Shown here: piece after piece, positions 1 to 64,000 of the stretch | How the letters are laid out: every line of letters begins with the position of its first letter | Position numbering within the stretch: the stretch's first letter is position 1 | Assembly: GCA_002170535.1 (NCBI GenBank) | Contig: NHDW01000004.1 | Location: 186,190-250,189 of the forward strand | Direction: 5' to 3' | DNA length: 64,000 bases | Origin: Methylococcaceae bacterium TMED69 | GTDB taxonomy: Bacteria; Pseudomonadota; Gammaproteobacteria; Ga0077536 | Translations under genes and position numbers: made by a program | Notes under the pieces: model-generated | What the model was told of the DNA's origin: nothing | Databases searched by the model: none | What the model saw: the letters and a program-made list of their open reading frames with translations, nothing else

Positions 1-1
1 G

Positions 2-427
2 AAAGCCGGCTTGAAAAGATTAGGCTGCTTGAATGATAAAAAATATAAAATCTGCGACCTGAAGGAAATGATTCCTGCAGCGGGTCAGGGCGCTATTGGA
101 GTGGAGGCTCTGAGTAATAATAATAGGGTAAAAAAAATTTTTGCTAGGCTAAATTGTTCCAATACTTTTAGATGTGTTATGGAGGAACGAAAAATTATTA
201 AGAAACTTGGAGGAGACTGTGGCTCCCCTATCGCTGTATTTGCTAAACAAAAAAATAAAATTCTAAAAATGCAAGCTTTTGTAGGCGATATTGTCGGAAG
301 CAACTCAATACGAACAGTTGCCGACTTTCCTGAAAATTGTTCCGTAAATGCAGGTGAATCTCTTGCCAATGTATTAATAAAGCTAGGAGCGCTGAGACTT
401 GTTGCTGGACAAAGAGGTTTGGAATAA
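2..427 (+). CDS. hemC: porphobilinogen deaminase (hydroxymethylbilane synthase), C-terminal ~140 aa; 5' end lies outside the window
   Basis: AAGQGAIGVE motif and HemC C-terminal domain; followed by hemD-hemX-hemY in canonical order. Confidence 0.85.
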   Translation, partial: KAGLKRLGCLNDKKYKICDLKEMIPAAGQGAIGVEALSNNNRVKKIFARLNCSNTFRCVMEERKIIKKLGGDCGSPIAVFAKQKNKILKMQAFVGDIVGSNSIRTVADFPENCSVNAGESLANVLIKLGALRLVAGQRGLE

Positions 428-434
428 TGTAGCT

Positions 435-1184
435 ATGTTGAAGATAATGATCACTAGGCCAAAAGACCAAATGTTAGAGTTAGCTCAGTCACTGAAAGCT
501 GTCGGAAATTTAGCTATTTCAGCGCCTTTAATTAGAATCAAGTATCTAGAACTAGTTCCTAACGAATTAATGCAACTCTTAGACTGGTCAGATATCATAA
601 TTTTCACAAGTCAAAATGCTATTTCACCAACAATTGGTAGAATTAAAAATATGCAAATTTTTAATGAAAAAAAAATCTTTGCAATTGGAAAAAAAACTCA
701 AGAGTGCCTCTTAGCAAAAAAAATAAGTCAAGTTTTTATTCCTAAAGGTATAAATTCAACAGAAGGTTTGTTAATGCTAAATGAATTATCCCAATTTCAT
801 ATTGCCAATAAAAATATTTTAATTGTGAAAGGCCAGGGTGGCCGTAAAAAGCTAAGATACAATCTTTTAGATAGAGGTGCGCATTTGAAATATATTGATA
901 GCTATTTAAGGCAGGAAACCAATATAAGCATTAGTCAGGTTTTACAAACTGAAGATATTACGACACCAGATTTAATTATAATTACCAGTGGTTCAATTTT
1001 GTTGTCATTGGTGAAAAAAATAAAATCAGAAAATCTAAACGCTTTGTTTTCGACTCCCTTAATAGTTGTTAGCCAACGATTAGCAAAAATTGCAAGACGG
1101 TTAGGTTTTATTGGCGCTATACGTATAGCAGAAAATGCAAATGATGAATCTATTATAGATTTGATAAAATATTGGGGCTCATAG
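435..1184 (+). CDS. hemD: uroporphyrinogen-III synthase
   Basis: HemD-like sequence (MLKIMITRPK...). Position directly after hemC. ATG at 435 chosen over the upstream alternative start in the track. Confidence 0.8.
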   Translation: MLKIMITRPKDQMLELAQSLKAVGNLAISAPLIRIKYLELVPNELMQLLDWSDIIIFTSQNAISPTIGRIKNMQIFNEKKIFAIGKKTQECLLAKKISQVFIPKGINSTEGLLMLNELSQFHIANKNILIVKGQGGRKKLRYNLLDRGAHLKYIDSYLRQETNISISQVLQTEDITTPDLIIITSGSILLSLVKKIKSENLNALFSTPLIVVSQRLAKIARRLGFIGAIRIAENANDESIIDLIKYWGS

Positions 1185-1185
1185 G

Positions 1186-2250
1186 GTGGCAAAATATAAC
1201 ATAGAAGAGGGAGAGGTATTAGAGAAAAAACCATACAAAAAGAAATTATTTGTAATGGTTATGTTTTTCATTTTGATTGCCTTTGTTTTTTATCTTTTTA
1301 TGAAACACGATCTCTTGGATAAACTCAAAGGAGACCGACTTGGCGAGAAATCTTTAGATAACCCCACGGAATATATAAATCCACCAATTGCTACCCCTGA
1401 TTACAGCAATGAGATAGCTCAAATAAAGCTACAAGTTAAAACACTAAATGCAGAGAATCAAAACTTTAAAGCCACGCTAAAAATTTTGAGTGACAGGCTA
1501 AATCAAAAGAATATGATTGCAACTAACGAACCTAAAGAGTTAATCAACAAGCAAGCTACTGATAGAATAAATCGAGTATTAGTATCAATGTTATCTTCGC
1601 TTGATGGTGATTTAAAAAATGCGAAAAACTTGAAAGCCATTGAGTCGAATTTTGACCAGCTGATTTTGATTCTGAGTCTTTTTGTTCCATATAAGGATGA
1701 TTCAATATTAGCTCAAGTTGAAGAGCTTAAAATGACTACAAAAGATGAGTTAGAAATTTTTATAGATCAAGTAGATTCTGAATTAATCACTATAGATAAT
1801 GAATTATGGACTACTATGGTTAATAATTCTGAAAGAGCTCCCTTTCCAGTTATAAAAAAGGCTGATGAAGATAAGCCAATTAGTGGTAAATTAGAAGAAC
1901 CTTATTCACTGAAAAAAAAAATTAAAGAGGAGATCATGAAATTTGTTGACATTGCCCCAGTTGATAACACAGTGTCTCCGCAAATTTCAAACTTGGATCG
2001 TTTAACAACTATAACTAAGCTTAGTGTAAAAATAGCTGCATCTCGAACTCTTCTTTGGAATCTTGAATTTGAAAAATTAAACTCTTACTTAAATGGTATA
2101 AAAAGTAATCTTGAGTTTCATTTTCCTGAAATGGTAGAACCCAAAAGTTCTATAGATAGAATTTCTAAAAAATTAAATAACTTTGGTTTCGATAACGAAG
2201 GGTTAGATAAAATTATAAGTCTTTTAGAAAATAATATTAAGGAGCAATGA
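1186..2250 (+). CDS. hemX: HemX-family membrane protein (N-terminal TM helix plus coiled coil)
   Basis: Single N-terminal hydrophobic helix, long coiled-coil region, conserved position between hemD and hemY. Confidence 0.7.
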   Translation: MAKYNIEEGEVLEKKPYKKKLFVMVMFFILIAFVFYLFMKHDLLDKLKGDRLGEKSLDNPTEYINPPIATPDYSNEIAQIKLQVKTLNAENQNFKATLKILSDRLNQKNMIATNEPKELINKQATDRINRVLVSMLSSLDGDLKNAKNLKAIESNFDQLILILSLFVPYKDDSILAQVEELKMTTKDELEIFIDQVDSELITIDNELWTTMVNNSERAPFPVIKKADEDKPISGKLEEPYSLKKKIKEEIMKFVDIAPVDNTVSPQISNLDRLTTITKLSVKIAASRTLLWNLEFEKLNSYLNGIKSNLEFHFPEMVEPKSSIDRISKKLNNFGFDNEGLDKIISLLENNIKEQ

Positions 2251-3431
2251 GTTTGAAATTAATATTGGTTCTGTTTTTCGGATTGATGGGGGTGATTATA
2301 CTGTCAAATTGGCCCCCTTTTAGTGCAGGATCACTTTCGTTTGCAATTGATGGGTATAAAATTAATGTAGATCTTGGGTTTTTTAGTTTTTTGATGATAA
2401 TGGTTTTTATCTTGTTCCATCTTTTTTTAAATTTAATTAATCTATTTCTGAATACTTTTCAATTTCGAATTATTAGGTTGAAAGAAAAAGCAAGTTACAA
2501 TCTTTCCTTGGGTCTAATCTACAAAGGATTAGGAGATTTAAAAAGAGCCGAAAGACTATTTATAAACAAAGCAACACATAGCGAATTACCAGAAGCTCAT
2601 TTTATTGCAGCGGCAGAAGTTGCACATCAAAGAAACGATAATTTATCTAGGGATAACTATATTGAAAAGGCTTTTGGATTGTCAGCTTCAAAAAAATTGC
2701 CCATCGCTATTATAAAAAAACTAGAATGGATGGTTGAGGAAGGAAAGCTTGATTTGGCTGTGCAAATTTTAAGCACTCTTCCTTTGAAAATAAAAAAGCA
2801 AAAAAAAATGCTTGTCCTCCAAAAGGTTCTTTATGAGAAGACAGGTGATTTCGACAAAATTTTAAACATGCTTCCTGATTTAAAGAGACTTGATGAGTTC
2901 AATAATAACTATTTAAAGCAATTAGAATTATCTTGTGCGATCAATGTTCTGGTTAGTGGCTGTTTTACAGATATTGCAAGCTTACGAAAAAAGTGGCTAT
3001 CCTTTTCAAAAGACATTAGACAAAAACCGCCCATAATAGCCGTATATGCAAAATCTTTACTAAAAAATGATGCTAGTTCTGAGGCAGAAAAGATATTAAA
3101 AAGATGTTTAGACGACAGTATGGATATCCAGTTATTGGAGATTTATGGGTCTATACCAAGTGAAAAACCAAAAAGAATGCTAAGAGCAATCCAATATTGG
3201 ACAACGAAATATGGAGAAAGTCTTGAGTTAGAGATGGCAGCTGCTCAGCAATGTATTTTCGCCACAATGTGGGGAAAAGCAAAGAATCATCTTTTGAAAG
3301 TGGTCGAAAATTCTCCTACCCCAGTAGCATTAAAGTTAATGGCAGATGTCGAGGAACGATTAGGCAACCATGGTGTGTCATTAGTTAGGAGGAGGCAAGG
3401 CCTCGAGCTTGCGGCAAAAGAAAAAAGATAG
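2247..3431 (+). CDS. hemY: HemY-family TPR membrane protein
   Basis: Two N-terminal TM segments then TPR-like repeats; 4-nt overlap with hemX; canonical hemCDXY operon. Confidence 0.75.
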   Translation: MSLKLILVLFFGLMGVIILSNWPPFSAGSLSFAIDGYKINVDLGFFSFLMIMVFILFHLFLNLINLFLNTFQFRIIRLKEKASYNLSLGLIYKGLGDLKRAERLFINKATHSELPEAHFIAAAEVAHQRNDNLSRDNYIEKAFGLSASKKLPIAIIKKLEWMVEEGKLDLAVQILSTLPLKIKKQKKMLVLQKVLYEKTGDFDKILNMLPDLKRLDEFNNNYLKQLELSCAINVLVSGCFTDIASLRKKWLSFSKDIRQKPPIIAVYAKSLLKNDASSEAEKILKRCLDDSMDIQLLEIYGSIPSEKPKRMLRAIQYWTTKYGESLELEMAAAQQCIFATMWGKAKNHLLKVVENSPTPVALKLMADVEERLGNHGVSLVRRRQGLELAAKEKR

Positions 3432-3435
3432 TTTT

Positions 3436-4089
3436 TTAAGGCCGGCTTTTTTTGCTTTCTAGCCATCCAGTTAATGGTTTCCAATATTCCCTATCCAATG
3501 CCGTTGTCAAAGGTGCAAATTCAAATATAGACATGCCTCTTTGGGCGGCTCTGATATAATTAGCGCTTTGTCTTAATAATGTTAAAAATGGAAATTTCCT
3601 GCCTGAGGGTAATTTAAAAGAATATAAAAGATCCTCCAGATTTTTTGCTTCCCTTGAATTTTCTCTAGTTTTATTAGCTATCGTTGCTATTTTAACTTCG
3701 TTATAAACATTCTTTCTTATTTTCCTTAATTCCCCAAAAAATCTTTGTGCCGCTCTAATATCCATTGGTGAAGGTATCACAGGTACGATGCACGTTTCGG
3801 TAATACTTAGTAGAGACACTATTTGCTCATCATGTGTTCTTGAAGGCGCATCCATAATCATTACATCAACAGTGTTGGATAATTTAGGGAATTTTTCGGA
3901 TGCCTCTAAACCAATTATTTTAGGTAAATTACCCCTTCGTTGCCTAAGCCAATCAATACTAGAGCCTTGCGGATCAAAATCGGCCAGGGCAACACTTGCC
4001 CCTTTCATTGCATAATAGCCCGCTAAATTAGTCGCTACGGTTGTCTTACCGCTCCCGCCTTTCGCATTCATGATTAAAATTTTTCGCAT
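3436..4089 (-). CDS. orphan ParA/MinD-family P-loop ATPase (217 aa)
   Basis: Deviant Walker A KGGSGKTT at N-terminus, ParA-like length; no parB or partition site adjacent. Confidence 0.8.
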   Translation of the reverse strand: MRKILIMNAKGGSGKTTVATNLAGYYAMKGASVALADFDPQGSSIDWLRQRRGNLPKIIGLEASEKFPKLSNTVDVMIMDAPSRTHDEQIVSLLSITETCIVPVIPSPMDIRAAQRFFGELRKIRKNVYNEVKIATIANKTRENSREAKNLEDLLYSFKLPSGRKFPFLTLLRQSANYIRAAQRGMSIFEFAPLTTALDREYWKPLTGWLESKKSRP

Positions 4090-4151
4090 AATACAGTCTT
4101 GTTCGCTCTAAAACATGAATATAGCATTCAATCTTTTTTGGGGAAAGTATA

Positions 4152-5009
4152 TCATCCTTGATTTATTAAATTTAAGATTGTAGGTAGAAATACATCTTTT
4201 AGGCAATTTTTCAAGTCTTTTGCTCGTATTGTTTGAGTTGCGCTCCCTAATTCCTCGTTGAACATGTCCCATTTTTTTTGTTGTATGTGATCTAGATTTT
4301 TGAAAACTGATTCGTTTTTTATGCTTAGCATATAGATTGAATTTTCATCAGCAGGTATTGATTCAACCTTGAAAGGGTCCGATAAATCTACTAGTGGGAT
4401 TCTTTCTAGATTTGCATCAGTTCTAGAAAATTGAGGACAAATATAATCGAGATAGTCGGGCAAACGTCTGATAATAAGTCTTTTAACCTCTTGCTTTGAA
4501 TAACCTCTTACTAATAGGTCTCTGTGGCTTTTTTGAACCCACTCTAGGTTGATTGAGGGTGTTATGCCAATTAACAAGTCAACGTATCGTGTAATATCAA
4601 TTTGATCGTCTTTGTAGCCACCATGCAATCCCTCGTAAAACAAAATATCATATGTTTGTTCAATTTCCTTCCACTCCGAAAAACATCCTATATTAACCCC
4701 TAGATTCTTAGCATCTTTTTCTGAATGAGCATACTGTCTGGCCACTCCTTTTCCGGAGATAGAAAAGTTTTTAAATAAATCTGCCAATAAGTCCAAATGA
4801 TTGCTTTTGGGTGAAAAATGGGTCAATGAGCTCTCTGTTTTATTTAAGGCTTCCATTTCTGTTCGCGTATATTTATGAAAGCTGTCGCCTTGAATGTAAA
4901 CTGCTTTGATTTGATTCTCTTTAAAAATTGCATCAAAAATAGATTTGATATTGGTCTTGCCTGCTCCGGACGGACCCGTGAGTGCTATTATCGGCTTTTT
5001 TTTCTTCAT
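4152..5009 (-). CDS. prk: phosphoribulokinase
   Basis: 285 aa; PIIALTGPSGAGKT P-loop, FYEGLHGG and EWVQK...ICPQFSRT blocks align along the full length with bacterial PrkB/CbbP. Confidence 0.9.
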   Translation of the reverse strand: MKKKKPIIALTGPSGAGKTNIKSIFDAIFKENQIKAVYIQGDSFHKYTRTEMEALNKTESSLTHFSPKSNHLDLLADLFKNFSISGKGVARQYAHSEKDAKNLGVNIGCFSEWKEIEQTYDILFYEGLHGGYKDDQIDITRYVDLLIGITPSINLEWVQKSHRDLLVRGYSKQEVKRLIIRRLPDYLDYICPQFSRTDANLERIPLVDLSDPFKVESIPADENSIYMLSIKNESVFKNLDHIQQKKWDMFNEELGSATQTIRAKDLKNCLKDVFLPTILNLINQG

Positions 5010-5128
5010 TTATTTACTCAATGTACAATTAAAAAGAGGCATACTTTTAGGAAGTATATTATCATGATACAAAGATTAACATGCTAGTGAATTTTACTTA
5101 GACTCCTTCAATTTTATTCTTTGAGTAG

Positions 5129-6868
5129 ATGACTAAAATAAAAAAGCTATTTGAGACCCCTTACGGACGTCTTTTACTTTTTGTGCTACCACACTGGCAG
5201 ATCTTTTTTATTTCTATAGTGGCTATGTGTATGCTTGCATCGACGGAATGGATGCTTCCCGCTCTACTTAAGCCGTTAATTGATGAAAGTTTGGATTCAG
5301 ATAATTATAATATTAGAGCGATACCTCTTCTGTTGATCGTATTATTTTTATTTCGAGGTTTGTTCAGCTATATATCTACGGTTTCTCTTCACCTTGTAGC
5401 TCAAAAAGCAATCGAAGATATGCGAAACGCTATGTTCAGTAAATTACTTCGATTGGATATTGGATTTTTCGATAGTAATTCTTTAGGTGCAATGGTGTCT
5501 AAATTTACCTTCGATGTAAATCAAGTAGCGGAAGCGTCTACGAAAGTAATAACTGTTTTTGTTAAAGACAGTTTAGTAGTTTTGGTTCTTTTGATATATT
5601 TAATCTACTTAAATTGGCAGTTGGCTTTGTTACTAGTCTTAATAGGGCCACCAATCTCATTTTTCATCGTGAGATTATCAAAAAAAATGAGGGTAATGAG
5701 TAGAAATCTACAGTCTTCGATGGGCGATATAAATGAAGTTACTGAAGAATCAATTAGGGCAAATAAAGAGATTAAAGTTTTCAATACCTACACTAAGGAA
5801 GAACTACGGTTTGGTATCGCGACTAATAAGGTTAGAAAATTTCATATCAAAGTAGTAAGAGCTAGTGCGGCTTTGGTTCCGGCGATTCAAATTTTTGTGG
5901 CTATATCAATTGCAGCTTTAATCTATATTGCCTTAGATCAAGCTTCTAAAGGATTGACTACTAAGGGTGAATTTATCGCGTTTATTACAGCAACTGCATT
6001 ATTGCTTCCGCCAATAAAGAGATTGGCTGGAGCTAATGAATTTTTGCAAAGGGGCATCGCAGCATCGCAATCGGTATGTGAATTAATTGACGCATCTCCT
6101 GAATTGACTAGCACGGTGGAGTGCCCAAAAATTTCTAAATCTTTGATTTTTCATAATGTTAGCTTTTCCTTCGGAAAAAAAATGGTGCTAAGTAATCTTT
6201 CGTTTCAAATAAAAATTGGTGAACTGTTTGCTCTTGTGGGGCCTTCTGGCGGTGGTAAGAGTACTTTACTAAATTTACTACCAATATTTTATCGGCCTTC
6301 TTCAGGTCGGATTATTCTGGATGGCCTGTCGATTGACTCTTATTCTTTAGATAGCGTACGAGAACAAATCGCATATGTTGGCCAAGAGACTGTTTTATTC
6401 AATACAAGTATTTTAGGTAATTTGGTTTATGGTTGTAAGGAACATCCCGATTCACAAATGATTGAGAGAGCTATACAACTTGCTAATTTAGATAAATATG
6501 TTAACGGGTTGCCTAATCGTCTCGAAACTAGGGTGGGTCACAATGGAGTGAAGTTATCAGGAGGACAGCGACAGAGATTAGGTATTGCTAGGGCGTTTCT
6601 TCGGGATGCGTCGCTATTGATTTTAGATGAACCCACGGCGTCTCTTGACGCGGATTCAGAGCGAGAAATAAAAAAATCAATTTCAGAATTGAAAGTAGGT
6701 CGAATTTCTATAGTAGTAGCTCACCGCTTATCTACAATAAAAGAAGCTGATAAAATACTGTTTATAAATAACGGTACAATTATTGAAAGTGGAAGTCATC
6801 AAGATTTACTAAGTAAAAAAGGACATTATTATAATATGTACAAAGAAAGTAGCCAAAGAGAAACCTGA
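5129..6868 (+). CDS. msbA: lipid A export ABC transporter, fused permease/ATPase (MsbA family)
   Basis: Six-TM N-domain plus ABC domain with Walker A GPSGGGKST, LSGGQRQR signature, ILDEPTASLD Walker B; TGA stop. Confidence 0.85.
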   Translation: MTKIKKLFETPYGRLLLFVLPHWQIFFISIVAMCMLASTEWMLPALLKPLIDESLDSDNYNIRAIPLLLIVLFLFRGLFSYISTVSLHLVAQKAIEDMRNAMFSKLLRLDIGFFDSNSLGAMVSKFTFDVNQVAEASTKVITVFVKDSLVVLVLLIYLIYLNWQLALLLVLIGPPISFFIVRLSKKMRVMSRNLQSSMGDINEVTEESIRANKEIKVFNTYTKEELRFGIATNKVRKFHIKVVRASAALVPAIQIFVAISIAALIYIALDQASKGLTTKGEFIAFITATALLLPPIKRLAGANEFLQRGIAASQSVCELIDASPELTSTVECPKISKSLIFHNVSFSFGKKMVLSNLSFQIKIGELFALVGPSGGGKSTLLNLLPIFYRPSSGRIILDGLSIDSYSLDSVREQIAYVGQETVLFNTSILGNLVYGCKEHPDSQMIERAIQLANLDKYVNGLPNRLETRVGHNGVKLSGGQRQRLGIARAFLRDASLLILDEPTASLDADSEREIKKSISELKVGRISIVVAHRLSTIKEADKILFINNGTIIESGSHQDLLSKKGHYYNMYKESSQRET

Positions 6869-6873
6869 TTTTT

Positions 6874-9024
6874 ATGAATTCCCTGAATGTTAATTCTGAT
6901 TTAAATGAGCAGCAACTATTAGCAGTTGAATCAACGTCGAATCATACCTTAGTTTTAGCTGGCGCCGGAAGCGGGAAGACAAAGGTATTAACTCATCGTA
7001 TCGCGTGGTGTATTGAGACTGGCCAAGTAAGACCAGATTATATTCTAGCCGTAACGTTTACAAATAAAGCTGCTAAAGAAATGCAGCATAGAATACAAAG
7101 TTTAATTGAAACTCCAATTAACAGAATGTGGGTAGGAACTTTCCACGGAATTGCCCATAGATTATTGCGCATGCATCACGAATTGGCTAATTTAAGCCCT
7201 CAGTTTCAAATTATAGATACAGACGATCAATTAAGGATTATTAAAAGAATTTTAAAAGAATTGGATTTTACTGATAAAGAATATGACCCAAAAGAGATCC
7301 AATCGAGAATTAATTTTTGGAAAGAGGAAGGGGTAAGGCCAATAAAAGTGCAACTAGAAGGTTGTAGTAGCGATGAAATATCGCTTCAAATATTTAAAGA
7401 GTATGAAGCGATTTGCATCAAATCATCACTCGTAGATTTTTCTGAACTTCTCCTCAGAGTCTATGAACTTTTTTCCGATAATATCTCCCTCTTAGAGACT
7501 TATAGGTCTAGATTTCAGCACATTTTAGTCGATGAATTTCAAGATACTAACAAGCTTCAATATAGATGGCTAAATTTATTAGCCTCTCAAAAAAATAATT
7601 TTTTTGTGGTTGGGGACGATGATCAATCAATTTATAGTTGGCGCGGCGCGAGAGTTGAGAACATGCAGAAATTTAGAAAGCATTATCCCGATTACAATCT
7701 CATTCGACTGGAGCAAAACTATAGATCTTCCTCAAATATTTTAAGCGCAGCAAATGCATTAATATCGAACAATCCTAGCCGTATAGGTAAAAATTTATGG
7801 ACTAACAAAGAGGATGGTAAACCTTTGATGCTTTACTCAGCCTATAACGAGCTCGATGAGGCAAGATATGTGGTTGATACTATAGAATCAGAAATTCAAT
7901 CTGATCACGAACATAAGCTCGCTGATTGCGCAATTTTATATAGAGTTAGTGCGCAGTCTAGAGTTCTTGAGGACGCTTTGAGACTAAAGGGAATTGAATA
8001 TAGAGTTTACGGTGGTTTTAGATTTTATGATCGAGCCGAAATTAAAGATGTTTTAGGTTATCTCAGATTAGTTTTTTCTAAAAACGATGATGCCGCTTTT
8101 GAAAGAATTGTTAATTTTCCACCGAGAGGACTTGGAGACAAAGCACTGGGGGCAATAAGAGAAGGGGCTAGATTCTATAATGTTTCTTTATTCCAAGCTG
8201 CCGAAACCTTGCTAAAAAATGAAGAATTACCAACGCGAACGCAAAAAGCCCTAAATGACTTCTTCATTGTGATAGATGATATTAAAAACCATGAGGTAAC
8301 TGATAATGATAGTCTTTCGGAACTTATTGAAATTATTAGTTTAAAATCGGGTCTTATTGAACATTTTAAAAAAGAAAAAGGAGGTCGAGGCCTAGATAGA
8401 ATAGAAAACATAAATGAACTTACCATAGCTGCCAAAGATTTTGATGGTGTTGAGGAAAATGGAATTCTGGAGTCTTTTTTAACTCAAGCTTCTTTAGAAT
8501 CTGGCGAAACTCAAGCAAGCGAGGGGGCAGACTGTGTTCAGCTAATGACGCTTCATTCTGCTAAGGGTCTGGAGTTTAAGTTTGTATTCATTTTGGGTCT
8601 CGAGGAGGGGCTTTTTCCACACAAGCGTTCTATTGGTTCTATGGACCAATTGCAAGAGGAAAGACGTCTGTGCTATGTAGGCATTACTCGCGCCCAAGAA
8701 TATCTTTGCCTGACTCATGCTGAGTCACGACGATTGCATGGTTCAGAATACTTAACAAGTCTGTCAAGATTTGTTAAAGAGCTTCCGGAATCTACAATTG
8801 AGCACGTGAGAATAGGGGGCTCATTCATTGATTTCTCGAACGAAGGAAAGCAATCCCCTGAAGGCGATTATCACCTTGGTCAGTCGGTAAAGCATGATAT
8901 ATTCGGATCAGGAATTGTTCTTGCCCTTGAAGGTAGAGGAGAAAGTTTAAGGATACAGGTCAACTTTGAGGATTCGGGCATTAAATGGTTAGTCGCATCC
9001 TATGCAGGATTAAAGAAAATATAA
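6874..9024 (+). CDS. uvrD: DNA helicase II (UvrD/Rep family)
   Basis: AGAGSGKT Walker A, full set of SF1 helicase motifs, 716 aa. Confidence 0.9.
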   Translation: MNSLNVNSDLNEQQLLAVESTSNHTLVLAGAGSGKTKVLTHRIAWCIETGQVRPDYILAVTFTNKAAKEMQHRIQSLIETPINRMWVGTFHGIAHRLLRMHHELANLSPQFQIIDTDDQLRIIKRILKELDFTDKEYDPKEIQSRINFWKEEGVRPIKVQLEGCSSDEISLQIFKEYEAICIKSSLVDFSELLLRVYELFSDNISLLETYRSRFQHILVDEFQDTNKLQYRWLNLLASQKNNFFVVGDDDQSIYSWRGARVENMQKFRKHYPDYNLIRLEQNYRSSSNILSAANALISNNPSRIGKNLWTNKEDGKPLMLYSAYNELDEARYVVDTIESEIQSDHEHKLADCAILYRVSAQSRVLEDALRLKGIEYRVYGGFRFYDRAEIKDVLGYLRLVFSKNDDAAFERIVNFPPRGLGDKALGAIREGARFYNVSLFQAAETLLKNEELPTRTQKALNDFFIVIDDIKNHEVTDNDSLSELIEIISLKSGLIEHFKKEKGGRGLDRIENINELTIAAKDFDGVEENGILESFLTQASLESGETQASEGADCVQLMTLHSAKGLEFKFVFILGLEEGLFPHKRSIGSMDQLQEERRLCYVGITRAQEYLCLTHAESRRLHGSEYLTSLSRFVKELPESTIEHVRIGGSFIDFSNEGKQSPEGDYHLGQSVKHDIFGSGIVLALEGRGESLRIQVNFEDSGIKWLVASYAGLKKI

Positions 9025-9035
9025 AGGAGGCCAAA

Positions 9036-10127
9036 ATGTATGCATTTAAAATTGCATTAGTATTTATTCTATTACTGTCTGGTTGTTCCGATCAAAAGCA
9101 GTTGAGTCCAGTCGAAAATAAAACGGAAGCTCATCTTTGGAAGTTAGTCACGGCTTGGCCGCCAAATTTACCCGTTAATCACGAAGTAACAGAGGAGTTT
9201 GCCAAAGATATCGAGTTGATGAGCAACGGAAAATTGAAAGTCAAAGTGTTTAATGCGGGCGAATTGATCCCTGGCCTACAGGTTTTTGATGCAGTGTCTC
9301 AGGGGGCTGTGCAAATGGGCTTTGCAGCTTCTTATTATTGGTCTGGGAAAATTCCGGCTTCGCAAATTTTTACCGTAGTTCCTTTCGGAATGACCGAAAA
9401 AGGGTCTCTAGCTTGGATAAAATTCGGAGGTGGTTTGAAACTTTGGCGAGAGTTATATGAGCCTTTTGGTGTTATACCATACCCGATGGGAAGCACAGGT
9501 GTGCAGATGGGAGGATGGTTTAATAAAAAAATTAACTCCATGGAAGATATTCAGGGTTTGAAGATGAGGATTCCTGGCCTCGGTGGCAAGGTAATAGCAA
9601 AAGCTGGCGGAAATCCAATTCTTTTATCTGCTGCCGAAGTATACACTGCACTAGAGAGGGGAACCATTGATGCCACAGAGTGGGTAGGACCACTTCACGA
9701 TAAAAGATTTGGTCTTGATAGGATCGCTAAATATTACTATTATCCAGGATGGCATGAGCCGGGCCCGCAGATGGAAATGATAATAAATCAGAAAGCTTGG
9801 GACCAACTTTCCGAGCCTCTTAAAAAGATTGTAGAGGCTAGTATAGCTAAGTCTGGCCTGACCCTTTCTACCAAGAATGAAGCCGAAAATGCCCGGGCAT
9901 TGCAGCAAATAATTGATGAGGGTAAGGTTGAACTGGTTCGCTTCCCCGATAATGTTTTGTCGAATCTTAAAAAGATGAACCTTCAAGTTTTGGAAGAAGA
10001 GGCTGCTAAAGATGAAGGATTTAGAAAGGTACTTAAATCATATCAAGACTTTCAGAAACTATATTCTTCTTATGAAGCAGTAACCAACAAAGCTTATGAT
10101 GAATCCAGAGATATAGAGTCAAAGTGA
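9036..10127 (+). CDS. TRAP transporter substrate-binding protein (DctP family), lipoprotein-type signal (LSGC); no dctQM adjacent
   Basis: DctP-family similarity over full length; ATG at 9036 preceded by AAGGAGG; the track start 8985 overlaps uvrD. Confidence 0.8.
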   Translation: MYAFKIALVFILLLSGCSDQKQLSPVENKTEAHLWKLVTAWPPNLPVNHEVTEEFAKDIELMSNGKLKVKVFNAGELIPGLQVFDAVSQGAVQMGFAASYYWSGKIPASQIFTVVPFGMTEKGSLAWIKFGGGLKLWRELYEPFGVIPYPMGSTGVQMGGWFNKKINSMEDIQGLKMRIPGLGGKVIAKAGGNPILLSAAEVYTALERGTIDATEWVGPLHDKRFGLDRIAKYYYYPGWHEPGPQMEMIINQKAWDQLSEPLKKIVEASIAKSGLTLSTKNEAENARALQQIIDEGKVELVRFPDNVLSNLKKMNLQVLEEEAAKDEGFRKVLKSYQDFQKLYSSYEAVTNKAYDESRDIESK

Positions 10128-10694
10128 CGATTCAGTCATGAAATCTACGGCATTTCTAACCTCATTGTCGGACAGATCAGGCCTTCCACCTTTAGCTGGC
10201 ATTACTCCAGCCTTACCGATGTACCCGTTAATTGCATTCGCATATAGTTTTTCGTCACCCTTTACTACTCTTGATTTCCAAGCGACGCTGTCACCAAATT
10301 TCGGTGCGCCTGCTACTCCGGCTCCGTGACAAACTGCACATGCGGCTTCGTAGACCTCTTTCCCGGTTTTGCTAACATTTGCTGAAACAGCGGCCGTTAG
10401 GTCTGGCTCCTTTGTAACGTTAATCGGTTTAACTTGATCAGTAACTACACTGCTTGATTCAATAGAGTCAGGTATTAAACTTGGTACTGAACTGACTAAC
10501 AGTTGTTTGCCCGTAGTGTTTTGCCGGCCGACAGTTTGTATTCTTTCAATAATATTTTGGCTTACAACCTCATCTTCTTCGGCATTGTCTGCAACAATCT
10601 GAGCTAAAACAAAAGCTAGTAATCCTGTAACAGTAAGGCCTAATATTAATAATGTGAAAATATGTATAAAGGAAGTATCGTTCGTGTTGTTCAT
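10119..10694 (-). CDS. membrane-anchored monohaem cytochrome c (c5-like)
   Basis: N-terminal TM helix, long linker, C-terminal CAVCHGAG haem-binding motif; track start 10781 is a TTG, ATG at 10694 more likely. Confidence 0.7.
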   Translation of the reverse strand: MNNTNDTSFIHIFTLLILGLTVTGLLAFVLAQIVADNAEEDEVVSQNIIERIQTVGRQNTTGKQLLVSSVPSLIPDSIESSSVVTDQVKPINVTKEPDLTAAVSANVSKTGKEVYEAACAVCHGAGVAGAPKFGDSVAWKSRVVKGDEKLYANAINGYIGKAGVMPAKGGRPDLSDNEVRNAVDFMTESSL

Positions 10695-10790
10695 AGTAAA
10701 GTATTGTTTATTGCTAAATTTACGTTTGAGTCGCTGGTTTAGATTGGCTTTATTATAACTAATTTCACTTTTCTTTGGCAAAATTAATCC

Positions 10791-10818
10791 AAAAAAAAGC
10801 CAACGAATGTTGGCTTTT
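10791..10818 (-). terminator. rho-independent terminator downstream of the PstS-like gene
   Basis: GCCAAC-GAAU-GUUGGC hairpin flanked by A8 / U-rich tracts. Confidence 0.6.
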
Positions 10819-10840
10819 AATTTTTATTGCTTAAAGATTT

Positions 10841-11806
10841 TTAAATTTGAGAAAGATATTTTGTTACTACACTTTCACTCAAAGGAATATAACCATCTTT
10901 AATCACGACGTCTTGACCTTCTTTTGAGAGAATCATTTTGAGAAATTCTTTCTCGATAGGTGTTAAATCTTTATTAGGAGCTTTATTCACGTATACCCAA
11001 AGAAATCTTCCTAATGGATATTTCCCTGAAACAGCCGCCTCTGGAGTCGCGGGAATGAAACCAGAACCTTTTTTGGAGAGAGCTACGGTCTTTACGCCCG
11101 AGGTTTTATAGCCAATCCCTGAATAACCAATGCCATTTACAGATTTTGTTACTCCTTGAACTACTGATGCAGACCCTGGTTGTTCGTTAACGCTATTTTT
11201 ATAATCGCCTTTACAAAGAGCTTTTTTCTTAAAGTAGCCGTAGGTTCCAGAGACCGAGTTTCTTCCGTAAAGCTGTATCTGCTGAGACGCTAAACTTCCC
11301 TTAACGCCGGCATCACCCCAAGTGATAATGTCACTCTTACCACCACACTTTCGAGTTGCAGAAAAAATAGCATCAACTTGCTTAATGTCCAGTCCTTTAA
11401 TCGGATTATCCTTGTGCACAAATACCGCTAGTGCGTCGATTGCTACAGGAATAGGGGTAGCTTTATAACCATATTTTGCTTCAAAAGCTTCTGATTCCTT
11501 AGATTTCATTTTTCGACTCATTGGGCCAAAATTTGAAGTCCCTTCTATGAGAGCGGGTGGTGCGGTTGAAGAGCCAGCAGCCTGAATTTGCACATTGACG
11601 CTTGGGTAGAATTTTCTGAATGATTCAGCCCATAGTGTCATCAAATTGGCAAGGGTATCTGAACCCACACTAGAGAGATTACCAGAAACCCCTTCAACTT
11701 TTTGATATTGTTTAATGTTTGGGTCTACTTCTAATGCTACGTTGCTTAGTGAAAAGCAGCAAAGCATTGCGAATGCGAGAATTTTTAATTTTTTCAATTT
11801 AATCAC
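10841..11806 (-). CDS. PstS-family phosphate-binding periplasmic protein (orphan, no pstCAB adjacent)
   Basis: Signal peptide plus PBP-like domain with PstS-like blocks ([21 protein letters not shown]); GTG/TTG start, exact N-terminus uncertain. Confidence 0.75.
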
Positions 11807-11865
11807 CTTAATAATTAATAATTTAAACCGGACCTTAAAACTATCGGTAATTTATTACAGATTCG

Positions 11866-12519
11866 TTACAATTTTGATTTGCGGTTAGGATTATTTTTGA
11901 TGTTTTTTTTGGCTAGATAATCTATGACTTCAATCAGTTTTTTATAACTGCCAGCCATTCTGGGGGAACTTGCGTATTCACCTCCTACTATGATTGCGGG
12001 CACTCCTCGTATTCCAGAGCTTTTAGTAATGGCCATTGCTTTTTTTACTTGCAAATCGGTTTTAAAAGAACTGAAGGATTTTTCAAATTCGTTTCTTGGT
12101 ATACCTATATCGGAGGCAAATTTTATTAACTTGCTTTTTGTGTAGACCTTCTTTCTATCGACATGGATCGCTTTAAATAAATTTTCATGGAGTGTATCAA
12201 AGTAGCCAACATTTTGGGCTGAATAAAAAGCTTTGGCATGCGGAATCCAGTTTTTTGAAAAAACAGCTGGCACTTGTGTTAGATTTACTTTTTTGTCGTT
12301 TTGGTTGACCCATCTTTTTAAGTATGGCTCAAATTCAAAACAATGAGGACATCCGTACCAGAACAGTTCAACGATTTCTAATTTACTAGAGTCGTTTACT
12401 TCTTTAAGTGGTGGCTCGAGTTTTTCGTAATGCACTCCTTCTGCGAACTCACCTTTTGCATTCGATATAAACAAAAGTGCAATTATCAATGGAATAAAGT
12501 ATTGCATAATTTTTTGCAT
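11866..12519 (-). CDS. dsbA: thiol:disulfide interchange protein DsbA
   Basis: Signal peptide, WYGCPHCFEFEP active-site CPHC motif, ~200 aa. Confidence 0.85.
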   Translation of the reverse strand: MQKIMQYFIPLIIALLFISNAKGEFAEGVHYEKLEPPLKEVNDSSKLEIVELFWYGCPHCFEFEPYLKRWVNQNDKKVNLTQVPAVFSKNWIPHAKAFYSAQNVGYFDTLHENLFKAIHVDRKKVYTKSKLIKFASDIGIPRNEFEKSFSSFKTDLQVKKAMAITKSSGIRGVPAIIVGGEYASSPRMAGSYKKLIEVIDYLAKKNIKNNPNRKSKL

Positions 12520-12527
12520 TTCGTTGA

Positions 12528-13100
12528 TTAATAAAGTGAAGAAATATACTCTGATAAGTCGTTGATCTCGTTGCTTGATAGCATAGCTGAAATTGAATTC
12601 ATCATATTATGCTTCCGGGTTCCGTTTTTGTAGTTATTAAGCTGAGAGGCTGTATACATTGCATGCTGTCCTCTTAAAGCTGGATACTTTGCGGGGCTGT
12701 TCCCCGCACCATTCGGACCATGGCAAGACATACATGCGGGTATACCTTTTTCTGGATTTCCACCTCTATATAGTTTTTGTCCAGAAATATTTATTTCTGC
12801 AACTGAAGATATTTTAATGGGCATCTTTGAATAATAATCTGCTATTTCCCACATGTCTTTTTCTGAAAGGGAGTTAGCTATTGGCCACATTATAGCGTTA
12901 TTTCTTGCCTTTGATTTAAAAGCAGCTAGTTGTTGATATGTATATTCTGCTCCTTGGCCAGCCAGATTAGGCCAAATTGGGTTTACACTATTTCCATCAG
13001 TACCATGGCAAGCGGTGCAAACCGCTACTTTGCCATCGCTAGCAACTGCCACTACCGATTGGAAAATTAAAATTATTGTAAATATAATGCTCCGTTTCAT
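12528..13100 (-). CDS. dihaem cytochrome c4
   Basis: Signal peptide plus two CxxCH motifs (CTACHG, CMSCHG); cc4-dsbA next to engB as in Pseudomonas; ATG at 13100 preferred over track start. Confidence 0.8.
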   Translation of the reverse strand: MKRSIIFTIILIFQSVVAVASDGKVAVCTACHGTDGNSVNPIWPNLAGQGAEYTYQQLAAFKSKARNNAIMWPIANSLSEKDMWEIADYYSKMPIKISSVAEINISGQKLYRGGNPEKGIPACMSCHGPNGAGNSPAKYPALRGQHAMYTASQLNNYKNGTRKHNMMNSISAMLSSNEINDLSEYISSLY

Positions 13101-13212
13101 ATCTTCTTCTCGATGAAATAATCTTTCTTGTTTATTATACACTTGTAAATACAAATTTTCTTTAGGTTTATTACGAATGTTTTTAAGTGACAGCGCATCA
13201 AGAATTTATTAA

Positions 13213-13848
13213 ATGTATCAAAATCAAAATATACTGAAGTATTTTCAACAGGCTCAGTTTTTAACGAGCGTCCCCAATTTCTCGCTTTTACCAGCCGATA
13301 GTGGCTCGGAGGTAGTCTTTGTTGGACGTTCTAATAGTGGTAAATCTTCAACAATTAATTCTCTATGTTCGAGAAAAAATCTTGCTCGAACCAGTCGAAC
13401 ACCAGGACGAACCCAGCAATTTAACTGTTTTAATCTAGAAGCGGATCGCCGATTAGTTGATGTTCCTGGATTTGGCTACGCTAAGGTGTCTAGGGCAATA
13501 AGAACACGATGGGAAAAAGAAATGTCGACCTACCTTCAATACAGAAAATCTTTAAAGGGATTGGTTCTGACAATGGACATTAGGCATCCTATGAGAGAGG
13601 TTGAACAAAGTATTTTAACCTGGTCAACAGAGGCTCAGCTTCCAACGGTTGTACTATTAAATAAATCTGATAAAACAAAACGAAACTATAATATAGCAAC
13701 GTTGTCAAAAGTTAAGGATTATTTCCGAGAAATCGACAAGAATTACGAATCAAATATTATAATTTTTTCTGCAAAATTTGGGAATGGACTAGATGATCTA
13801 GCTTCTCTGCTAATCCGATGGCTTGATAAAAATCAAATTGATTTTTAA
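13213..13848 (+). CDS. engB: ribosome biogenesis GTP-binding protein YihA/EngB
   Basis: GRSNSGKSS G1 motif, DVPGFGYA G3, NKSDK G4; divergent from the cc4-dsbA block. Confidence 0.85.
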   Translation: MYQNQNILKYFQQAQFLTSVPNFSLLPADSGSEVVFVGRSNSGKSSTINSLCSRKNLARTSRTPGRTQQFNCFNLEADRRLVDVPGFGYAKVSRAIRTRWEKEMSTYLQYRKSLKGLVLTMDIRHPMREVEQSILTWSTEAQLPTVVLLNKSDKTKRNYNIATLSKVKDYFREIDKNYESNIIIFSAKFGNGLDDLASLLIRWLDKNQIDF

Positions 13849-13875
13849 TGTCAAAGAGGATTCGGTTTGATTAGC

Positions 13876-14643
13876 TCAAAATTCTATTGATGCCAATACG
13901 GGAGTATGGTCAGATGGTTTTTCCCATCCCCTAGGAGCAGGGTCAATCCAACAGTCGTAGCTTAACTGGTTCTTACTATGAGCTAGAATCAGGTCAATTC
14001 TCAGTCCTCTATTTCTCCTAAAGCTCGCTGCTCTGTAATCCCACCAGCTGAAGGCTTGTAAAGTTTTATTTGTATGTCTGAATAAATCAATGAATCCTAT
14101 TGATTTCAGTTTTTCGATGTATTTCCTCTCTGTTGGAGTGCATAATATTTTGTCTTCCCATTCTTCAGGATCATGTACATCTAAATCATCAGGTGCAATG
14201 TTAAAATCACCAAGAAGAAATACGTTCTCAAATTCCTCGCATCTTTCCGTGATCCAATTGCTAAATGAATTGAGCCACCTTAACTTGTAATGGAATTTTT
14301 CACTTCCCACGGAAGACCCATTTGGCACATACATATTAACAAATAAAGATTCATCCTTTGTAATCGCAATTAACCGCTTTTGTTCGTCATCTAACCCCTT
14401 TAATTCTTTGCAAAACAGCTTTGCCTGATTATTAAACAATATGCAAACACCATTGTATGACTTTTGACCCGTAAACTCTGCTTGGAAACCAAGTTCAGAG
14501 AATACTTCTTCGGGAAAATCAGCGTCCTGTACTTTAGTTTCCTGTAGGCACAAGATATTTACAGTATTTTTTTCTAACCATAATTTGAGGTGGTCGAGCC
14601 TTGACCTAATTGAATTAACATTCCAGGTAGCGATAGTGGTCAT
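13876..14643 (-). CDS. xthA: exodeoxyribonuclease III
   Basis: 255 aa; N-terminal ATWNVNSIRSR and QETK motifs typical of Xth family AP endonucleases. Confidence 0.9.
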   Translation of the reverse strand: MTTIATWNVNSIRSRLDHLKLWLEKNTVNILCLQETKVQDADFPEEVFSELGFQAEFTGQKSYNGVCILFNNQAKLFCKELKGLDDEQKRLIAITKDESLFVNMYVPNGSSVGSEKFHYKLRWLNSFSNWITERCEEFENVFLLGDFNIAPDDLDVHDPEEWEDKILCTPTERKYIEKLKSIGFIDLFRHTNKTLQAFSWWDYRAASFRRNRGLRIDLILAHSKNQLSYDCWIDPAPRGWEKPSDHTPVLASIEF

Positions 14644-14659
14644 AAATGATTTCTACTTT

Positions 14660-15400
14660 TTATCCTTTACAAGCATTGCAATCTGGATCTTTTTTTAGCT
14701 TTAGGGTCGTCCATTCTACTAACTGGGAATCATAAAGCAAGAGTCTTCCATCTAATGTTGTGCCAAAATCAGCAATAATTTTTAAGGTTTCAATAACCTG
14801 CATACTCGCTATGACACCTAATAAAGGCGATAAAATGCCATTTGTTGAACAGTTGTCTTCCAAATCAAAATTGGAAGAGTCAAAAAGACAATGGTAGCAC
14901 GGCGAATCCGGCTTCAGATTAAATACGCTTATTTGCCCCTCAAAACGCACTGCGGCTCCTGAAACAAGAGGAATTTTATTTTTAAGTGATAGCTCGTTTA
15001 AAAAAAAACGTGTTTCGAAATTGTCACTTGCGTCAATAAAGACATTAGCATCTTGTATTAACTCTGTTGAGCATTTTTGTACTTTTTCAATACAGGTATC
15101 TATCTTGACGAGTGGGTTAAGCTTCTGTAAGAATTTTTGTGCTATCAGGGCTTTTTTCTTTCCGATATCTTCTGTTTGAAAAATAATTTGACGTTGAAGA
15201 TTAGAAATTTCTACTTCGTCGTGATCGATTAAAACGATTCGCCCAATACCAGACGATGCCAAATACATTGAAATGACCGAACCAAGCCCTCCTAGACCGA
15301 TAAGAACAGCTTTAGAGCTGTTGATTTTTTCTTGACCCTCTATATCTATTTGGGGAAGTAAAATATGTCTGCTGTACCTAAGTAACTCGTTGTCTTTCAA
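14660..15400 (-). CDS. moeB: ThiF/MoeB-family adenylyltransferase (molybdopterin-synthase adenylyltransferase-like)
   Basis: GLGGLGS nucleotide-binding motif, two C-terminal CxxC pairs; complete ORF with no in-frame stop. Confidence 0.8.
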   Translation of the reverse strand: MKDNELLRYSRHILLPQIDIEGQEKINSSKAVLIGLGGLGSVISMYLASSGIGRIVLIDHDEVEISNLQRQIIFQTEDIGKKKALIAQKFLQKLNPLVKIDTCIEKVQKCSTELIQDANVFIDASDNFETRFFLNELSLKNKIPLVSGAAVRFEGQISVFNLKPDSPCYHCLFDSSNFDLEDNCSTNGILSPLLGVIASMQVIETLKIIADFGTTLDGRLLLYDSQLVEWTTLKLKKDPDCNACKG

Positions 15401-15422
15401 AAATCATCCTTTCTAAAACGAT

Positions 15423-16265
15423 TTAATATTTCTGCCATCCAATAGTCACACGTTCGGATTTGTTAAGGTCGCGAAATGTATTAATTCGGTTGAACCCGTT
15501 CTTCTTTAAATGAGACCTAACCAGCCCTGCTTGCGTCTCACCATGTTCTAAAAGTATTTTACCTTTCCTGGTAAGAAACCTTGGAGCTTTAGAGATAATT
15601 TTTTCGAGGTCAAAAAATCCTTTATTACGACTGTAAAGACTTATATTTGGTTCAAAACGAATACTATCAGATAACGATTTATCGATAGTATTGCTTACAT
15701 AGGGTGGGTTACTTATAACCATATGAAAAAAATTTTCCATTCCGATAGGTGAAAACCAATCACCCACGCAGAGGTTTACGTTTGTAATTGTCAAATCATT
15801 GAGGTTTTTTTGGGCAACTCTTATTGCGTCTCGGCTCAACTCGATGGCTACAATTAGGGCTTCGGGTCTTTCTTTTGCAATTGAGGCTGCAATATTTCCA
15901 GAGCCAGTGCCTAATTCTAAAATATTAATTCTTGATGATGTTTTGGACTCTTCGAGAGCCAAATCAACAAGTATTTCGGTTTCTGGGCGAGGAACAAGAA
16001 CAGATTGGTCCACGAAGAAGTTAAGTGATCGGAATTCTTTATGGTTCAGCAAGTAGGCGACAGGCACACCGATTGATCTTTTTTTTATTAATTCGAAGAA
16101 ACTTGATATTTGTTTATCTGTCGTAATCTCATTAAGTCTACAGTAAAGTTGTTCCCGATCCATTTGAAGTATGGAGCATAGGAGTAGTTCGGAGTCGAGT
16201 TGAGCTGATTGAGAATTACTAAGTTCTAATGCTCCGTTTTTTATTAGTTTTTTGATTGTAAGCAT
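15423..16265 (-). CDS. prmC: release factor glutamine methyltransferase PrmC (HemK)
   Basis: NPPY motif (ISNPPYVSN), SAM-binding GTGSG; downstream of prfA. Confidence 0.85.
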   Translation of the reverse strand: MLTIKKLIKNGALELSNSQSAQLDSELLLCSILQMDREQLYCRLNEITTDKQISSFFELIKKRSIGVPVAYLLNHKEFRSLNFFVDQSVLVPRPETEILVDLALEESKTSSRINILELGTGSGNIAASIAKERPEALIVAIELSRDAIRVAQKNLNDLTITNVNLCVGDWFSPIGMENFFHMVISNPPYVSNTIDKSLSDSIRFEPNISLYSRNKGFFDLEKIISKAPRFLTRKGKILLEHGETQAGLVRSHLKKNGFNRINTFRDLNKSERVTIGWQKY

Positions 16266-16270
16266 AACAT

Positions 16271-17359
16271 TCAGTTTTTTTCAGTAATATTCGACATTAA
16301 ATTTAATTGATGTTCCTCCTGCAATGGGTTGATTACCATCTCTAGTTCCCCATCAAGAATTTGTTCGATCTTATAAAGTGTCAAATTAACTCTATGGTCT
16401 GTCATCCTACCTTGGGGAAAATTATATGTCCTTATGCGTTCAGACCTGTCACCACTACCTACTAGAGATTTTCGGGTATCTGCTTGTTCCCTTCTCTGTT
16501 TTTCTTTTTCATTACTTAGAAGTTTTGCATTAAGTAAACTCATAGCCCTAGCCCTATTTTTATGCTGTGACCGTTCATCTTGACATTCGATTACCGTCCC
16601 AGTGGGTAGGTGGGTTATTCGAATCGCAGAGTCTGTTTTATTAACGTGTTGGCCCCCTGCGCCGGATGCTCGATAGGTGTCTATCCGCAGGTCGCTTTGA
16701 TTAATTTCTATACTATTTACTTCAGAAACTTCCGGTAGTACAGCTACGGTGCAAGCGGACGTGTGGACACGACCTTGTGATTCAGTTTCTGGGACTCTCT
16801 GAACCCGATGAGCTCCAGACTCAAATTTAAGCTTAGAATAGACATCTTTGCCTGAAATCTTGCAGACAATCTCTTTGAATCCTCCAATCTCCCCTTCGCT
16901 TTTTGAAATTATTTCTGCTTTCCATTTTTGTCTTTCAGAGAATTTCAGATACATCCTTAGTAAGTCATTAACAAAAAGCGCGGCTTCATCCCCCCCTGTA
17001 CCGGCTCGTATTTCTAAAAATATATTTGCTTGGTCGTCGGGGTCGTTAGAGATGAGCATTTTTTTTAGGTTTGTTTCTAACTCAATTAGTTCATTTTTGA
17101 TTACAATTAGTTCTTCCTCCCCTAGTTTCTTAATATTAGGGTCTGAATCTAAAAGAAGCTCCTTAGCTCCAATAATGTCATTTTGTTTCTTTTTAATTAC
17201 TCTAAAACACTCGGTTATTGGAGTTAGTTCTGACAATTCCTTGGATTGTTCAATGAATTTTTGATGATTTTTAATTATTTCGGGATCTGAAAGATTCTGC
17301 TCTAATTCAATCTTTCTAGCACAAATACTGTCAAGTCTTGTCAGTAGGGCTTTTTCCAT
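16271..17359 (-). CDS. prfA: peptide chain release factor 1
   Basis: GGQ motif (SGAGGQHVN) and RF1 PxT-type decoding region; hemA-prfA-prmC operon. Confidence 0.95.
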
Positions 17360-17363
17360 TTTT

Positions 17364-18620
17364 TTATCGACTTTCTACATCGATGCCAAGTATATCGATT
17401 GCTTTGCTCAATACTTCTGCCTCGTCGGCATATTCTTTGAGTTTTGACGTTGGGGTATGGATTAATTTTCTACTTAACCTTTTACCCATCGTTCGTATAA
17501 CTTTTTCTACATCTGAGCCTTTTCTAAGTTCTTTTAAAGCAATTTCAATTTCTTTATTACTAAGGTCTTCTGCTTGAGCACGATAGCAGTTAATAAATTG
17601 ATTGATGCTTTGAATTTTTTCCCATTCCAAAAAATCTGAGGTTTTGAAATTTACTATTTCTTCAGCTTCGATTGATGCTGCGGATCTGGCGCCAATATTT
17701 GATTCGACTATAATTTTTAGGTCATCTATGGTGTACAAGAACGATGATTCAAGAGACCCAACGCTTTCTTCAATATTCCTTGGAACACCTAAATCGACAA
17801 AAAATATTGGACGCCCTTTTCTTTTTTTAATTGATAATTTTGCAATATCCAAACTGATAATAGGTTTTCTCGTGGTAACTGAAGAAATTACAATATCCGC
17901 TAACTGTAAAAATTTTGGAATATCGGTCAGTTCAATCGTGTCACCACCGCACACCTTCGTGACTAACTCTGATTTAGTTCTTGTTCGATTGGCAACGTAT
18001 ATCTTACCTATATTAGTTTGGCTAAGATGTCGTGCGACCAAAGTTGTTGTTTGACCGGCTCCTACGATCAGGGCAGTTGAATTCGCGAGGTCACCATGTA
18101 TTTGTTGAGCTAATTTGGTAGCAGCAAACGCAACGGAGACGGGAGATTGCCCTATTTCTGTCTTTGTGCGGATAATTTTTGAAGTGGTAAAGGCATCTTG
18201 CATTAATTTATTTATGAATTTTCCTGCCGTGCCAACTTCCAGCGCAACTTTATAAGCTTTTTTCAATTGTCCAAGAATCTGAGGCTCGCCCACAACAAGC
18301 GAGTCAAGACCACTTCCGACTCTTAATGCATGTCTAACCGCATATTCGTTGCTGAGACTGTAGAAATGCGGCTTTAAAGTATCTATGTCTAGATTCAAAT
18401 AATATGCTAGCCATCTTATGGGTTTTTCTTCAAGGCCCGTATCTAATTTACAGTACAATTCGGTCCTGTTACACGTTGAAACAATCATGGACTCATCTAT
18501 GCCATCGATTGCGTTTAATTGGGGCAATGCTTTCTTTAATTCATTTGAATCGAATGATAGCAACTCTCTTATCTGAATTGGGGCAGTTTTATGGCTTAGC
18601 CCTTGGACAAGTAAACTCAT
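17364..18620 (-). CDS. hemA: glutamyl-tRNA reductase
   Basis: 418 aa, HemA N-terminal catalytic domain plus NADP-binding region; canonical position. Confidence 0.9.
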
Positions 18621-18813
18621 GGTTGTTTTTTTAAAAATAAAACCTCAGGGTTAATTATAAGTTATTTCTAGTATTTATTACTATAGCTACCTTGTATATT
18701 GTCAGATTCTCATAAATCGGGAGGTTTGGCTAAATTCTTGAGCCCAAGTCGGTGATAATTTATTCTAGAACAAGTAAATTAGCAGGAAATAAGAATTGAG
18801 AACATCTATTTTA

Positions 18814-20463
18814 ATGAATAAGTTTATTTATTTTTCTTCAATTCTTTCTGCTTTGCCACTGATTTTTATGTTTATAATGCTCGGTCAGCCTGTATCGCCA
18901 AATGCAACTGGGTTGAGTACGACCGATTCTCAAAAACAGTTTAGAAACTCCTGGCTATATTTAATTATGTCGTCGGAATATGCAAATTATTCAAAAAATT
19001 TCCGACTTGCAGCGATTGATTATCTAAAGCTCTATGAGCTAACAAAAAATGTTGATGTTCTGAATCACTTAATAAGCGCATTTATAGCTAGCGAAGATTT
19101 TGAAAATGCATTGTTATTTCTAGATGAACAACTTAGCCATCAGGAAACAGATGATTTGTTGGCACTAAAACTTGCCCTCTTATTTAAGTATGAAATAGTA
19201 ATTAAAGATAAAGCTATGGATCAAGTTTTTGATTTCCATTCCAAATTGGCTGAAAAAAAAGTCTTGGCTTATCTAGAGCTACTCAATTTTACCCCTTCCC
19301 AATATTCACTTGCTATTAATATCTTTCGTCGCGAGAGAAATAATATTTCTTTGGAAAACCCAGATGAATTTCTTCTTTACTTAATGTTGGCCAGTAATTC
19401 TTGGGACGAGGCACTATCCCAAATTAAAAAGTTTAAGGAATTTGGCTTAATACAGGCTGATAGCGCAGATATTGTTTTTAAAGAACTCTTAAAAAGAGGT
19501 TCTACCAGTGTCTTATTAAATTGGGTTGAATCCCTAGAAAGGAAGCATGGTCTCAAACCGCATTTACTGATGATGAAAGCAGAAATATTTAGGGCGCAAA
19601 GAAAGAATAACCTTGCGCTTCTCACATTAACAAATGCAGTTAAAATTTTTCCTAAAAATAATCAATTGGTTTTCGCAAAAGCAGTTTTCTTATTCGATAA
19701 TAATTTGTTGGATGAGGCTAGAAATACTCTAAATCTATTGCTAACGAATAGTTACAGGCGTAACGAGGTCTATTTTCTTCTAGGTGCTATCGCCGAAGCA
19801 GACAAGCTATACCCTAGAGCAGTTGAGCATTTGTTATCAATAACCAACTATGACCCTGATATATACTTTATCTCTCGAAAAAAAATAGCCCAATTAATGT
19901 GCTCTGCTGGTCAATTTGACGAAGCTTTGGAATTATTGAATTGGCTTCAAATAGACTTCCCAGCTAAATTTATTGAGGTCGGTCAGTTTAAAGCTGATCT
20001 CTTAATAAATAAAAATCAGTTTGAACTAGCGATGACCGTTCTTAATGATGATTTGTCAAAATTGGATTTTGATCGCGATCTTGTTTATACAAGAGCCCTT
20101 GTTGCTGATAGACTCGGTAAAATTAAGTTGCTAGAGAAGGATCTAAGAAAAATTTTATCAATTTTTCCGAATGATGCAGATGCATTAAATGCTCTTGGTT
20201 ATTCTCTTACAAATTTAACTAGTCGTTACAAAGAAGCCTATCAGCTGATAAGTAAAGCCCTTGAGATTAAGTCGGATAGTTTTTATATCCTCGATAGCAT
20301 GGGTTGGGTTTATTTTAAATTGGGAGACCTCGAGCGCTCGATTTTCTATCTTGAAAAAGCTTACGAACTAAGTCAAGACGATGAAATTACTCAACATTTG
20401 GTTGAGGCTCTGAATGCTAATGGCGATTTTGAAAAAGCCAGAATTATTTTGGAAAAATCGTGA
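18814..20463 (+). CDS. TPR-repeat protein (secreted/membrane), upstream of lolB as in Pseudomonas
   Basis: Hydrophobic N-terminus, multiple TPR-like repeats; track start 18796 is TTG, ATG at 18814 used. Confidence 0.6.
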   Translation: MNKFIYFSSILSALPLIFMFIMLGQPVSPNATGLSTTDSQKQFRNSWLYLIMSSEYANYSKNFRLAAIDYLKLYELTKNVDVLNHLISAFIASEDFENALLFLDEQLSHQETDDLLALKLALLFKYEIVIKDKAMDQVFDFHSKLAEKKVLAYLELLNFTPSQYSLAINIFRRERNNISLENPDEFLLYLMLASNSWDEALSQIKKFKEFGLIQADSADIVFKELLKRGSTSVLLNWVESLERKHGLKPHLLMMKAEIFRAQRKNNLALLTLTNAVKIFPKNNQLVFAKAVFLFDNNLLDEARNTLNLLLTNSYRRNEVYFLLGAIAEADKLYPRAVEHLLSITNYDPDIYFISRKKIAQLMCSAGQFDEALELLNWLQIDFPAKFIEVGQFKADLLINKNQFELAMTVLNDDLSKLDFDRDLVYTRALVADRLGKIKLLEKDLRKILSIFPNDADALNALGYSLTNLTSRYKEAYQLISKALEIKSDSFYILDSMGWVYFKLGDLERSIFYLEKAYELSQDDEITQHLVEALNANGDFEKARIILEKS

Positions 20464-21035
20464 GGATTCTTTTTTATATATTCTTTGTATTTATGTTTTT
20501 TGTTTTAGGGTGCTCTTCTGTTAATAAATTCCATCGAACGAAAAACGATGTGTCGCTGCAAGGAGCTGATACATCCCCCTATAACCATAATTTAAATTAT
20601 TATGGTAAAGGAAGTATAAATTACCGCGGTGAACTAATTATCTTTATATTTAGATGGATCAATCGAGAAAATATAATTTCACTAGTAATCAAAGACCCTT
20701 TTGAAATGAATGAAATACTAATTACGTTAGATAGCGGAAATGTTTCCATGGATCTTAAAAAAATCTCCTGGGGTCGGTTTCAAATTCATATAGAATCATT
20801 TAGGGATAATTCATTATCGAGAAAAGCTCTAAAGGAAGTATTGCTGTGGATAAATAAGAGCATTCATTCTGAGTTTGCAAATAAATCAGAATATTACTCT
20901 TGCCACAAAACCATAAAAAAGTTGTATTGGCAGGGTCAGATTGATGGTTGCAGTCGAAGTGGTAAAAAAATAAACTTGCAAAGGAAAGATTTAAATATCA
21001 ATCTGTTTTTTTTTAGACAAAATGGAGAAAATTGA
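20460..21035 (+). CDS. lolB: outer-membrane lipoprotein LolB-like
   Basis: Lipobox VLGC after a hydrophobic signal, ~190 aa, position between TPR protein and ispE; sequence similarity weak, call rests mainly on synteny. Confidence 0.55.
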   Translation: MRILFYIFFVFMFFVLGCSSVNKFHRTKNDVSLQGADTSPYNHNLNYYGKGSINYRGELIIFIFRWINRENIISLVIKDPFEMNEILITLDSGNVSMDLKKISWGRFQIHIESFRDNSLSRKALKEVLLWINKSIHSEFANKSEYYSCHKTIKKLYWQGQIDGCSRSGKKINLQRKDLNINLFFFRQNGEN

Positions 21036-21895
21036 TGAAATCGGTCTGGTCGGCGCCAGCAAAAATTAACCATTTTATCCATGTATTGGGGAAAAGGAAT
21101 GATGGTTATCATAACATACAGACAATTTTTCAATTTATATCTCTGGCTGATAAACTTGAATTAGCAACTAGAAAAGACGGTCAAATAGTTGGTTCTTATG
21201 GCTTGCAAGGTTTAAATTTTAAAGATGATCTGATTAATAAGGCTGCACTTTTACTAAAAGAAAAATCAGGAACTGAAATGGGGGTTAATATAGTTTTAGA
21301 CAAGAGAATTCCAATGGGGGGTGGATTAGGTGGCGGTAGTTCAAACGCAGCTACGATGCTAGTTGCACTGAACGTATTGTGGAAATTAAATTATTCCACA
21401 TCAGAGTTGATGGGCTTAGCGGCTCATTTAGGTTCAGATGTGCCAATTTTTGTATTTGGACAGTCTGCGTGGGCAGAGGGGCGCGGAGAAATTCTTGAAC
21501 CTATTACTTTATCTGAAAAAGTAGTCTTACTGTTATTTCCAAACGTAAAAGTATCTACTAAAAAAGTGTTCGCGGCCCAATCTTTACCAAGAAGCACACC
21601 TCCTTTAGTGAAATCAGAGCTTAAGACTGCAAATTTACAAAATGACTTTCTGGATGTAACCAACAAATTATATCCTGAAGTAGAAAGAGCTCTGATATGG
21701 CTTTCGGAGCATTGTGAAAAAGCTCAAATGAGCGGTACAGGCTCAACTCTTTTTGCGATGTTCGATTCTGTAGAGGAGGCTGAAAAAATTAAGGAAATAG
21801 TCCCAAGTATTTGGGGAGCGACTATCACACAATGTTTAAACAGATCGCCCCTACTTAATAGTCTGAAAGCATATCAAAGTATGGCATCTTGGTAG
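21035..21895 (+). CDS. ispE: 4-diphosphocytidyl-2-C-methyl-D-erythritol kinase
   Basis: GHMP kinase motif PMGGGLGGGSSNAA, N-terminal APAKINxxL; ATG at 21035 with GGAG SD. Confidence 0.85.
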   Translation: MKSVWSAPAKINHFIHVLGKRNDGYHNIQTIFQFISLADKLELATRKDGQIVGSYGLQGLNFKDDLINKAALLLKEKSGTEMGVNIVLDKRIPMGGGLGGGSSNAATMLVALNVLWKLNYSTSELMGLAAHLGSDVPIFVFGQSAWAEGRGEILEPITLSEKVVLLLFPNVKVSTKKVFAAQSLPRSTPPLVKSELKTANLQNDFLDVTNKLYPEVERALIWLSEHCEKAQMSGTGSTLFAMFDSVEEAEKIKEIVPSIWGATITQCLNRSPLLNSLKAYQSMASW

Positions 21896-21910
21896 TATAA
21901 TAAAATGTAA

Positions 21911-21982
21911 TGGGGTGTAGCCAAGCGGTAAGGCACGGGGTTTTGATCCCCGCATTCCCAGGTTCGAATCCTGGCACCCCAG
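21911..21982 (+). tRNA. tRNA-Gln (anticodon TTG)
   Basis: Cloverleaf readable by eye; anticodon stem CGGGG/CCCCG with loop TTTTGAT; close to E. coli tRNA-Gln; CCA not encoded; same ispE-tRNA-prs position as Pseudomonas. Confidence 0.85.
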
Positions 21983-22037
21983 CACAATTGTAGATATTAA
22001 GGGATTTTAATTGAACGTGCACTCTAGTGATTCTCAA

Positions 22038-22973
22038 ATGATTTTTAGTGGTAATGCCAATGAACAGCTTGCCCTTGCGGTGGCCAATCACTTGGGGATT
22101 CCACTAGGAAAGCGGACCGCTGAACGTTTTAGTGATGGTGAAATAATGGTTGAAATTCTTGAAAACGTTAGAAGTCGAGACGTTTTTGTTTTGCAACCCA
22201 CCTGTGCTCCGGCCAATGAAAACTTTATGGAGTTGCTTATTTTAGTTGATGCGCTTAAGCGAGCTTCAGCACAAAGTATCACAGCGGTTATTCCTTATCT
22301 AGGTTATGCACGCCAAGATAGAAGGCCCCGGTCCAGCAGGGTTCCAATTACTGCAAAACTAGTTGCAAATATGATTTCTGGTGTTGGAGCGGATAGAGTT
22401 TTGACTTTGGACTTACATGCAGAGCAAATTCAAGGTTTCTTCGATATACCGATGGATAATGTTTACGCGTCGCCTGTGCTACTCGGAGATATATGGAAAC
22501 ATAAATACGAGGACTTAGTTGTAGTTTCGCCAGACGTAGGGGGTGTCGTTCGTGCCAGAGCAATTGCTAAAAGACTGGATGAATCAGATTTGGCGATTAT
22601 TGATAAACGACGTCCAAAAGCCAATGAAGCAGAGGTTGTAAATATAATCGGCAGCGTGCGAAATCGAACTTGCGTGATGGTAGATGATATCGTTGATACT
22701 GCAGGAACCTTGTGCGCCGCATCAAAAGCACTTAAAGAAAGGGGTGCGCTGAGAGTGGTAGCATACTGCACTCATGCGGTTTTGTCCGGAAAGGCGCTGG
22801 ACAATATTGGAAACTCAGAACTTGACGAGCTAGTTGTTACAGATACAGTGCCTCTTTCAAATGAAGCAAAAAAATTATCCAAAATTCGTTGTGTTTCTGT
22901 TGCTGGCTTAATTGGAGAAAGTATTAACCGAATTTATCTTGGGCAGTCTCTAAGTTCTATGTTCGTCGATTAA
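22038..22973 (+). CDS. prs: ribose-phosphate pyrophosphokinase
   Basis: Full-length PRPP synthetase similarity including the PRPP-binding loop DDIVDTAGT; ATG at 22038 (track start is TTG). Confidence 0.95.
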
Positions 22974-23049
22974 CTTTGTACATAAAACTATATTTATGAA
23001 ATAATGCATCGTTCAAAATAGATGTTTTTAAGAACTAGGAATATTAAAA

Positions 23050-23712
23050 ATGGAAAATTTGAGAATTAAAGCGGAAAATCGAATTGAAATAGGTAAAGGT
23101 CCAAGCAGAAGGTTGAGAAGAAGTGGGTATTTTCCCGGCATCGTTTATGGTAATGGGGAGCCTCAGAAAATAAAAATAAACCATAATAACATGCTCAGAT
23201 CTTTACAAGACCCTAAATTCTACTCAAATATTCTTACTTTGGAAATAGAATCTATTGAGGAAAAAGTCTTCCTTAAATCACTTTCTAGACATCCTGCGAA
23301 GAAACAAATCCTTCATGCTGATTTTCAGAGAGTCAACGAGGATGCAGAAATTTCTATAAAAGTGCCAATAAAATTGATTAATGAGGATAAATGTATAGGT
23401 GTACGTATGGGGGGTGGGGTTGTCTCAAGGTTGCTTAATGAAGTTGAAATATTATGTTTACCTAAAAATCTTCCGGTATCAATCGATATTGACATTGAAA
23501 GTATTGAAGCTGGACAATCTGTTCCTATCGGAGAATTAAATTTGCCAGAGGGAGTTCGTATTGCAGCTCTAGCTAAAGGAGGCGATCCATCAATAAGTGT
23601 CGTAAGAGTCTCAATGCCGAAGGGCACGATGGAAGATGAAGATACAGAGATTACTAGCGCAGATGATTCTGTAGAGGATAGTCAGGAAGGTGATAACTCC
23701 GAAAGCGGATAA
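23050..23712 (+). CDS. rplY: 50S ribosomal protein L25 / general stress protein Ctc, with acidic C-terminal tail
   Basis: L25/Ctc N-domain and beta-barrel domain; prs-rplY-pth-ychF order. Confidence 0.8.
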   Translation: MENLRIKAENRIEIGKGPSRRLRRSGYFPGIVYGNGEPQKIKINHNNMLRSLQDPKFYSNILTLEIESIEEKVFLKSLSRHPAKKQILHADFQRVNEDAEISIKVPIKLINEDKCIGVRMGGGVVSRLLNEVEILCLPKNLPVSIDIDIESIEAGQSVPIGELNLPEGVRIAALAKGGDPSISVVRVSMPKGTMEDEDTEITSADDSVEDSQEGDNSESG

Positions 23713-23736
23713 TGTGCATAAATCTGAAAATTAATC

Positions 23737-24300
23737 ATGAAATCTCTCGTGATTGGTTTGGGAAATAAGGGGCCTAATTATAAAAATCATCGACATAACG
23801 TGGGTTCCGAAATTGTCTCTAAAATCTGTGAAATAAAAGATATAAAATTAATCGAAAGCGCAAAGTTTAAGGCAAGGATTGGACTAGATTCTAATGAAGT
23901 GTATTTTCTAGTTCCAAACACTTATATGAATTTGAGTGGGCAGCCAGTTGCTCTTTTCCTCAAAAATAAGAACTTCGACTTCGCTAATGTCTTCGTTATA
24001 CATGATGACTTGGATCTAAGTGTTGGTAATGTGCGCTTAAAAAAGGGTGGTGGCACCGGTGGTCATAACGGGCTACGGAGTCTGATTAAATTTTTGTCTA
24101 CTGATACTTTTAATAGAATAAGGATTGGTATAGGAAGACCGAAAGTATCTGAAGATGTTAGTAATTATGTTTTATCATCACCGTCTAGGTCAGAAAAGCT
24201 CCTGATTGATAAAACTATTGAGACGGTTGTGGAATCGATCGACATGATTACAAGTCAGGATGTACAGTTGAGCATGAATTTATTAAATAAAAGAAAATAA
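23737..24300 (+). CDS. pth: peptidyl-tRNA hydrolase
   Basis: LVIGLGNKGPNYKNHRHNVG N-terminal Pth signature, 187 aa. Confidence 0.9.
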   Translation: MKSLVIGLGNKGPNYKNHRHNVGSEIVSKICEIKDIKLIESAKFKARIGLDSNEVYFLVPNTYMNLSGQPVALFLKNKNFDFANVFVIHDDLDLSVGNVRLKKGGGTGGHNGLRSLIKFLSTDTFNRIRIGIGRPKVSEDVSNYVLSSPSRSEKLLIDKTIETVVESIDMITSQDVQLSMNLLNKRK

Positions 24301-24302
24301 TT

Positions 24303-25394
24303 ATGAGTTTAAAGTGTGGGATCATTGGACTCCCAAATATTGGGAAATCTTCTCTTTTTAATGCTCTCACTAAAAGTGCTATTCCTGCTGAAAATTACCC
24401 CTTCTGTACCATAGAGCCAAATAGCGGCTTGGTTCAAGTGCCTGATAGACGCCTCGACGAGCTTGACAATATGATTAACCCAAAGGTCAAAGTTGAGGCG
24501 ATTATGGAGTTTACAGATATTGCAGGTTTGGTTAAAGGAGCATCGCAAGGTCAAGGTTTAGGTAATCAATTTCTCTCGCATATAAGGGAGACGGATGCTT
24601 TGATTCATGTTGTTAGAGCATTTGAGAATGACGACATAATTCATGTGTCGAAAAAAGTAAGTCCTCGCGATGATATATTGGTAGTTGAGACAGAATTGGC
24701 ATTGGCAGATCTTGAGCAGTGTGTCAGGTCGATAGAGAAAATTAAAAAAAAATCAAAAGGTTCGCCAAAAGAGTCGGCTACTAAACTATCAATACTTGAT
24801 GAATTATGCGGTTATCTGTCAGATGGTAAAATGCTTAGAGATGTCTCTTTGTCTGACGAGGCTAATAAAGTGGTTCAAGATTTGCAGTTTTTGACAGCAA
24901 AACCCACAATTTTTTTAGCTAATGTGGACGAGGGCTCTTTGAAGGGTAATTCTTTTTCTGATTCCGTCCAAGAGTTCGCAATTTCTAACCAGTCTAATTA
25001 TGTAATTTTATGTGCGGCTTTAGAGCTTGAACTAGCTGGACTTTCTGAAAACGAAAAAGGTCAATTTCTCGAGATGCTGGAGCTAAAGGAGACCGGATTA
25101 ACAAAACTAATTCGAAGCTCATTTGACTTGCTAAAATTACATTGTTTTTTTTCAGCAGGGGAAAAAGAAGTTAGAGCTTGGTCGATAAAGCATGGAGCGA
25201 CGGCTCATGAGGCCGCAAAAGTTATACATAGCGATATACAAAGAGGTTTTATTAAAGCTGACGTAATAGGCTATGACGACTATATTGAATACAGCGGTGA
25301 GCAGGGTGCAAGAGAAAACGGAAAGCTCAGAACAGAAGGAAAAGAGTATGTAGTTCAAGACGGGGATATTATTAACTTTAAATTTAACGTTTAA
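24303..25394 (+). CDS. ychF: ribosome-associated GTPase/ATPase YchF
   Basis: GLPNIGKSSLFNALT G1 motif, TGS C-terminal domain, 363 aa. Confidence 0.9.
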   Translation: MSLKCGIIGLPNIGKSSLFNALTKSAIPAENYPFCTIEPNSGLVQVPDRRLDELDNMINPKVKVEAIMEFTDIAGLVKGASQGQGLGNQFLSHIRETDALIHVVRAFENDDIIHVSKKVSPRDDILVVETELALADLEQCVRSIEKIKKKSKGSPKESATKLSILDELCGYLSDGKMLRDVSLSDEANKVVQDLQFLTAKPTIFLANVDEGSLKGNSFSDSVQEFAISNQSNYVILCAALELELAGLSENEKGQFLEMLELKETGLTKLIRSSFDLLKLHCFFSAGEKEVRAWSIKHGATAHEAAKVIHSDIQRGFIKADVIGYDDYIEYSGEQGARENGKLRTEGKEYVVQDGDIINFKFNV

Positions 25395-25399
25395 TTTTA

Positions 25400-25580
25400 A
25401 GGATCCATGTTGCCGTGCTATACATTTACCTCGAACCGAAAGTTCAAGATTGGAACGTCCCCGACTGAATCAGGCTTTCTCAAACTCTGGAGAATGCTCA
25501 ACATCAGTACGACTTCTGCTCCTATTTTTTTTTAAGCATAGGCTCAGAGACTAATGAAAGCACATGCAACACAGAAACTA
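25400..25580 (-). ncRNA. ssrS: 6S RNA (SsrS); ends approximate
   Basis: Minus-strand sequence directly downstream of zapA matches remembered E. coli 6S blocks (CUGAGCC; GAGCAUNCUC; GAGAAAGCC; CUUGAAC...GGUUCGAGG). The 5' UUUCUGUGUUGCAUGUGCU pairs with the 3' AGCACGGCAACAUGG to close the structure. zapA-ssrS synteny. Confidence 0.6.
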
Positions 25581-25631
25581 ATAGCGATAATAAAATGGAA
25601 TTAGCTTTATTACAAAGTTTTATTTATCGAC

Positions 25632-25946
25632 TTATTTTCCTTTAGATGAAATAGCTAGAATATCGCCAATTTTCTTTTGTATTCTATTTATTCCCTCACC
25701 AACGCCGGATTTTATTGATTCATTATGTTTTAAAAGTTTTAAGTAATCACTCGTAATATTTAATGCGGTTATGACGGCGGTCTTTTCATTTCCTATGACT
25801 TTGCCTATCATTCTTTGTTCTTCGAGCTTTTTATTTAAATAATCTGCGGAAAGTGCAAGGTCCTCCCTTTCTTCAATAGTGCAGCCAATTAAATACTCTT
25901 TTCCAAGAATTGAGAGCGAGACTGCTGTTTTTGAGTTTCTGTTCAT
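25632..25946 (-). CDS. zapA: cell division protein ZapA
   Basis: 104 aa, ZapA-like N-terminal region and C-terminal coiled coil; divergent from pepP-ubiH as in E. coli. Confidence 0.8.
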   Translation of the reverse strand: MNRNSKTAVSLSILGKEYLIGCTIEEREDLALSADYLNKKLEEQRMIGKVIGNEKTAVITALNITSDYLKLLKHNESIKSGVGEGINRIQKKIGDILAISSKGK

Positions 25947-26164
25947 TTGGTCTCCATTGTTTTCAATCTAAGAATCATTGCTTCGACTCTTTTTTTTGCC
26001 TGATCGGTTTTCTCCAAGAGACTGAATCTTTCGTTTGTTAGGGACTCTTTTTGTCCCCGCAATTGGACGTTTTCCTCGGATAATGCTGTTACTTTCGTAA
26101 TAAGGTCGTCGATTTTATCCTCTAAACGAGAAAGATCGAGCGTAGTTTTGTCTTCTTTATCCAT
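25943..26164 (-). CDS. small coiled-coil protein (ZapB-like) co-transcribed with zapA
   Basis: 73 aa, heptad-rich (LSEENVQLRGQKESLTNERFSLLEK); 4-nt overlap with zapA. Confidence 0.5.
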   Translation of the reverse strand: MDKEDKTTLDLSRLEDKIDDLITKVTALSEENVQLRGQKESLTNERFSLLEKTDQAKKRVEAMILRLKTMETK

Positions 26165-26310
26165 AATTTATCAGTTGGTTTTGGGTTTAATTTGTTATCC
26201 TATTAATTTAAACTTTTTCTTTATGTAAGATGGCATTTATCTTACTTTAATGCAATTAGATAAAAGATCAATATTGAATTTACAACGTTATAATAAGTTG
26301 GAGATATATT

Positions 26311-27615
26311 TTGGAATTAGGAGAATTTAGACGAAGGAGAGAGGAATTGATAAGTAGGATGGCGCCAGAGTCAGTGGCAATTATTCCTACTTCTCCCGAA
26401 AAGATAAGAAATAAAGATGTGTTCTATCCCTTTAGGCCCGATAGTGATTTTTTTTACTTGACTGGTTTTAATGAGCCCCACTGCTTAGCGATAGTCATCC
26501 CTGACAGACCACAAGGAGAGTTCATTATATTTTGCCGCGAGCGTAATAAAGATGCCGAGATTTGGCATGGCAGAAGACTGGGTCTTGAGGGAGCCAGGGA
26601 AGGTTTAGGTGCAAATCATGTGTTTCCAATTGAAGACTTAGAAGACATTCTTCCTGGGCTAATAGAGAACAAAAAGCAGATATATACCCCAATGGGAAGA
26701 TATCAGGAATTCGATAATATGCTGATGAAATTAGTAAGACAAATTGATTCCCAAAATCGATCGGGGGTGCATGCTCCAGATCGATTTTTAGCTTTATCCA
26801 CCATATTAGATGAAATGAGATTATTTAAGAATGAGGTAGAGCTTAAATCAATTAAAAAAGCTATTGATATAACAACAGAAGCACACATAGCGGCAATGAA
26901 AAAGGCATACGCAGGTGTCTTTGAGTTTGAGCTTGAGGCTGAAATTATGGCAGTTTTTATGAGACATGGGGCAAGATCTCCAGCATATCCTTCAATTGTG
27001 GGAGGGGGAGAAAATGCTTGCATTCTACACTATACAGACAATAAAGACAGGGTTGCGGATGGTGAATTAGTCTTGATTGATGCGGGAGCTGAATATGGAT
27101 GTTATGCTGCTGATATCACTCGAACCTTTCCAGTTAATGGTAGTTTTACGGCAGAGCAAAAAGCTTTATACGAAATTGTTTTATTAGCGCAACAAGCAGC
27201 TATTGAAAAAGTGAAGCATTATAATAATTGGGATGAGCCTCATTCGGCAGCTCTATTAGTAATTGTAGAAGGTTTAAAAGATTTAGAAATATTATCTGGT
27301 TCCACAGAGGAAATTATAGAGACCGAAATTTATAAGAAATTTTTTATGCATAAAACTGGACATTGGCTCGGACTTGATGTCCATGACGTTGGTGATTATA
27401 AAATTGATAATCAATGGAGAATATTCGAGCCTGGTATGGTCACCACTGTTGAGCCTGGGATATATATTTCTCAAAGCGAGGTTAATATTGATCCCCGATG
27501 GTCAGGCATCGGTATAAGAATCGAAGATGATATACTCGTGACTAAAGAAGGTAATTTAAATTTAAGTAAAAAAGTTCCCAAAACTATCTCTCAAATTGAA
27601 GAAATAATGAGTTAG
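26311..27615 (+). CDS. pepP: Xaa-Pro aminopeptidase
   Basis: Aligns along length with E. coli PepP (creatinase N-domain plus pita-bread M24 domain with HGxxHxLGLDVHD and EPGxY blocks); apparent TTG start. Confidence 0.85.
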   Translation: MELGEFRRRREELISRMAPESVAIIPTSPEKIRNKDVFYPFRPDSDFFYLTGFNEPHCLAIVIPDRPQGEFIIFCRERNKDAEIWHGRRLGLEGAREGLGANHVFPIEDLEDILPGLIENKKQIYTPMGRYQEFDNMLMKLVRQIDSQNRSGVHAPDRFLALSTILDEMRLFKNEVELKSIKKAIDITTEAHIAAMKKAYAGVFEFELEAEIMAVFMRHGARSPAYPSIVGGGENACILHYTDNKDRVADGELVLIDAGAEYGCYAADITRTFPVNGSFTAEQKALYEIVLLAQQAAIEKVKHYNNWDEPHSAALLVIVEGLKDLEILSGSTEEIIETEIYKKFFMHKTGHWLGLDVHDVGDYKIDNQWRIFEPGMVTTVEPGIYISQSEVNIDPRWSGIGIRIEDDILVTKEGNLNLSKKVPKTISQIEEIMS

Positions 27616-27617
27616 TT

Positions 27618-28790
27618 ATGTCTTCTATTAAAAAAATTGCAGTTATTGGTGGGGGAATTTCTGGCTTGCTATGCTGTTACGCTTTGGCTGTAAAAGGTTT
27701 CGAAATCATTTTAGTTGATAATGAAGATTTTAGAGATATTCCAACTAACGATCAAAGAGCCATAGTTTTATCTGAAGCATCAAAAATTATTCTTCAAAGT
27801 ATTGGGTTGTGGCAAAAGATTCAACCTTTCAGCATACCTATAAAAGAAGTATGGGTTTCCGAAAAAAAGGTATTTGGCAGAATTAAATTTAACGCGAATG
27901 AGTTAGGACTGGGAGCATTGGGCTGGTCGATTTGCGCTCAGGATCTTTTCATGATTATCTCTAAAGCCGTGCTTGAGAAACCTAATGTTGTTCTTAAAAT
28001 GAAAAGATTGTTTGAAGATTTTCGAACCAGTGAAAATATCCTTAGTTTAGAGCTTGTTGACGGTTCAACTGAGCAAGTAAAAAACGTAGATTTTATTGTT
28101 GGGGCTGACGGGTTTGACTCTAAAGTTCGAAGAAAAATGAGGCTGCACGTAACGCGAAAAGATTATAATCAAGATGCCGTAGTTGGAAATGTTGTTACTA
28201 CTGTGAAAAACACCGGCGTGGCTATTCAAAAAATATTCCAACATGGCAGTTTAGCTCTCATACCTTCGGGAGACTATCATTACACTTTTATTTTTATTGT
28301 AAAAAAAGGTTTTTTCAAAAATTATTATAAAAATAAGAAAGCTCTTTTGGATTTAATTATTGAACTATGCGGTTTTCCGTTTGGCCGTTACTGCTCTTTA
28401 GAAGTATGTCATGACTATTCACTGTTTGGCTCGAAAGTCTTTTATCGGCATTTGAAAAAATTTGCCTTAGTTGGGAATTCAAGAGGCACCATTCATCCTT
28501 CTACAGCGCAAGGGCTTAATTTGGGTATTCGTGATATTGACGAGTTAATATCATTGCTTAATAGTGATGAAAATTTTTACAATAAGTCAAAAGTTTCAAA
28601 GTCAAAACAGTTTCTATCTAGCCGTAAATCTACTGAAATTTTTGCTGATTTGGTGGCTTTGTTTTATGGAGAAAGGTATCTAACAACTAATTTTATAAGG
28701 AGAGTAACTATTGCAGCGGTAGCAACAAGCAGAAAGTTACGAAAACAATTTGGTCGCATAGGTACCGGCATCGATTATATAGCACGATGA
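27618..28790 (+). CDS. ubiH: FAD-dependent ubiquinone-biosynthesis hydroxylase (UbiH-like)
   Basis: GGGxSG FAD-binding N-terminus (VIGGGISG), position pepP-ubiH-ubiI. Confidence 0.75.
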   Translation: MSSIKKIAVIGGGISGLLCCYALAVKGFEIILVDNEDFRDIPTNDQRAIVLSEASKIILQSIGLWQKIQPFSIPIKEVWVSEKKVFGRIKFNANELGLGALGWSICAQDLFMIISKAVLEKPNVVLKMKRLFEDFRTSENILSLELVDGSTEQVKNVDFIVGADGFDSKVRRKMRLHVTRKDYNQDAVVGNVVTTVKNTGVAIQKIFQHGSLALIPSGDYHYTFIFIVKKGFFKNYYKNKKALLDLIIELCGFPFGRYCSLEVCHDYSLFGSKVFYRHLKKFALVGNSRGTIHPSTAQGLNLGIRDIDELISLLNSDENFYNKSKVSKSKQFLSSRKSTEIFADLVALFYGERYLTTNFIRRVTIAAVATSRKLRKQFGRIGTGIDYIAR

Positions 28791-29932
28791 CTAATTTAAA
28801 TGTACGTACAGACATATTAATTCTTGGGGCAGGAGTCAACGCTATGGTCTGCGTAGCCTTTTGTCAACATTACAATTTATCGTATAAAGTTTTAGCACTT
28901 AGTGCTGGACTACATTCAAGGAATCGACATTTTACGATAACGCCGACGACGGAAAAAATATTCAAAAAATTAAAGTTATGGAATGAGAAGGATGAACAAC
29001 AGCATGGGTATTTTAAATCAATACAAATATTGGCCGAGGACGGAACAGTAGATTTAGATTTCAATAACTCAATCAATCTGGGCAGGCCGATGGCATGGGT
29101 AGTAGACGAAAAATTTTTGAATAATAAATTAGACAAATTATTGGAAAAAGAAGATCACTATTTAAATACAATAAATATATTAAAAAACGATCATGAAGGC
29201 GTTAAGGTAGAAGATGATACCAATACAATCTACGAAGCTAATTTTATGCTAATTACAGAAAATTTAAAAATTGACAATCAAGCGATTTTAGGAAAGCAAC
29301 AAAGAGTTAGAAATTATGGCCAATTTGCGCTTGTTGGCGATTTAATTTCTGAGAAATGCCATAGTAATGTAGCAATACAATGGTTTATAAAAGAAGGTAT
29401 TTTGGCTTTATTACCCAAAAAAAAACCACATGCTTACTCAGTGATATATTCTTGCAATAAAGATTTTGATGTTTTGAATCTTACTCCAGGAGTGGATTTG
29501 CTCCCGAAAAGTTTGATGAATAAGCAAATTGGCCAGATCGAATCCTTTAATAATCTTTCTTCTTATAAGCTTATTGAAAAATGGAGACCTTCAATTTGTC
29601 ATAATAGTATAGTTTGGTTGGGGAGTGCGGCTTATTCGTTTCATCCGTTGGCGGGCCAAGGTTTAAATTTTGCCATAAAAAATATTGATAGATTCTTTGA
29701 GCACTTTAGCAACCAAAAAAATTATAAAGATTCCTTTGCTAAACAGGTATTTCTAAAAAGCCTCAATAAATCGGTGACAAATGACGCAAAAAGATTGATA
29801 GGCCTCATTAATTTAATAAAAAATTACTTCGGTATAAGCGATAAGGGTTGTAAAATTTCGCATAAATTTTTTCTTAAGTTAATCAACAAGTCTTCATTTT
29901 TAAAAAAATCTGCAATAAAAGCGGCTTCCTAA
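28787..29932 (+). CDS. ubiI: FAD-dependent ubiquinone-biosynthesis hydroxylase (UbiI/VisC-like paralogue)
   Basis: Rossmann-like N-terminus, GxGxN flavin-monooxygenase block, overlaps ubiH stop (ATGA); divergent sequence, call relies on synteny. Confidence 0.65.
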   Translation: MTNLNVRTDILILGAGVNAMVCVAFCQHYNLSYKVLALSAGLHSRNRHFTITPTTEKIFKKLKLWNEKDEQQHGYFKSIQILAEDGTVDLDFNNSINLGRPMAWVVDEKFLNNKLDKLLEKEDHYLNTINILKNDHEGVKVEDDTNTIYEANFMLITENLKIDNQAILGKQQRVRNYGQFALVGDLISEKCHSNVAIQWFIKEGILALLPKKKPHAYSVIYSCNKDFDVLNLTPGVDLLPKSLMNKQIGQIESFNNLSSYKLIEKWRPSICHNSIVWLGSAAYSFHPLAGQGLNFAIKNIDRFFEHFSNQKNYKDSFAKQVFLKSLNKSVTNDAKRLIGLINLIKNYFGISDKGCKISHKFFLKLINKSSFLKKSAIKAAS

Positions 29933-29945
29933 GAATTAAAAAATA

Positions 29946-30866
29946 ATGACCACTGTTAAAAAAAATAGCATAGACATTGTAAATGGGTGCATATATTCAA
30001 CCAACTTAATTGATTTTCAATTTATTAAAAGGGGCAAAGTGCGTGATATCTACGAGGTTGGAGATCGGCATCTTCTAATAGTCGCTACTGATAGGCTATC
30101 TGCTTTTGATATTGTTATGGCGCAGCCTATACCAAATAAAGGAAAAATCTTGACAACAATCTCTAATTTCTGGTTCGAAAAAACAAGCAAGATTATAAAG
30201 AATCATATTAGTGATATTAATATAAGAAGCTTGTTTTCTTCAGAAGAACTTTATAAAAAAATAAATGCTCAAATCTCAATAGTCGCAAAATTAGCACCGA
30301 TAAAGTTTGAGGCAGTCGTCAGAGGGTTTCTAGCCGGAACGGCTTGGTTAGATTATTTAAAGAACGATTCTGTATCTGGTGTAAAGTTAAGAAAAGGATT
30401 ACAAAAATTCGAGCGCCTTGATGAACCTATCTTTACCCCCTCGACTAAAGCAGCATTAGGCGATCACGATGAAAACATACCCTATGAAGATATGATTAAA
30501 TCCCTTGGTTATGAATTGGCAGAAGAAATAAAAAAAACTAGCATTATGCTTTATAAAGAAGCATTCGAATATTCTTTTTCAAAAGGGATTATACTAGCTG
30601 ATACCAAGTTTGAGTTTGGTTTGGATAGTCATGGGAACCTTATTTTGATTGATGAAGTTTTCACACCTGATTCCTCTCGATTTTGGGATAAATCGACTTA
30701 TCAAAAAGGAAGCGAACCCTTGAGTTTTGATAAACAATTTATAAGAGATTACCTCAATGCCAATTCTTGGAATCGAAAAGAAGAAATCTATTTTCCAGAG
30801 AAAATTATTAATCAAACTAGTGAAAGATATAAGTTAGCTCAGGAAAAATTAATAGGTAAAAGCTAA
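29946..30866 (+). CDS. purC: phosphoribosylaminoimidazole-succinocarboxamide synthase (SAICAR synthetase, long form)
   Basis: GKVRDIY motif and ADTKFEFG block; 306 aa. Confidence 0.9.
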   Translation: MTTVKKNSIDIVNGCIYSTNLIDFQFIKRGKVRDIYEVGDRHLLIVATDRLSAFDIVMAQPIPNKGKILTTISNFWFEKTSKIIKNHISDINIRSLFSSEELYKKINAQISIVAKLAPIKFEAVVRGFLAGTAWLDYLKNDSVSGVKLRKGLQKFERLDEPIFTPSTKAALGDHDENIPYEDMIKSLGYELAEEIKKTSIMLYKEAFEYSFSKGIILADTKFEFGLDSHGNLILIDEVFTPDSSRFWDKSTYQKGSEPLSFDKQFIRDYLNANSWNRKEEIYFPEKIINQTSERYKLAQEKLIGKS

Positions 30867-32014
30867 TTTTCTTCAAGAATGCTAATTACAGGTGACTTTT
30901 TTCCTTCTAAGAATTCTAAGAAAGCACCACCAGCGGTAGAAATATAAGAGATTTTATCCGAAACATTGAATTTCTCGATTGAGGCGATGGTATCCCCTCC
31001 GCCTGCCACTGAGAATGCAGAGGATTCGGCAATTGTTTCCGCTATGGTTCTTGTTCCATTGGCAAAGTTATCGAACTCAAAAACCCCTATCGGACCATTC
31101 CAAAGTATCGTTTTAGCGGATTGAATTTTTGATACGATTTTCTTTAAAGTTTTAGGTCCAAAGTCTAAAATAAGATCATTTTCCCTTATTTCATTGAGAG
31201 GCCTGATAGTACCAATAGCTGTTTTACTAAATTCACTGGCACAAACTACATCTATCGGGAAAACGATATTGTCAATATCTTTAAATAATCTACACGCGTC
31301 TTCATAGGCACCTTTTTCAAAAAGTGATTTCCCAATTTGATGGCCACGTGCTTTTATAATCAGATTTGCTATACCACCCCCTAAGATTAAATGGTCTACT
31401 TGTTTCGATAGATTCTTTATTAAGGCGGTTTTGGTTGATATTTTTGAGCCCCCTACAATTGCCACCGTTGGTGATTCATTTTTCTTTACAACTTTGTAAA
31501 GTGCCTGAACTTCAGATAAAAATAACGGCCCAGCTACTTTAGCTTGTGCAAATTGGGCTACACCATAATTAGATGCATGTGCTCTATGGCTATTAGAAAA
31601 AGCCTCGTTTATAAATATATCGCATAATTTACTCATCTTCTTAGCGAGTTGCGAGTCATTGCTGGTTTCGCCTTTTAGGAATCTCACGTTTTCGCATAAT
31701 AGAACCTCCCCCTTGTTAATCCTGACTCCGTCTATCCAATTTTTTTTAAACTTGACCGGCAGGCCGAGAGTCTTCTCGAGAGTTGGAATAAGTGTGGATG
31801 TTGATAAATTTAAATCTTCTGCTCCCTCTTTTGGCCTGCCAATATGGGTCACTAAGATGATGCTTCCCCCTTTATCAAGAATTTTATGAATGGTGGGTGC
31901 AGTTTGTCTAATCCTGAAGTCGTTGGTAACTTTTTTGTTTTCTAACGGTACGTTGAAATCAACCCTCAATAGTACTTGTTTATCTTCAAAATCAAGTTCT
32001 TCAAAAGGTATCAT
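30863..32014 (-). CDS. pgk: phosphoglycerate kinase
   Basis: Full-length PGK similarity (RVDFNVP, GGGASLE-like blocks); ATG at 32014 overlaps gap stop (ATGA). Confidence 0.95.
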
Positions 32015-33024
32015 GAACACTCTTTCATTTTTTTGGCCGTATCTAGCATCCGATTAGAAAAGCCCCACTCATTATCATACCAGCTTACAACCTTTACTAG
32101 GTTTCCCTCTATAACTTTGGTTTGAGCAGGATCTACGATGGATGACCTTGGATCGCCTTTGAAATCGATTGAGACCAGAGGTTCTTCACAAAACCCTAGG
32201 ATACCTTGTAAAGTTGAGTTTGCCTCTTCTTTTAAGATCCTGTTGACCTCTTCAGCACTTGTGTTTCTCTTCGCTTTAAAAGTTAGATCAACGAGCGATA
32301 CTACTAGTGTTGGTACTCTGACAGCGTATCCATCAAGTTTTCCTTTTAATTCAGGTAAGACTAATCCAACGGCGGATGCTGCTCCGGTTTTTGTGGGAAT
32401 TATTGATTGCGTGGCGGACCTGGCTCTTCTTAAATCATCATGATATACGTCACTTAAAACTTGGTCGTTAGTATATGCATGTACTGTGGTCATTAGACCA
32501 CTTTCCACCCCAATTTGCTTTGCTAATGGTTTTACTAAAGGTGCGAGACAATTAGTAGTACAGGATGCATTCGAAACGATTTTGTGGCTTGGTAAAAGGA
32601 CATTGTCATTAACACCATAAACGATTGTGGCATCAACATCATTTCCTGCTGGCGCGGAGATTAAAACTTTTTTGGCCCCTGAGGCGATGTGTTGATTTGC
32701 GCCATTTTTATTGGCGAAGATACCCGTGCATTCAAAAACAATATCTATTTTTAATTCTTCCCAAGGAAGTTTCGATGGGTCTTTTTCATTTAGAACAAAT
32801 ATTTTGTCATGTCCTATTTGTATATGGTCAGAATCTGAGGATATTTTCTGATCCATGGGTCCATAGGCACTGTCATATTTGAGTAAATGCGCATTTGCCG
32901 CGGTATCACCTAGATCATTGATAGCTATAAATTCAAGATCCGCATGTTTTTTAGTTTGATAATGAGCCCTGATAATATTTCTCCCAATTCTTCCAAACCC
33001 ATTGACCGCGATTCTCAATGTCAT
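32011..33024 (-). CDS. gap: glyceraldehyde-3-phosphate dehydrogenase
   Basis: [11 protein letters not shown] motif, SCTTNCLAP active-site block, 337 aa. Confidence 0.95.
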
Positions 33025-33046
33025 GATATCTATCTCCTATCTTATT

Positions 33047-35059
33047 TCATGGTTGTCTAAGATAATTTTTTATCTTAATCAGGCAGTTATCTAAGTCTAA
33101 TTCAAATTCTTTAAATAAAATGTCGGCCGGTGCTGAAGCCCCGAACTGATTTATTCCGATAGCAAGCCCTTCCTTCCCGATGTATTTGTACCAAAGGTCT
33201 GTTGATCCGGCTTCAATTGCAATCTTTTTTATACTCTCTGGCAGTACTGTTTTTTTGTATGATTCGTCCTGCTGGTCAAAAACTTGTGAGCAAGGCATGG
33301 AAACAACTTGAATTGCTAAACTCTCCTGCTTTAATGCCGAGGCAATTTCTAGAGCGAGGGAAACTTCAGATCCTGTTGCTATTATACATGCAATAGGATT
33401 GTCGATATTTTTGAGTATATACCCACCTTTTTTTAGATTTTGTATTTCAATTTGGGAAAGATCTAGTTGTGGCATTGATTGTCTAGAGAGGATTAGACAG
33501 GATGGACCGGTTTTTTTTTCGATAGAGGATTGCCAGCCAATGAGGGTTTCGGTTCTATCAGCTGGTCTCCAGACATCTAGATTAGGTATTAGTCGAAGCG
33601 CTTGTAAATGTTCAACAGGTTGGTGAGTGGGGCCATCTTCACCTAAACCTATGGAGTCATGTGTATAAACCAATACAGCGCGAATTTTCATTAAGGCTGC
33701 CATCCTGACGGCGTTTCTGGCGTAGTCTGAAAAGACCAAAAAAGTACCCCCATAGGGGATGCATCCCCCATAAAGTGAGATTCCATTCATTATCGCGGTC
33801 ATTCCAAATTCTCTGACGCCGTAGAAAAGGTAATTGCCTCCATAATCATTTAGATTAAGTGCCCTGCTAGACGTGGAAAACGTGTTGTTGGAACCAGTTA
33901 GATCGGCTGAGCCGCCAATTAACTCGGGTGTAGAAGGAGAGATCATATTCAAAACCGTTTGCGAAGATTTCCGTGTCGCCTCACTCTTTTTATCTTTCTG
34001 AATTTCTATGAGTGAGTTTTGAATGGTTTGGTTCCAATTATTAGGCAGCTTACAATTTACTCTTCGATCTAGTTCCTCCCAGTCTTCAGGGTAATCTTTT
34101 TTATATTTCTCAAGTATAGAATTCCATTCTCTTTCAGCAACCTCTCCTTTCTTCTTGCAATCCCAAGATTCGTAAAATGTTGTTGGAATTTCGAACGGAT
34201 CATAATTCCAATGTAAAGCTTCTCTTGTTTTCTTGATTTCATCTTCGCCAAGAGCTGCCCCATGAGAATCAGCTGTTCCAGATTTGTTAGGGGAACCATA
34301 GCCAATAGTGGTCTTACAAATAATGATTGATGGTCGGTCATGATTATCAATCGCGGAGGAATAAGCTTTATTTAAGCTTTCTATATTGTGGCCATCAACG
34401 TTTTCAATCACATGCCAACCATATGCTGAAAACCTTTCAGCTATATTTTCTGAAAACCAGTTTTTAATATCACCGTCAATCGAAATACCATTAGAATCAT
34501 AAAGAACATTCAATTTTCCCAGTCTTAGAGTTCCAGCTAAGGAGCAGACTTCATGTGAAATTCCTTCCATAAGGCAACCATCACCTACGAACGCGAACGT
34601 TCTGTTGTTGATAAGTTCGATATTTTTTTTATTAAATCTCGCAGACAAGTTTCGTTCCGCAATTGCAAATCCAACAGCGTTCGCAAGACCTTGGCCAAGT
34701 GGCCCAGTTGTGGTTTCGACTCCAGGCGTTTCTCGATATTCAGGATGTCCGGGAGTAGCAGAATGTAGTTGTCTAAACGACTTAAGATCACTGATTGACA
34801 AAGAATATCCGCAAAGATGCAATAGCGAATATATAAGCATGGAGGCATGACCATTTGATAGAACAAATCTATCCCTATTAAACCATTTTGGGTTCTTTGG
34901 ATTATGTTTTAAATAGTTTAACCAAAGGACCATAGCCGCTTCGGCTAACCCCATTGGTGCTCCAGGATGTCCTGATTTCGCTAATTCTACGGCATCGATC
35001 GACAAGAAACGTATTGCATTTGCAAGTTGCCTAGAATTTATTTGGTTTAAAGACTCCAA
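33047..35059 (-). CDS. tkt: transketolase
   Basis: LANAIRFLSIDAVELAKSGHPGAP TPP-binding start and full-length Tkt similarity; probable TTG start at 35059 after GGAGG (track GTG start 35089 less likely). Confidence 0.95.
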   Translation of the reverse strand: MESLNQINSRQLANAIRFLSIDAVELAKSGHPGAPMGLAEAAMVLWLNYLKHNPKNPKWFNRDRFVLSNGHASMLIYSLLHLCGYSLSISDLKSFRQLHSATPGHPEYRETPGVETTTGPLGQGLANAVGFAIAERNLSARFNKKNIELINNRTFAFVGDGCLMEGISHEVCSLAGTLRLGKLNVLYDSNGISIDGDIKNWFSENIAERFSAYGWHVIENVDGHNIESLNKAYSSAIDNHDRPSIIICKTTIGYGSPNKSGTADSHGAALGEDEIKKTREALHWNYDPFEIPTTFYESWDCKKKGEVAEREWNSILEKYKKDYPEDWEELDRRVNCKLPNNWNQTIQNSLIEIQKDKKSEATRKSSQTVLNMISPSTPELIGGSADLTGSNNTFSTSSRALNLNDYGGNYLFYGVREFGMTAIMNGISLYGGCIPYGGTFLVFSDYARNAVRMAALMKIRAVLVYTHDSIGLGEDGPTHQPVEHLQALRLIPNLDVWRPADRTETLIGWQSSIEKKTGPSCLILSRQSMPQLDLSQIEIQNLKKGGYILKNIDNPIACIIATGSEVSLALEIASALKQESLAIQVVSMPCSQVFDQQDESYKKTVLPESIKKIAIEAGSTDLWYKYIGKEGLAIGINQFGASAPADILFKEFELDLDNCLIKIKNYLRQP

Positions 35060-35211
35060 TATGCTCTTCCCTCCGATTTTATAGGTCACTGATTCGTACT
35101 AATTAATGCCTAATTATAGTTCAGACTTCTACTAACTGCACTTATAAAAGTATAATATAGTAAAAACTGAAACAAACCTTCTATATGATATCAGTAAATC
35201 GGAGATAAATA

Positions 35212-36069
35212 TTGATAAGTAAACCATCAGAGACTAAATCAATTAGTTTTGAATTCTTTCCTCCAAATTCAGCAGAGGCTCTCGAGAAACTGGTTTTAGA
35301 AGCTCAAAAATTTTTGATATTTCAGCCAGAATTTTTTTCTGTAACTTTTGGTGCTGGTGGTGGCACAAGAAAAAAAACTCTGCTTACAGCAAATAGTTTG
35401 AATCAAAAATTTAAAATTTCAATAGCGCCACATATTTCATGTATATCTTTAAATGCCGATTTAGCTAGAAGGACGATAAGTCAATATATTGAAGCTGGGC
35501 ACCAACGTCTTGTCGTTCTAAGAGGAGACATGCCCTCCGGTGTGCCAGTAAACAGCGAATTTAGATATGCAAAAGATTTAGTTAAATTCATTTCCAATGA
35601 GTTTAAGGAATCAATTTTTATCGATGTTGCAGCCTATCCGGAATGCCATCCAGAGTCTTTAAATTTTTTTGACGATTTAAAATACTTTAAGGAAAAAGTA
35701 GAAGCAGGAGCGAATCGGGCAATTACACAATATTTTTTCAATTGTGATTCGTATTATAGATTTATTGACGATTGCAACAAGCTTAACATCTCAATTCCTA
35801 TATTAGCTGGGTTAATGCCAATTTCCAATGGAGAAGGAATCTTGAGGTTTTCAAAAAAGTGTAATGCAGACATTCCAAAATGGCTTAGAAACAAAATCGA
35901 ATATTATTCAGACAACAACGATTATTTAATTAAATTAGGAATTGAGTTTATGTCGAAAATGTGTGAATCGCTGCTAGAAAATGAGGCTCCGGGGTTTCAT
36001 TTCTACACGCTTAATAAATCGTATCCTACGATTGAAATATGCAAAAACCTCAATTTTGATAATTGTTGA
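35212..36069 (+). CDS. metF: 5,10-methylenetetrahydrofolate reductase
   Basis: SFEFFPP, AITQYFFN and FHFYTLN blocks align with E. coli MetF; apparent TTG start after GGAG. Confidence 0.85.
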   Translation: MISKPSETKSISFEFFPPNSAEALEKLVLEAQKFLIFQPEFFSVTFGAGGGTRKKTLLTANSLNQKFKISIAPHISCISLNADLARRTISQYIEAGHQRLVVLRGDMPSGVPVNSEFRYAKDLVKFISNEFKESIFIDVAAYPECHPESLNFFDDLKYFKEKVEAGANRAITQYFFNCDSYYRFIDDCNKLNISIPILAGLMPISNGEGILRFSKKCNADIPKWLRNKIEYYSDNNDYLIKLGIEFMSKMCESLLENEAPGFHFYTLNKSYPTIEICKNLNFDNC

Positions 36070-36101
36070 TTTATCACCTTTCGTAGCGGGCTCTGCAACG
36101 G

Positions 36102-36743
36102 ATGATTAATGCTTTAAAAAATAATTTGGTACCAGCCATACTACTTTTGGTCTTGATTACGTTGTTAGGATATAAATTTTATGTGCTTAGGGTTGAATCA
36201 AAGATTAGGGAAATGGCCGTAAAAATAGTTTCTGTTCATGCTTCTTATAATGAATTTATGCGCGGGGGTAGGTTGTTATCAAATTACGTATTAAACGAAA
36301 TAAAGTACTCCGATATTAACCTGCATAATGGATTTGAGGTTATAGATGCGAAAAATATAGATGATCTAGCAAAGTTTTGGAATGAGTTTTTTCATACGAT
36401 TACAGCACCCGATTCTTTACGAAAATTTGAATCAGGTGAAGAAAAGCCATTTGACGATGTTTCTCTGGATAAAGATAGCAGGAACTTGAATTTAATTTTT
36501 TGGGCTAATGATATTAAACAGGTGCCTTATAAGTTAACTCTCGGTATTTTAATCCAAGGTCGATATGGCGTTCGTCTTGATAAACTTATTGACGATGGTT
36601 CACCAGTGAGCGGTCACATGAAACTTCAACGTGTACTAGATAAAAATAAAATCTCTCGGCGAAATGATAAATGCGCTAACCCTATTTTAAAGAAGCTAAC
36701 AAGTAAAGATCTTGTTGATTGTAACTATGTATATCTGTTTTAA
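36102..36743 (+). CDS. hypothetical membrane-anchored protein (213 aa), no recognisable domain
   Basis: Complete ORF with N-terminal TM helix filling the metF-amt gap. Confidence 0.5.
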   Translation: MINALKNNLVPAILLLVLITLLGYKFYVLRVESKIREMAVKIVSVHASYNEFMRGGRLLSNYVLNEIKYSDINLHNGFEVIDAKNIDDLAKFWNEFFHTITAPDSLRKFESGEEKPFDDVSLDKDSRNLNLIFWANDIKQVPYKLTLGILIQGRYGVRLDKLIDDGSPVSGHMKLQRVLDKNKISRRNDKCANPILKKLTSKDLVDCNYVYLF

Positions 36744-36772
36744 TGAACTAAGACTTTAGAGGTGTCCAAAAA

Positions 36773-38134
36773 ATGGAAACACAAATATCAGCACTAACAA
36801 CAATATTTACCGAGTTCTATTACTGGGTAACAGTAGTTCTAATGTTTCTTATTCATGTTGGATTCTGTGTTTACGAGGTCGGAGTTTCTAGGCGAAAAAA
36901 TCATTTACATACTTTAATGAAAAATACGATTTTGATACCTATTGTTACCGTAAGTTTCTTTCTTTTTGGCTGGTGGTTCTACTGGGCTATGCCTAACGGG
37001 CCTGGAATTACCGGTGGATTGGTTTTAGAGGCAGAAGGGTTCGGTGCTAATGAATTAGCCCTTCCATGGTCATCTGCAATGGCTGTAAATTTAGGTGATA
37101 GAATTAACCTTGTATTTTGGGCCGCGTTCCTTTTATTTTCTTGGACCGCAGCATCCATAGTGTCTGGCGCAATAATCGAAAGAATCAGGACGGTTGCTTT
37201 TGCAATTATTGCTGTTGTGATTGGTTCTGTAATATGGGTAATAGATGCCTCCTGGGGTTGGCATTACGCTGGATGGATGGTTAATAAGCTGGGCTATCAT
37301 GACGCTTATGCGTCAGGTGTAATCCACGCCGCCTCCGGCGGCTTTGCTTTGGGAATTTTAGCGGTATTAGGCCCTAGAATAGGAAAATTTAGGAATGGTA
37401 AGGTTAATGTAATAAACCCTCAAAATCCATGGTTAGTTACAATCGGTATATTTTTAATCTATACGGGTTTTTGGGGATTTTACGCAGCTTGCAATGTGCC
37501 TATATATGATATTGGTAGTGACTTCGGAGACGGTCAAAAGTTTTTTTCAGCAACAAATATTTATTTGACACCGACCACTTTGAGCGGAATTACTGCAAAC
37601 TTTCTGATGTCGTTGTCTGGGGGTATGTTAACTAGTTATCTCGTGTCGAAAGGAGATCCGTTTTGGACATATTCAGGTGGTTTAGCAGGTATCATTTTAG
37701 CGTCAGCGGGCAATGATCTTTACAGTCCATTGCAAGCGTTTGCGATTGGCTCAGTTGGAGTTTATTTTGTTTATAAATTACATTTCTATGTTGAAGAGAA
37801 GTTTAAGATAGACGATGCTGTCGGTGCTGTTGCCGTACATGGATACGCAGGTACAATAGGCCTTATAATTTGTGGTTTCGTTTTATGGGGATATCCTGCG
37901 TCGGCATATTATGAAAGCACTATTAACCCTCTAGGAATGATTGTTGGGGCTGCAATAATGTTTGTATTTTTTGGATTTCTGCCTGGCTGGACATTAGCAA
38001 AACTCTTGAATTTTTTGGGAATCCTTCGGATACCTCCTGAAATAGAAATAGCTGGACTTGACTTTGCTTCTGAGAAAAAGACAACCCTGGAGAATGAAAA
38101 TATGGTCTTGGCTGAAATAGAAGAGATTAAATGA
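36773..38134 (+). CDS. amt: ammonium transporter (Amt family)
   Basis: 11-TM Amt/MEP fold, conserved twin-His region context, 453 aa; no glnK adjacent. Confidence 0.9.
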   Translation: METQISALTTIFTEFYYWVTVVLMFLIHVGFCVYEVGVSRRKNHLHTLMKNTILIPIVTVSFFLFGWWFYWAMPNGPGITGGLVLEAEGFGANELALPWSSAMAVNLGDRINLVFWAAFLLFSWTAASIVSGAIIERIRTVAFAIIAVVIGSVIWVIDASWGWHYAGWMVNKLGYHDAYASGVIHAASGGFALGILAVLGPRIGKFRNGKVNVINPQNPWLVTIGIFLIYTGFWGFYAACNVPIYDIGSDFGDGQKFFSATNIYLTPTTLSGITANFLMSLSGGMLTSYLVSKGDPFWTYSGGLAGIILASAGNDLYSPLQAFAIGSVGVYFVYKLHFYVEEKFKIDDAVGAVAVHGYAGTIGLIICGFVLWGYPASAYYESTINPLGMIVGAAIMFVFFGFLPGWTLAKLLNFLGILRIPPEIEIAGLDFASEKKTTLENENMVLAEIEEIK

Positions 38135-38334
38135 TGGCAACTATTGAAAATTGGAATAATCTTAACTTCAGCGAAGTATTTGAAATATACCCACTTCTTG
38201 GTACGGAACTAATTTGGTTAATTTTTGTTGTTGTATATTGGATATATTGGCACTTTAAGATTGGTAAATTGGAAAACAATGATTACGAAAATATTCGTAA
38301 AGAAGTTGATTCTAATAATGATCGCCATCAATAA
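38131..38334 (+). CDS. small hydrophobic protein (67 aa) translationally coupled to amt (ATGA overlap)
   Basis: ORF with one predicted TM helix, start overlaps amt stop; no homology recognised. Confidence 0.3.
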   Translation: MMATIENWNNLNFSEVFEIYPLLGTELIWLIFVVVYWIYWHFKIGKLENNDYENIRKEVDSNNDRHQ

Positions 38335-38743
38335 ATTTTTTATAGTTTATCGCAATCTTTTCATCGAAATAGCAACTTTTTCTTCTGTAAATATCAAAAG
38401 AAATTGAAAGGGTAGTTTGAGTAATCAATATTTCTTCTCTTGAACAGATATTTTGTTCCATTATAACTTTTCTTCCATCAAATTTCTTAGCTCTAGTTTT
38501 AATGTTTAATTGGTTGTCGTGGACCCAATGGTAAATAGTAATAGAGCTTTGTAAAGCAACCGTTGATTTCATTTTAGTAGCTATATACTGTTTAGTTAAG
38601 CCCATAGATTTTTTGAAATTTTCTATACCGTCATCAAAAAATTTTGATATAAACAGTAATGGAGGGATTTTGCTAGAGTGCAATTCAGGGAAAGCTTCCA
38701 AATCCACCGAATGCAGATCCCATTTAATAGTGCGTTTTTCCAT
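38312..38743 (-). CDS. hypothetical protein (143 aa)
   Basis: Complete ORF convergent with amt; no recognisable motif. Confidence 0.45.
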   Translation of the reverse strand: MEKRTIKWDLHSVDLEAFPELHSSKIPPLLFISKFFDDGIENFKKSMGLTKQYIATKMKSTVALQSSITIYHWVHDNQLNIKTRAKKFDGRKVIMEQNICSREEILITQTTLSISFDIYRRKSCYFDEKIAINYKKFIDGDHY

Positions 38744-38843
38744 CGGAAATAATTCTGTTAAAACTTTAGATTAAGATTTCTAATATATGACTAACCATAT
38801 GAAGAAATGTTATCATTTTAACACCACTTTTAGTATGGGTTCA

Positions 38844-38917
38844 GGCTATGTAGCTCAGCTGGTTAGAGCGCGGCACTCATAACGCCGAGGTCGGTGGTTC
38901 AATCCCACCCATAGCCA
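38844..38917 (+). tRNA. tRNA-Met (anticodon CAT; elongator type most likely, tRNA-Ile2 not excluded)
   Basis: GGCTATGTAGCTCAGCTGGTTAGAGCGCGGCACTCATAACGCCG... very close to E. coli elongator tRNA-Met; acceptor GGCTATG/CATAGCC; CCA not encoded. Confidence 0.85.
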
Positions 38918-38949
38918 CTAAAATTACTTTTATCGTAATAGGAGGTCAT

Positions 38950-39225
38950 ATGGAAATACATTCCAATGAACAAAAACTCTATTGGAAGACTAATATGAGA
39001 ATCATGGCTATTCTATTAATGATCTGGTTTTTAGTGTCCTTTGGTTTTAGTATTATTTTTATTGATAATTTAAATGAATTAAATTTTTTTGGATTTAAAT
39101 TTGGTTTCTGGTGGGCTCAGCAAGGTTCCATTTTTGTATTTGTTGTATTGGTATTCGTTTATGCTGCTCTAATGAATAGAGTCGACAAGGAATATCAAGA
39201 GAAAGTGAAGGGTAGGCATGAGTAG
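38950..39225 (+). CDS. DUF4212-family small membrane protein (partner of sodium:solute symporter)
   Basis: 91 aa, two TM helices, GGAGG SD, 8-nt overlap with downstream SSS gene. Confidence 0.7.
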   Translation: MEIHSNEQKLYWKTNMRIMAILLMIWFLVSFGFSIIFIDNLNELNFFGFKFGFWWAQQGSIFVFVVLVFVYAALMNRVDKEYQEKVKGRHE

Positions 39226-40966
39226 CCAAACATTAACTTATTTATTCGTGACATTGAGTTTTGTACTCTATGCAGCAATAGCTATTTGGTCACGTGCTGG
39301 CAATACTAAAGATTTTTATGTAGCAAATTCAGGTGTAGGGCCAGTTGCCAATGGCATGGCAACTGCAGCAGATTGGATGAGTGCAGCGTCTTTTATCTCA
39401 TTGGCTGGAATTATTGCGTTTATGGGATATAGCAGTTCTGTGTATTTGATTGGTTGGACTGGAGGATACGTAATTCTCGCGCTGATGCTTGCTCCTTATC
39501 TACGCAAATTTGGAAAATTTACCGTTCCGGATTTTATTGCAACTAGATATTATTCGAAAAAAGCAAGGATGGTGGCAGTTATTGCTTTAATAATCGTTTC
39601 GTTCACCTATATTGCTGGTCAAATGAGGGGAGTTGGCATAGTCTTTTCTCATTTTCTAGAGGTGCCTATAAATACTGGTATTTTGATAGGAATGACTATT
39701 GTGTTTATTTATGCAGTGCTGGGTGGGATGAAAGGAATAACTTATACCCAAGTAGCACAATATTGTATAATGATTTTTGCTTATCTGGTCCCCGCTATTT
39801 ATATATCAATGATGGTGACTGGCTCACCTATACCGCAGATTGGACTTGGCGCAACTGTTATTGGCTCTGAAGATTCGGTCTTAGAAAGATTAGATAGTGT
39901 TTTATCCGACTTAGGATTTCAGGAATATACTGCCACTGTTCGGTCGAAAATAGATATGGCCGCTATTACAATGGCGTTAATGTTAGGTACAGCCGGGCTT
40001 CCCCACGTCATAGTGCGGTTCTTTACAGTACCTAAAGTATCTGATGCCAGGAAATCAGCCGCTTATGCTTTGCTTTTTATAGCAATTTTATATACTACGG
40101 CCCCGGCTGTGGGAGCTTTTGCCCGATTAAATTTTATTGATACCGTTCATAATACTCCCTATAAAGACGCTCCCAACTGGATCAAACAATGGGAAGAGGT
40201 TGGACTGATAGCATGGGTTGACAAAAATAATGATGGAGTTATGAACTACGGTCCCGGTAAACCATTTGAAGGAAAGCTGGAATTCAAGGGCGATGATGAA
40301 GGGGTTCTGGGGGAAAGAATCGTCTTAAATGATGTTTCTTCCAATCAGAATGAAATATATGTGGATAGGGACATTATGGTCCTTGCAAATCCAGCGATAG
40401 CTGGACTTCCTAATTGGGTGATTGCATTAGTAGCAGCTGGAGGACTAGCGGCTGCACTATCTACGGCGGCTGGGCTACTATTAGTTATTTCATCGGCTAT
40501 TTCCCACGATTTGATTCGGGAAACCTTTGCGGCGAAGATTTCTGACAGAACAGAACTATTGCTGGCAAGGATTGCTGCAGCAACCGCGATATGTATCGCA
40601 GGGTATTTGGGTATTAATCCACCTGGATTCGTCGCAGAGGTAGTGGCGCTTGCGTTCGGGTTAGCGGCATCATCGCTATTTCCACCAATAGTTTTAGGAA
40701 TTTTTACGAAAAGAATTAATGATTTAGGTGCAATTACCGGAATGGTTATAGGTCTTTTGACTACATCCACTTATATATTCTATTATAAGTTTTTAAACCC
40801 AAATCTAAATATCCAAGAGAATTGGTTTTTCGGCATATCTCCGGAAGGATTTGGAATCGTAGGAGCTTTAATAAATCTTTTAGCCGCGATTTTAGTGAGC
40901 ATGGTAACCAAGCCCCCAAATCAGAATATTCATAAATTAGTTGACAATATAAGATTACCTAATTAA
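39218..40966 (+). CDS. sodium:solute symporter family transporter (ActP/VC_2705-like)
   Basis: 582 aa, ~13 TM helices, SSS-family blocks; paired with DUF4212 gene. Confidence 0.85.
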   Translation: MSSQTLTYLFVTLSFVLYAAIAIWSRAGNTKDFYVANSGVGPVANGMATAADWMSAASFISLAGIIAFMGYSSSVYLIGWTGGYVILALMLAPYLRKFGKFTVPDFIATRYYSKKARMVAVIALIIVSFTYIAGQMRGVGIVFSHFLEVPINTGILIGMTIVFIYAVLGGMKGITYTQVAQYCIMIFAYLVPAIYISMMVTGSPIPQIGLGATVIGSEDSVLERLDSVLSDLGFQEYTATVRSKIDMAAITMALMLGTAGLPHVIVRFFTVPKVSDARKSAAYALLFIAILYTTAPAVGAFARLNFIDTVHNTPYKDAPNWIKQWEEVGLIAWVDKNNDGVMNYGPGKPFEGKLEFKGDDEGVLGERIVLNDVSSNQNEIYVDRDIMVLANPAIAGLPNWVIALVAAGGLAAALSTAAGLLLVISSAISHDLIRETFAAKISDRTELLLARIAAATAICIAGYLGINPPGFVAEVVALAFGLAASSLFPPIVLGIFTKRINDLGAITGMVIGLLTTSTYIFYYKFLNPNLNIQENWFFGISPEGFGIVGALINLLAAILVSMVTKPPNQNIHKLVDNIRLPN

Positions 40967-40976
40967 ATCTGATGAA

Positions 40977-42104
40977 TTAATCAAACATTATTAATTGCCT
41001 GACAGTTTCTCCCGATGCTAATTTGTCAAATCCTTCATTGACATCATCTAGCTTAATGTGCTCGCTCATTAAGTCATCTACTGGTAAATTTCCGTTTTGT
41101 TGTAATTGAATATAGTTAGGAATATCTCTTCGAGGAACGCAGCTTCCGAGATAACTTCCTTTTATCGTTCTCTCTTCCGCAACAAGATTTACGTGTTGCA
41201 CGCTAAAGTTATCTTTCGGATCTGAAAGACCACTTGAGCAGGTTGTCCCACCTCTTCGTGTAACAGCATAGGCGAGTTCCATTGCTTTATTTGAGCCAAC
41301 GCATTCAAAAGCATAGTCACATCCCCCGTTCGTAATTTCTTTCAAATCAGTAATTATTTCTGGATTGCTTGCATTCAGAACGTAGTCGCAGCCTAATTCT
41401 TTGCCTAACTTTAATTTTTGGTCACTAAGGTCGATCCCTATAACGGTTTTAGCTCCGCTGGCTTTTGCACCTAAAACCGCAGCTAATCCAGTGCCACCCA
41501 ATCCAATTACTGCGGCAGAACTACCCATGGGCATTTTAGCCGTATTTACAACCGCTCCAACCCCTGTTATCACCGCACAACCGAAAAGTGCCGCTAAGTC
41601 TAGTGGAACATTAGAAGGAATTTTTACCAAAGATTTTTGAGAAACAACTGCGTACTCAGCAAAACATGAAACTCCAACATGATGGCATACATATTGGCCT
41701 TTTAATTTGATCCTCTTTTTTCCTGATAAAAGGGTACCGTTTGCATTTGCAATAGCACCAGGCTCGCAGAGTGCGGGCCTGCCTTCAAGACAAGGAATAC
41801 AACTCCCGCAACTGGGAACGAAAACCGCTGCAACATGGTCCCCTACCTCAAGGTCATGGGCATTTGGCCCCAGTTTTTCAACGATCGCGGATGCTTCATG
41901 ACCGATGACCATGGGTAATGATCTTGGCCTAGAGCCATTAACTACGGAAAGATCTGAATGACATAAACCAGCCGCTCCCATTTTTATAAGAACCTCACCG
42001 TCACCCGGCTCATCTAACTCTATTTCTTCAATCGTTATTGGTTTCGACTTCATATAAGGTCTAGGTGCACCCATTTTGTTTAATACGGCAGCTCGGCATT
42101 TCAT
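40977..42104 (-). CDS. zinc-dependent alcohol dehydrogenase (MDR superfamily)
   Basis: GHE catalytic zinc block (VIGHEASAIV), structural-zinc Cys cluster (CGSCIPC), GxGxxG NAD-binding (GLGGTG). Confidence 0.8.
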   Translation of the reverse strand: MKCRAAVLNKMGAPRPYMKSKPITIEEIELDEPGDGEVLIKMGAAGLCHSDLSVVNGSRPRSLPMVIGHEASAIVEKLGPNAHDLEVGDHVAAVFVPSCGSCIPCLEGRPALCEPGAIANANGTLLSGKKRIKLKGQYVCHHVGVSCFAEYAVVSQKSLVKIPSNVPLDLAALFGCAVITGVGAVVNTAKMPMGSSAAVIGLGGTGLAAVLGAKASGAKTVIGIDLSDQKLKLGKELGCDYVLNASNPEIITDLKEITNGGCDYAFECVGSNKAMELAYAVTRRGGTTCSSGLSDPKDNFSVQHVNLVAEERTIKGSYLGSCVPRRDIPNYIQLQQNGNLPVDDLMSEHIKLDDVNEGFDKLASGETVRQLIMFD

Positions 42105-42201
42105 AACATATCCTTCATCATTTATTTTAATTTGTTAAATCAAAAATATAATTTTATCATAGTACATCAATAATGAGGTTAATTTCCATACTGGTATTTT
42201 G

Positions 42202-42972
42202 ATGCTTGAAGAAGTTATAGAAAATAAAAAGATAAGTTATAGTCTTGATTTTGATGAATCCAGAAAAAGAAACTTGTTTCTGATTCATGGGGCGTCCTGT
42301 GATTCGAAGGTATTTTTAGAACTTAGTAATAAACTATTAAAAAAATTTAATGTTATGTCAATTGATCTAAATGGCCACGGTGAATCAGGGGGAGAAGGAT
42401 TTAGAGGCGTAGTGGATCATGCGTTTGTTTGTGCTGAGCTTCTAGAAAAAAAGAACCTCGGGCGATGGAATATTATGGGCCATTCTCTCGGAGGTGCGAT
42501 TGCCATGACGTTAGCTTTGTATAAACCAGATTTAATTGACTCCCTTATCTTAGTGGCTACAGGTTCTCGTTTGAGAATCCCTGAAACTTTTCTATCAGAG
42601 ATAAAAAAGGGTAATAATTATGAGTTAAATAAAGAATTTTTAAGAAATTCGATGTTCGATGGTTCTAATGATAGCATCTTAGCCCCACTTTTGGAGATAA
42701 TGCAATCTACAAACCCCAAAGCGGTCTACAAAGATTGGTTAGCAGCAGATTCATTTGATTTATCTAGAAGGTTAAAATCAATAAAATCAAGATGCTTATT
42801 AATTTGCGGTGAAAATGATCCGTTGACACCTCCGAAATACCACGAGTTGTTGAACTCCGAAATACCTAGCTCAAAGCTTTCCGTATTTCCAAACTGTGGA
42901 CATTGGCCGTTTATTGAAAAATCCGAATTGTTTTTAGAGGAACTTGATAAATTCTTGTCTAGCCTTCAATAA
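42202..42972 (+). CDS. alpha/beta-fold hydrolase
   Basis: GHSLGG nucleophile elbow, 257 aa; ATG at 42202. Confidence 0.75.
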   Translation: MLEEVIENKKISYSLDFDESRKRNLFLIHGASCDSKVFLELSNKLLKKFNVMSIDLNGHGESGGEGFRGVVDHAFVCAELLEKKNLGRWNIMGHSLGGAIAMTLALYKPDLIDSLILVATGSRLRIPETFLSEIKKGNNYELNKEFLRNSMFDGSNDSILAPLLEIMQSTNPKAVYKDWLAADSFDLSRRLKSIKSRCLLICGENDPLTPPKYHELLNSEIPSSKLSVFPNCGHWPFIEKSELFLEELDKFLSSLQ

Positions 42973-43405
42973 TTTTAAGCATATCCGAGGCGTGACTTTG
43001 AGGATCTACGGCATCGAAATAATGTGTTACATTACACTCGGTATCCAGAATCACTGAGACTCGAGGTGCGTAGGAATCCGCTACTCCACAAATATTGAGT
43101 TTTTTAGACTCTTCAAGTCCAAGGTCTGAAAGGATGTCAAAAGGGAAAGAAAACTTTTCTTTGAAAGATTTATTATCTTCTGGTGAATCTCCGCTGACAC
43201 CAAGTATCACAGTATTTTTCTTAGTAAACTCTTGGATTCTATCACGGAACCCACTGCCCTCAATGGTTCATCCTGGTGTATCGGCTTTTGGAAACCACCA
43301 TAAAATAAGTTTTTTTCCAGAAAAATTATCGATAGAAACGACTTCTCCGTTTTGATTTACGAAAGATAAATTAGCTAGATTTTTACCAACTATAGTTTCA
43401 GGCAT
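42959..43405 (-). CDS. bcp: candidate selenoprotein: Bcp/PrxQ-type peroxiredoxin with in-frame TGA (43268-43270) at the peroxidatic Cys position
   Basis: Translation from ATG 43405: ...KKLILWWFPKADTPG-U-TIEGSGFRDRIQEF...VILGVSGDSPEDNKSFKEKF... aligns with E. coli Bcp YFYPKAMTPGCTVQACGLRD with TGA at Cys45. Frame continues into the track ORF 42959..43210. 7-bp hairpin 15 nt after UGA. Confidence 0.75.
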
Positions 43406-43418
43406 GGTCGTTATCCTA

Positions 43419-44312
43419 TTAAGTGATTGATGCAGTATAAATCTTATTGATTGCTAATCCTAGTCTTTCCGAGAACATTTGATCGGTCATGCCGGCTGAA
43501 AGTCCTTCGGTTAAGGCTCGAGAAAAGCTCGCAATTACTCCGAGATTATTGTGTAACTTTTTATTTGCTAATTCTTGAGGATATCCACCAGATAACGCTA
43601 CTACTCTTAAAATGTTATCTTGCTTTGATATATCTTGATAGAAATTTTCTTTATCTGGAAGTGTCAATTTTAACATTATGCGATCATTAATATTGAGTTT
43701 GTCTAGTTCCTTATGTAAATTTTCTAGCAACATGTTTTCAGCTTCTAGTTTAGCTGGGCAATTGATATCAATTTCTGGTTCAATTATTGGAACCAATCCT
43801 TCATTAATAATTACTTTTGCAGTTTCAAATTGTTGTTTTACTACTTTTTTTATTCCTGAATGGTTACTCGATTTAATGACTGATCTCATTTTAGTCCCAA
43901 ATATTTCTTTGTTTTTTGCAATCTTCAATATTTTGATTAGGTTAGGGTTAGGCTGCATTAATTGCACACCTTCTTCTTCGTCTGCAAGTCCTTTATCAAT
44001 TTTTAGAAAAGGGACAATTTCTTTTTTTTCCCACAAGTACTTTGCACAGTCAAGGCCGCAAAATTGAGAATTCATTGTTCTTTCAAAAAGAATTGCTCCG
44101 ATGATTTGCTTGCCGGTAAAGTTTGAGTCTGACACTATCCTTTCTCTCATTTTATGCACAAGTTCAAACATTTCCTCTTCGCTGGACCACTCATTCTCTT
44201 TGATTCCATAGTTCATTAACGCTTTCGGAGTGCTTCCTCCACTCTGATCTAACGCAGCAATAAACCCTAAACCAGTTTTAATTTTTGCTATTTTTAAGTT
44301 TTCTGATGTCAT
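43419..44312 (-). CDS. fructose-bisphosphate aldolase class I (short ~296-aa bacterial type)
   Basis: GKGFIAALDQSGGSTPKAL block typical of the ~296-aa class I Fba family. Confidence 0.85.
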   Translation of the reverse strand: MTSENLKIAKIKTGLGFIAALDQSGGSTPKALMNYGIKENEWSSEEEMFELVHKMRERIVSDSNFTGKQIIGAILFERTMNSQFCGLDCAKYLWEKKEIVPFLKIDKGLADEEEGVQLMQPNPNLIKILKIAKNKEIFGTKMRSVIKSSNHSGIKKVVKQQFETAKVIINEGLVPIIEPEIDINCPAKLEAENMLLENLHKELDKLNINDRIMLKLTLPDKENFYQDISKQDNILRVVALSGGYPQELANKKLHNNLGVIASFSRALTEGLSAGMTDQMFSERLGLAINKIYTASIT

Positions 44313-44356
44313 TATTTAGACCTTTCGTGATTATTGTAATCTAATTAAGCGTTGTT

Positions 44357-45340
44357 TTAATGCAAGGTTGGATTAATCCAAATTGCTTTTCTTTTTGCTG
44401 ATACCACATTTACAATAGTATGCTTGTCTCCTCTTTCGATTTCAATTGAGATGATATTGCCTGCTGGGCCTGCATTCCATATTTCTTTAAAAAGTTGATC
44501 TAAAGTTTTCGGTGCAACTCCGTTAATACTTTTTATAATATCTCCGTTACTTATCCCAGCTAAGGCGGCTGGGGAGGACTTATAGAGCCCTAAAACTACA
44601 AATTGTTCTTCTACAACGGATACAAAAAATCCCAAATAAGGCCTATTGCTTTCTTTGACTCCACCTGTCCTCTTTATTTCGGAGAAAAAAGACCATAGAG
44701 GATCTATCGGAATACACAAATTCCCTGAAAACTCGCTTTTACTGGTGGGTGGATTCTCCAAGTAAAGAGAACCTATTCCACTTAGCTCCCCTTTTTTATT
44801 GAGAAGAGCAGCTCCTCCCCAGTTTGGGTGTGATGGTGTTGTATAAAAAGCTCTGTCTAACACGTATTCCCAGTATCCTGTAAAGCTATCACAACTCCCT
44901 ATATCAACCACTACAGTCTGCTCTAAACCACCAAACCCTGCTAACATAAAGCCAGAATCTCCAGCATTAATCTGTTTATTACAATCTGATACAGGAATGG
45001 TAGGAATGGATATTGTACTTAACGGTTTTAATAGCCCTAGTCCGGATTCATAGTCGTACATTACTGTATCTGCCAATACAGTTTCGTCACTGGCTGTAGT
45101 TATCCAAATTTGCGTTGCTTCTGCAATGAGGTAGCCTACTGTAACAATTAGTCCCATCTGATTAATGAAAACACCATTGCCGGTTCTCTTTGTGCCTAAG
45201 ATATCGGCTGTTTGTGCATGCTCGGGGACAATAGTGGTGATTGATACTATTGCCCGGAGTCTTCTTTCCATTTCTTCGTCCGAAATGTCAAAGTTTTCGA
45301 ATCTTTCGCTCCGCGGTTGAACCATCTTTTCGTCTGTCAT
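44357..45340 (-). CDS. trypsin-like (S1C) serine peptidase with C-terminal PDZ domain
   Basis: Chymotrypsin-fold N-region with GDSG-type block (NAGDSGFMLAG); PDZ-like C-terminus (LGLYKSSPAALAGISNGDIIKSING). Confidence 0.75.
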   Translation of the reverse strand: MTDEKMVQPRSERFENFDISDEEMERRLRAIVSITTIVPEHAQTADILGTKRTGNGVFINQMGLIVTVGYLIAEATQIWITTASDETVLADTVMYDYESGLGLLKPLSTISIPTIPVSDCNKQINAGDSGFMLAGFGGLEQTVVVDIGSCDSFTGYWEYVLDRAFYTTPSHPNWGGAALLNKKGELSGIGSLYLENPPTSKSEFSGNLCIPIDPLWSFFSEIKRTGGVKESNRPYLGFFVSVVEEQFVVLGLYKSSPAALAGISNGDIIKSINGVAPKTLDQLFKEIWNAGPAGNIISIEIERGDKHTIVNVVSAKRKAIWINPTLH

Positions 45341-45359
45341 TAAAAATTATGTAATCGTC

Positions 45360-45704
45360 TTATTTCGAAAAAATGTCATTGAATTTATCCTCGTTGAAAC
45401 CTACTACAATCATATTTTTATAAATTATAGTTGGGGCACGAAGGTTCCCAGTTGGGCCCAACATAAATGGTGTTATGGAAGATTTTTTTTCATCTTTAAT
45501 ATCAAAATGATTTGTGTTTCTCCCCTTAAAAATAATTATTTTGACAGCTCTTTCTAGGAGGGACTCTGCTTCCGGTTTACCCAGTTTTTTGTTAGCTGAA
45601 ATTTCTTCGATTATTTGAATAGAATTTGCTTCCAAGAACTCGGATGCTTTGGTGCAAGTAGCTCATCCTTTTCGAAAGTAATACCATTTAATCTTTTTGC
45701 TCAT
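45360..45704 (-). CDS. candidate selenoprotein: ArsC/YffB/Spx-family thioredoxin-fold protein with in-frame TGA (45663-45665) replacing the first Cys of CxxC
   Basis: From ATG 45704: MSKKIKWYYFRKG-U-ATCTKASEFLEANSIQIIEE... aligns with E. coli YffB [24 protein letters not shown]. Frame continues into the track ORF 45360..45635 (whose M is a TTG Leu). Total 114 codons, typical family length. Confidence 0.7.
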
Positions 45705-46581
45705 AGTTTTCACATAATATATCAAAAGCATACTTATCGCCATCTTTTATAATTTGGCCAAAACTTGATCCTGAGAAGTGTGACCCTATCAATATACTGT
45801 TTTGTCCAGCGTTCTTTTCCAGAATTCTTCTTCTTGTTTTTATAGATAAATCTTTATCAAAATCATAATAGCTATTCCAATCAGGGCACGCTATTTGACA
45901 GGGATGATGTATCATATCTCCTGTTATTATAATATTTAAATTATTGTAATTAACTACAACGCTCGTATGACCCGGCGTATGCCCGGGTGTGCCAATTATT
46001 GTGACATTATTATCTATTGAATAAGGGGGACTAATGAACATAGCTTGGCCGCTCTTGATGACAGGGTTAATTGATTCTTCAATTATGTTTCCATGCAGTT
46101 TGTTTTCATACTTCTTAGCATGTTGAAATTCCTTTTCGGAAAAAATATATGATGCATTTGGGAATGTTGGTTCCCAAACGTTGTTTATTTTGGTGGTATT
46201 CCATCCGATGTGGTCCAAATGAATATGGGTGCATACTATATAATCTACTTCAGTTTGAACAACGCCTGCCGCTTGAATTTTTTCGAGGAACTTACTTTGT
46301 TTATTGGCCCAAGGTAGATAAGTAAGGTCTTTATGATTTCCAATACAAGTATCGACAATAATTATTTTATCATTGGATTCAATAACAAAAAGTTGGACGA
46401 CTATCTCTAGCCCTTGTTTTTCCGATAGAAAAGTTTGGTCTAACCAAGGTATTTTTTTTAAATTATCAGGGGTTGCATTTGGTATTAAAGGCAGAGTTCC
46501 CCGATTGGTTGTTTCGATTACCCTTTTTATTTTAATCTTATTGTCATTTGACCTTATAAGGTAGTTTTCTGTTGTTTTCAC
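45688..46581 (-). CDS. MBL-fold metallo-hydrolase
   Basis: HxHxDH motif (THIHLDHIGW), 297 aa; GTG start; 3' end overlaps the ArsC-family start by 17 nt. Confidence 0.8.
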   Translation of the reverse strand: MKTTENYLIRSNDNKIKIKRVIETTNRGTLPLIPNATPDNLKKIPWLDQTFLSEKQGLEIVVQLFVIESNDKIIIVDTCIGNHKDLTYLPWANKQSKFLEKIQAAGVVQTEVDYIVCTHIHLDHIGWNTTKINNVWEPTFPNASYIFSEKEFQHAKKYENKLHGNIIEESINPVIKSGQAMFISPPYSIDNNVTIIGTPGHTPGHTSVVVNYNNLNIIITGDMIHHPCQIACPDWNSYYDFDKDLSIKTRRRILEKNAGQNSILIGSHFSGSSFGQIIKDGDKYAFDILCENYEQKD

Positions 46582-46652
46582 TTAATTGAATGTAAAATCT
46601 TTAATAGTTTAAAAAAATGTACCATATAGAATTAGAAAGGGGAATCAGATTA

Positions 46653-47894
46653 ATGACGGCGAGAGCTTCAATAACCGGGGTATCTATGACAAAATTTGGA
46701 AAGTTTTTGAATAAATCTGTTAAAGACCTGGTGCAAGAATCGGTATCTGATGTTCTAACCGACGCCGGCTTATCAAAGTGTGATGTTGAAGCAATTTTTT
46801 TTGGAAATTGTGTGCAAGGCCATTTGGAAGGGCAAGATATGATCAGAGGTCAGGTAGCTCTCAGACCTATGGGCTTTGAAAAGTTACCTATATTTAATGT
46901 TGAGAATGCCTGTGCAACAGCTAGCACAGCATTCCATCTAGGTTATAACTATATTTGTTCTGGTGCGGCCGATATAGTTTTAGCTATCGGCGTCGAAAAG
47001 ATGAATTCAGAAGATAAAGATCTAATGTTTAGTGCATTTGATGGCGCTTGGGATGTACACAATATTGATTTAAATATAAAAACTTTTGAAGAAATGTCTA
47101 GAGATATCAGTTTAATAAACAAATTTGTTGGAAAAAAACAAAAAGCAAGTGTTTTTATGGAGGTTTATGCTGGTTGGTGCAGAAAGCACATGGAAGTTTA
47201 TGGTACGACCCAAAAACAGCTAGCAGCTGTAGCCTCAAAAAATCATATGAATTCAGTTACTAATGACAAAGCGCAATATAGAAAACCATTTACAATTAAG
47301 GATGTTTTGAATAGTCAAACGGTCATCCACCCACTTACTTTGCCTATGTGCTCGCCAATAAGTGACGGTGCTGCTGCTGCGATAATCTGTAGTCCGGCAG
47401 GATTAAAAAAGATCAAGGGTTCGATTAAACGACATATCCAAATTCGAGCTTCAGTAATTCAAACAGGATCTAATAGAGATATTTTAGATTTTAAAAAACA
47501 TATAACGAGATTGGCTGCAGAAAAGGCTTATGATTGTGGAATTGGTCCTAATGATCTAGATTTTCTGGAGGTTCATGATGCTACTGCTATTGGTGAAATT
47601 ATAGAAATAGAGGCTTTGGGAGTCTGCGAGGAGGGAGAGGGAGGCGTTTTTGCAGAAAAAGGTCTGACAGCTTTAAATGGTGCCATTCCCGTCAATCCCT
47701 CGGGTGGTCTCGAATCTAAAGGCCATCCAATTGGAGCTACTGGATTAGGTCAAATTTATGAGTTGGTCACTCAGCTAAGGGGGGAAGCTGTGGGTCGTCA
47801 AGTCGAGTCACCTCGGGTTGCGTTAGCACAGAATGGGGGCGGGGTCTATGGTATTGAAGAAGCGGTTTCATCAGTTACAATCTTATCTATTTAA
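46653..47894 (+). CDS. thiolase-family protein (SCP-x/lipid-transfer-type thiolase)
   Basis: Thiolase N- and C-domains with SCPx-type blocks (NVENACATAS; C-terminal GHPIGATG); ATG at 46653 after GGGGA SD. Confidence 0.75.
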   Translation: MTARASITGVSMTKFGKFLNKSVKDLVQESVSDVLTDAGLSKCDVEAIFFGNCVQGHLEGQDMIRGQVALRPMGFEKLPIFNVENACATASTAFHLGYNYICSGAADIVLAIGVEKMNSEDKDLMFSAFDGAWDVHNIDLNIKTFEEMSRDISLINKFVGKKQKASVFMEVYAGWCRKHMEVYGTTQKQLAAVASKNHMNSVTNDKAQYRKPFTIKDVLNSQTVIHPLTLPMCSPISDGAAAAIICSPAGLKKIKGSIKRHIQIRASVIQTGSNRDILDFKKHITRLAAEKAYDCGIGPNDLDFLEVHDATAIGEIIEIEALGVCEEGEGGVFAEKGLTALNGAIPVNPSGGLESKGHPIGATGLGQIYELVTQLRGEAVGRQVESPRVALAQNGGGVYGIEEAVSSVTILSI

Positions 47895-48614
47895 TTCAAA
47901 TATCAAACTTGAAAGATCGCTTAAATCCTCAATTGTATAATTTGGCTTTTCATAATATTTTCCCGTTTGGAGTGGCGCTGTAATGTTCTTTTCTGAAAAA
48001 AAAACATTTAGAATTCCGTACTTATTTGAGCCAACTATGTCATGTTCCATAGAGTCGCCCACAAAAAGAAGTTCCGATTTCTCTAATCCTGCTTTTCTTC
48101 TAGCAATTTCGAAGATTTTGCAATCTGGTTTGCATGATCGTGCAGATTCAGAGCTTAAATCAAAATCGACTAGATGCTCGATTTCATTCTTTTTTAGAAT
48201 TTGTTTAAGCATATAGTTATCTATATTGGATACAATTCCTATTGTCAAATTCTTCTTCTTTAAATCAGTTAAGGTTTTTCGAGCATTTTTAATAAGCGAA
48301 AAAGACTGGATTAGTAAAAATTCGTGTCTTTGACTAAACCATTTAAAAAATTCATTATCTGCTTCTATATCTGCAAAGTCTGTAAATCTTTTGAAAATAT
48401 CAAGAAAAAGATTTTTATGAAGATAGAATCTTTTATCAATATAACTATGTGTTACAGCAATGCTAGCTTTTTTATAAAGAATTATTAATTCTTGAATTGA
48501 CAACCTCGTTAATTTTTTTTGTTTTGTTTCTAGTAGAATGCTCTCGATAACAGTATCCACATTTCTGTAGGAGATTAGCGTGCCGCCTAAATCAAATAGA
48601 ACTCCTTTAATCAT
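47883..48614 (-). CDS. HAD-superfamily hydrolase (subfamily IA)
   Basis: DxG motif I (LFDLGGTL), motif IV GDSxxHD (VGDSMEHD). Confidence 0.75.
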   Translation of the reverse strand: MIKGVLFDLGGTLISYRNVDTVIESILLETKQKKLTRLSIQELIILYKKASIAVTHSYIDKRFYLHKNLFLDIFKRFTDFADIEADNEFFKWFSQRHEFLLIQSFSLIKNARKTLTDLKKKNLTIGIVSNIDNYMLKQILKKNEIEHLVDFDLSSESARSCKPDCKIFEIARRKAGLEKSELLFVGDSMEHDIVGSNKYGILNVFFSEKNITAPLQTGKYYEKPNYTIEDLSDLSSLIFELNR

Positions 48615-48617
48615 ATT

Positions 48618-49103
48618 TCATTGCTCGAAATTTTTTTTTAGATCATTTGCTTTTATAGCCAAGGTATTACCTTTCTTTTGATTTCCGCCAAGAAAGCTGG
48701 GTGCAGTTTGGTAATATTCTGCAAGATCTCTTGTTATCTCATAGTCATTTGGATTTAACAAATATGCTTTTTGAAGGAATTTTAGTGTTTTCCTGGCTAG
48801 CTTGGTTGCCTTAAACCAATTCGCGTCATAAGCAAGTTTACCGGTGCTTTTCCCCGCATAGTATATGCATCTAGAACAAAGCGGATAACTAAAGGCAAGG
48901 TTTATAAAAATATCTGTAGACAGATCGAATTTCGACTCGTTGTAACAGCTCAAGCCTTTTTCAAATTTTGCATCAAAAGAGGAGTAGATTGGCTCTCCAT
49001 AAGAGTACTTAGATATTGACATAAAAGATATTTGAATTATCAGTCCAATAACAACAAAATACTTCTTTTTCGATTTTTGGTGGAAATTGTTAGAATCTGC
49101 CAT
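48618..49103 (-). CDS. hypothetical membrane-anchored protein (161 aa)
   Basis: Complete ORF with N-terminal TM helix; no recognisable domain. Confidence 0.5.
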   Translation of the reverse strand: MADSNNFHQKSKKKYFVVIGLIIQISFMSISKYSYGEPIYSSFDAKFEKGLSCYNESKFDLSTDIFINLAFSYPLCSRCIYYAGKSTGKLAYDANWFKATKLARKTLKFLQKAYLLNPNDYEITRDLAEYYQTAPSFLGGNQKKGNTLAIKANDLKKNFEQ

Positions 49104-49153
49104 AGCAAAAGGGTTTTAAAGTCATATATTAGTATATTAACGTGAGGATAGAA

Positions 49154-50032
49154 ATGGAAACAACGTCTGAAAAGGTTTTATATCCTAAGGTAAGTCTAAT
49201 GAAAAAAGAACGACTTTCCAATGGGAAAATTATGCAGAGATTGAGAAGAAATATTGGTAAAGCTATCGAAGATTATCAAATGATATGTCAAAACGACCGT
49301 GTGATGGTTTGTTTGTCCGGAGGCAAAGACTCCTTTACATTACTCAAGTTGTTAACAGCACTCCAAAAAAAGGCACCGATACGATTCGAGATAGTAGCTT
49401 TTCATTTAGATCAAGGTCAACCTAACTACCCTAAAGGCAGGATAGAGAAATATTTAACAGACAAAAAGGTAGATTTCTTAATTGAATCGCAAGATACTTT
49501 TTCGGTTGTTTCAAATACTGTTAAAAACGGTAAAACATTTTGTGGGCTCTGTTCTCGACTTAGGCGTGGGATAATTTATAGAGTTGCCAAAGAGATAGGC
49601 GCCACAAAAATAGCGCTAGGCCATCATTTGGATGACATAATAGAAACGTTGTTTCTCAATATGTTCTTTTGCTCAAAATTAAAAGCAATGCCTCCAAAGT
49701 TGTTAAGTGATGATGGAAATAATGTGGTTATCCGACCACTCGCATATTGCTTTGAGAAAGATATCTTGAGCTACTCTGAGCAGCAAAAGTTCCCGATCAT
49801 ACCTTGTGACCTTTGTGGTTCTCAAGAAAATCTTAAACGTAAAGTAATCAAAAAAATGTTGACTGATTGGGAGCGTGAGCATCCTGGCAGAAAAATGAAT
49901 ATTTTCCGTAGTATTTCATCAGTAGTTCCATCCCATCTTGCAGATAATAAGTTATTTGATTTCGGTAGTTTTGATAAAGAAAAAGGCATATCTCCGAGTT
50001 CGGTCTTAACCGGCTGGAGCTATCAAAAATAA
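49154..50032 (+). CDS. ttcA: tRNA 2-thiocytidine(32) synthetase
   Basis: PP-loop SGGKDS ([13 protein letters not shown]), CxxC pairs, strong similarity to E. coli TtcA (KRLRRNVG... ALGHHxDD); ATG at 49154. Confidence 0.85.
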
Positions 50033-50097
50033 ATATTTAATTTTTTGTTAAAAAGAACATATAATATAACTTTAATATGCTAAAAGGAGGTGATCCA

Positions 50098-50175
50098 ATG
50101 TCTAGTGATATGGATATTGTGTCAGTCAGCCAGAGTATTTGTTTCGTGGTTAGTCATGACTGCGAACTAGGTTAA
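50098..50175 (+). CDS. putative 25-codon small ORF (MSSDMDIVSVSQSICFVVSHDCELG) with unusually strong SD
   Basis: AAGGAGGTGATCC (13-nt perfect anti-SD complement) 5 nt before ATG; followed by hairpins and an intrinsic terminator; no homologue recognised. Confidence 0.3.
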   Translation: MSSDMDIVSVSQSICFVVSHDCELG

Positions 50176-50208
50176 TTGACAAACGGTTGACGACACAACC
50201 GATCGCGG

Positions 50209-50240
50209 GGGGCTTAAAAGAGCCCCCTTTTTTATCTTAC
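50209..50240 (+). terminator. rho-independent terminator
   Basis: GGGGGCU-UAAAAG-AGCCCCC hairpin followed by UUUUUUAU. Confidence 0.7.
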
Positions 50241-50275
50241 CGAATAGTTCATAAAAAGTTAGATTTTTAAAAGTC

Positions 50276-51466
50276 ATGAATAATCAAGATGAGCCTTATG
50301 TAGATATAACAATAGGTCAAACCTCTGTAAAGGTAATCGGTACGGCACATGTTTCGAAAAAAAGTAAGGCAATAGTTGCACAGGAAATAAATTCGCAAAA
50401 ATATGATTGTGTAGCAGTTGAATTATGCGATACTCGCCTTGAGCAAATAAAGAATCCAGATTTCGTAGCTAACTCTGATATATTTAATATTATTAAAGCT
50501 AAAAAAGTTTCGACTTTTATCATAATGTTAGCTATGAGTGCTATGCAGAACAGAATAGCAAAAAATCTAGGGGTGGAGCTTGGCCTTGATATGAAGGAGG
50601 CCGTCGCCCTCGCAAATCAAAATAAACTTGGTTTAGTTCCTATAGATCGCGGAGTTTCTATCACATTTGCGCGGTTAACCCAAAACATGGGGTTTCTTAA
50701 CCGGTTAAAACTATTGTTTGATATCGCAACAAGTATATTTGAAGAAAAATCTGTTTCGGCTGATGAAATTGAATCATTAAAATCTACCGGGGCTCTCGAA
50801 AACATAATAACCCAAATATCTGATGATGCGCCGTTATTACATCAATTTTTAATCTTGGAAAGGGATAGATATATGAGTCTAAAGCTTTCGGAGTTAGCAA
50901 GTCGGTACGATAGCATTTTGGCGGTAGTGGGTGCTGCTCATTTGAAGGGAATTAAAAGCAACCTAAAGGAAATGGAATCAAAGGAAACGAAGAGCAATGA
51001 GTTAGCGCTTCTTAATAATATCTCTAAAAGGAGTTCTTTTATTCAGTTTTTTCCCTATCTAATCCTCGTAATTATAATTTTCGGTTTTGTGTATGGTTTT
51101 TACCAAAGTCCAGAATTAGGAATTGATATAGTTAAGGACTGGGTTTTAATCAATGGTGGTCTTTCAGCATTTTTTGTGTTGATAAGCAGAGGACATCCTT
51201 TGTCAGTTATAGTCGGTTTCCTCGCTGCTCCACTAACCTCTTTGAATCCTACTGTGGGAGCGGGAATGGTAGTTGGTCTAATTGAAGCATGGCTGAGGAA
51301 GCCGAAAATATATGATTTTATGAAACTTAAAGAAGATACTGGGTCCTTGAAAGGTTGGTTTTCAAATAATGTGACGAGGGTTCTGATAGTTTCTTTCATG
51401 GCTGGCTTCGGGTCTGCTTTGGGCACATATATTGCCGGTTACCACATCTATGGTAAATTGTTTTAG
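50276..51466 (+). CDS. TraB/PrgY/GumN (TIKI-like) family protein with C-terminal membrane segments
   Basis: N-terminal VKVIGTAHVSKKS block typical of TraB family, ~400 aa, several C-terminal TM helices. Confidence 0.75.
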   Translation: MNNQDEPYVDITIGQTSVKVIGTAHVSKKSKAIVAQEINSQKYDCVAVELCDTRLEQIKNPDFVANSDIFNIIKAKKVSTFIIMLAMSAMQNRIAKNLGVELGLDMKEAVALANQNKLGLVPIDRGVSITFARLTQNMGFLNRLKLLFDIATSIFEEKSVSADEIESLKSTGALENIITQISDDAPLLHQFLILERDRYMSLKLSELASRYDSILAVVGAAHLKGIKSNLKEMESKETKSNELALLNNISKRSSFIQFFPYLILVIIIFGFVYGFYQSPELGIDIVKDWVLINGGLSAFFVLISRGHPLSVIVGFLAAPLTSLNPTVGAGMVVGLIEAWLRKPKIYDFMKLKEDTGSLKGWFSNNVTRVLIVSFMAGFGSALGTYIAGYHIYGKLF

Positions 51467-51489
51467 CCGTATAATTATCGGAGAATTTA

Positions 51490-51828
51490 ATGCCTTATTA
51501 TGATTATAAAACTGTGAATTTTGATAAAATTGTGACAGTATGGCACCCAGTTGATACCGATGTAGAGATTTGGGGTCAAGTGTGCTTTATTGCCCAAGTT
51601 CCTATGGGCAAAATACCCTACGATGAGCCAGTGCAGAAATATCTATCCGCTGTAGAGATTATAAAAACCACGAGCAATTCTGAACTTAGAGAAAAGGGTT
51701 TCACGAAGTTAGTAAAAAGAGATGAAGGGGTTTTTGAAAACGTAACGGCCTCTGAAAACGAGTCTAGATACATGTTGTCAGATGATCCTACGACATTACC
51801 TAATTTAGCTAATAAAGTACCAGATTAA
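51490..51828 (+). CDS. hypothetical protein (112 aa)
   Basis: Complete ORF ending at a strong terminator; no recognisable domain. Confidence 0.5.
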   Translation: MPYYDYKTVNFDKIVTVWHPVDTDVEIWGQVCFIAQVPMGKIPYDEPVQKYLSAVEIIKTTSNSELREKGFTKLVKRDEGVFENVTASENESRYMLSDDPTTLPNLANKVPD

Positions 51829-51856
51829 AAAAAAGCCCCTTGAAGGGGCTTTTTAA
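51829..51856. terminator. bidirectional rho-independent terminator (shared by the 51490 ORF and groEL)
   Basis: A7-GCCCC-UUGAA-GGGGC-U5 hairpin. Confidence 0.8.
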
Positions 51857-51886
51857 TAGTAGGTAGACCTATACAAGCAGGCTTGT

Positions 51887-53554
<1,668 letters not shown>

Positions 53555-53586
53555 TTACTCCAATTCTTATTCTAAAATTTTTACTG

Positions 53587-53877
53587 TTAACCTTCGAAGA
53601 CGGCCATAACGTCGTCTTCGCGCATAACAAGTAGTTCTTCGTCGTCCACCTTGACTTCTGTACCTGAGTATTTTCCGAAAAGGATTTTATCACCGGCTTT
53701 TACGTCCAATGGTCTTACATCGCCGTTCTCAAGTAATTTGCCATTGCCTACGGAGACGACTTCTCCTTTGGCCGGTTTTTCTGTAGCTGAGTCTGGTATA
53801 ACTATACCGCCAGGGGATGTTTTTTCTTCATCCCATCTTCGCACGATTAATCTATCGTGAAGAGGTCGAATTTTCAT
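53587..53877 (-). CDS. groS: co-chaperonin GroES
   Basis: 96 aa Cpn10, [12 protein letters not shown] start. Confidence 0.95.
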
Positions 53878-53950
53878 TTGTATGGTTCTCCAAATAATTT
53901 AAGAAATCATTAAATTAAACGTATTGAGGTTCAACAAGTGACCATCAATA

Positions 53951-53977
53951 TTAGCACTCACATTAGAGTGGTGCTAA
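53951..53977. promoter_or_regulatory. CIRCE-like inverted repeat (putative HrcA operator) upstream of groES
   Basis: TTAGCACTC-N9-TGGTGCTAA; left arm perfect, right arm 7/9 to CIRCE consensus GAGTGCTAA; 74-100 nt upstream of groES start. Confidence 0.55.
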
Positions 53978-54037
53978 CATTAATACGTTACGGATAAAGT
54001 GTCAAGAGGGTTTATAATTAAATTTTGGATACTCACT

Positions 54038-54568
54038 ATGCGTTTAATTTTAACTTTGATTTTTTTCTCGGTTTGCTCACAAAGTTGCTTTTCTGCAACC
54101 GCTACGACTGAGCGAATTTTTATGGACTATCGGATTAATCTAGAAAAGCTATCACACCAATCCTCTAAGAGAGGCGAGTTGTTTATTTCAGTTTTTAAAG
54201 GTGATCTTCCCGTCACTAAATTACTGCTGACACATGAGGGTATAATAGCTGAATATTTAGTTATGGATATAGATAACAATAACAGTCTTGAAATTATTTT
54301 ATTATTTGAAAATACGCTCAAGAATATCCGAATTTTCACTATGAAGCGGCATGAGCTAATGGAATTGACTATAGGAAATCAAGACTTAACCAATAAAAGC
54401 CTTAAATTTATAAAAATCGATAAAGAAGGAGATGATATTTACAGAACTCTGGAGGTTTTGGACGGTGAGCGAATATATTTGCAGGTTCAAAAATTTTGTT
54501 TCAGAGAACAGCAGTGGTGTGAGTATATCGACTGTACAACTATTCCCCAGATGAGTTTTTGTAGCTGA
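54038..54568 (+). CDS. hypothetical secreted protein (176 aa)
   Basis: ATG at 54038 gives a signal peptide (MRLILTLIFFSVCSQSCFSA); no recognisable domain; 3' end overlaps the gamma-subunit gene convergently. Confidence 0.5.
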   Translation: MRLILTLIFFSVCSQSCFSATATTERIFMDYRINLEKLSHQSSKRGELFISVFKGDLPVTKLLLTHEGIIAEYLVMDIDNNNSLEIILLFENTLKNIRIFTMKRHELMELTIGNQDLTNKSLKFIKIDKEGDDIYRTLEVLDGERIYLQVQKFCFREQQWCEYIDCTTIPQMSFCS

Positions 54569-55208
54569 AAATGCATCCTAGTTTACCGTCTGTCTCATTA
54601 TTGATTTCCATGATTGTACTGAATACGTAGTGAGAATCTGCCGGTTGCAAAATGCACCGTAAATGATCTGACCGTTTATTAACCTTCCTTAAAATAGCGT
54701 TTGCTCCTGCAAGCGATCCACAAAGTAAACCTGATTCAGACCAGGCTGAATCAGGAACGGGAACAAGTTCTTTTAAAACTAAAGAAGCAACTGGTCCCAT
54801 CATCGCAAATTCACAGTAATCAGCACGTTGTACAACATAATTGACAGAGCTAGACGGAATTGAACTTTTAAAACCGTTAATCAACGTTTCGTCATAGGAG
54901 TTGACAAGTATGATTTTTTCTTGGTCAAGACAAATAATTCCACCACTACCCACTGAGGTCCATTGAAATGGCTCTATATCATTAATTTCAAAGTAGGTTT
55001 TTGTTATTAGCGCTGCTTCTTTCCCTAAAATTATTAACTTCTGAAGACAGGATAAATCGAATATGCAACTGATTTCTGAAGTGGCTTTGAAAGGTTTTCG
55101 AAGAGCACTTATTTGACAGGATTGAAATGTTTTAGTCTCTACTGTACTTTTATCGAAGAAAGCTCCTAAGGGGCTTGTGCTATCAAAGTCACCATGTATT
55201 AAAGTCAT
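54540..55208 (-). CDS. sarcosine oxidase gamma-subunit family protein (probable N-methylglutamate dehydrogenase subunit D)
   Basis: 222 aa, SoxG family size and position (last of four sox-like genes); ATGA overlap with alpha subunit. Confidence 0.7.
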   Translation of the reverse strand: MTLIHGDFDSTSPLGAFFDKSTVETKTFQSCQISALRKPFKATSEISCIFDLSCLQKLIILGKEAALITKTYFEINDIEPFQWTSVGSGGIICLDQEKIILVNSYDETLINGFKSSIPSSSVNYVVQRADYCEFAMMGPVASLVLKELVPVPDSAWSESGLLCGSLAGANAILRKVNKRSDHLRCILQPADSHYVFSTIMEINNETDGKLGCIFSYKNSSGE

Positions 55209-58057
55209 ACATTCTGCCTTTCATTTTCTGGATCATAAAAACTCGAAGAAACAACTAATGCGCTAAGAGTCGAGCCATCATCAAGTCTAATTTGGACTGA
55301 CTCGTTTTGATGAAACGGGACGTTTATCATAGCTAGGCCAATGATTTTCTTTAAGGTTGGGCTGAAGTTTACACTTGTTACTCTTCCTGTGATATCGCCT
55401 TGAAAGATTGTAAGATTATTTTCCTTGATCTCAAGTCCTCTTAAATCACTCATTTCGAAGCCTACAAGTTTTCGTGCTACATTTTCTTTTAGGTCTTTCA
55501 AACTGTTTCTACCATAAAATCGATCTTTCTTTAAATTAACCCCCCATCCTAGGTTAACTTCAAAGGGGTTGGTGTTACCATCTGTATCTTGTCCAAAAAT
55601 AAGATGGCCTTTTTCTAAGCGAAGTAATCTCTGCGCTTCTACTCCGAAAGGTTTAATGTGGTTAGGCCTACCCGCTTCGAGTAATCCATTCCAAACCCTA
55701 GCTAAGCTATTTGTAGGCATATGTATCTCATAACCTAGTTCGCCCACAAACCCTACACGCATTATTCTTGATGGTACTCCGCAAACGGTTGCCTCTCTAT
55801 AGCCTAAGTAAGGAAACTCCTCTGCATTGAGCGGATAATCCGTAACTTGGCTCAATACATTTTTCGAGGAAGGGCCGGCCAAATTCAAGGCACCGACTTG
55901 GCCCGTATGATCCCAAATTGTGACATCTAATTTTAATTGTGCCTTAAAAAGTTCAAGTAGCCTAACAACGGTTTGGGAGTGGCTACTAGTTGCTGTAATG
56001 TAAAAATGGTTTTCCCCAAGTTTTGCAGCTACTCCATCATCTACCAGCGTTCCACCGGCGTCTACCATGAAAATATACCGAGTCATTTCTAATTTTAATT
56101 TATCAAATTTGCAAGTATAAGCGTACTCTAGTAATGCCTCTGCGTCGGGCCCAAAAAGTTCGATTTTACCGAGTGTTGAAACATCAATGATGCCTACGTT
56201 TTTTCTCACTGTTGAGTATTCTTTAGCTATAAGATCTCTGGAAACCGATCCACCATAGGCCATTGGACGACGCCAAACCCCATTTTCCTTTATATCAGCC
56301 ATTTGTTCCTGGTGATATGCATCAAGACTAGTTCTTCTCTCTCTCCTTACTCGTCTGCCTGCAAGTTTTCCTATTGGTACAGGATAAACAAAAGGTCTGG
56401 GTGTTACAGTTCCTACATTACCTACGGGTAGTTCATTAAATTCAGCTACTAATCTGATGCCGTTTAAATTGGACAATTTGCCTTGACTAGGCCCCATTCC
56501 AATAGTGCTATATCTTTTCAGTAACTCAATTGAATCAAACCCTTCTTTCATGCCATTTATCAAATCCTTTACTTTTAAATCTTCATCCAGATCAATAAAC
56601 TCATTTCCTTTGGCATGCGGATAGATCGGGTAGGAATGGCTCTGATTTTCACAAGCTATTTCGATGTTATTCGAAACCACTTGATTCTCTAAGAAGGCCT
56701 CGCAAGCGGCGGCCGTGAGTTTACCATCTTCTAATCTGTTTGTAAGGTCATAAACACCCCTAACCGATCCAGCAGCGAAAATCCCTAAAGGCAACTCATC
56801 TGGGATCAGCTGATTAATTTCTTCAATGTACTTTAGCTTGCTTCCTGCTTGTACGAGCAAATTTGAAGCAGGCGACCAACCAATACTCATTATTAAGCCA
56901 TCACATACGATTTCTTTAGAGGAAGGATCATTGACGGTCCGGTAAACGAATGAACTTAAACAACCATTTTTGCTTTTTGCTTCCGTCGGAACTACATCAC
57001 TTACTACTTCAATCCCTATTGATTCTGCGTGCTTCTTAAGTACTCCATTTGCTTCAAAGGGTGATAGTTGTAAAATGTAATTTACATTTACTCCTGAGGC
57101 TTTAAGTTTCAATAGGCGTTTGAATCCTAAGTCATTTGCTACCAGTGCGATTGACTTTTCGAATGGGTCGATTGAATATCTATGAGCTAATCTGGCTACA
57201 GCGGACCCTAATACAACCCCGGGAAGATCATTATTTCGAAAAACGGCAGGTTGTTCATAGGCTCCAGAGCAAGTAATTATTGCTTTTGCTGAAACTAATT
57301 TACAACCATTTGGTCCTTCTAAAATTACCGATTTGTCATCGTAATACCCACTCGCGAAATGTTGATTTAAGCAAGTAATATTCGAGGCCGCTGTTTCCCT
57401 GATATTTGATTGGATTCTTTCCGAAAGATCTTCCAGTTCGAAGCCGGAACATCCCCCAAGTTTAAGATTTTCGTCTGCAATTATTACTTTGTACTTCGAT
57501 TTCGAAAAATACGCGGCTGCTGCGGTTCCTGAGGCACCTCCACCAATGATTAGAACATCGCAAAATAAGGTTTCAGAAGGATATCGTTTTTTAGTGTAAT
57601 TAGCCTTGACTTGCCCTAATCCAGCTAAGTTTCGGATAAGTTTTTCCCAATAGGGCCACAGAAAAGCTGGTTTAAAAAAGGCTTTGTAATAAAATCCGAC
57701 CGGAAGTATTGGTGCGAATACACCCAGAATACGAGTGAGGTCATTACGTACCCCACCGATTGTATTAATAGCTTTTAAGCTGCCATAATCCTCATTTGCC
57801 AGAGAAACATCACCTCTGATATTGGTTCTATCCTCAGATTGGAGGAGAACATTGGCGTCATGGTTAGCAAGTGAGACAAAGCCTCTTGGTCGATGGTATT
57901 TAAAACTTCTCCCTAATATTTTTTGTTCATTAGCTATCAAAGCACTTGTGATGGAATCACCTTTGAATGCGGTAATTTCATTGCCTTCAAATTTGAATGT
58001 TATCTTTTTGGAACGATCAATCCACTCATTATCTTTTGCTGGTAACCTTCTTGCCAT
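55205..58057 (-). CDS. sarcosine oxidase alpha-subunit family protein (probable N-methylglutamate dehydrogenase subunit C)
   Basis: 950 aa; N-terminal 2Fe-2S-like region, NAD/FAD Rossmann (IIGGGASG), C-terminal aminomethyltransferase/folate-binding (GcvT-like) domain. Confidence 0.85.
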   Translation of the reverse strand: MARRLPAKDNEWIDRSKKITFKFEGNEITAFKGDSITSALIANEQKILGRSFKYHRPRGFVSLANHDANVLLQSEDRTNIRGDVSLANEDYGSLKAINTIGGVRNDLTRILGVFAPILPVGFYYKAFFKPAFLWPYWEKLIRNLAGLGQVKANYTKKRYPSETLFCDVLIIGGGASGTAAAAYFSKSKYKVIIADENLKLGGCSGFELEDLSERIQSNIRETAASNITCLNQHFASGYYDDKSVILEGPNGCKLVSAKAIITCSGAYEQPAVFRNNDLPGVVLGSAVARLAHRYSIDPFEKSIALVANDLGFKRLLKLKASGVNVNYILQLSPFEANGVLKKHAESIGIEVVSDVVPTEAKSKNGCLSSFVYRTVNDPSSKEIVCDGLIMSIGWSPASNLLVQAGSKLKYIEEINQLIPDELPLGIFAAGSVRGVYDLTNRLEDGKLTAAACEAFLENQVVSNNIEIACENQSHSYPIYPHAKGNEFIDLDEDLKVKDLINGMKEGFDSIELLKRYSTIGMGPSQGKLSNLNGIRLVAEFNELPVGNVGTVTPRPFVYPVPIGKLAGRRVRRERRTSLDAYHQEQMADIKENGVWRRPMAYGGSVSRDLIAKEYSTVRKNVGIIDVSTLGKIELFGPDAEALLEYAYTCKFDKLKLEMTRYIFMVDAGGTLVDDGVAAKLGENHFYITATSSHSQTVVRLLELFKAQLKLDVTIWDHTGQVGALNLAGPSSKNVLSQVTDYPLNAEEFPYLGYREATVCGVPSRIMRVGFVGELGYEIHMPTNSLARVWNGLLEAGRPNHIKPFGVEAQRLLRLEKGHLIFGQDTDGNTNPFEVNLGWGVNLKKDRFYGRNSLKDLKENVARKLVGFEMSDLRGLEIKENNLTIFQGDITGRVTSVNFSPTLKKIIGLAMINVPFHQNESVQIRLDDGSTLSALVVSSSFYDPENERQNV

Positions 58058-58293
58058 TATTGTTCCTCAATGGAAAGTATGGCATTGGCTTTAGTTTCAC
58101 GGCTTACCCTAAACCACTTTTGTGAAGGTTGGTGATACCACCACTCCATTCTCTTAAGAGGTCGGCTATCTTGGTGATAGGCCCATCTGCCCGCTGAGCC
58201 CTCGAGATCGGCAGGCTCTGGGTCGATGGCGCCTCCATAAATGAATTCTGTGATGGGTCTTTCTCCAATCAATGGGCAATTTAAGTATTTCAT
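58057..58293 (-). CDS. sarcosine oxidase delta-subunit family protein (probable N-methylglutamate dehydrogenase subunit B)
   Basis: MKYLNCPLIGERPITEF start matches SoxD (MLLIECPNCGPRNENEF); ATG at 58293; stop overlaps alpha start. Confidence 0.75.
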   Translation of the reverse strand: MKYLNCPLIGERPITEFIYGGAIDPEPADLEGSAGRWAYHQDSRPLKRMEWWYHQPSQKWFRVSRETKANAILSIEEQ

Positions 58294-58303
58294 AGTGGTA
58301 AAA

Positions 58304-59545
58304 TTAGTGGCCGACTGAGGCCGCCCCTTTCTCCCCGACAAGCTTGAAATCCTCGAATCTATTAAGATTGAATTCAGTGATCAGTGAATCGTCTTTATTA
58401 AGGGCTATTGAGTTTGCCATACATTTTCCGCTCACCGGAGTTGCTTTGAAGCCCCAAGTACCCCAACCTGAATCTAGAAAGAATCCATCAACTGGAGTAG
58501 TTCCCATAATAGGAGCAAAGTCTGGTGTCATGTCTGCCATGCCAGCCCATTGTCTATTAATCTTTACAGAACTTAGAAACGGGAATAAATCTAATATTTG
58601 GTCGCACATACCAGAGACAAATTCATAGCTTGATTTAGTGTTGTGCTGTTCAATTGGATCGACTGATGCACCCATCACAAGCTCTCCTCTGGAGCTTTGG
58701 CTGACGTAAATATGTAAACTTCCTGAGACGATTATAGTGTTTAGCCATGGTTTCATTGGTTCAGTAACACAGGCTTGGAGAGGATAGATATCGATTGGAG
58801 AATCGAGTCCGACCATGTTTAAAACTGTCGGTGTGGCACCCGCTACGGCTGAAAGTACTGTACTGGTTTTAATTGGGCCTCTATTTGTTTCAACAGAAAC
58901 GACTTTGTTTTTCTCGATATTAATTCCTGTTACTAGGGTATTCTGATGGATCTCAACCCCTTTTTGACAAGCTTTTTTTGCGTATCCCCATGCTACGGCA
59001 TCGTGCCTCGCGACAGCCCCAGGTGCATGAAACAGTGCGCCTTCAATAGGATGGTTGCCACCGCACTCAAGATCTATCTCAGGACAGGCCGCTTTGACCT
59101 CAGACGGTCCAACAACACTGCTGTCTATCCCATAATGTTTATTTACTTCTGCCCTCCATCTGGCGGTCCTCAAAGTAGCGTCGCTGTGTGCCAAAGTGAA
59201 GTGGCCCCTTTCAGAGAAAAAGATATTAGTTTCAAGTTCTTCCGAAAGTTGGTTAAATAATCGTACGCTCTCACCATAAAATTTAACCCCCTCTTCGGTT
59301 AGATAATTTGATCTTATAATGGTAGTGTTTCTACCTGTATTTCCAGCTCCAATATAGCTCTTTTCTAAAACGGCTACTTTACTTATGTTATGATAGTGGG
59401 AAAGATAGTAAGCACAAGCTAGGCCATGGCCACCGGCGCCAATTATTACAACATCATAGGATTCCTCAAGATCTTTCGCAGGATTGAACCACCTGTGTTC
59501 TGAATGGTTATCTATGAAGCCGTACTTTAATAATCTTATAGACAT
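58304..59545 (-). CDS. sarcosine oxidase beta-subunit family FAD oxidoreductase (probable N-methylglutamate dehydrogenase subunit A)
   Basis: 413 aa, VVIIGAGGHGLA dinucleotide-binding motif, DAO-family fold. Confidence 0.85.
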   Translation of the reverse strand: MSIRLLKYGFIDNHSEHRWFNPAKDLEESYDVVIIGAGGHGLACAYYLSHYHNISKVAVLEKSYIGAGNTGRNTTIIRSNYLTEEGVKFYGESVRLFNQLSEELETNIFFSERGHFTLAHSDATLRTARWRAEVNKHYGIDSSVVGPSEVKAACPEIDLECGGNHPIEGALFHAPGAVARHDAVAWGYAKKACQKGVEIHQNTLVTGINIEKNKVVSVETNRGPIKTSTVLSAVAGATPTVLNMVGLDSPIDIYPLQACVTEPMKPWLNTIIVSGSLHIYVSQSSRGELVMGASVDPIEQHNTKSSYEFVSGMCDQILDLFPFLSSVKINRQWAGMADMTPDFAPIMGTTPVDGFFLDSGWGTWGFKATPVSGKCMANSIALNKDDSLITEFNLNRFEDFKLVGEKGAASVGH

Positions 59546-59569
59546 ATGGAATTACTTTTGTGTATGAAA

Positions 59570-59962
59570 TTAATCAAATTTCCCGTAAGCAGTTCTTAAT
59601 GCTACTAGCGGATGGTTGTCTGACATTTGGAACTTAACAAGTAGTTCTCTAGCAATCATGTCTCTTTCCTGTTGGTTATCGGGCAGTTTTAGATCTGGTG
59701 GTACCGTTACCCATCCGTTAATATTGCGGTCGAATACAGCGGCACGACCCTCTTCGTAACCCATGTGGATGTCTTCGAGCCAATTCAGGTCTTTCCAACC
59801 CATATAATCTAGATATTTTTTAAGAAAAGGCGTCAACCTAGATAGGTCTGGTAATAGATTTACATCATAGCGATAACCAATCGTTTGTCCTATCATCTTC
59901 TCTCGCTCAGAGTCGACTCCATCTGACTTTAGATAATGATCAATGTCTTTGTTTTCACCCAT
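59570..59962 (-). CDS. hypothetical protein (130 aa) inserted between the mgs-like and sox-like genes
   Basis: Complete ORF, same strand, tight spacing; no recognisable domain. Confidence 0.5.
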   Translation of the reverse strand: MGENKDIDHYLKSDGVDSEREKMIGQTIGYRYDVNLLPDLSRLTPFLKKYLDYMGWKDLNWLEDIHMGYEEGRAAVFDRNINGWVTVPPDLKLPDNQQERDMIARELLVKFQMSDNHPLVALRTAYGKFD

Positions 59963-59992
59963 AGCTCTTCTCCTATCTAAAAATTATCGTAA

Positions 59993-61330
59993 TTAAAATC
60001 GGTTCAGGTCTGGCCGCCCGACCGTGACTTGGGTCCCGGCTAAAGGTACTTGAGCCATCGCGGAGGCTTCCATTGTTAGAGCAGCTAAATCCTCAGGCTC
60101 TAATGAGTGAATATTGGTTTTTCCACAGGCTCGGGCCATCATTTGGCACTCTATCGCAAGGGTGTGAAGGAAGTTATATACTCTCTCTGCGGCTTTGTCC
60201 GGGTCAAGTCTTTCTCTGAGTTTAGGATCTTGCGTGGCAATCCCAACTGGGCATCTCCCTGTATGGCAGTGATAGCAGTTGCCAGCTTTCACGCCCATTT
60301 CTTCCTCGAAATTGGCTTCTGGTATGTCCTTGTTGCAGTTTAAGGCCATCATAGACGCGTGACCAATTGCTATGGCGTCCGCCCCTAATGCTAAAGCTTT
60401 TGCGATATCTCCGCCATTTCGGATTCCGCCTGCATAGACTAATGTAATTTCTCCGCTTTTACCTACATCGTCTAAAGCTCGCCTTGCTTGTCTGATAGCA
60501 GCGATTCCAGGGACGCCTGTTTCTTCCGAGGCTAGGTGGGGTCCTGCGGCAGTTCCGCCTTCCATTCCGTCTATATAGATTGAGTCTGGGTCTGTCTTAG
60601 CGGCCATTCGAACGTCATCATATACTCTAGCAGCGCCCAATTTAAGTTGGATGGGTATTTCCCAGTTCGTTGCCTCTCTAATTTCTTCGATCTTGAGAGC
60701 CAGATCATCTGGTCCTAACCAGTCAGGATGTCTCGCGGGAGATCTCTGATCTATTCCAGCAGGTAGCGAACGCATCTCCGCGACTTGATCAGTAACCTTC
60801 TGACCCATAAGATGACCACCTAATCCTACTTTTGCTCCTTGACCAATAAAGAATTCGCACCCGTCAGCCAGTCGCAAGTGCTGCGGATTAAATCCATATC
60901 TAGATTGTATGCATTGATAAAACCATTTCTCTGAAAAACGTCTTTCATCTGGAATCATTCCACCTTCACCAGAGCATGTGGCTGTTCCCGCCATTGTTGC
61001 ACCTCTAGCTAAAGCTGTTTTCGCTTCAAATGATAGTGCTCCGAAGCTCATTCCTGTTATGTAAACTGGTATGTCGAGCTCAATCGGCCGTTTTGCCCTA
61101 GGTCCAATGATTGTTTTGGTTTCACATTTTTCCCTGTAACCTTCGATAACGAATCTAGTTAACGTACCCGGCATGAATGTTAGCTGGTCCCACCCAGGAA
61201 CCTTTTTAAACATTGAAAAACCCCGCATTCTGTATCTGCCAAGCTCAGATTTTATATGAATGTCATTCACTACATCAGGAGTGAAAATTGGGCTTTTCCC
61301 TAGTAAATACTTTTCCTTATCGTCAGACAT
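59993..61330 (-). CDS. glutamate synthase FMN-binding-domain protein (GlxD / probable N-methylglutamate synthase subunit C)
   Basis: 445 aa matching the FMN/Fe-S central domain of GltB (GGTAAGP, Cys cluster CYHCHTGRCPVG). Confidence 0.8.
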   Translation of the reverse strand: MSDDKEKYLLGKSPIFTPDVVNDIHIKSELGRYRMRGFSMFKKVPGWDQLTFMPGTLTRFVIEGYREKCETKTIIGPRAKRPIELDIPVYITGMSFGALSFEAKTALARGATMAGTATCSGEGGMIPDERRFSEKWFYQCIQSRYGFNPQHLRLADGCEFFIGQGAKVGLGGHLMGQKVTDQVAEMRSLPAGIDQRSPARHPDWLGPDDLALKIEEIREATNWEIPIQLKLGAARVYDDVRMAAKTDPDSIYIDGMEGGTAAGPHLASEETGVPGIAAIRQARRALDDVGKSGEITLVYAGGIRNGGDIAKALALGADAIAIGHASMMALNCNKDIPEANFEEEMGVKAGNCYHCHTGRCPVGIATQDPKLRERLDPDKAAERVYNFLHTLAIECQMMARACGKTNIHSLEPEDLAALTMEASAMAQVPLAGTQVTVGRPDLNRF

Positions 61331-61350
61331 AGCTGTTACTCCTTTTTGTT

Positions 61351-62199
61351 TTAAAGAACCAGTTTTTTTTCACTGGGTTCGAGGCTATCGTAATTCCATA
61401 GTTGTTTGCCGGATACGACTTTTTTAATCGTTGATAAATTTAACTTATCGACCAATCCGTAAAGGGTTAATTTATCAGTCAACCATTTTTCATCGGATTC
61501 GGTGGTCTCTGATTCGACTGCGTCGGCTCCTAAGCTTTTGATTTTTCCGCCGACATAAATCGTACCATCATACATTGAGTCCCCAAGATTATTTCCAGCA
61601 TCACCTAAGACCACCATTCTACCCCTTTGCATCATAAATCCTGAAAAAGCGCCCGTGTTTCCTCCAGCGATTATTGTGCCTCCTTTTTGATCGATTCCTG
61701 TTCTGGCACCCACATCTCCCTTACACACTAGGTCACCTCCTCGAATAGCAGCACCAAAAGTTGAACCAGCGTTTTTCTTTATAAGGACGGTTCCAGACAT
61801 CATGTTTTCTCCGCATGACCATCCAACTCTCCCCTCAACAGTGACGTTAGGCCCATCGAGAAGACCGAGGCCAAAATATCCTAGACTTCCTTCAATCTTT
61901 AAATTAAGCCTGTTAAGAATGCCTACTCCAATACTATGTTTAGCTCCCGGATTTTTGATGGTAATTGTTCCATAGCCTTCTGTGAGAAGGTGCTTTAATT
62001 TACTGTTAATCTGCCTTGTGTTTAAATCTTCCGCGTCGATTTCTGCTGACTTAGAAAAGTCAACTTCATAAGCGAAAGGCTGAGCCATTTTTTCTTCATT
62101 GTTATCCAAAGAAAAAAATACTTGCTGAGTTCTCCCCAGCAAGGATTCTGACCTCATTTCGGTTTTTAGGGGTTCATTCGATTTTTCTAAGCCTGCCAT
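61351..62199 (-). CDS. glutamate synthase GXGXG-domain protein (GlxC / probable N-methylglutamate synthase subunit B)
   Basis: 282 aa, repeated G-x-G-x-G beta-helix motifs typical of the GltB C-terminal domain. Confidence 0.8.
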   Translation of the reverse strand: MAGLEKSNEPLKTEMRSESLLGRTQQVFFSLDNNEEKMAQPFAYEVDFSKSAEIDAEDLNTRQINSKLKHLLTEGYGTITIKNPGAKHSIGVGILNRLNLKIEGSLGYFGLGLLDGPNVTVEGRVGWSCGENMMSGTVLIKKNAGSTFGAAIRGGDLVCKGDVGARTGIDQKGGTIIAGGNTGAFSGFMMQRGRMVVLGDAGNNLGDSMYDGTIYVGGKIKSLGADAVESETTESDEKWLTDKLTLYGLVDKLNLSTIKKVVSGKQLWNYDSLEPSEKKLVL

Positions 62200-63131
62200 A
62201 CTCTTACCTCTCCGTCATAAGGATCTGATGTGTCGATTTCATTATTCATAATTGTACGAATGGCGACCTCTTCTGATGCAAGAGCAACTAATTGGTCACT
62301 TTCAAAAAGTACCATTGGCTTCGCGGCCATAGTGTCTTTGGCCATTCCGAGAGAATCAGATGTAGCCAGTAAGTAAGTAAAAACCCCATCTAGTTCCTCT
62401 ACACTCTGAAGCATTGAGTCCTCTAGATTTCTTCCTTGTTCAATTTTGTCAGCTATATAAACAGCTATAAGCTCCGAGTCGCAACTAGACATAAATCGAT
62501 GGCCTTTTCTCTCTAATTCCCGCCTTTTGGACCAATAATTAGTTAATTGGCCGTTATGAACCACTGAAACATCGGCGAAAGGATAAGCCCAATAAGGATG
62601 TGCTGATCTGATGTCCACGTCGGATTCTGTCGCCATTCGGGTATGCCCTATTGCGTGTGTTCCATTAAAAGATTTTAGGGAGTACAAATCAGAAACAACC
62701 TTCGCGTCACCTAGGTCCTTAACAAGCTCTAGTCCTTTTCCTATTGAGAGTATTTCAACCCCCTCTATATCTTCAACGTAATTGGCCAGTTGGCGTAAGT
62801 TACCATCACAAGTAAATGTGTATCTTAGAGCATATTCCGTTATTTTCTCGACCTCGCTAACCTTAACTTTAAGCTCACTAAGCCGGCTTTGGACGCTTTT
62901 TATTCGATCCTCCATTTTGGCGTGAATGTCATAGCCATTGACCGCTTCGTGAGTTTCAGCAACTTTCATTCGCATGACATACTGTTCAGAATCTATGTTG
63001 TCTCTTTCGCAATAAAGAGCGAATCCCGTTGAATCTGGTCCTCGGTGTTTCATTGCTTGAAGCATAAAAGACATTTCCTCGCCTATTTTTGAGCTACCGT
63101 CTCTGTGTATCACCCCCGCTATTCCGCACAT
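62187..63131 (-). CDS. class II glutamine amidotransferase-domain protein (GlxB / probable N-methylglutamate synthase subunit A)
   Basis: MCGIAG N-terminal nucleophile Cys, GltB N-domain-like, 314 aa. Confidence 0.8.
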   Translation of the reverse strand: MCGIAGVIHRDGSSKIGEEMSFMLQAMKHRGPDSTGFALYCERDNIDSEQYVMRMKVAETHEAVNGYDIHAKMEDRIKSVQSRLSELKVKVSEVEKITEYALRYTFTCDGNLRQLANYVEDIEGVEILSIGKGLELVKDLGDAKVVSDLYSLKSFNGTHAIGHTRMATESDVDIRSAHPYWAYPFADVSVVHNGQLTNYWSKRRELERKGHRFMSSCDSELIAVYIADKIEQGRNLEDSMLQSVEELDGVFTYLLATSDSLGMAKDTMAAKPMVLFESDQLVALASEEVAIRTIMNNEIDTSDPYDGEVRVWQA

Positions 63132-63151
63132 AATTCGCTCCTGTTAATTAA

Positions 63152-64000
63152 CTATGGAAGACAATGCATATACATTTCTTGATCCCAATCAGTCACCGTT
63201 GCCATGAACTTTTCATGCTCGTCATTCTTATACCATTTATATATTTTATACATATCACCTGGCATCGACGCTTTAATAATCTCGTCATCTTCCAATCTCT
63301 GGAGTGCTTCGCCTAACGACATGGGAAGCTTTTTGACTTCTTTACCCGCTTCCATAGCCTCATAGATATTTCGATTTTCAGGTTCTCCCGGATCAATATC
63401 GTTGTCTATTCCATCTTCAAAAGCACTAAGAAGGGCTGAACCTAAAAGATAAGGATTGACCATCGAATCTACGGCTCTGTACTCGAATCTCCCAGGAGCT
63501 GATACTCGAAGTCCAGTGGTTCGATTTTGAAAACCCCAATCCGCAAAAACCGGAGCCCAAAAGCCCGTATCCCACAGCCTTCTATATGAATTTACTGTAG
63601 AGCAACCGATGGCTGTTAATGCGCCAAGGTGTTTAACGATACCACCGACACATTGTAAACCTACTTTCCCGGGTAACTGCGGATCATCGGTATCTGGCAT
63701 AAAAAGATTTTCTCCTTCCTCTCGGTAAGTAAACACCCCTTCCATACCGGGCAAAATGTTTTGATGAAGTTTATTGATTGCATCTTTTCCGCCTTTCCAA
63801 AGAGAAATATTTGTATGACAGCCTGATGCTGACACTCCCATAAAAGGTTTAGACATAAAGCATGCGATTAGATTATTCTCTCTAGCTACCTGAGCGCAAA
63901 TTTGACGGTAAGTTGATAGTCTGTCTGCATTTCTTACGACGTCATCAAACGTCCAATTGAGTTCGAGTTGTCCCGGTGCGTCCTCGTGATCGCCTTGGAT
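63152..64000 (-). CDS. glutamine synthetase-family protein, C-terminal catalytic domain (probable gamma-glutamylmethylamide synthetase); N-terminus beyond window end
   Basis: GS catalytic-domain blocks (ACFMSKPFMGVSASGCHTNISL); frame stays open to position 64000. Confidence 0.8.
   Translation of the reverse strand: MQGDHEDAPGQLELNWTFDDVVRNADRLSTYRQICAQVARENNLIACFMSKPFMGVSASGCHTNISLWKGGKDAINKLHQNILPGMEGVFTYREEGENLFMPDTDDPQLPGKVGLQCVGGIVKHLGALTAIGCSTVNSYRRLWDTGFWAPVFADWGFQNRTTGLRVSAPGRFEYRAVDSMVNPYLLGSALLSAFEDGIDNDIDPGEPENRNIYEAMEAGKEVKKLPMSLGEALQRLEDDEIIKASMPGDMYKIYKWYKNDEHEKFMATVTDWDQEMYMHCLP

Follow-up and report, generated by a model that had tools for sequence, protein, structure and literature searches.

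An in-frame UGA at the peroxidatic position and a conserved SECIS-like hairpin point to a selenocysteine-containing Bcp/PrxQ-type peroxiredoxin in a marine gammaproteobacterial lineage

The sequence analysed in this work, a 64-kb stretch of DNA that we refer to as the window (GC content 37.7%), is part of a 459,910-bp contig from the metagenome-assembled genome (MAG) Methylococcaceae bacterium TMED69, a member of the Gammaproteobacteria. Its minus strand carries a gene cluster that encodes, in this order, an ArsC-like protein, a trypsin/PDZ protease, a class-I aldolase-like protein and a peroxiredoxin, with intergenic gaps of 19, 44 and 13 nt. The peroxiredoxin gene (43405..42959, minus strand) comprises 148 codons, equivalent to 147 amino acids and a stop. 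It starts with an ATG (43403..43405), ends with a TAG (42959..42961) and, upon translation, forms a single frame with only one internal TGA, at codon 46 (43270..43268). Reading of the sequence further reveals a Shine-Dalgarno-like AGGA (43414..43417, minus strand), which is positioned 8 nt 5' of the ATG and falls within the 13-nt gap behind the stop codon of the upstream aldolase-like gene. The immediate context of the TGA is FPKADTPG-TGA-TIEGSG, or, in its longer form, WWFPKADTPG-TGA-TIEGSGFRDRIQ. In the ORF list, the gene is represented by two minus-strand fragments, one of 45 amino acids with an ATG start (43268..43405) and one of 83 amino acids with a GTG start (42959..43210). A preliminary description of this DNA had extended the 83-aa GTG fragment upstream into a complete peroxiredoxin frame that begins at the ATG at 43405, an assignment that is upheld by the translation and by the domain match described below. 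It had also predicted that the locus would be mis-annotated, and public databases indeed do so: GenBank lists the gene as a 101-aa 'hypothetical protein' (OUU75413.1), and other catalogues either split it into genes of 45 and 83 amino acids or translate the TGA as Trp.

When a Cys is put at the position of the TGA, the predicted protein matches the Pfam family AhpC-TSA (PF00578) with an E-value of 1.1e-22, with residues 6-128 covering positions 1-123 of the 124-position profile, and the Redoxin family (PF08534) with an E-value of 9e-13. Its top match in the PDB is the Bcp homologue 3drn (4e-19), and every one of the best ten PDB matches is a Bcp-type or related peroxiredoxin. The top NCBIfam matches are NF006960 (Bcp; 88.5 bits) and NF053650 (PrxQ; 73.5 bits), both of which remain below the respective equivalog cutoffs of 140 and 260. 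The preliminary description had suggested kinship with Bcp/PrxQ, and 3drn and NF006960 represent the best solved and curated relatives, respectively. Full-length homologues share 44-82% identity with the protein. Its UGA codon was proposed to coincide exactly with the codon for the peroxidatic Cys, and it does align with the Cys of homologues that read PGCT, as part of a PxxxTxxU motif formed by P39, T43 and U46. Within the family of selenocysteine (Sec)-containing peroxiredoxins (Sec-Prx), residues P39, T43, P44 and G45 each reach a conservation of 97% or more, and R115, which aligns with the Arg of the Bcp homologue 3drn, is invariant. The protein shares with the E. coli Bcp/PrxQ-type thiol peroxidases (3drn, 5iiz, NF006960) the same fold, a PxxxTxxC-type motif and the catalytic Arg, but differs from them in the predicted Sec in place of the peroxidatic Cys, in the lack of a Cys at position Cp+5 and in the absence of any other conserved Cys. 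The missing resolving Cys had been noted previously, and the residue at Cp+5 is indeed a Ser (Ser51). This position varies throughout the family, with a Cys present only in two Planctomycetota forms, and the 72 distinct Sec-form proteins show no second conserved Cys. 1-Cys forms exist among Bcp proteins as well, so that the Ser at Cp+5 bears on the mechanism of the protein rather than on the assignment of its fold.

Homologous loci were gathered by a metagenome scan, a species-genome scan and exact look-ups. For the metagenome scan, peptide patterns were back-translated in degenerate form, so that the retrieval was neutral with respect to codon choice. A single-protein scan of species-genome contigs yielded five loci, including TGA forms in two Planctomycetota MAGs and one Actinomycetes MAG, which, together with the gammaproteobacterial MAG studied here, place the TGA form in at least three phyla. 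In the entire set, counting the window, codon 46 is TGA in 89 of 90 loci and TGC in the remaining one, in keeping with the earlier reading of this codon. In every locus, the frame stays open for 45 or more codons ahead of the TGA and for a further 101-116 codons behind it. Distant homologues (42-49% identity), such as those of the Nitrospina type, carry PGCT at the TGA position. A scan of viral contigs returned one match, a chance GFRDRIQE peptide of an unrelated protein.

Since the source is a metagenome-assembled genome, the TGA might conceivably reflect a sequencing or assembly error at 43268..43270, with TGC or TGT as the true codon. However, the 45-aa N-terminal fragment ending at the TGA is found on approximately 36 contigs from independent assemblies (NCBI, JGI, ENA, Logan and Tara), the 83-aa fragment is on record from approximately 34 contigs, and diverged orthologues have the same TGA, which leaves a negligible probability for such an error. 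Equally negligible is the possibility that TGA has been reassigned to Trp or Gly in this organism (code 4 or 25). This notion could draw on the ENA and JGI gene calls of homologues, which give PGWT, but the DNA underlying these entries has TGA rather than TGG, and the W appears because gene callers switch to code 4 on short contigs. Moreover, TGA terminates 17 of the 58 long ORFs in the window at their expected full length, including the Pfam-matched, full-length genes gap, tkt (transketolase), MTHFR, amt, prfA and msbA, indicating that the genetic code is standard. The preliminary description had reached the same view from msbA, gap and a TPR gene, to which 14 other long ORFs can now be added.

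In the close clade of the window gene, dN/dS values range from 0.11 to 0.56, with most of them between 0.13 and 0.28, for both residues 1-45 and residues 60-148. These low values on either side of the TGA imply that both halves are translated and under selection; purifying selection thus acts on both halves of the Sec-Prx gene. This result bears on the idea that the locus is a pseudogene, in which a nonsense mutation has turned a Cys codon (TGC or TGT) into TGA and which is now decaying. A single-base change would suffice to generate this situation, and the public annotation does have the locus as fragments. However, decay is hard to reconcile with a TGA that is retained in all but one of the loci and across several phyla without further stops or frameshifts, with dN/dS values well below 1 on both sides of it and with a strong additional constraint on synonymous sites just 3' of it, so that we regard a pseudogene as very improbable. 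The pseudogene signatures named in the preliminary description, namely extra stops in orthologues and elevated dN/dS, are not seen.

The constraint on synonymous sites affects codons +6 to +11 after the UGA, which are near-invariant among 61-67 distinct sequences and read GGR UUC CGU GAU MGA AUC, encoding G-F-R-D-R-I. Their mean relative codon entropy is approximately 0.2, compared with approximately 0.84 at equally conserved residues elsewhere in the gene. For the Phe codon, the entropy is 0.11 bit, as opposed to 0.8-1.0 at other conserved Phe residues, and for the Ile codon it is 0.0, as opposed to 1.0-1.2 elsewhere. The first Arg codon shows an entropy of 0.11 of a possible 2.58 and the Asp codon an entropy of 0.33; the second Arg codon reaches 1.0 of 2.58 but is restricted to CGA or AGA, and the Gly codon is always GGR. 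At equally conserved residues flanking this segment, by contrast, synonymous codons are used freely.

Codon freezing and pairing together delimit a core hairpin at nt +19 to +37, counted from the U of the UGA (43252..43234, minus strand). It consists of a 5' arm GGGUUC (G19-C24; 43252..43247), a 7-nt loop CGUGAUA (nt 25-31; 43246..43240), in which G26 and U27 occupy 43245..43244, and a 3' arm GAAUCC (G32-C37; 43239..43234). Pairing is maintained in 366 of 366 cells across 61 distinct sequences, with four stem pairs that never vary and two that vary on one side only while keeping the pairing (G-U/A-U and C-G/U-G). The loop has a length of 7 nt and the sequence CGUGAU(A/C) in the family. Double compensatory changes do not occur among the 61 sequences because the stem is invariant, and the structure thus rests on conservation rather than on covariation. 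The preliminary description had drawn a 7-bp hairpin, U-GGGUUC[CGUGAUA]GAAUCC-A, at 43253..43233. This structure is present and conserved in six of its seven pairs, whereas the outermost pair, U18-A38 (43253/43233), can form in the window but is not conserved in the family. Cys-form homologues have D-Y-E or similar residues where the Sec forms have R-I-Q and, hence, cannot form the 3' arm of the hairpin. We conclude that the hairpin at 43252..43234 is a conserved RNA element that is overlaid on the coding sequence.

The hairpin is contained in the MFE structure of 54 of 63 family sequences, with a median pair probability of 0.96. Folding of the window sequence on its own gives a z-score of -0.38 and, without constraints, an MFE structure with a different hairpin. 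Judged from this sequence by itself, the element is thus not better than chance, and its significance comes only from its relatives. The fold suggested earlier for the region after the UGA is consequently not returned by an unconstrained prediction, but masking of the first 15 nt makes the conserved hairpin the MFE structure of the window sequence, at -7.0 kcal/mol. Its energy is -7.6 kcal/mol with 12 nt masked and -8.3 kcal/mol when it is enforced within 66 nt. The rival hairpin at the UGA itself, which spans nt 2-24 and represents the MFE structure of the window sequence, was rejected, as it pairs in 70% of the family cells and thus no better than shuffles. Ribosome footprints place a hairpin at nt 2-24 in the mRNA channel, where it would be unfolded once the UGA has entered the A site.

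The published bSECIS model comprises a loop of 3-9 nt, a stem of 4-16 bp, a spacing of 16-37 nt between UGA and loop and an MFE of -7.5 kcal/mol or lower; it also asks for a G at loop position 1 or 2, with a G or U as the usual next nucleotide (PMC13188914). The conserved hairpin falls within this geometry, with a loop of 7 nt, a stem of 6 bp (7 in the window) and a UGA-loop spacing of 21 nt, and its G26-U27, at loop positions 2-3, fits the model too. With regard to loop, G and spacing, the earlier statement that its spacing and size are compatible with a SECIS is therefore accurate. In isolation, however, the hairpin has a stability of -6.0 to -6.8 kcal/mol, which is weaker than the threshold of the model. 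Like the E. coli fdhF SECIS and the bSECIS consensus, it is a coding-region hairpin that closely follows the UGA on the 3' side and has a small loop and a G followed by a U near the start of the loop; the G-U is found at +26/+27, compared with about +23/+24 in the fdhF element. Unlike these references, it lacks a conserved lower stem and a bulged U, and it has no sequence similarity to the fdhF SECIS and a conserved stem of only 6 bp. Rfam searches at gathering and permissive thresholds assigned the locus to neither a SECIS nor any other family.

The other end of the cluster is formed by a gene for an ArsC-related (seleno)protein (45704..45360, minus strand) of 114 codons, which is located 2.3 kb from the Sec-Prx gene, so that the two predicted selenoprotein genes bracket the cluster. 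Its product contains a UxxC motif whose Sec codon is a TGA at 45665..45663 and reads MSKKIKWYYFRKG-U-ATCTKA...GPTGNLRAPT.... It matches the NCBIfam model NF041106, 'ArsC family (seleno)protein', with 105.1 bits at a cutoff of 85 and is listed in GenBank as a 91-aa hypothetical protein (OUU75416.1). The gene was found by a motif-based rescan of TGAs in redox motifs; a scan for TGA-joined ORFs with at least 35 codons on each side misses it. Both its TGA and an intact frame are kept in the syntenic loci L011, L012 and L014, and the family appears with U in the GOS supplement. A candidate SECIS is located at nt +19 to +38 (45647..45628, minus strand), with the sequence GCAUCCGA[GUUC]UUGGAAGC; its copy in the window contains a single A.A mismatch. 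Masking of the first 15 nt makes this hairpin the MFE structure in four of four available sequences, and in L014 a change from GAA to GAU closes the mismatch, giving -10.2 kcal/mol. Its GUUC loop, with a G-U at +27/+28, confers a geometry close to that of the peroxiredoxin element, as would be expected if one SelB served both genes. Linkage of the Sec-Prx and ArsC-like genes was observed exclusively in the clade to which the window belongs (L011, L012 and L014).

Searches for the Sec machinery covered approximately 84 kb of the MAG in all. ARAGORN predicted no tRNA-Sec in the 64-kb window or in 60 related loci, Pfam scans of approximately 40 window ORFs showed no SelA, SelB or SelD domains, and tblastn probes for E. 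coli SelA, SelB and SelD, which are of uncertain accuracy and hence make for a weak negative, had no matches in the window or in any of the loci. Similarly, there were no sel genes in the 10 kb beyond each window end on a matching contig. A Pfam match named 'SelR' in these flanking regions corresponds to MsrB. The ArsC-like selenoprotein gene offers indirect support for such machinery in this genome. The lack of Sec genes in the region covered and in the related loci, together with a hairpin that is short and only moderately stable, could speak for read-through of the UGA without the Sec pathway, either by near-cognate insertion of Trp or Cys or by Cys carried on tRNA-Sec, in which case the product would be made at low levels and the hairpin would have a merely stimulatory role. 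However, a protein with Trp in place of the peroxidatic residue would lack activity, and a Cys could be obtained more simply by means of TGC, as in many Cys homologues. In addition, the loop shows a G-U signature at SelB-type spacing, the cluster includes another gene assigned to a curated selenoprotein family and the peroxiredoxin family itself is catalogued as Sec-containing. We thus consider read-through of this kind improbable, if somewhat less so than a decaying gene.

Taken together, the sequence comparisons make it very probable that the locus 43405..42959 encodes a functional Sec-containing peroxiredoxin of the Bcp/PrxQ type. General knowledge of Sec insertion and of peroxiredoxins suggests how it may operate. 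As the ribosome arrives at UGA46, the stretch of mRNA directly beyond it would fold into the 6-bp hairpin with its 7-nt loop (nt +19 to +37), with the G-U at +26/+27. This hairpin would act as a bacterial SECIS, with its loop bound by the SelB complex, and recruit SelB·GTP·Sec-tRNA(Sec), leading to the insertion of Sec at UGA46 in place of chain termination. In the protein, the PxxxTxxU active site would carry Sec46 in lieu of the peroxidatic Cys, together with Thr43 and Arg115, and peroxide would oxidise Sec46 to a selenenic acid. As the family is without a conserved second Cys, Sec46 would then presumably be regenerated by an external reductant, either a thiol or a selenol, in a '1-Sec' mechanism. 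It is tempting to speculate that the Sec-Prx and the ArsC/Grx-like UxxC selenoprotein might form a dedicated all-selenium peroxidase-reductant pair, in which the latter recycles the selenenic acid of the peroxiredoxin, and, separately, that the gene and its near-invariant 19-nt SECIS could have spread horizontally as a unit among Gammaproteobacteria, Planctomycetota and other lineages. We offer these ideas as a long shot.

The Sec-Prx family is already catalogued, ocean metagenomes having revealed it as early as 2005, and the present locus adds a mis-annotated member to it. Marine Sec-Prx proteins with a TxxU motif (COG1225/pfam00578) were described by Zhang, Fomenko & Gladyshev (2005; PMC1088965) and by Zhang & Gladyshev (2008; PMC2398784), the latter reporting 253 sequences in GOS; the window gene shares with them the domain, the T-x-x-U motif and the habitat. 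Our analysis thus amounts to an annotation correction, leaving knowledge of selenoproteins unchanged. Gene catalogues split both the Sec-Prx and the ArsC-like gene or place a Trp at the UGA, and a predicted antioxidant capacity that depends on selenium is thereby overlooked in an abundant lineage of marine Gammaproteobacteria. Furthermore, the peroxiredoxin hairpin provides a very clean candidate for a bacterial SECIS, defined by synonymous-site freezing alone, that could serve for the training or testing of gene finders for selenoproteins.

The preliminary description had pointed to Sec-containing peroxiredoxins from marine metagenomes, and the GOS supplement lists the family. Under '#Peroxiredoxin', it contains the motif KADTPGU at least 33 times and GFRDRIQ at least nine times. 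A GOS Sec-Prx with the sequence ...WWYPKADTPGUTIEGNGFRDRIQDF... has both the Sec-flanking residues and the SECIS-encoding GFRDRIQ in common with the window gene. Members of the window's subclade share 66-82% identity among themselves; their motif (WWFPKADTPGU ... FPFDILSD) did not turn up in the part of the supplement searched. What distinguishes the window gene from the GOS Sec-Prx sequences is its assignment to a named MAG and to a defined genomic context; in the literature on TMED69, we found nothing on selenium. A biochemical precedent is provided by PrxU of Eubacterium acidaminophilum, which was shown to be a Sec-Prx (Sohling et al., 2001, as cited in PMC13188914). PrxU stems from a strict anaerobe (Firmicutes) and is likened to the window protein by its motif. 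Its Sec is found in a TxxU motif, like that predicted for the window protein, and it establishes that such enzymes exist and are active.

The window contains a second selenoprotein gene, a 114-codon ArsC-related UxxC gene on the minus strand (45360..45704) with its TGA at 45663..45665. It carries a candidate SECIS at 45628..45647 (minus strand), its TGA is kept in the syntenic loci of the window's own clade (L011, L012 and L014), and its product exceeds the curated cutoff of the NCBIfam model NF041106 ('ArsC family (seleno)protein'). The corresponding GenBank entry covers only a 91-aa fragment, annotated as a hypothetical protein (OUU75416.1). This gene opens a cluster on a single strand (42959..45704, minus), in which it is followed by genes for a trypsin/PDZ protease, a class-I aldolase-like protein and the selenocysteine peroxiredoxin Sec-Prx, with intergenic gaps of 19, 44 and 13 nt. 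The cluster may constitute a single operon with selenoprotein genes at both ends. The same gene order recurs in L011, L012 and L014.

Sec-Prx homologs that retain the TGA but diverge downstream of it were found in a Planctomycetia MAG (locus L001) and an Actinomycetes MAG (L003), in which the codon is followed by the peptides GFRDLHAEY and GLRDRSPAF, respectively. Because of this divergence, both lack the frozen GGGUUC...GAAUCC hairpin that forms the SECIS core of Sec-Prx in the window, and, as judged from their sequences, they must rely on a different SECIS. The homologs at L001 and L002 carry a Cys five residues past the peroxidatic position, a U-x4-C arrangement that resembles 2-Cys Bcp. 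Another variant, with the motif KADTRG-U-T, in which Arg replaces the usual Pro ahead of Gly-Sec, is present in two identical copies (L074 and L084) on the 359-kb contig Ga0209578_10000039. These copies are located at ~17-30 kb and ~329-342 kb, close to both contig ends, and may represent the terminal repeat of a circular assembly rather than a true duplication.

On short metagenomic contigs, the gene calls of ENA and JGI render the Sec UGA as Trp (PGWT; entries P0001-P0008, P0010, P0024 and P0056, from loci L006-L010), apparently through a fallback of the gene caller to code 4. The artefact is systematic, but such 'full-length' entries can serve to spot selenoprotein genes.

Among the other features of the window, a phosphoribulokinase-family gene (4152..5009, minus; PF00485 in the L091 gene table), a transketolase-gap-pgk cluster (30863..35089, minus) and the class-I aldolase-like gene adjoining Sec-Prx may form a pentose-phosphate or Calvin/RuMP-type carbon module of a putative methylotroph. 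The gene set at 55205..63856 (minus), which runs on into locus L093, looks like an N-methylglutamate/methylamine-type C1-amine oxidation pathway, comprising Gln-synt_C (gmaS-like), GATase, GXGXG and Glu_synthase (mgsABC-like), a DAO oxidoreductase, SoxD and a 950-aa sarcosine-oxidase-alpha/GCV_T protein; past the window edge, MsrB and glutamate-cysteine ligase come next. Finally, a 6S (SsrS) RNA (25398..25580, minus; Rfam RF00013, 53.9 bits versus a gathering score of 46.4) is located in the intergenic space that follows the ychF-like GTPase gene.

Follow-up and report, generated by a model that had tools for sequence, protein, structure and literature searches.

The locus raises the question of whether two reading frames, each carrying a single in-frame TGA, encode selenoproteins and, if they do, whether the tight run of genes around them forms a functional unit. 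In our assessment it is highly probable that these are two ordinary bacterial selenoprotein genes in a tight co-directional run, the order of which is lineage-specific and not that of a conserved module. Within the window (the whole stretch of DNA that was analysed, 64 kb), assigned by exact protein matches to the marine gammaproteobacterial MAG "Methylococcaceae bacterium TMED69", five co-directional genes on the minus strand, proposed in an earlier note on this DNA, were borne out by the sequence and by the ORF translations. The first encodes an MBL-fold, lactonase-like hydrolase of 297 aa (45688..46581), followed by an ArsC/Spx-family selenoprotein gene (45360..45704), a gene for a protein with an HtrA fold and a PDZ domain (44357..45340), a class I fructose-bisphosphate aldolase (FBA) gene (43419..44312) and a peroxiredoxin (Prx) selenoprotein gene (42959..43405). 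The MBL stop and the ArsC-like start overlap by 17 nt (45688-45704), exactly as described before, while the later gaps, given earlier as about 20, 45 and 14 nt, read 19, 44 and 13 nt in the sequence.

The Prx gene encodes 148 aa and matches AhpC-TSA (PF00578) with 81 bits against a cut-off of 26. Its sole in-frame TGA is codon 46 (43270-43268, minus strand), within the motif T43-P-G-U46, and the catalytic T43, U46 and R115 show no variation across the alignment. The scores against the NCBIfam Bcp equivalog NF006960 (88.5 bits, cut-off 140) and against PrxQ NF053650 (73.5 bits, cut-off 260) did not reach the thresholds, therefore the protein was filed as Bcp/PrxQ-like and not as Bcp. As it has no resolving Cys at +5, it is classed as a 1-Cys-type relative and not as an orthologue of E. 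coli Bcp; Sec would be the peroxidatic residue of such an enzyme (T-x-x-U together with Arg115). Nothing essential separates it from the Sec-containing Prx family (COG1225/Bcp, pfam00578, TxxU). Members of that family have the same AhpC/TSA fold with Sec as the peroxidatic residue, come from marine bacteria, have many Cys homologues and carry, shortly after the UGA, a SECIS hairpin with a G in the apical loop; they account for 43 and 253 genes in the Sargasso Sea and GOS selenoproteomes (Zhang, Fomenko & Gladyshev 2005, PMC1088965; Zhang & Gladyshev 2008, PMC2398784). The best match among the GTDB representative genomes scanned, which did not include the species of the window, stood at 59%.

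The ArsC-like gene encodes 114 aa, and its translation matches NF041106, "ArsC family (seleno)protein", with 105.1 bits against a cut-off of 85, over positions 1-107 of the 107 in the model. The sole in-frame TGA is codon 14 (45665-45663, minus strand) in the motif G-U-A-T-C, giving a redox motif of U14-A-T-C17. There was no match of the protein to Pfam ArsC (PF03960) at E<=0.01 and no ars genes were found near the gene; assignment as a functional arsenate reductase was rejected on these two grounds, and "ArsC" is used here as a label for the fold. The active site of R773 ArsC consists of a single Cys with an Arg triad, unlike the Spx-like CxxC-type motif. The product is most likely a small thiol/selenol-disulfide oxidoreductase of the ArsC/Spx fold. 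The "arsenate reductase 2" of GOS (cd03032, UxxC) corresponds to NF041106, sharing the N-terminal U-x-x-C, the ArsC/Spx/YffB fold and the occurrence of Sec and Cys forms, although the member described here misses the PF03960 threshold and no arsenate reductase activity is known or implied. Among the marine selenoproteins, 42 genes were assigned to this UxxC group (GOS, PMC2398784).

Comparison with homologues decides how the two TGA codons are to be read. At the Prx site TGA was found in 73/73 loci, 66 of them from different genomes, and at the ArsC-like site in 81/81 loci from at least 79 distinct relatives, with the TGA-bearing loci spanning Alpha- and Gammaproteobacteria, Gemmatimonadota, Latescibacterota and Verrucomicrobiales. 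Retention on this scale greatly exceeds what chance would give. Although amino-acid identity drops to about 40%, the frame and the motifs are kept, with conservation on either side of the UGA. Gene calls for close full-length Prx homologues show a "W" here, the product of translating TGA under code 4, and distant homologues carry Cys, which makes the U the counterpart of the peroxidatic Cys in TPGC; the ArsC-like homologues likewise have either TGA (called "W") or Cys, and their U corresponds to the first Cys of CxxC. A different reading would be that the TGAs are true stops, the genes being pseudogenised, split or misassembled, or that TGA has been reassigned to Trp or Gly. Gene callers and GenBank do give only fragments of both genes, with 101 aa recorded for Prx (OUU75413.1) and the 91 aa downstream of the TGA for the ArsC-like protein (OUU75416.1), and some ENA calls render the TGA site as W. 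However, the same codon recurs in independent assemblies from many samples, and it is Cys, not Trp or Gly, that distant homologues have at this catalytic position. Genetic code reassignment was rejected on the stop codon usage, as TGA is the ordinary stop of 17/60 large ORFs of the window and interrupts none of the other genes there. The true-stop or reassignment reading is extremely improbable and, effectively, already refuted.

The scan for read-through across the 64 kb yielded no other credible TGA-interrupted gene, therefore the earlier statement that both Sec genes lie in one block is correct for the window. Two extra TGA candidates were discarded as non-credible, one overlapping a 6S RNA and the other being of low complexity.

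The Sec reading is also supported by SECIS-like hairpins, which in both genes begin 15 nt past the UGA, in a common register. In the ArsC-like gene the hairpin (45628..45647, minus strand) is GCAUCCG-AGUUCU-UGGAAGC, with seven pairs (one of them A.A) and a 6-nt loop whose second nucleotide is G; in the window 6/7 pairs form, with -9.1 kcal/mol. Over 70 sequences, 89% of the cells are paired; sliding the partner lowers this to 41% or less, and the third pair covaries (CG/GC/GU/AU). The Prx element (43224..43263, minus strand) has an upper hairpin GGGUUC-CGUGAUA-GAAUCC (43252-43234), and a lower helix, formed by 43263-43258 with 43229-43224, that shows CG/UA exchanges. Overall, pairing reaches 91.8% of its cells and does not exceed 60% once the partner is slid, and the slid controls for both hairpins ranged from 25 to 60% paired. 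The 19-nt core is nearly invariant in nucleotides among 62 distinct sequences from several phyla, its synonymous sites being frozen (TTC CGT GAT MGA ATC) despite the widely differing G+C of the genomes; as the upper helix never varies, it provides conservation and no covariation. The G is second in both apical loops, CGUGAUA in Prx and AGUUCU in the ArsC-like gene. The single Cys homologue checked for each family does not have the hairpin, with 2/6 upper pairs (Prx) and 4/7 pairs (ArsC-like) present.

Single-sequence folding of the region after each UGA did not outperform shuffled sequences (z = +0.55 and -0.71), and RNAfold preferred a different local hairpin in the Prx region, so the evidence for SECIS elements is purely comparative. 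Searches of Rfam at the gathering threshold and at E<=10 returned no SECIS family match to either element, with chance matches only. The hairpins resemble the bacterial SECIS of E. coli fdhF/fdnG (Zinoni et al. 1990, cited in PMC1088965) in being placed in the coding region directly 3' of the UGA and in having a small, G-containing apical loop at a fixed spacing (the loop begins 21-22 nt past the UGA). They differ from the fdhF SECIS in their unrelated sequence and in matching no Rfam model, and SelB binding is putative here.

On comparative grounds, namely the Sec/Cys pairs, the conserved TGA and the SECIS-like hairpins, both qualify as genuine selenoprotein genes, which upholds the earlier prediction of two selenoproteins. 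By analogy with E. coli fdhF, the complex of SelB, GTP and Sec-tRNA(Sec) would bind the hairpin after the UGA and deliver selenocysteine in place of release factor 2. None of selA, selB, selC or selD was found within the 64-kb window (25 ORFs scanned), where the only tRNAs are tRNA-Gln and tRNA-Met; the competence of the organism for Sec insertion is accordingly putative.

The MBL protein has a Pfam Lactamase_B match of 68 bits and an HxHxDH motif, present as THIHLDH; its best NCBIfam matches are AidB/YtnP-type lactonases, far under their cut-offs, and in GenBank it is a "hypothetical protein" (OUU75417.1). A related MAG (L009) shares the GTG start of the gene and its first codons. The FBA, also of 297 aa, matches NF003784 over its full length with 437 bits against a cut-off of 392, in addition to Pfam Glycolytic, and is recorded as OUU75414.1; this is an equivalog-level match to the class I fructose-bisphosphate aldolase of the PRK05377 type, with no difference seen.

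The third gene, called an S1/PDZ protease in the earlier note, encodes a 327-aa protein in which the fold is present and the catalytic triad is not. Pfam Trypsin_2 (31 bits) and PDZ_2 (36 bits) were matched, and the profile of this family of about 325 aa aligns with DegP, DegQ and DegS chains at E-values of about 1e-19 to 1e-28, sharing with these S1C peptidases a trypsin-like domain and one PDZ domain. Compared with them, however, none of the three catalytic residues is retained: sequence and profile alignments place Tyr70 at the His position, Gly100 at that of Asp and Gly175 at that of Ser, and the substitutions are invariant in 15 family members. With His, Asp and Ser of the triad lost, the product is probably not a protease but a non-proteolytic binding protein; unlike HtrA, DegS and DegP it has no signal peptide, and as a membrane anchor is also missing, it is predicted to be cytoplasmic. 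Six genomic contexts of the family gave no conserved partner, the neighbours being inconsistent, and the literature searched had nothing relevant on triad-less bacterial HtrA proteins.

With regard to transcription, the run shows the features seen in operons: one strand, short or overlapping junctions and, in a scan of low power, no terminator-like site in any of the gaps. Promoter-like hexamers in the 44-nt gap before the FBA gene, which would count against a single unit, occur at chance frequency, and as the counts of the promoter and terminator scans equal the shuffled expectation, they are uninformative. When the intergenic gaps were aligned with those of L009, no promoter stood out as clearly conserved. 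The sole location left for a promoter of the run is the short divergent region between the MBL and thiolase genes (46582..46652), in which no consensus promoter was found. The thiolase probably starts at 46653, where the ATG is conserved in L009, whereas the ATG at 46617 is not; this 413-aa version is the one used by GenBank and most gene callers. At the other end, the Prx gene overlaps by 14 nt at its 3' end with that of a convergent alpha/beta-hydrolase gene (42199..42972, plus strand), leaving no room for a terminator, and the same convergent arrangement was found in L009. A single transcription unit is plausible from this layout; the run would probably be transcribed largely from the divergent region, and the overlap of the MBL and ArsC-like genes may permit translational coupling.

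In the model drawn from the earlier note, the run is a single stress-responsive redox operon, the products of which would cooperate in peroxide detoxification, thiol repair and the proteolysis of damaged proteins, in an organism with a thiol-only minimal selenoproteome. The co-directional genes, the tight spacing and the missing terminators would fit such an operon, and L009 keeps the order of all nine genes together with the 17-nt overlap and similar gaps, at 57-90% amino-acid identity. In addition, a distant genome (L170) has AhpC-TSA and CMD/AhpD-like genes directly upstream of the HtrA-like homologue. However, the full gene order is shared with only this one related MAG; another genome (L074) has two opposite-strand ORFs between FBA and Prx, 78/80 Sec-Prx genomes have no other genes of the run within 7 kb, 78/80 ArsC-like loci have no block gene nearby, and HtrA-like homologues have varied neighbours. 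A smaller arrangement of thiolase, MBL and ArsC-like genes recurs in L100. The claim of a functional neighbourhood fails on synteny, being kept in L009, interrupted in L074 and absent elsewhere. That of stress responsiveness finds no support, as the "protease" has no triad, FBA is a housekeeping gene of central metabolism, and no regulator or stress-promoter motif was found. We consider the redox operon unlikely; judged from synteny, the gene order is a lineage-specific arrangement of TMED69 and one related MAG and not a conserved functional module.

A variant of the operon idea gives the HtrA/PDZ protein a different part. In a true operon of this gammaproteobacterial lineage, the catalytically dead cytoplasmic protein could be a substrate-binding adaptor or a redox-sensitive holdase working with both selenoproteins, with the Sec-Prx as peroxide sensor and the U-x-x-C of the ArsC-like protein as reductant or relay. 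This is very improbable; if it were true, the operon would amount to a previously undescribed module that protects proteins in a selenium-dependent way, and the AhpC-TSA and CMD genes of L170, next to its HtrA-like homologue, would bear independent witness to such a partnership.

The predicted chemistry of both selenoproteins is thiol-redox. This agrees with the marine pattern invoked in the earlier note, as thiol oxidoreductases are reported to predominate in the selenoproteomes of the surface ocean, where FdhA genes are few (PMC1088965, PMC2398784), and such community-level literature would also fit the thiol-redox bias supposed for a redox operon. The selenoproteome of the organism is not definable from a 64-kb window, however: the missing fdh and grd genes are insufficient for calling it minimal and thiol-redox only, when the contig alone has 460 kb.

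It could also be asked whether the Sec genes adjoin for a reason connected with Sec decoding, such as a shared selenium supply or a locally limiting SelB, so that adjacency is selected while the partners vary. Three loci (L130, L155 and L167) have a Grx-like U-G-P-C gene immediately after the ArsC-like Sec gene, a fourth (L147) has a signal-peptide Prx with T-P-G-TGA 0.8 kb from it, and neighbouring Sec gene pairs, Prx/SelW among others, were seen on single reads in the GOS study (PMC2398784). Such pairs are nevertheless a small minority (about 4/80 ArsC-like loci and 1/80 Prx loci), two unrelated genes separate the Sec genes in the window, and with several Sec genes per genome an occasional proximity is expected by chance. 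Selected adjacency is thus quite improbable, and the preferred reading is still that of two ordinary selenoprotein genes in a lineage-specific order.

Both selenoprotein families have already been described from ocean metagenomes (Sargasso/GOS), and the genes found here are new members. The main value lies in annotation, with two active-site selenoproteins restored that are misrecorded in GenBank MAG TMED69 and in most metagenome calls as truncated "hypothetical proteins" or as full-length proteins with a spurious Trp (code 4). The family SECIS consensus sequences, GGRUUC-CGUGAUM-GAAUCC for Prx and GCNUCCR-AGUUYU-YGGANGC for the ArsC-like genes, could become covariance models, since no Rfam model matches them. 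The triad-less HtrA/PDZ family is the sole element of the run that might merit further study. For the biology of these bacteria no new question is opened, and the known picture is confirmed, in which Sec in surface-ocean bacteria is found mainly in thiol peroxidases and oxidoreductases.

Five genes lie consecutively on the minus strand between 42959 and 46581, and the spacing that the earlier note had claimed for them was essentially confirmed in the sequence. The ORF for an MBL-fold hydrolase (45688-46581, minus), for which one relative shares the GTG start and the first codons, overlaps by 17 nt an ArsC-like ORF of 114 codons (45360-45704, minus). Gaps of 19, 44 and 13 nt then separate, in order, the ORFs of a trypsin-fold and PDZ protein (44357-45340, minus), a class I fructose-bisphosphate aldolase (FBA; 43419-44312, minus) and a peroxiredoxin of 148 codons (Prx; 42959-43405, minus), the 3' end of which is overlapped for 14 nt by a convergent alpha/beta-hydrolase gene. 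The ArsC-like and Prx ORFs each carry one in-frame TGA, at 45665-45663 and 43270-43268, respectively, and in GenBank the interrupted genes are represented only by short 'hypothetical proteins', OUU75416.1 (91 aa, ArsC-like) and OUU75413.1 (101 aa, Prx).

Both genes had been claimed to encode selenoproteins, and this held: on four lines of sequence evidence, namely Sec/Cys pairing, conservation of the TGA, SECIS-like hairpins and a standard genetic code, both TGAs are read as selenocysteine codons. The nearest full-length database homologues of both proteins show 'W' exactly at the TGA position; such a 'W' is the signature of code-4 translation of short contigs and thus stands for a TGA codon. 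In homologues further away the site is Cys (TPGC in Nitrospina-type peroxiredoxins, G-C-x-x-C in ArsC-like proteins). A genome scan gave 320 Prx relatives. The PKADTPG motif was located at 73 loci, and the codon directly after it was TGA in 73/73; 66 of these loci represent different species-level genomes from Alpha- and Gammaproteobacteria, Gemmatimonadota, Latescibacterota and Verrucomicrobiales. For the ArsC-like gene, at least 589 relatives were found in a metagenome scan, and all 81 examined for the codon had TGA at the Sec position. The code is standard, as TGA terminates 17/60 large ORFs in the window and no other TGA-interrupted gene was found in its 64 kb. None of selA, selB, selC and selD was found in the same 64 kb, so we infer the Sec competence of the organism from the two genes themselves.

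The decoding elements of both genes fit the bacterial SECIS pattern. Comparative pairing gave a hairpin, GGGUUC-CGUGAUA-GAAUCC plus a lower helix, for Prx (43252-43234, minus) and another, GCAUCCG-AGUUCU-UGGAAGC, for the ArsC-like gene (45647-45628, minus). They share the same register, with the first nucleotide 15 nt past the UGA, and in both the second position of the apical loop is G, a feature for recognising bacterial SECIS elements (PMC1088965). Over 62 distinct sequences, 91.8% of cells were paired in the Prx hairpin, compared with 12-60% when the 3' partner was slid; for the ArsC-like hairpin it was 89.0% over 70 distinct sequences, compared with 25-41%. Compensatory exchanges were found in the lower helix of the Prx element and in the third pair of the ArsC-like helix. 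In DNA of Cys homologues (one per family), only 2/6 Prx and 4/7 ArsC-like hairpin pairs were formed. Single-sequence folding after either UGA was not significant, and an Rfam search returned no family matching either hairpin. Even the synonymous sites of the 19-nt Prx core are fixed (TTC CGT GAT MGA ATC) in genomes of widely differing base composition, which accounts for the peptide G-F-R-D-R-I-Q being invariant in Sec-Prx and not in the Cys forms. The core, GGRTTCCGTGATMGAATCC (43234-43252, with homologous positions in loci L009-L088, which include those of Sec-Prx genomes), hardly varies in nucleotide sequence between Proteobacteria, Gemmatimonadota, Latescibacterota and Verrucomicrobiales, where the proteins are just 43-59% identical; the cause is either very strong constraint at the RNA level or lateral spread of the gene.

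The Prx product matched the AhpC-TSA profile with 81 bits and has the catalytic triad of peroxiredoxins (Thr43, Sec46, Arg115), with Sec as the peroxidatic residue. As Cys is absent five residues downstream of Sec46, it is read as a 1-Cys-type Bcp/PrxQ-like peroxidase; its scores against the equivalog models of Bcp and PrxQ were under their cut-offs. It falls within the selenoprotein family 'Prx, TxxU, COG1225', which ranked second in abundance in the Sargasso Sea data (PMC1088965) and has 253 genes in GOS (PMC2398784). The ArsC-like protein, with U14-x-x-C17 and a conserved C-terminal block (LGPTGNLRAPT...VGFNE), scored 105 bits against NF041106, 'ArsC family (seleno)protein' (cut-off 85), did not reach the Pfam ArsC threshold, and belongs to the ArsC/Spx/YffB fold family. 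Its gene falls in the GOS family 'arsenate reductase 2, UxxC', for which a dedicated NCBIfam model now exists. No ars genes were found near it, and 'arsenate reductase' is here a label, not a function; a role in thiol/selenol-disulfide exchange is most likely.

The finding of two Sec genes less than 4 kb apart is not remarkable, because neighbouring selenoprotein genes on single reads were already noted in the GOS study (PMC2398784) and further pairs exist in four metagenome loci with ArsC-like(Sec) homologues. In three fetched loci, the ArsC-like(Sec) gene is directly followed by a small Grx-like U-G-P-C gene with an in-frame TGA, VYSNVG-U-GPCHQAMEYL (L130:409-675, L155:1296-1526, L167:1450-1695), a hint at a Grx-type working partner for the ArsC-like protein. 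In the fourth, on a high-GC contig, a signal-peptide Prx with WFPKAFTPG-TGA-TEEL (L147:1260-1673, minus) lies 0.8 kb from ArsC-like(Sec), an independent co-location of the two families. In surface-ocean selenoproteomes, thiol peroxidases and oxidoreductases were reported to predominate and formate dehydrogenases to be few (PMC1088965, PMC2398784). This statement applies to communities, and the thiol-redox bias invoked in the earlier note stands as a marine pattern in that sense; a thiol-only selenoproteome for this organism does not follow from 64 kb. The contig alone (459,910 bp) is about seven times the window, therefore the lack of fdh and grd genes in 64 kb is uninformative on the genome, and further Sec genes elsewhere in it are likely.

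No terminator-like sites were found in the gaps of the block, and the gene upstream, a thiolase, is divergent. For its ORF (46617-47894, plus), the first ATG at 46617 is not conserved in the locus of DS_MAG30 (L009), the one relative that keeps the full gene order, unlike the ATG at 46653, which is probably the true start (413 aa). This widens the divergent promoter region, so that any promoter of the block would be confined to about 71 nt (46582-46652). Together with the short or overlapping junctions, the convergent hydrolase gene at the Prx end and the order kept in DS_MAG30, this speaks for co-transcription, and in this lineage a single transcript may well cover the block.

In DS_MAG30 the whole nine-gene order recurs (HAD, thiolase / MBL, ArsC-like, HtrA-like, FBA, Prx / hydrolase, ADH); amino-acid identity is 57-90%, and the 17-nt overlap and both TGAs are present there too. 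A more distant relative (L074) keeps FBA, Prx, hydrolase and ADH, has two opposite-strand ORFs between FBA and Prx, and is missing the other block genes. The other 78 genomes with Sec-Prx had no block genes within 7 kb, the upstream MBL gene was kept at 2/80 ArsC-like loci and the HtrA-like gene at 0/80, and the neighbours of HtrA-like homologues vary between loci. As the order is kept in DS_MAG30 but broken or absent elsewhere, the adjacency is unremarkable, lineage-specific local synteny and not a conserved module. The proposed functional neighbourhood is thus not sustained, and nothing was found in support of it being stress-responsive or of its products acting together.

Among the remaining products, the MBL protein (Lactamase_B, 68 bits; THIHLDH motif intact) is lactonase-like, but far under all equivalog thresholds. 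The aldolase, a standard class I enzyme, scored 437 bits against NF003784 (cut-off 392); at a distance of 8 kb from it lies a cluster of pgk, gap(epd)-like and transketolase genes (30863-35089, minus). The window also contains a 6S RNA (SsrS) gene (25398-25580, minus; 53.9 bits, over the Rfam gathering threshold) and, downstream, a cluster of sarcosine-oxidase-like alpha/beta subunits (55205-59545, minus) adjoining a GroEL gene (51887-53548).

The third gene had been labelled an S1/PDZ protease. The fold and the PDZ domain were confirmed by Pfam matches (Trypsin_2, PDZ_2); the protease was not. When it is aligned, pairwise and by profile, with structures of DegP, DegQ and DegS, Tyr70 (TVGYLI) stands at the position of the catalytic His, Gly100 (YESGLGLL) at that of Asp and Gly175 (HPNWGGAAL) at that of Ser. 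The same replacements occur without exception in 15 members of a family of about 325 residues across Proteobacteria, so that, judging from these alignments, the protein is almost certainly no protease. No signal peptide was found in the protein, and the family is likely to be a cytoplasmic pseudoprotease. It is widespread in Proteobacteria, is annotated as 'S1C family serine protease', and has further invariant residues (H171, W174, W157-E158-Y159, D96, R233).

Nothing in either Sec gene departs from known kinds; they are new, mis-annotated members of known families. Code-4 translation of short contigs has left homologues of both in many ENA gene calls as full-length proteins with Trp in place of Sec, and a 'W' where a catalytic Cys is expected can serve to flag missed selenoproteins. 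The sole item that deserves a separate look is the triad-less cytoplasmic HtrA/PDZ family.

Follow-up and report, generated by a model that had tools for sequence, protein, structure and literature searches.

Does the TGA inside a small ArsC-like gene encode selenocysteine (Sec), or does it mark a lesion, an ordinary sense codon or a genuine end of the reading frame? The question is raised by a locus in a stretch of 64,000 nucleotides from Methylococcaceae bacterium TMED69 (hereafter the window, with positions counted from its first letter), for which the original prediction had placed Sec at the first cysteine of a redox-active CxxC motif. Our analysis indicates that the TGA almost certainly encodes Sec in a small ArsC/Spx-like redox protein.

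Reading frame, family and fold of the ArsC-like protein

The gene for the ArsC-like U-x-x-C selenoprotein lies on the minus strand at 45704..45360 and comprises 114 codons, including that of the predicted Sec14, from an ATG at 45704-45702 to a TAA at 45362-45360. Translation bore out the long frame that had been proposed from ATG 45704 through TGA 45663-45665; it reads MSKKIKWYYFRKG*ATCTKASEFLEANSI... and holds one in-frame TGA only. This TGA, the predicted Sec14 codon, occupies 45665-45663 (minus strand), and a TGC at 45654..45656 on the same strand encodes Cys17, the resolving Cys of U-x-x-C and an invariant column in the family alignment, so that the motif in the protein is G-U14-A-T-C17. 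Homologues begin with MSKK or MAKK, in agreement with this start codon. Automatic ORF listing recovers just a 91-residue piece (45360..45635); as had been predicted, its TTG (45635-45633) is an internal Leu, namely Leu24 in the long frame, and every full-length Cys form likewise has an internal Leu there. The observation of an in-frame TGA in an ArsC-like gene is therefore confirmed.

We then scored the protein against family models, with the TGA written as Cys. The NCBIfam model NF041106 ('ArsC_rel_Se_1, ArsC family (seleno)protein') gave 105.1 bits, above its cutoff of 85, with E 2.6e-30; residues 5-108 of the protein cover model positions 1-107 of 107. The NF041106 core residues W7, Y9, R11, GPTGNLRAP and VGFNE, which form invariant or near-invariant columns in the family alignment, are all present. 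Scores fell below cutoff for TIGR01617 (Spx/MgsR; 29.1 versus 75.05 bits), NF002459 (Spx; 22.4 versus 123 bits), NF008107 (YffB-type; 13.6 versus 121 bits) and Pfam PF03960 (ArsC; 12.9 versus 24 bits), the last of which was matched by 15 of 19 family members at E <= 1 (best 5.6e-14). There was no match to TIGR00014 (ArsC) at E <= 0.1, and a Pfam search with the window protein returned nothing at E <= 0.01. In the profile alignment, R89 of the R-A-P motif is the only residue equated with an ArsC/Spx Arg. By these profile scores, the protein is assigned to a separate branch of the ArsC/Spx/YffB superfamily for which a model already exists, and the gene is very probably a genuine Sec-encoding member of NF041106.

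The family itself is not new. In the GOS selenoproteome, 'Arsenate reductase 2, cd03032, UxxC' is represented by 42 selenoproteins from 21 samples, alongside 238 Cys homologues (PMC2398784, Table 2); the UxxS 'ArsC 1' and TxxU Prx families are also entered there (PMC2398784). A 2026 review equates NF041106 with the UxxC 'Arsenate reductase-like protein' first reported in 2008 from GOS metagenomes, and states that no member has been characterised biochemically (PMC13188914). Knowledge of the family, including where its Sec lies and its occurrence in the sea, thus dates back to 2008, and the present gene is a correct re-discovery of an ordinary member. It shares with 'Arsenate reductase 2' the U-x-x-C motif, the marine metagenome origin, membership of a family in which Sec predominates and Cys homologues are the minority, and a coding-region SECIS. 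Compared to other NF041106 members, the window copy is AT-rich and somewhat divergent, has S-E-F-L-E for S-K-F-L-E, which produces a G.U stem pair in the SECIS, carries the loop GUUC, and falls below the PF03960 threshold.

A search of solved structures with the family profile ranked Spx first (1Z3E and 6GHB, E ~8e-11), followed by putative ArsC-family proteins, and gave a marginal match to YffB (PA3664, 1RW1; E 0.0033). The original prediction, which rested on an alignment to YffB, thus holds for the ArsC/Spx/YffB superfamily and fails for YffB as the closest relative, Spx being the closest solved protein; the YffB-type proteins (PA3664, 1RW1; NF008107) are likewise small ArsC-family proteins with an N-terminal Cys motif. 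In the profile alignment, the Sec column falls on Cys10 of the Spx C10-x-x-C13 motif, and LRAPT and VGFNE of the family align with LRRPI and VGYNE of Spx. An AlphaFold2 model was built from 17 sequences on P0001, a homologue of 74% identity that has W in place of Sec, and reached a pLDDT of 87.6. Its elements are E7-10, H15-26, E34-36, H43-50, E55-60, E63-68, H74-81, E92-95, E98-101 and H105-113, which would place residue 14 directly before helix 15-26, at the N-terminus of helix 1. The predicted position of Sec, at the first Cys of CxxC where helix 1 begins, is accordingly consistent with the family membership, the Sec/Cys pairs among homologues, the conservation of the TGA described below, the alignment with Spx Cys10 and the AlphaFold2 model.

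Foldseek searches of the PDB with this model returned Spx at the top, then ArsC-family proteins and glutaredoxins, with a TM-score of ~0.53. The model (mdfb8a78a7e5d) contains a beta-hairpin at residues 55-68, in the central insert where Spx and ArsC are all-helical, and its rmsd to Spx is ~6 A; this predicted hairpin probably explains both the low TM-score and the weak Pfam ArsC match. Spx/MgsR (B. subtilis Spx 1Z3E, 6GHB) and the present protein share the superfamily, a thioredoxin-like fold, an N-terminal C-x-x-C corresponding to U14-x-x-C17, an R-P motif before strand beta-3 (LRRPI versus LRAPT here) and the VGYNE/VGFNE motif. Unlike Spx, the protein scores below the Spx HMM cutoffs, superposes with a TM-score of only ~0.53, has a predicted beta-hairpin for the helical part and uses Sec; moreover, the ArsC-like family occurs in Pseudomonadota and Planctomycetota, whereas Spx occurs in Firmicutes. 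R773-type ArsC and the UxxS 'ArsC 1' (TIGR00014) share the superfamily and a nucleophile at the N-terminus of helix 1, but ArsC uses a single catalytic Cys, with UxxS in the Sec form (PMC1088965, PMC2398784), in contrast to U-x-x-C here. Given this single Cys of ArsC and the below-cutoff scores for ArsC-type models, true arsenate reductase activity is unlikely.

The likeness to Spx also raises the question of whether the protein is an RNA polymerase-binding redox sensor, with Sec14-Cys17 as its switch, and not an enzyme. Its best solved relatives by both sequence and fold are Spx proteins, and its Sec aligns with the first residue of the C10xxC13 switch; against this stand the failure of both Spx models (29.1 versus 75 bits for TIGR01617 and 22.4 versus 123 for NF002459), the TM-score of ~0.53, and the position of the predicted beta-hairpin 55-68 in the subdomain that carries the RNAP alpha-CTD contact in Spx. 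The use of Sec, which is typical of catalysts and not of switches, likewise counts against a regulator, and we consider this reading improbable. It is a distinctly slim prospect that a structurally separate ArsC/Spx branch serves as a Sec-based redox sensor or regulator in Gram-negative marine bacteria, being neither an arsenate nor an ordinary disulfide reductase; if true, such a Sec-based Spx-analogue would be the first Sec-dependent transcriptional switch.

The hairpin downstream of the UGA

No convincing SECIS hairpin had been recognised after the UGA in the original prediction, and this view was not borne out. Pair covariation, codon bias and folding identified a predicted SECIS, GC-A-UCCGA-[GUUC]-UUGGA-A-GC, at 45647..45628 on the minus strand. 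From the UGA, it is 15 nt to the base of the stem and 23 nt to the apical loop (45639-45636). Below the five upper-stem pairs, one of which is G.U, come an A.A mismatch and then two G-C pairs, and the element covers the A-S-E-F-L-E-A codons of helix 1. The weak CCAA...UUGG stem mentioned in the original prediction is a different pairing and was rejected at +2.4 kcal/mol.

We aligned the post-UGA region of 81 distinct sequences by gapless stacking (alignment A2). The family consensus of the hairpin is GCN-UCCAA-[GUUU]-UUGGA-NGC, lying over codons A-S-K-F-L-E/D-A. The proposed pair cells are paired in 83.3% of cases, compared to 22-48% after the partners had been displaced by 1-3 columns. Double-change cells number 35, compared to 15.3 ± 3.3 in shuffles, and 0/500 shuffles came up to this number; since the sequences are related by descent, these shuffle statistics overstate independence and are to be read as counts and not as probabilities. 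Individual pairs vary while staying paired: pair 27-42 takes six standard pair types among the relatives, pair 32-37 is G-C instead of A-U in eight sequences, and pair 30-39 is seen as C-G, A-U, U-A, G-U and U-G. When folded over a 27-nt stretch, all 81 sequences beat their own synonymous-codon resamples (mean -9.2 versus -5.2 kcal/mol). Thus, the folding and orthologue covariance that had been proposed as a check revealed a conserved hairpin with compensatory changes.

Codon usage points in the same direction. At the stem, Ser is encoded by UCC in 64/66 cases (14% elsewhere in the same genes), Lys by AAG in 62/62 (61% elsewhere) and Leu by YUG in 73/79 (49% elsewhere), and Phe in the loop is encoded by UUU in 57/77 (38% elsewhere). 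The A-S-K-F-L-E stretch is conserved in Sec forms and variable in Cys-form proteins. The Cys-form DNA provided a weak control, consisting of two independent sequences only, of which the GC-rich one still forms an unrelated hairpin. Planctomycetota-type loci (L002-L005 and L081) have Q-E-F-L-A instead of S-K-F-L-E at ~19-36 nt after the TGA; their hairpin, GCGCAAG-AGUUU-CUUGCG, is shifted in register by one column, the RNA element being kept through different amino acids. Collectively, these results show that the hairpin after the UGA is under RNA-level selection.

Bacterial SECIS (bSECIS) elements have been described as having a loop of 3-9 nt, an upper stem of 4-16 bp, a UGA-to-loop distance of 16-37 nt and an MFE <= -7.5 kcal/mol, with a G in the first two loop positions, usually followed by G or U (PMC13188914, Fig. 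2). The window hairpin, with loop GUUC, a 5-bp stem and 23-nt spacing, lies within the structural limits, and 79/81 relatives agree with criteria i-iii of this description. Its energy is borderline: the hairpin alone has -7.0 kcal/mol, which misses -7.5, and the MFE of the UGA plus 39 nt is -8.3. Relative to the bSECIS consensus (the bSECISearch model, with E. coli fdhF as the paradigm), it is the same kind of coding-region hairpin, with a 4-nt G-U loop, a 5-bp upper stem and 23-nt spacing. It differs from the fdhF SECIS in its unrelated sequence, in the A.A mismatch that interrupts the stem in about half of the ArsC-like family, and in the borderline energy of the window copy.

Folded as a single sequence, the 79 nt downstream of the UGA scored no better than shuffled versions (z = -0.21), and the family hairpin was missing from this fold. 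In the window, a competing fold at 45606..45665 on the minus strand (GAGCU...AGUUC plus GGAAG...AUUCU) reaches -9.9 versus -8.3 kcal/mol and comes into play beyond ~45 nt after the UGA. From the 81-sequence alignment, RNAalifold at default settings placed only 2 pairs, both elsewhere, and missed the hairpin, probably because pair 27-42 can be an A.A mismatch and the Planctomycetota register is shifted by one column; the hairpin was tested as a named structure. A search of Rfam gave no SECIS or other family match, the sole hit being a chance-level 6S-Flavo at E 5.9.

Conservation of the TGA and alternatives to selenocysteine

We compared 86 loci, namely the window, 5 genome loci and 80 metagenome loci taken from at least 592 relatives found in a metagenome scan. 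Of the genome loci, one belongs to a Pseudomonadota MAG (66% identity) and four belong to Planctomycetota MAGs (35-38%). A TGA occupies the identical codon in 86/86 loci at 35-66% identity, Pseudomonadota and Planctomycetota included, which is far more than expected by chance, and there are no other stops. All 86 loci read W-x-Y-x-R-x-x-TGA-x-x-C in frame with a downstream GPTGN[LM]RA. Among the best 120 protein homologues, 112 are Sec-type, 7 have CxxC and 1 is unclassified. Ninety-two of the Sec-type proteins are N-terminally truncated after the TGA and 20 are full-length with W14 (code 4); most of the 92 are ~90 residues long, the size expected from a gene-caller restart after the TGA. The 7 proteins with Cys at the Sec position are more distant homologues, and a TGC codon was read in Cys-form DNA (L086-L089). 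The comparison of orthologues thus gave TGA in every locus, Cys in the distant homologues and no further frame-disrupting lesion, in keeping with the original prediction.

The window belongs to a Tara Oceans scaffold of 168.9 kb (ERZ2773031, scaffold_38). The same TGA is present in four independent metagenome assemblies, one of which has a divergent 3' end and represents a different strain. Elsewhere in the window, TGA is an ordinary stop that ends 17/55 long non-overlapping ORFs, and a window-wide scan for TGA-bridged ORFs with a redox-type context found only the ArsC-like and Bcp/Prx genes credible. No tRNA-Sec or other Sec machinery was found in the window, the ~81 kb of scaffold or the related loci, and Pfam tables for scaffold positions 33.7-114.6 kb, a small part of the genome, contain no SelA, SelB or SelD domains.

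These data bear on whether a standard amino acid is inserted at the UGA, be it through a reassigned code (4 or 25) or through near-cognate Cys or Trp read-through without Sec machinery. Such decoding would accord with the W at position 14 in 20 public protein records and with the lack of visible Sec machinery in 81 kb of scaffold, although 81 kb is a small fraction of the genome. It conflicts with the role of TGA as the stop of 17 of the 55 long ORFs, with the restriction of credible TGA-bridged ORFs to two, both bridged at catalytic-Cys positions, and with homologues that show Cys and never a genomically encoded Trp; GC-rich Planctomycetota and other relatives also combine the TGA with a SECIS-type hairpin. 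We therefore regard decoding as a standard amino acid as very improbable. Trp at position 14 appears in 20 of the best 120 homologues (within P0001-P0032) as the product of TGA=Trp translation, a systematic mis-annotation in ENA-derived predictions.

Gene callers skipped the gene or cut it to 91 residues, as would suit a pseudogene, a nonsense mutation or a sequencing or assembly error with no full-length product, but this reading is effectively refuted, and its likelihood negligible, by a TGA at the same codon in 86/86 loci across phyla with no other frame-disrupting lesion, by the invariant W7, Y9 and R11 upstream of it, by the identical codon in 4 independent assemblies and by the RNA-level selection on the downstream hairpin. 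That the real product is the 91-residue ORF from TTG 45635, with the upstream 23 codons as an untranslated leader, is scarcely conceivable: the frame is open, its start codon is permitted and many database entries have this form, but the product would be without strand beta-1 and the entire U-x-x-C active site, the upstream 13 codons are conserved as in-frame protein, and the TTG forms the 3' arm of the conserved hairpin and is an internal Leu in all full-length Cys forms.

Genomic setting and proposed function

A second TGA case, in a Bcp gene 2.4 kb away, had been cited in support of the first, and it is real and the same in four independent assemblies. The gene (43405..42959, minus strand; TGA 43270-43268) encodes a peroxiredoxin of the Bcp/PrxQ type, in which T-P-G-U falls at the peroxidatic Cys (...FPKADTPG*TIEG), and its TxxU motif is that of the known Sec-Prx family (PMC2398784). 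Scored against NF006960 with U as C, the protein stays under the cutoff of 140, at 88.5 bits. A candidate hairpin, UGGGUUC-[CGUGAUA]-GAAUCCA, has -6.1 kcal/mol and a loop 21 nt after the UGA, within bSECIS criteria i-iii; a stronger alternative hairpin (-7.7) includes the UGA itself. Public calls split this gene at the TGA into products of 45 and 83 residues (L090 13177-13623), and they omit the ArsC-like gene from the Tara scaffold, leaving a gap between its MBL-fold and HtrA neighbours (L090 10894-11242).

Upstream of the ArsC-like gene lies a gene for an MBL-fold hydrolase (46581..45688, minus strand; PF00753), the last 17 nt of which overlap the start of the selenoprotein gene; its product has lactonase-like matches only, all below cutoffs. 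Downstream, 19 nt after the stop, is a gene for an HtrA/DegS-like serine protease (44357..45340, minus strand) with Trypsin_2 and PDZ domains, below NCBIfam cutoffs. The 17-nt overlap and the 19-nt gap make local co-transcription plausible. A scan for promoters and terminators around the gene gave counts no different from shuffles. An MBL-fold neighbour is upstream in only 4/86 loci (the window, L001, L015 and L082), and no conserved neighbourhood emerged, the largest neighbour cluster comprising 13/86 loci. Thus, of the link to the MBL-fold gene suggested in the original prediction, the 17-nt overlap stands and co-transcription is plausible only locally, while a family-wide functional link is contradicted by the 4/86 count.

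The layout of the window looks gammaproteobacterial, at 37.7% GC. A 6S RNA at 25398..25580 (minus strand) adjoins zapA and zapB; a hemC-hemD-hemX-hemY-type cluster is also present, RF1-PrmC adjoins hemA, and there are genes for phosphoribulokinase, transketolase, GAPDH, PGK and a class-I aldolase-like protein. The coordinates listed with these 6S, hem and carbon-metabolism features are 399..3431, 4152..5009 and 30863..35089. On the scaffold outside the window (L096 4913-7020 and L095 6191-7144) are genes for glutamate-cysteine ligase, MsrB (Pfam 'SelR', which is not Sec machinery) and glutathione synthetase.

By analogy with established bacterial Sec decoding and with CxxC/UxxC oxidoreductases, UGA14 would be decoded as Sec by SelB and Sec-tRNA(Sec), with SelB, carrying the Sec-tRNA(Sec), binding the G-U-containing apical loop of the coding-region hairpin 23 nt downstream during the time that the ribosome stands at the UGA. 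The resulting thioredoxin-fold protein of ~113 residues may act as a selenol/thiol oxidoreductase, in which Sec14 at the N-terminus of helix 1 would attack an oxidised substrate and Cys17 would resolve the intermediate to yield an intramolecular selenenylsulfide, to be re-reduced by cellular thiols. With both glutathione biosynthesis enzymes encoded nearby, a glutathione system could re-reduce the UxxC protein.

As the family is known, the locus opens no new question, and NCBIfam-based annotation would name the gene automatically. The modest addition made here is an explicit family SECIS consensus with covariation and codon-bias support, showing an RNA constraint on the helix-1 codons (A-S-K-F-L-E). 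The gene is another case in which standard gene calling mishandles a real selenoprotein, by skipping it, cutting it to ~90 residues or reading the UGA as Trp. With the ArsC-like selenoprotein recognised, the annotation is put right, and this AT-rich marine proteobacterium emerges as a likely user of Sec that has at least 2 selenoproteins within 2.4 kb.

Follow-up and report, generated by a model that had tools for sequence, protein, structure and literature searches.

Methylated amines constitute a sizeable marine pool of nitrogen and C1 units and are precursors of aerosols. The canonical N-methylglutamate (NMG) cluster, comprising gmaS, mgsABC, and mgdABCD, is known from Methyloversatilis universalis FAM5, Methylocella silvestris, Paracoccus aminophilus, and Ruegeria pomeroyi. 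The 64-kb stretch of DNA analyzed here (the window), from a marine MAG labelled 'Methylococcaceae bacterium TMED69', contains genes for the same three enzyme types in a single operon, and raises the question whether the operon encodes the canonical NMG pathway, a variant of that pathway, or a different pathway. An earlier note on this DNA had read the locus as a complete NMG cluster, with a gmaS-type ligase, an mgsABC-type split synthase, and an NMG dehydrogenase.

ORF and domain analysis shows a minus-strand run of nine tightly spaced genes extending from position 54540 to beyond position 64000, in agreement with the gene content and gene order of the earlier note. Read along the minus strand, the genes are:

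63152..>64000, minus strand: GS-like ligase GS490, C-terminal 282 aa of 490; PF00120 (Gln-synt_C), 240 bits, partial
62187..63131, minus strand: MgsA*, class-II (Ntn) glutamine-amidotransferase subunit; GATase_6/7
61351..62199, minus strand: MgsB*, GXGXG subunit; PF01493
59993..61330, minus strand: MgsC*, FMN-binding Glu_synthase-domain subunit; PF01645, 299 bits
59570..59962, minus strand: orf130, conserved 130-aa protein; no Pfam or NCBIfam match
58304..59545, minus strand: SoxB-like beta subunit, read as MgdA; TIGR01373 444.7, cut-off 529
58057..58293, minus strand: SoxD-like delta subunit (MgdB-like), 78 aa; PF04267, 51 bits
55205..58057, minus strand: SoxA-like alpha subunit (MgdC-like); Fer2_4, Pyr_redox_2, SO_alpha_A3, GCV_T, GCV_T_C
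54540..55208, minus strand: probable gamma subunit (MgdD-like), 222-aa ORF; by position and ATGA overlap with the alpha gene

A Tara contig, L082, whose sequence identity was confirmed, shows the operon beyond the window edge. The GS490 gene in full corresponds to L082 6707-8179 and encodes 490 aa, and a 445-aa DAO-family gene (DAO445) precedes it in the same operon, just outside the window. The operon comprises ten genes, nine of them inside the window, and the cluster that had been called complete is not complete within the window. Junctions between operon genes are overlaps or gaps of no more than 30 nt, including a 13 nt overlap of mgsA* and mgsB* (with the mgsB* start inside the mgsA* end), and AGGAG ribosome-binding sites precede most starts. 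The ATGA overlaps described among the sox-like genes reduce to one, at the soxA/soxG junction, the only such junction; the soxD/soxA junction is TAATG. A TTG start for the SoxD-like gene (94 aa) was considered and set aside; the start is most likely the ATG at 58293 (78 aa), which is 10 nt past the soxB stop and agrees with the gene call in L082. A scan for promoters and terminators yielded sites no more numerous than in shuffled controls.

To place the ligase we compared full-length GS490 with GmaS and with glutamine synthetase (GS, GlnA). GS490 scores 294.9 bits against the GmaS model TIGR03105 ('type III glutamate--ammonia ligase'), under the cut-off of 469.6 and far from the 640-657 of canonical proteins, and 244 bits against the GlnA model TIGR00653, under the cut-off of 429. 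Canonical GmaS proteins are 29-31% identical to GS490 (BLAST E ~1e-56) and have lengths of ~435-465 aa, as compared to 490 aa for GS490. In a PDB sequence search with GS490 the archaeal GS 8OOL (201 bits) ranks first, ahead of the solved GmaS entries by a narrow margin; with scores so close, the search cannot separate GmaS from GlnA, and we therefore used a tree and an alignment of diagnostic residues. In the tree, a small, distance-based, neighbor-joining (NJ) tree on 428 columns with few outgroups, the canonical GmaS clade (92% bootstrap), which includes the solved enzyme 9QUR, leaves GS490 outside. The nearest outgroup to GS490 is a GS-like protein encoded on a plasmid of Paracoccus sp. TOH; its gene lies in a puu-like gamma-glutamylation cluster that also encodes aldehyde dehydrogenases and a gamma-glutamyl hydrolase. 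The earlier note had proposed phylogenetic placement once the N-terminus was available; with the full-length protein, that placement does not support a gmaS-type assignment by orthology.

In a MAFFT alignment and in HMMER alignments to 9QUR, all seven methylamine-pocket residues of Rhodovulum GmaS (RhGmaS; Y147, Q175, D177, E179, E186, N188, and K30') are nevertheless retained in GS490, as is R312 (residue roles from PMC7948447). The catalytic flap Glu of GS is replaced by Trp (GFWAP in GS490 vs. GYEAP), Asp50' of GS is replaced by Tyr, in a region where the alignment is uncertain and adjoins a ~10-residue insertion, and the motif is the GmaS-type D-H-E-D-A, as compared to H-H-E-V-A in GS. We predict that GS490 acts as a gamma-glutamyl-amine synthetase of a divergent, GmaS-like kind.

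The split synthase has the architecture of MgsABC: three adjacent genes, beside that of a GmaS-type ligase, encode a GATase-II subunit (N-terminal Cys), a GXGXG subunit, and an FMN Glu_synthase subunit. MgsA* retains the N-terminal MCGIAG nucleophile, MgsB* carries an N-terminal extension of ~50 aa, seen in the alignment and distinguishing it from the canonical subunit, and MgsC* contains a C-x2-C-x4-C motif. Comparison with reference copies of the canonical genes, from a Thioclava plasmid (L088), a Rhizobium plasmid (L089), an A. caldus megaplasmid (L090), and an Acinetobacter plasmid (L091), gave identities of 30-33% for MgsA*, 38-42% for MgsB*, and 51-54% for MgsC*, values that do not support orthology with the genes of characterized clusters; MgsC* is 81-90% identical to its counterparts in related loci from other bacterial classes. 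The Mgs* subunits nevertheless resemble NMG synthase (up to 54% identity) far more closely than GltB, the full-length GltB model matching MgsC* with 133 bits only. True mgsABC orthologues occur as a second set of genes in one of the related loci, L009 (50-82% identity to the Thioclava genes), and a canonical gmaS-mgsABC set shares a locus with the GS490-type genes in L009, L027, and L054. Thus the split synthase genes taken for mgsABC are paralogues of mgsABC, and, because the two sets coexist in three loci, simple redundancy is unlikely.

The sox-like genes, in contrast to the ligase and synthase genes, are predicted orthologues of mgd genes found within canonical NMG clusters. Their closest annotated relatives are in canonical purU-mgd-glnT-mgsABC-folD clusters, in Acidithiobacillus caldus (purU-soxB'D'A'-glnT-mgsABC-folD; 64/37/42% identity to the A/B/C subunits) and on the Acinetobacter plasmid (52/38/40% identity). 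The SoxB-like subunit is about equally similar to the beta subunit of true heterotetrameric sarcosine oxidase (TSOX; 41% identity to 2GAG_B) and to alpha-type MgdA (39-41%). Scores against the TSOX models are all under cut-off (444.7 vs. 529 for TIGR01373, 688.9 vs. 1164 for TIGR01372, and 31.8 vs. 116.5 for TIGR01374), and the A. caldus and Acinetobacter counterparts likewise score under the NCBIfam sarcosine-oxidase cut-offs. As in TSOX SoxBDAG (PDB 2GAG, 1X31), the order is beta-delta-alpha-gamma and the domains are DAO; SoxD; and Fer2_4, FAD, A3, and GcvT, the last being a GcvT-type tetrahydrofolate-binding domain in the alpha subunit; unlike TSOX, the gamma subunit is unrecognizable by sequence and the nearest annotated relatives are in NMG clusters rather than betaine or creatine catabolic clusters. 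Because the sox-like genes fall within the beta/gamma-proteobacterial clade that occurs inside canonical NMG clusters, the reading as NMG dehydrogenase, which the earlier note had preferred to sarcosine oxidase, is the better one; SoxBDAG-like genes clustered with gmaS/mgs-type genes, with a GcvT domain in alpha, are what is expected of MgdABCD. The same relationships uphold the assignment of the locus as a methylamine/NMG-type cluster rather than a combination of GS-GOGAT and sarcosine oxidase: GS490 does not fall in the GlnA clade, and the sox-like genes do not group with true SoxBDAG.

The gamma subunit assignment is weak. The 222-aa ORF at the gamma position has no significant Pfam match, a weak GCV_T match (E 0.014), and 11 homologues, and is fast-evolving. 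The top Foldseek matches, GcvT at E 7e-4 and 2gag_C, the gamma chain of TSOX, at E 4e-3, are suggestive, the AF2 model of the ORF being poor (pLDDT 49). Together with gene position, they make it probable that the ORF encodes a gamma subunit (MgdD-like).

To determine whether the operon has counterparts elsewhere, we carried out a neighborhood census of 80 GS490 loci. The results establish a conserved six-gene module, consisting of DAO445, GS490, MgsA*, MgsB*, MgsC*, and orf130, that is present in alpha- and gammaproteobacteria and SAR324, with GS490 by itself in cyanobacteria, and that appears to be widespread in ocean bacteria; Roseovarius sp. SCSIO 43702 is a carrier in culture. Across phyla, GS490 is conserved at 73-87% identity in the C-terminal 282 residues and at 69-86% over the full length. 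A relative of MgsA* (at least 55% identity) is present in 68 of the 80 loci, orf130 follows MgsC* in 55, and DAO445 is found in 30, many loci being truncated. Linked genes include amt (25/80), tmm or tdm (18/80; called from one representative per family passing the NCBIfam cut-off), folD or fhs (10/80), and mgd (9/80; seven of beta/gamma-type and two of alpha-type, the types being in different classes). In the window itself, an amt gene is present, as had been noted, at 36773..38134, which is 16 kb from the cluster rather than part of it; tmm, tdm, folD, fhs, and purU are absent from the 64 kb. An identification of the module with R. pomeroyi SPO1554-1559, beside tmoR, was rejected, SPO1557 being fhs-1, and the 120 best relatives found for a Roseovarius GS490 include no R. 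pomeroyi protein. We found no description of a paralogous module in the literature searched, in a search that was not exhaustive.

The 130-aa gene, previously set down as an incidental unknown, is a highly conserved and fixed member of the module. Its homologues show 88% mean column identity, and of 8000 scored candidates 7990 are significant matches; most top matches are from metagenome collections, and all of the best 120 that carry a source name are labelled hypothetical. The AF2 model of orf130 (pLDDT 70, moderate) had no fold match at E < 1 in a Foldseek search of the PDB. DAO445 is of the monomeric DAO type and is without a folate domain. The known NMG pathway gives neither protein a role.

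The reading that we favor is that the operon probably encodes a variant of the glutamate-mediated (gamma-glutamylmethylamide/N-methylglutamate) route of methylamine oxidation. According to this reading, we infer that GS490 would use ATP to join monomethylamine (MMA) to the gamma-carboxyl of glutamate, that a three-subunit MgsA*B*C* complex would convert the gamma-glutamyl amide to N-methylglutamate, and that a beta/gamma-type MgdABCD (SoxBDAG-like) would oxidize N-methylglutamate to glutamate, with transfer of the C1 unit to tetrahydrofolate via the GcvT domain. The reading is favored by the domains and their order, including the Ntn-GATase/GXGXG/FMN synthase architecture shared with the canonical cluster, by the active site of GS490, by the nearness of Mgs* to NMG synthase, by the sox-like relatives in NMG clusters, with the folate-binding alpha subunit of the A. 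caldus/Acinetobacter type, and by the linkage to tmm, tdm, amt, folD, fhs, and mgd in the census. A glutamate-mediated methylamine route has also been reported, from genome annotation, in a preprint on a UBA868/Arenicellales isolate. Against it stand the absence of orthology between GS490 or Mgs* and any characterized enzyme, the coexistence of the module with canonical sets, the two module members without a role in the known pathway, the absence from the window of the tmm, tdm, folD, fhs, and purU genes, and the weakness of the gamma assignment.

An alternative, which we regard as unlikely, is that the module (DAO445, GS490, Mgs*, and orf130) handles dimethylamine (DMA), or both DMA and MMA, in place of DmmDABC. 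On this hypothesis GS490 would form gamma-glutamyl-dimethylamide, DAO445 would demethylate the amide or N,N-dimethylglutamate, and Mgs* and Mgd would complete the pathway. Although tmm or tdm is present in 18 of 80 loci, dmmA, dmmB, and dmmC are absent within 10 kb in all 80, and the window contains no Dmm subunit; the canonical Rhizobium island, by comparison, has dmmCBAD between tmm and gmaS. DmmDABC fills the equivalent place in TMA islands, with tmm/tdm on one side and methylamine genes on the other; it has no sequence relationship to the module. In several gammaproteobacterial loci tdm, the product of which makes DMA, immediately adjoins the module. Coexistence with canonical gmaS-mgsABC is consistent with separate roles, and the window operon has two different amine-oxidizing flavoenzymes, as for two methyl groups. 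In addition, SAR11 and abundant marine Gamma- and Deltaproteobacteria have been noted to lack dmmDABC (PMC5520151), and RhGmaS is somewhat active with DMA (PMC7948447). However, the unchanged MMA pocket of GS490 gives no hint of a new substrate, DAO445 is in just 30 of 80 loci (many being truncated), and the dmm absence covers 10 kb around the loci, which is weak evidence because in R. pomeroyi dmm is ~17 genes away from tdm. A 190-aa family (f8) considered as a candidate DmmA was rejected: NCBIfam gave no match, nor did a tblastn comparison with Rhizobium DmmA. There is a similarly slender chance that the module is an unrecognized DMA route, with DAO445 carrying out a flavin-dependent demethylation, acting on DMA from TMAO demethylase, in marine bacteria that lack DMA monooxygenase, among them SUP05 and Arenicellales/UBA868-like members of the gammaproteobacteria, SAR324, and many alphaproteobacteria.

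It is less probable still that the module serves a different small amine (ethylamine or ethanolamine, for example), with glutamate being activated and N-alkylated and DAO445 oxidizing the N-alkyl glutamate to an aldehyde. A GS-like ligase with a DAO-family flavoprotein recalls PuuA with PuuB in the gamma-glutamylation pathways for putrescine and, with IpuC, isopropylamine, and the closest GS490 outgroup, from Paracoccus sp. TOH, is in such a cluster; a monomeric DAO-type oxidase without a folate domain is as expected for non-C1 products, and in the cyanobacterial locus L074 GS490 is followed by a copper amine oxidase. But the module, unlike Puu-type pathways, is without a gamma-glutamyl hydrolase or aldehyde dehydrogenase and has instead an NMG-synthase-like complex and C1 genes coupled to it, the consistent linkage being to methylated-amine and C1 genes (tmm, tdm, folD, fhs, and mgd with its folate-binding domain), and the MMA pocket is retained.

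That the operon is simply a canonical NMG cluster, with a gmaS orthologue and mgsABC, is highly improbable. Domain architecture and gene order agree with gmaS-mgsABC-mgd clusters, and the BLAST match of GS490 to GmaS would pass the e-50 cut-off of published surveys (PMC5520151), but the reading is already contradicted by the orthology tests: the TIGR03105 score, the NJ clade, and identities of 29-54% to the canonical proteins. The operon also differs in containing two extra, fixed module genes missing from canonical clusters, in being without purU and folD, and in having a module that is able to coexist with true canonical sets, which adjoin it in L009, L027, and L054.

Equally remote is ammonium assimilation by a true GS and an archaeal-type split glutamate synthase beside a genuine sarcosine oxidase of glycine-betaine or creatine breakdown, which could draw on the GS fold, on a sequence distance to type I-alpha GS (8OOL) similar to that to GmaS, on the resemblance of the GATase/GXGXG/FMN set to archaeal GOGAT, and on the TSOX-like beta subunit, but which is opposed by the replaced flap Glu and Asp50' and the D-H-E-D motif, by the sub-threshold TIGR00653 and TSOX scores, by the nearness of the FMN subunit to MgsC rather than GltB, by the absence of a GltD-like reductase or other electron-donating subunit, by the grouping of the sox-like genes with NMG-locus genes, and by the presence of tmm and tdm, rather than betaine genes, beside the module.

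Returning to the variant methylamine route, the significance of the window alone is modest: it adds one marine gammaproteobacterium to those predicted to oxidize methylamine by way of glutamate, as in the UBA868 preprint. The significance of the module is broader, since GS490 and Mgs* would constitute a distant, uncharacterized sister version of known enzymes, with two extra genes. The substrate of the module would show either a second, perhaps higher-affinity, marine methylamine route or a missing dimethylamine step; the latter, if true, would close the 'metabolic bottleneck' that has been described in marine methylated-amine metabolism. Because GS490 matches GmaS at ~1e-56, gmaS surveys by loose BLAST (e-50) would count GS490-type genes, and estimates of methylamine users in the ocean may therefore combine a characterized system with an uncharacterized one. 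The gene order reported for SAR11, glxBCD then glnT (PMC3160333), suggests that the SAR11 genes are of the canonical type. In IMG, some members of the MgsC* cluster are already named 'methylamine-glutamate N-methyltransferase subunit C'.

ORF calls and domain searches identify nine minus-strand ORFs at 54540-64000, all co-directional, and confirm the genes and domains that the earlier note had placed there; the last entry below adds a gene outside the window:

54540-64000, minus strand, reaching the window edge at 64000: partial GS-like gene with a Gln-synt_C match
54540-64000, minus strand: genes for a class-II amidotransferase, a GXGXG protein and an FMN glutamate-synthase-domain protein (here module MgsA, MgsB and MgsC), by domain matches
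54540-64000, minus strand: 130-aa ORF (orf130), without family match
54540-64000, minus strand: SoxB-, SoxD- and SoxA-like genes, by domain matches
54540-64000, minus strand: 222-aa ORF in the gamma position, assigned by position
L082 5298-6635, same organism, just past window position 64000: gene for a DAO-family flavoprotein (DAO445, 445 aa), labelled 'monomeric sarcosine oxidase' in GenBank

Intergenic gaps within the cluster are at most 30 nt, AGGAG precedes the majority of start codons, and genes meet at ATGA (soxA/soxG), at TAATG (soxD/soxA) and in a 13-nt overlap (mgsA/mgsB); the SoxD-like gene encodes 78 aa from the ATG at 58293. Searching for exact copies of the FMN subunit recovered identical contigs; in one of them, the Tara contig L082, which matches the window's ends exactly, the GS-like gene is full length at 490 aa (GS490) and DAO445 lies 72 nt upstream of it. 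We conclude that the operon comprises ten genes and starts beyond the window. GenBank lists the encoded proteins under accessions of the MAG 'Methylococcaceae bacterium TMED69'.

The earlier note had read the GS-like and synthase genes as gmaS-type and mgsABC/glxBCD-like genes of the known N-methylglutamate (NMG) pathway. Against TIGR03105, whose cut-off is 469.6, full-length GS490 reaches 294.9 bits, compared with 640-657 for the canonical GmaS of A. caldus, of Thioclava-like loci and of a gammaproteobacterial MAG; against the GlnA model, whose cut-off is 429, it reaches 244. Canonical GmaS of the alpha, beta/gamma and Acinetobacter types shares 29-31% identity with GS490, and the canonical subunits corresponding to the module's MgsA, MgsB and MgsC share 30-33%, 38-42% and 51-54% with them. 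A small NJ tree groups the canonical GmaS proteins, among them the solved 'glutamate-methylamine ligase' 9QUR, at 92% bootstrap support, and GS490 lies outside this group, in a clade of its own also apart from GSI-alpha. The scores, the identities and the tree show that the assignment as gmaS/mgsABC orthologues was wrong. The nearest GS490 outgroup in the tree, 54-56% identical, is encoded on Paracoccus sp. TOH plasmid p2 (L081 12523-18690), in a puu-like cluster with a second GS-like gene, two aldehyde dehydrogenases, a type-1 amidotransferase and a gamma-glutamyl-GABA hydrolase-family gene, which suggests that the GS490 lineage arose among amine gamma-glutamylation enzymes. In a gammaproteobacterial MAG (L009 9374-20491) the order is GS490 (85% identical to the window's), soxBDAG (72% identical), mgsABC and gmaS; this mgsABC-gmaS set is truly orthologous to the canonical one, with 50-82% identity to the Thioclava genes, and the locus has no module Mgs or orf130 of its own. 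Two further loci (L027 and L054) contain both the GS490 type and a complete canonical mgsABC-gmaS set. The two systems are thus paralogous and able to coexist, which suggests that the module is not simply redundant with the canonical set. Separately, module MgsC (window 59993-61330) has a C-x2-C-x4-C motif (NCYHCHTGRCPVG) and one upstream Cys; A. caldus canonical MgsC shares this arrangement, and comparison with Thioclava, Rhizobium, A. caldus and Acinetobacter plasmids (L088, L089, L090, L091) finds AYDDWHEGRDPAG in its place in alpha-type and Acinetobacter MgsC, suggesting a putative Fe-S site in only some NMG-synthase lineages.

The predicted active site of GS490 is NEVERTHELESS GmaS-like. 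In Rhodovulum GmaS, the methylamine pocket comprises Tyr147, Gln175, Asp177, Glu179, Glu186, Asn188 and Lys30', the catalytic residues are Asp177, Glu186 and Arg312, Trp300 replaces the GS flap Glu, and Ala48' replaces Asp50' (PMC7948447). Alignment indicates that all pocket residues are kept in GS490 (IQGDHEDAPGQLELNW), that the flap position is Trp (GFWAP vs. GYEAP in GS), and that the Asp50' position is Tyr; the residues of true GS at these sites are H-H-E-V-A and D. The extra ~50 residues of GS490 reflect its own insertions.

The sox-like proteins score under every NCBIfam sarcosine-oxidase cut-off (444.7 vs. 529, 688.9 vs. 1164 and 31.8 vs. 116.5). The window's beta subunit shares 41% identity with that of heterotetrameric sarcosine oxidase (TSOX; 2GAG_B) and 39-41% with alpha-proteobacterial MgdA of NMG dehydrogenase (Mgd), two proteins that are closer to each other (50-53%) than either is to the window protein; taken alone, this puts the window genes in a third clade. 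Closer relatives, located by tblastn of plasmids, occur on an A. caldus (Acidithiobacillus) megaplasmid, in the order purU-soxB'-soxD'-soxA'-(unannotated gamma)-glnT-mgsA-mgsB-mgsC-folD, and on an Acinetobacter plasmid with purU-folD-soxB'D'A'G', two amt genes and glnT-mgsABC. The window A/B/C subunits are 64/37/42% identical to those of A. caldus, whose sox-like proteins also score under the TSOX cut-offs, and 52/38/40% to those of Acinetobacter. The window sox-like genes are, by sequence comparison, of the type found with predicted canonical gmaS-mgsABC in beta-/gammaproteobacteria, which favours NMG dehydrogenase over sarcosine oxidase, as the earlier note had proposed. The gamma ORF is poorly conserved (11 homologues); its family search gives a weak GCV_T match and nothing more, and its low-confidence model (pLDDT 49) best matches, by Foldseek, GcvT proteins and the TSOX gamma chain 2gag_C.

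A tblastn census covered 80 loci whose GS490 relatives share 73-87% identity with the window protein over its C-terminal 282 residues and 69-86% over the full length; the counts are minima because many loci are incomplete. Module MgsA is present in at least 68, MgsC in at least 57, orf130 in at least 55, a divergent GntR-family gene in at least 52, a ~190-aa gene, f8, in at least 43, and DAO445 in at least 30. Among the carriers are Arenicellales, SUP05/Thioglobus, Kiloniellaceae, Roseovarius, Rhodospirillales and SAR324, and cyanobacteria with GS490 alone; within the species collection, the best-matching genomes come from uncultured marine Gammaproteobacteria and Arenicellales (79-87% GS identity). 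orf130 invariably follows MgsC. It matches 7990 of 8000 scored candidates, every named one among its best 120 matches is labelled hypothetical, and its mean column identity is 88% in an alignment of the 24 closest selected homologues (78-87% identical); it has zero cysteines, its predicted fold has no match in PDB, and it was not found in the four canonical clusters read. DAO445, conserved at 59-70% identity, has the general DAO domain and matches no specific family; of the PDB sequences, it comes closest to the N-terminal half of TSOX beta (48 bits), and the NMG pathway as known has no role for such a protein. The f8 family (e.g., L053 7841-8395), found beside the GntR-family regulator and the module, has no Pfam or NCBIfam match. 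Roseobacters carry a 'gene of unknown function' between the trimethylamine monooxygenase gene, tmm, and tmoR (PMC13390433), and f8 may be that gene. The window organism's upstream region has neither f8 nor a GntR-family gene.

Neighbour families were clustered and one representative per family was checked against NCBIfam, which recognised Tmm (794; cut-off 675), the TMAO demethylase Tdm (1228; cut-off 1100) and an Amt-family transporter. Among the 80 loci, tmm or tdm occurs in 18, amt in 25, folD or fhs in 10, and mgd in 9 (7 of beta/gamma type, 2 of alpha type, L045 and L050). These neighbours tie the module to methylated-amine catabolism, and linkage to two Mgd types in different classes argues that the module product feeds Mgd. 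In 2 of 5 cyanobacterial loci, tmm lies directly upstream of GS490 (73% identical; L052 7917-10852 and L065 5281-10852, with tdm nearby in L065); in a third (L074 9350-12942), tmm is ~5 kb upstream and a copper amine oxidase gene follows GS490. These three lack module Mgs, DAO445 and orf130. The 64-kb window has no tmm, tdm, folD, fhs, purU or canonical gmaS; its Amt-family transporter (36773-38134, plus strand), 16 kb from the operon and not part of it, is 43% identical to Amt genes flanking the module elsewhere.

The best-supported reading, drawn like every functional statement here from sequence and gene context, is that the cluster encodes a variant NMG pathway for monomethylamine; the pathway type in the earlier note thus stands, as an inferred one, and its orthology does not. 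GS490 would make the gamma-glutamyl amide, the module synthase would make N-methylglutamate, and the beta/gamma-type Mgd would regenerate glutamate and pass the methyl carbon to tetrahydrofolate; this scheme assigns no step to DAO445 or orf130. More speculatively, the module might handle dimethylamine in the many marine bacteria without dimethylamine monooxygenase (Dmm), a gap called a 'metabolic bottleneck' (PMC5520151): dmmA, dmmB and dmmC are absent within 10 kb in all 80 loci, unlike the canonical Rhizobium island, with dmmCBAD between tmm and gmaS; the module adjoins tdm; and the operon has two flavin amine oxidases. However, the monomethylamine pocket is unchanged in GS490, and the absence of dmm applies to 10-kb neighbourhoods only. 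True GS-GOGAT with sarcosine oxidase is contradicted by active-site residues, model scores and genomic context. IMG automated annotation already gives some genes NMG labels (e.g., 'methylamine-glutamate N-methyltransferase subunit C'), and a GMA/NMG route has been reported from the genome of the first UBA868 (Arenicellales) isolate (2026 preprint). In a literature search of incomplete coverage, no paper was found to describe GS490-type genes as forming, together with DAO445 and orf130, a paralogous module in their own right.

At the downstream end of the operon, a plus-strand 189-aa ORF (53999-54568; 176 aa in contig gene calls) runs towards the gamma-like gene and shares 29 nt with its 3' end; the ORF has a signal-like hydrophobic N-terminal segment and no significant match in a family search. 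Within the gamma-like coding region lies a perfect 10-bp inverted repeat, CCTGATTCAG...CTGAATCAGG, followed by a T-rich tract (54730-54755, minus strand); overall, the terminator scan found sites no more numerous than in shuffled controls. G+C content is 42-46% in the cluster (58001-64000) vs. about 33-39% over most of the window, and likewise about 43% in groEL; the raised value could stem from strong constraint on the amino-acid sequence or from horizontal transfer of the module into this genome. Alphaproteobacterial copies share 82-88% identity with module MgsC.
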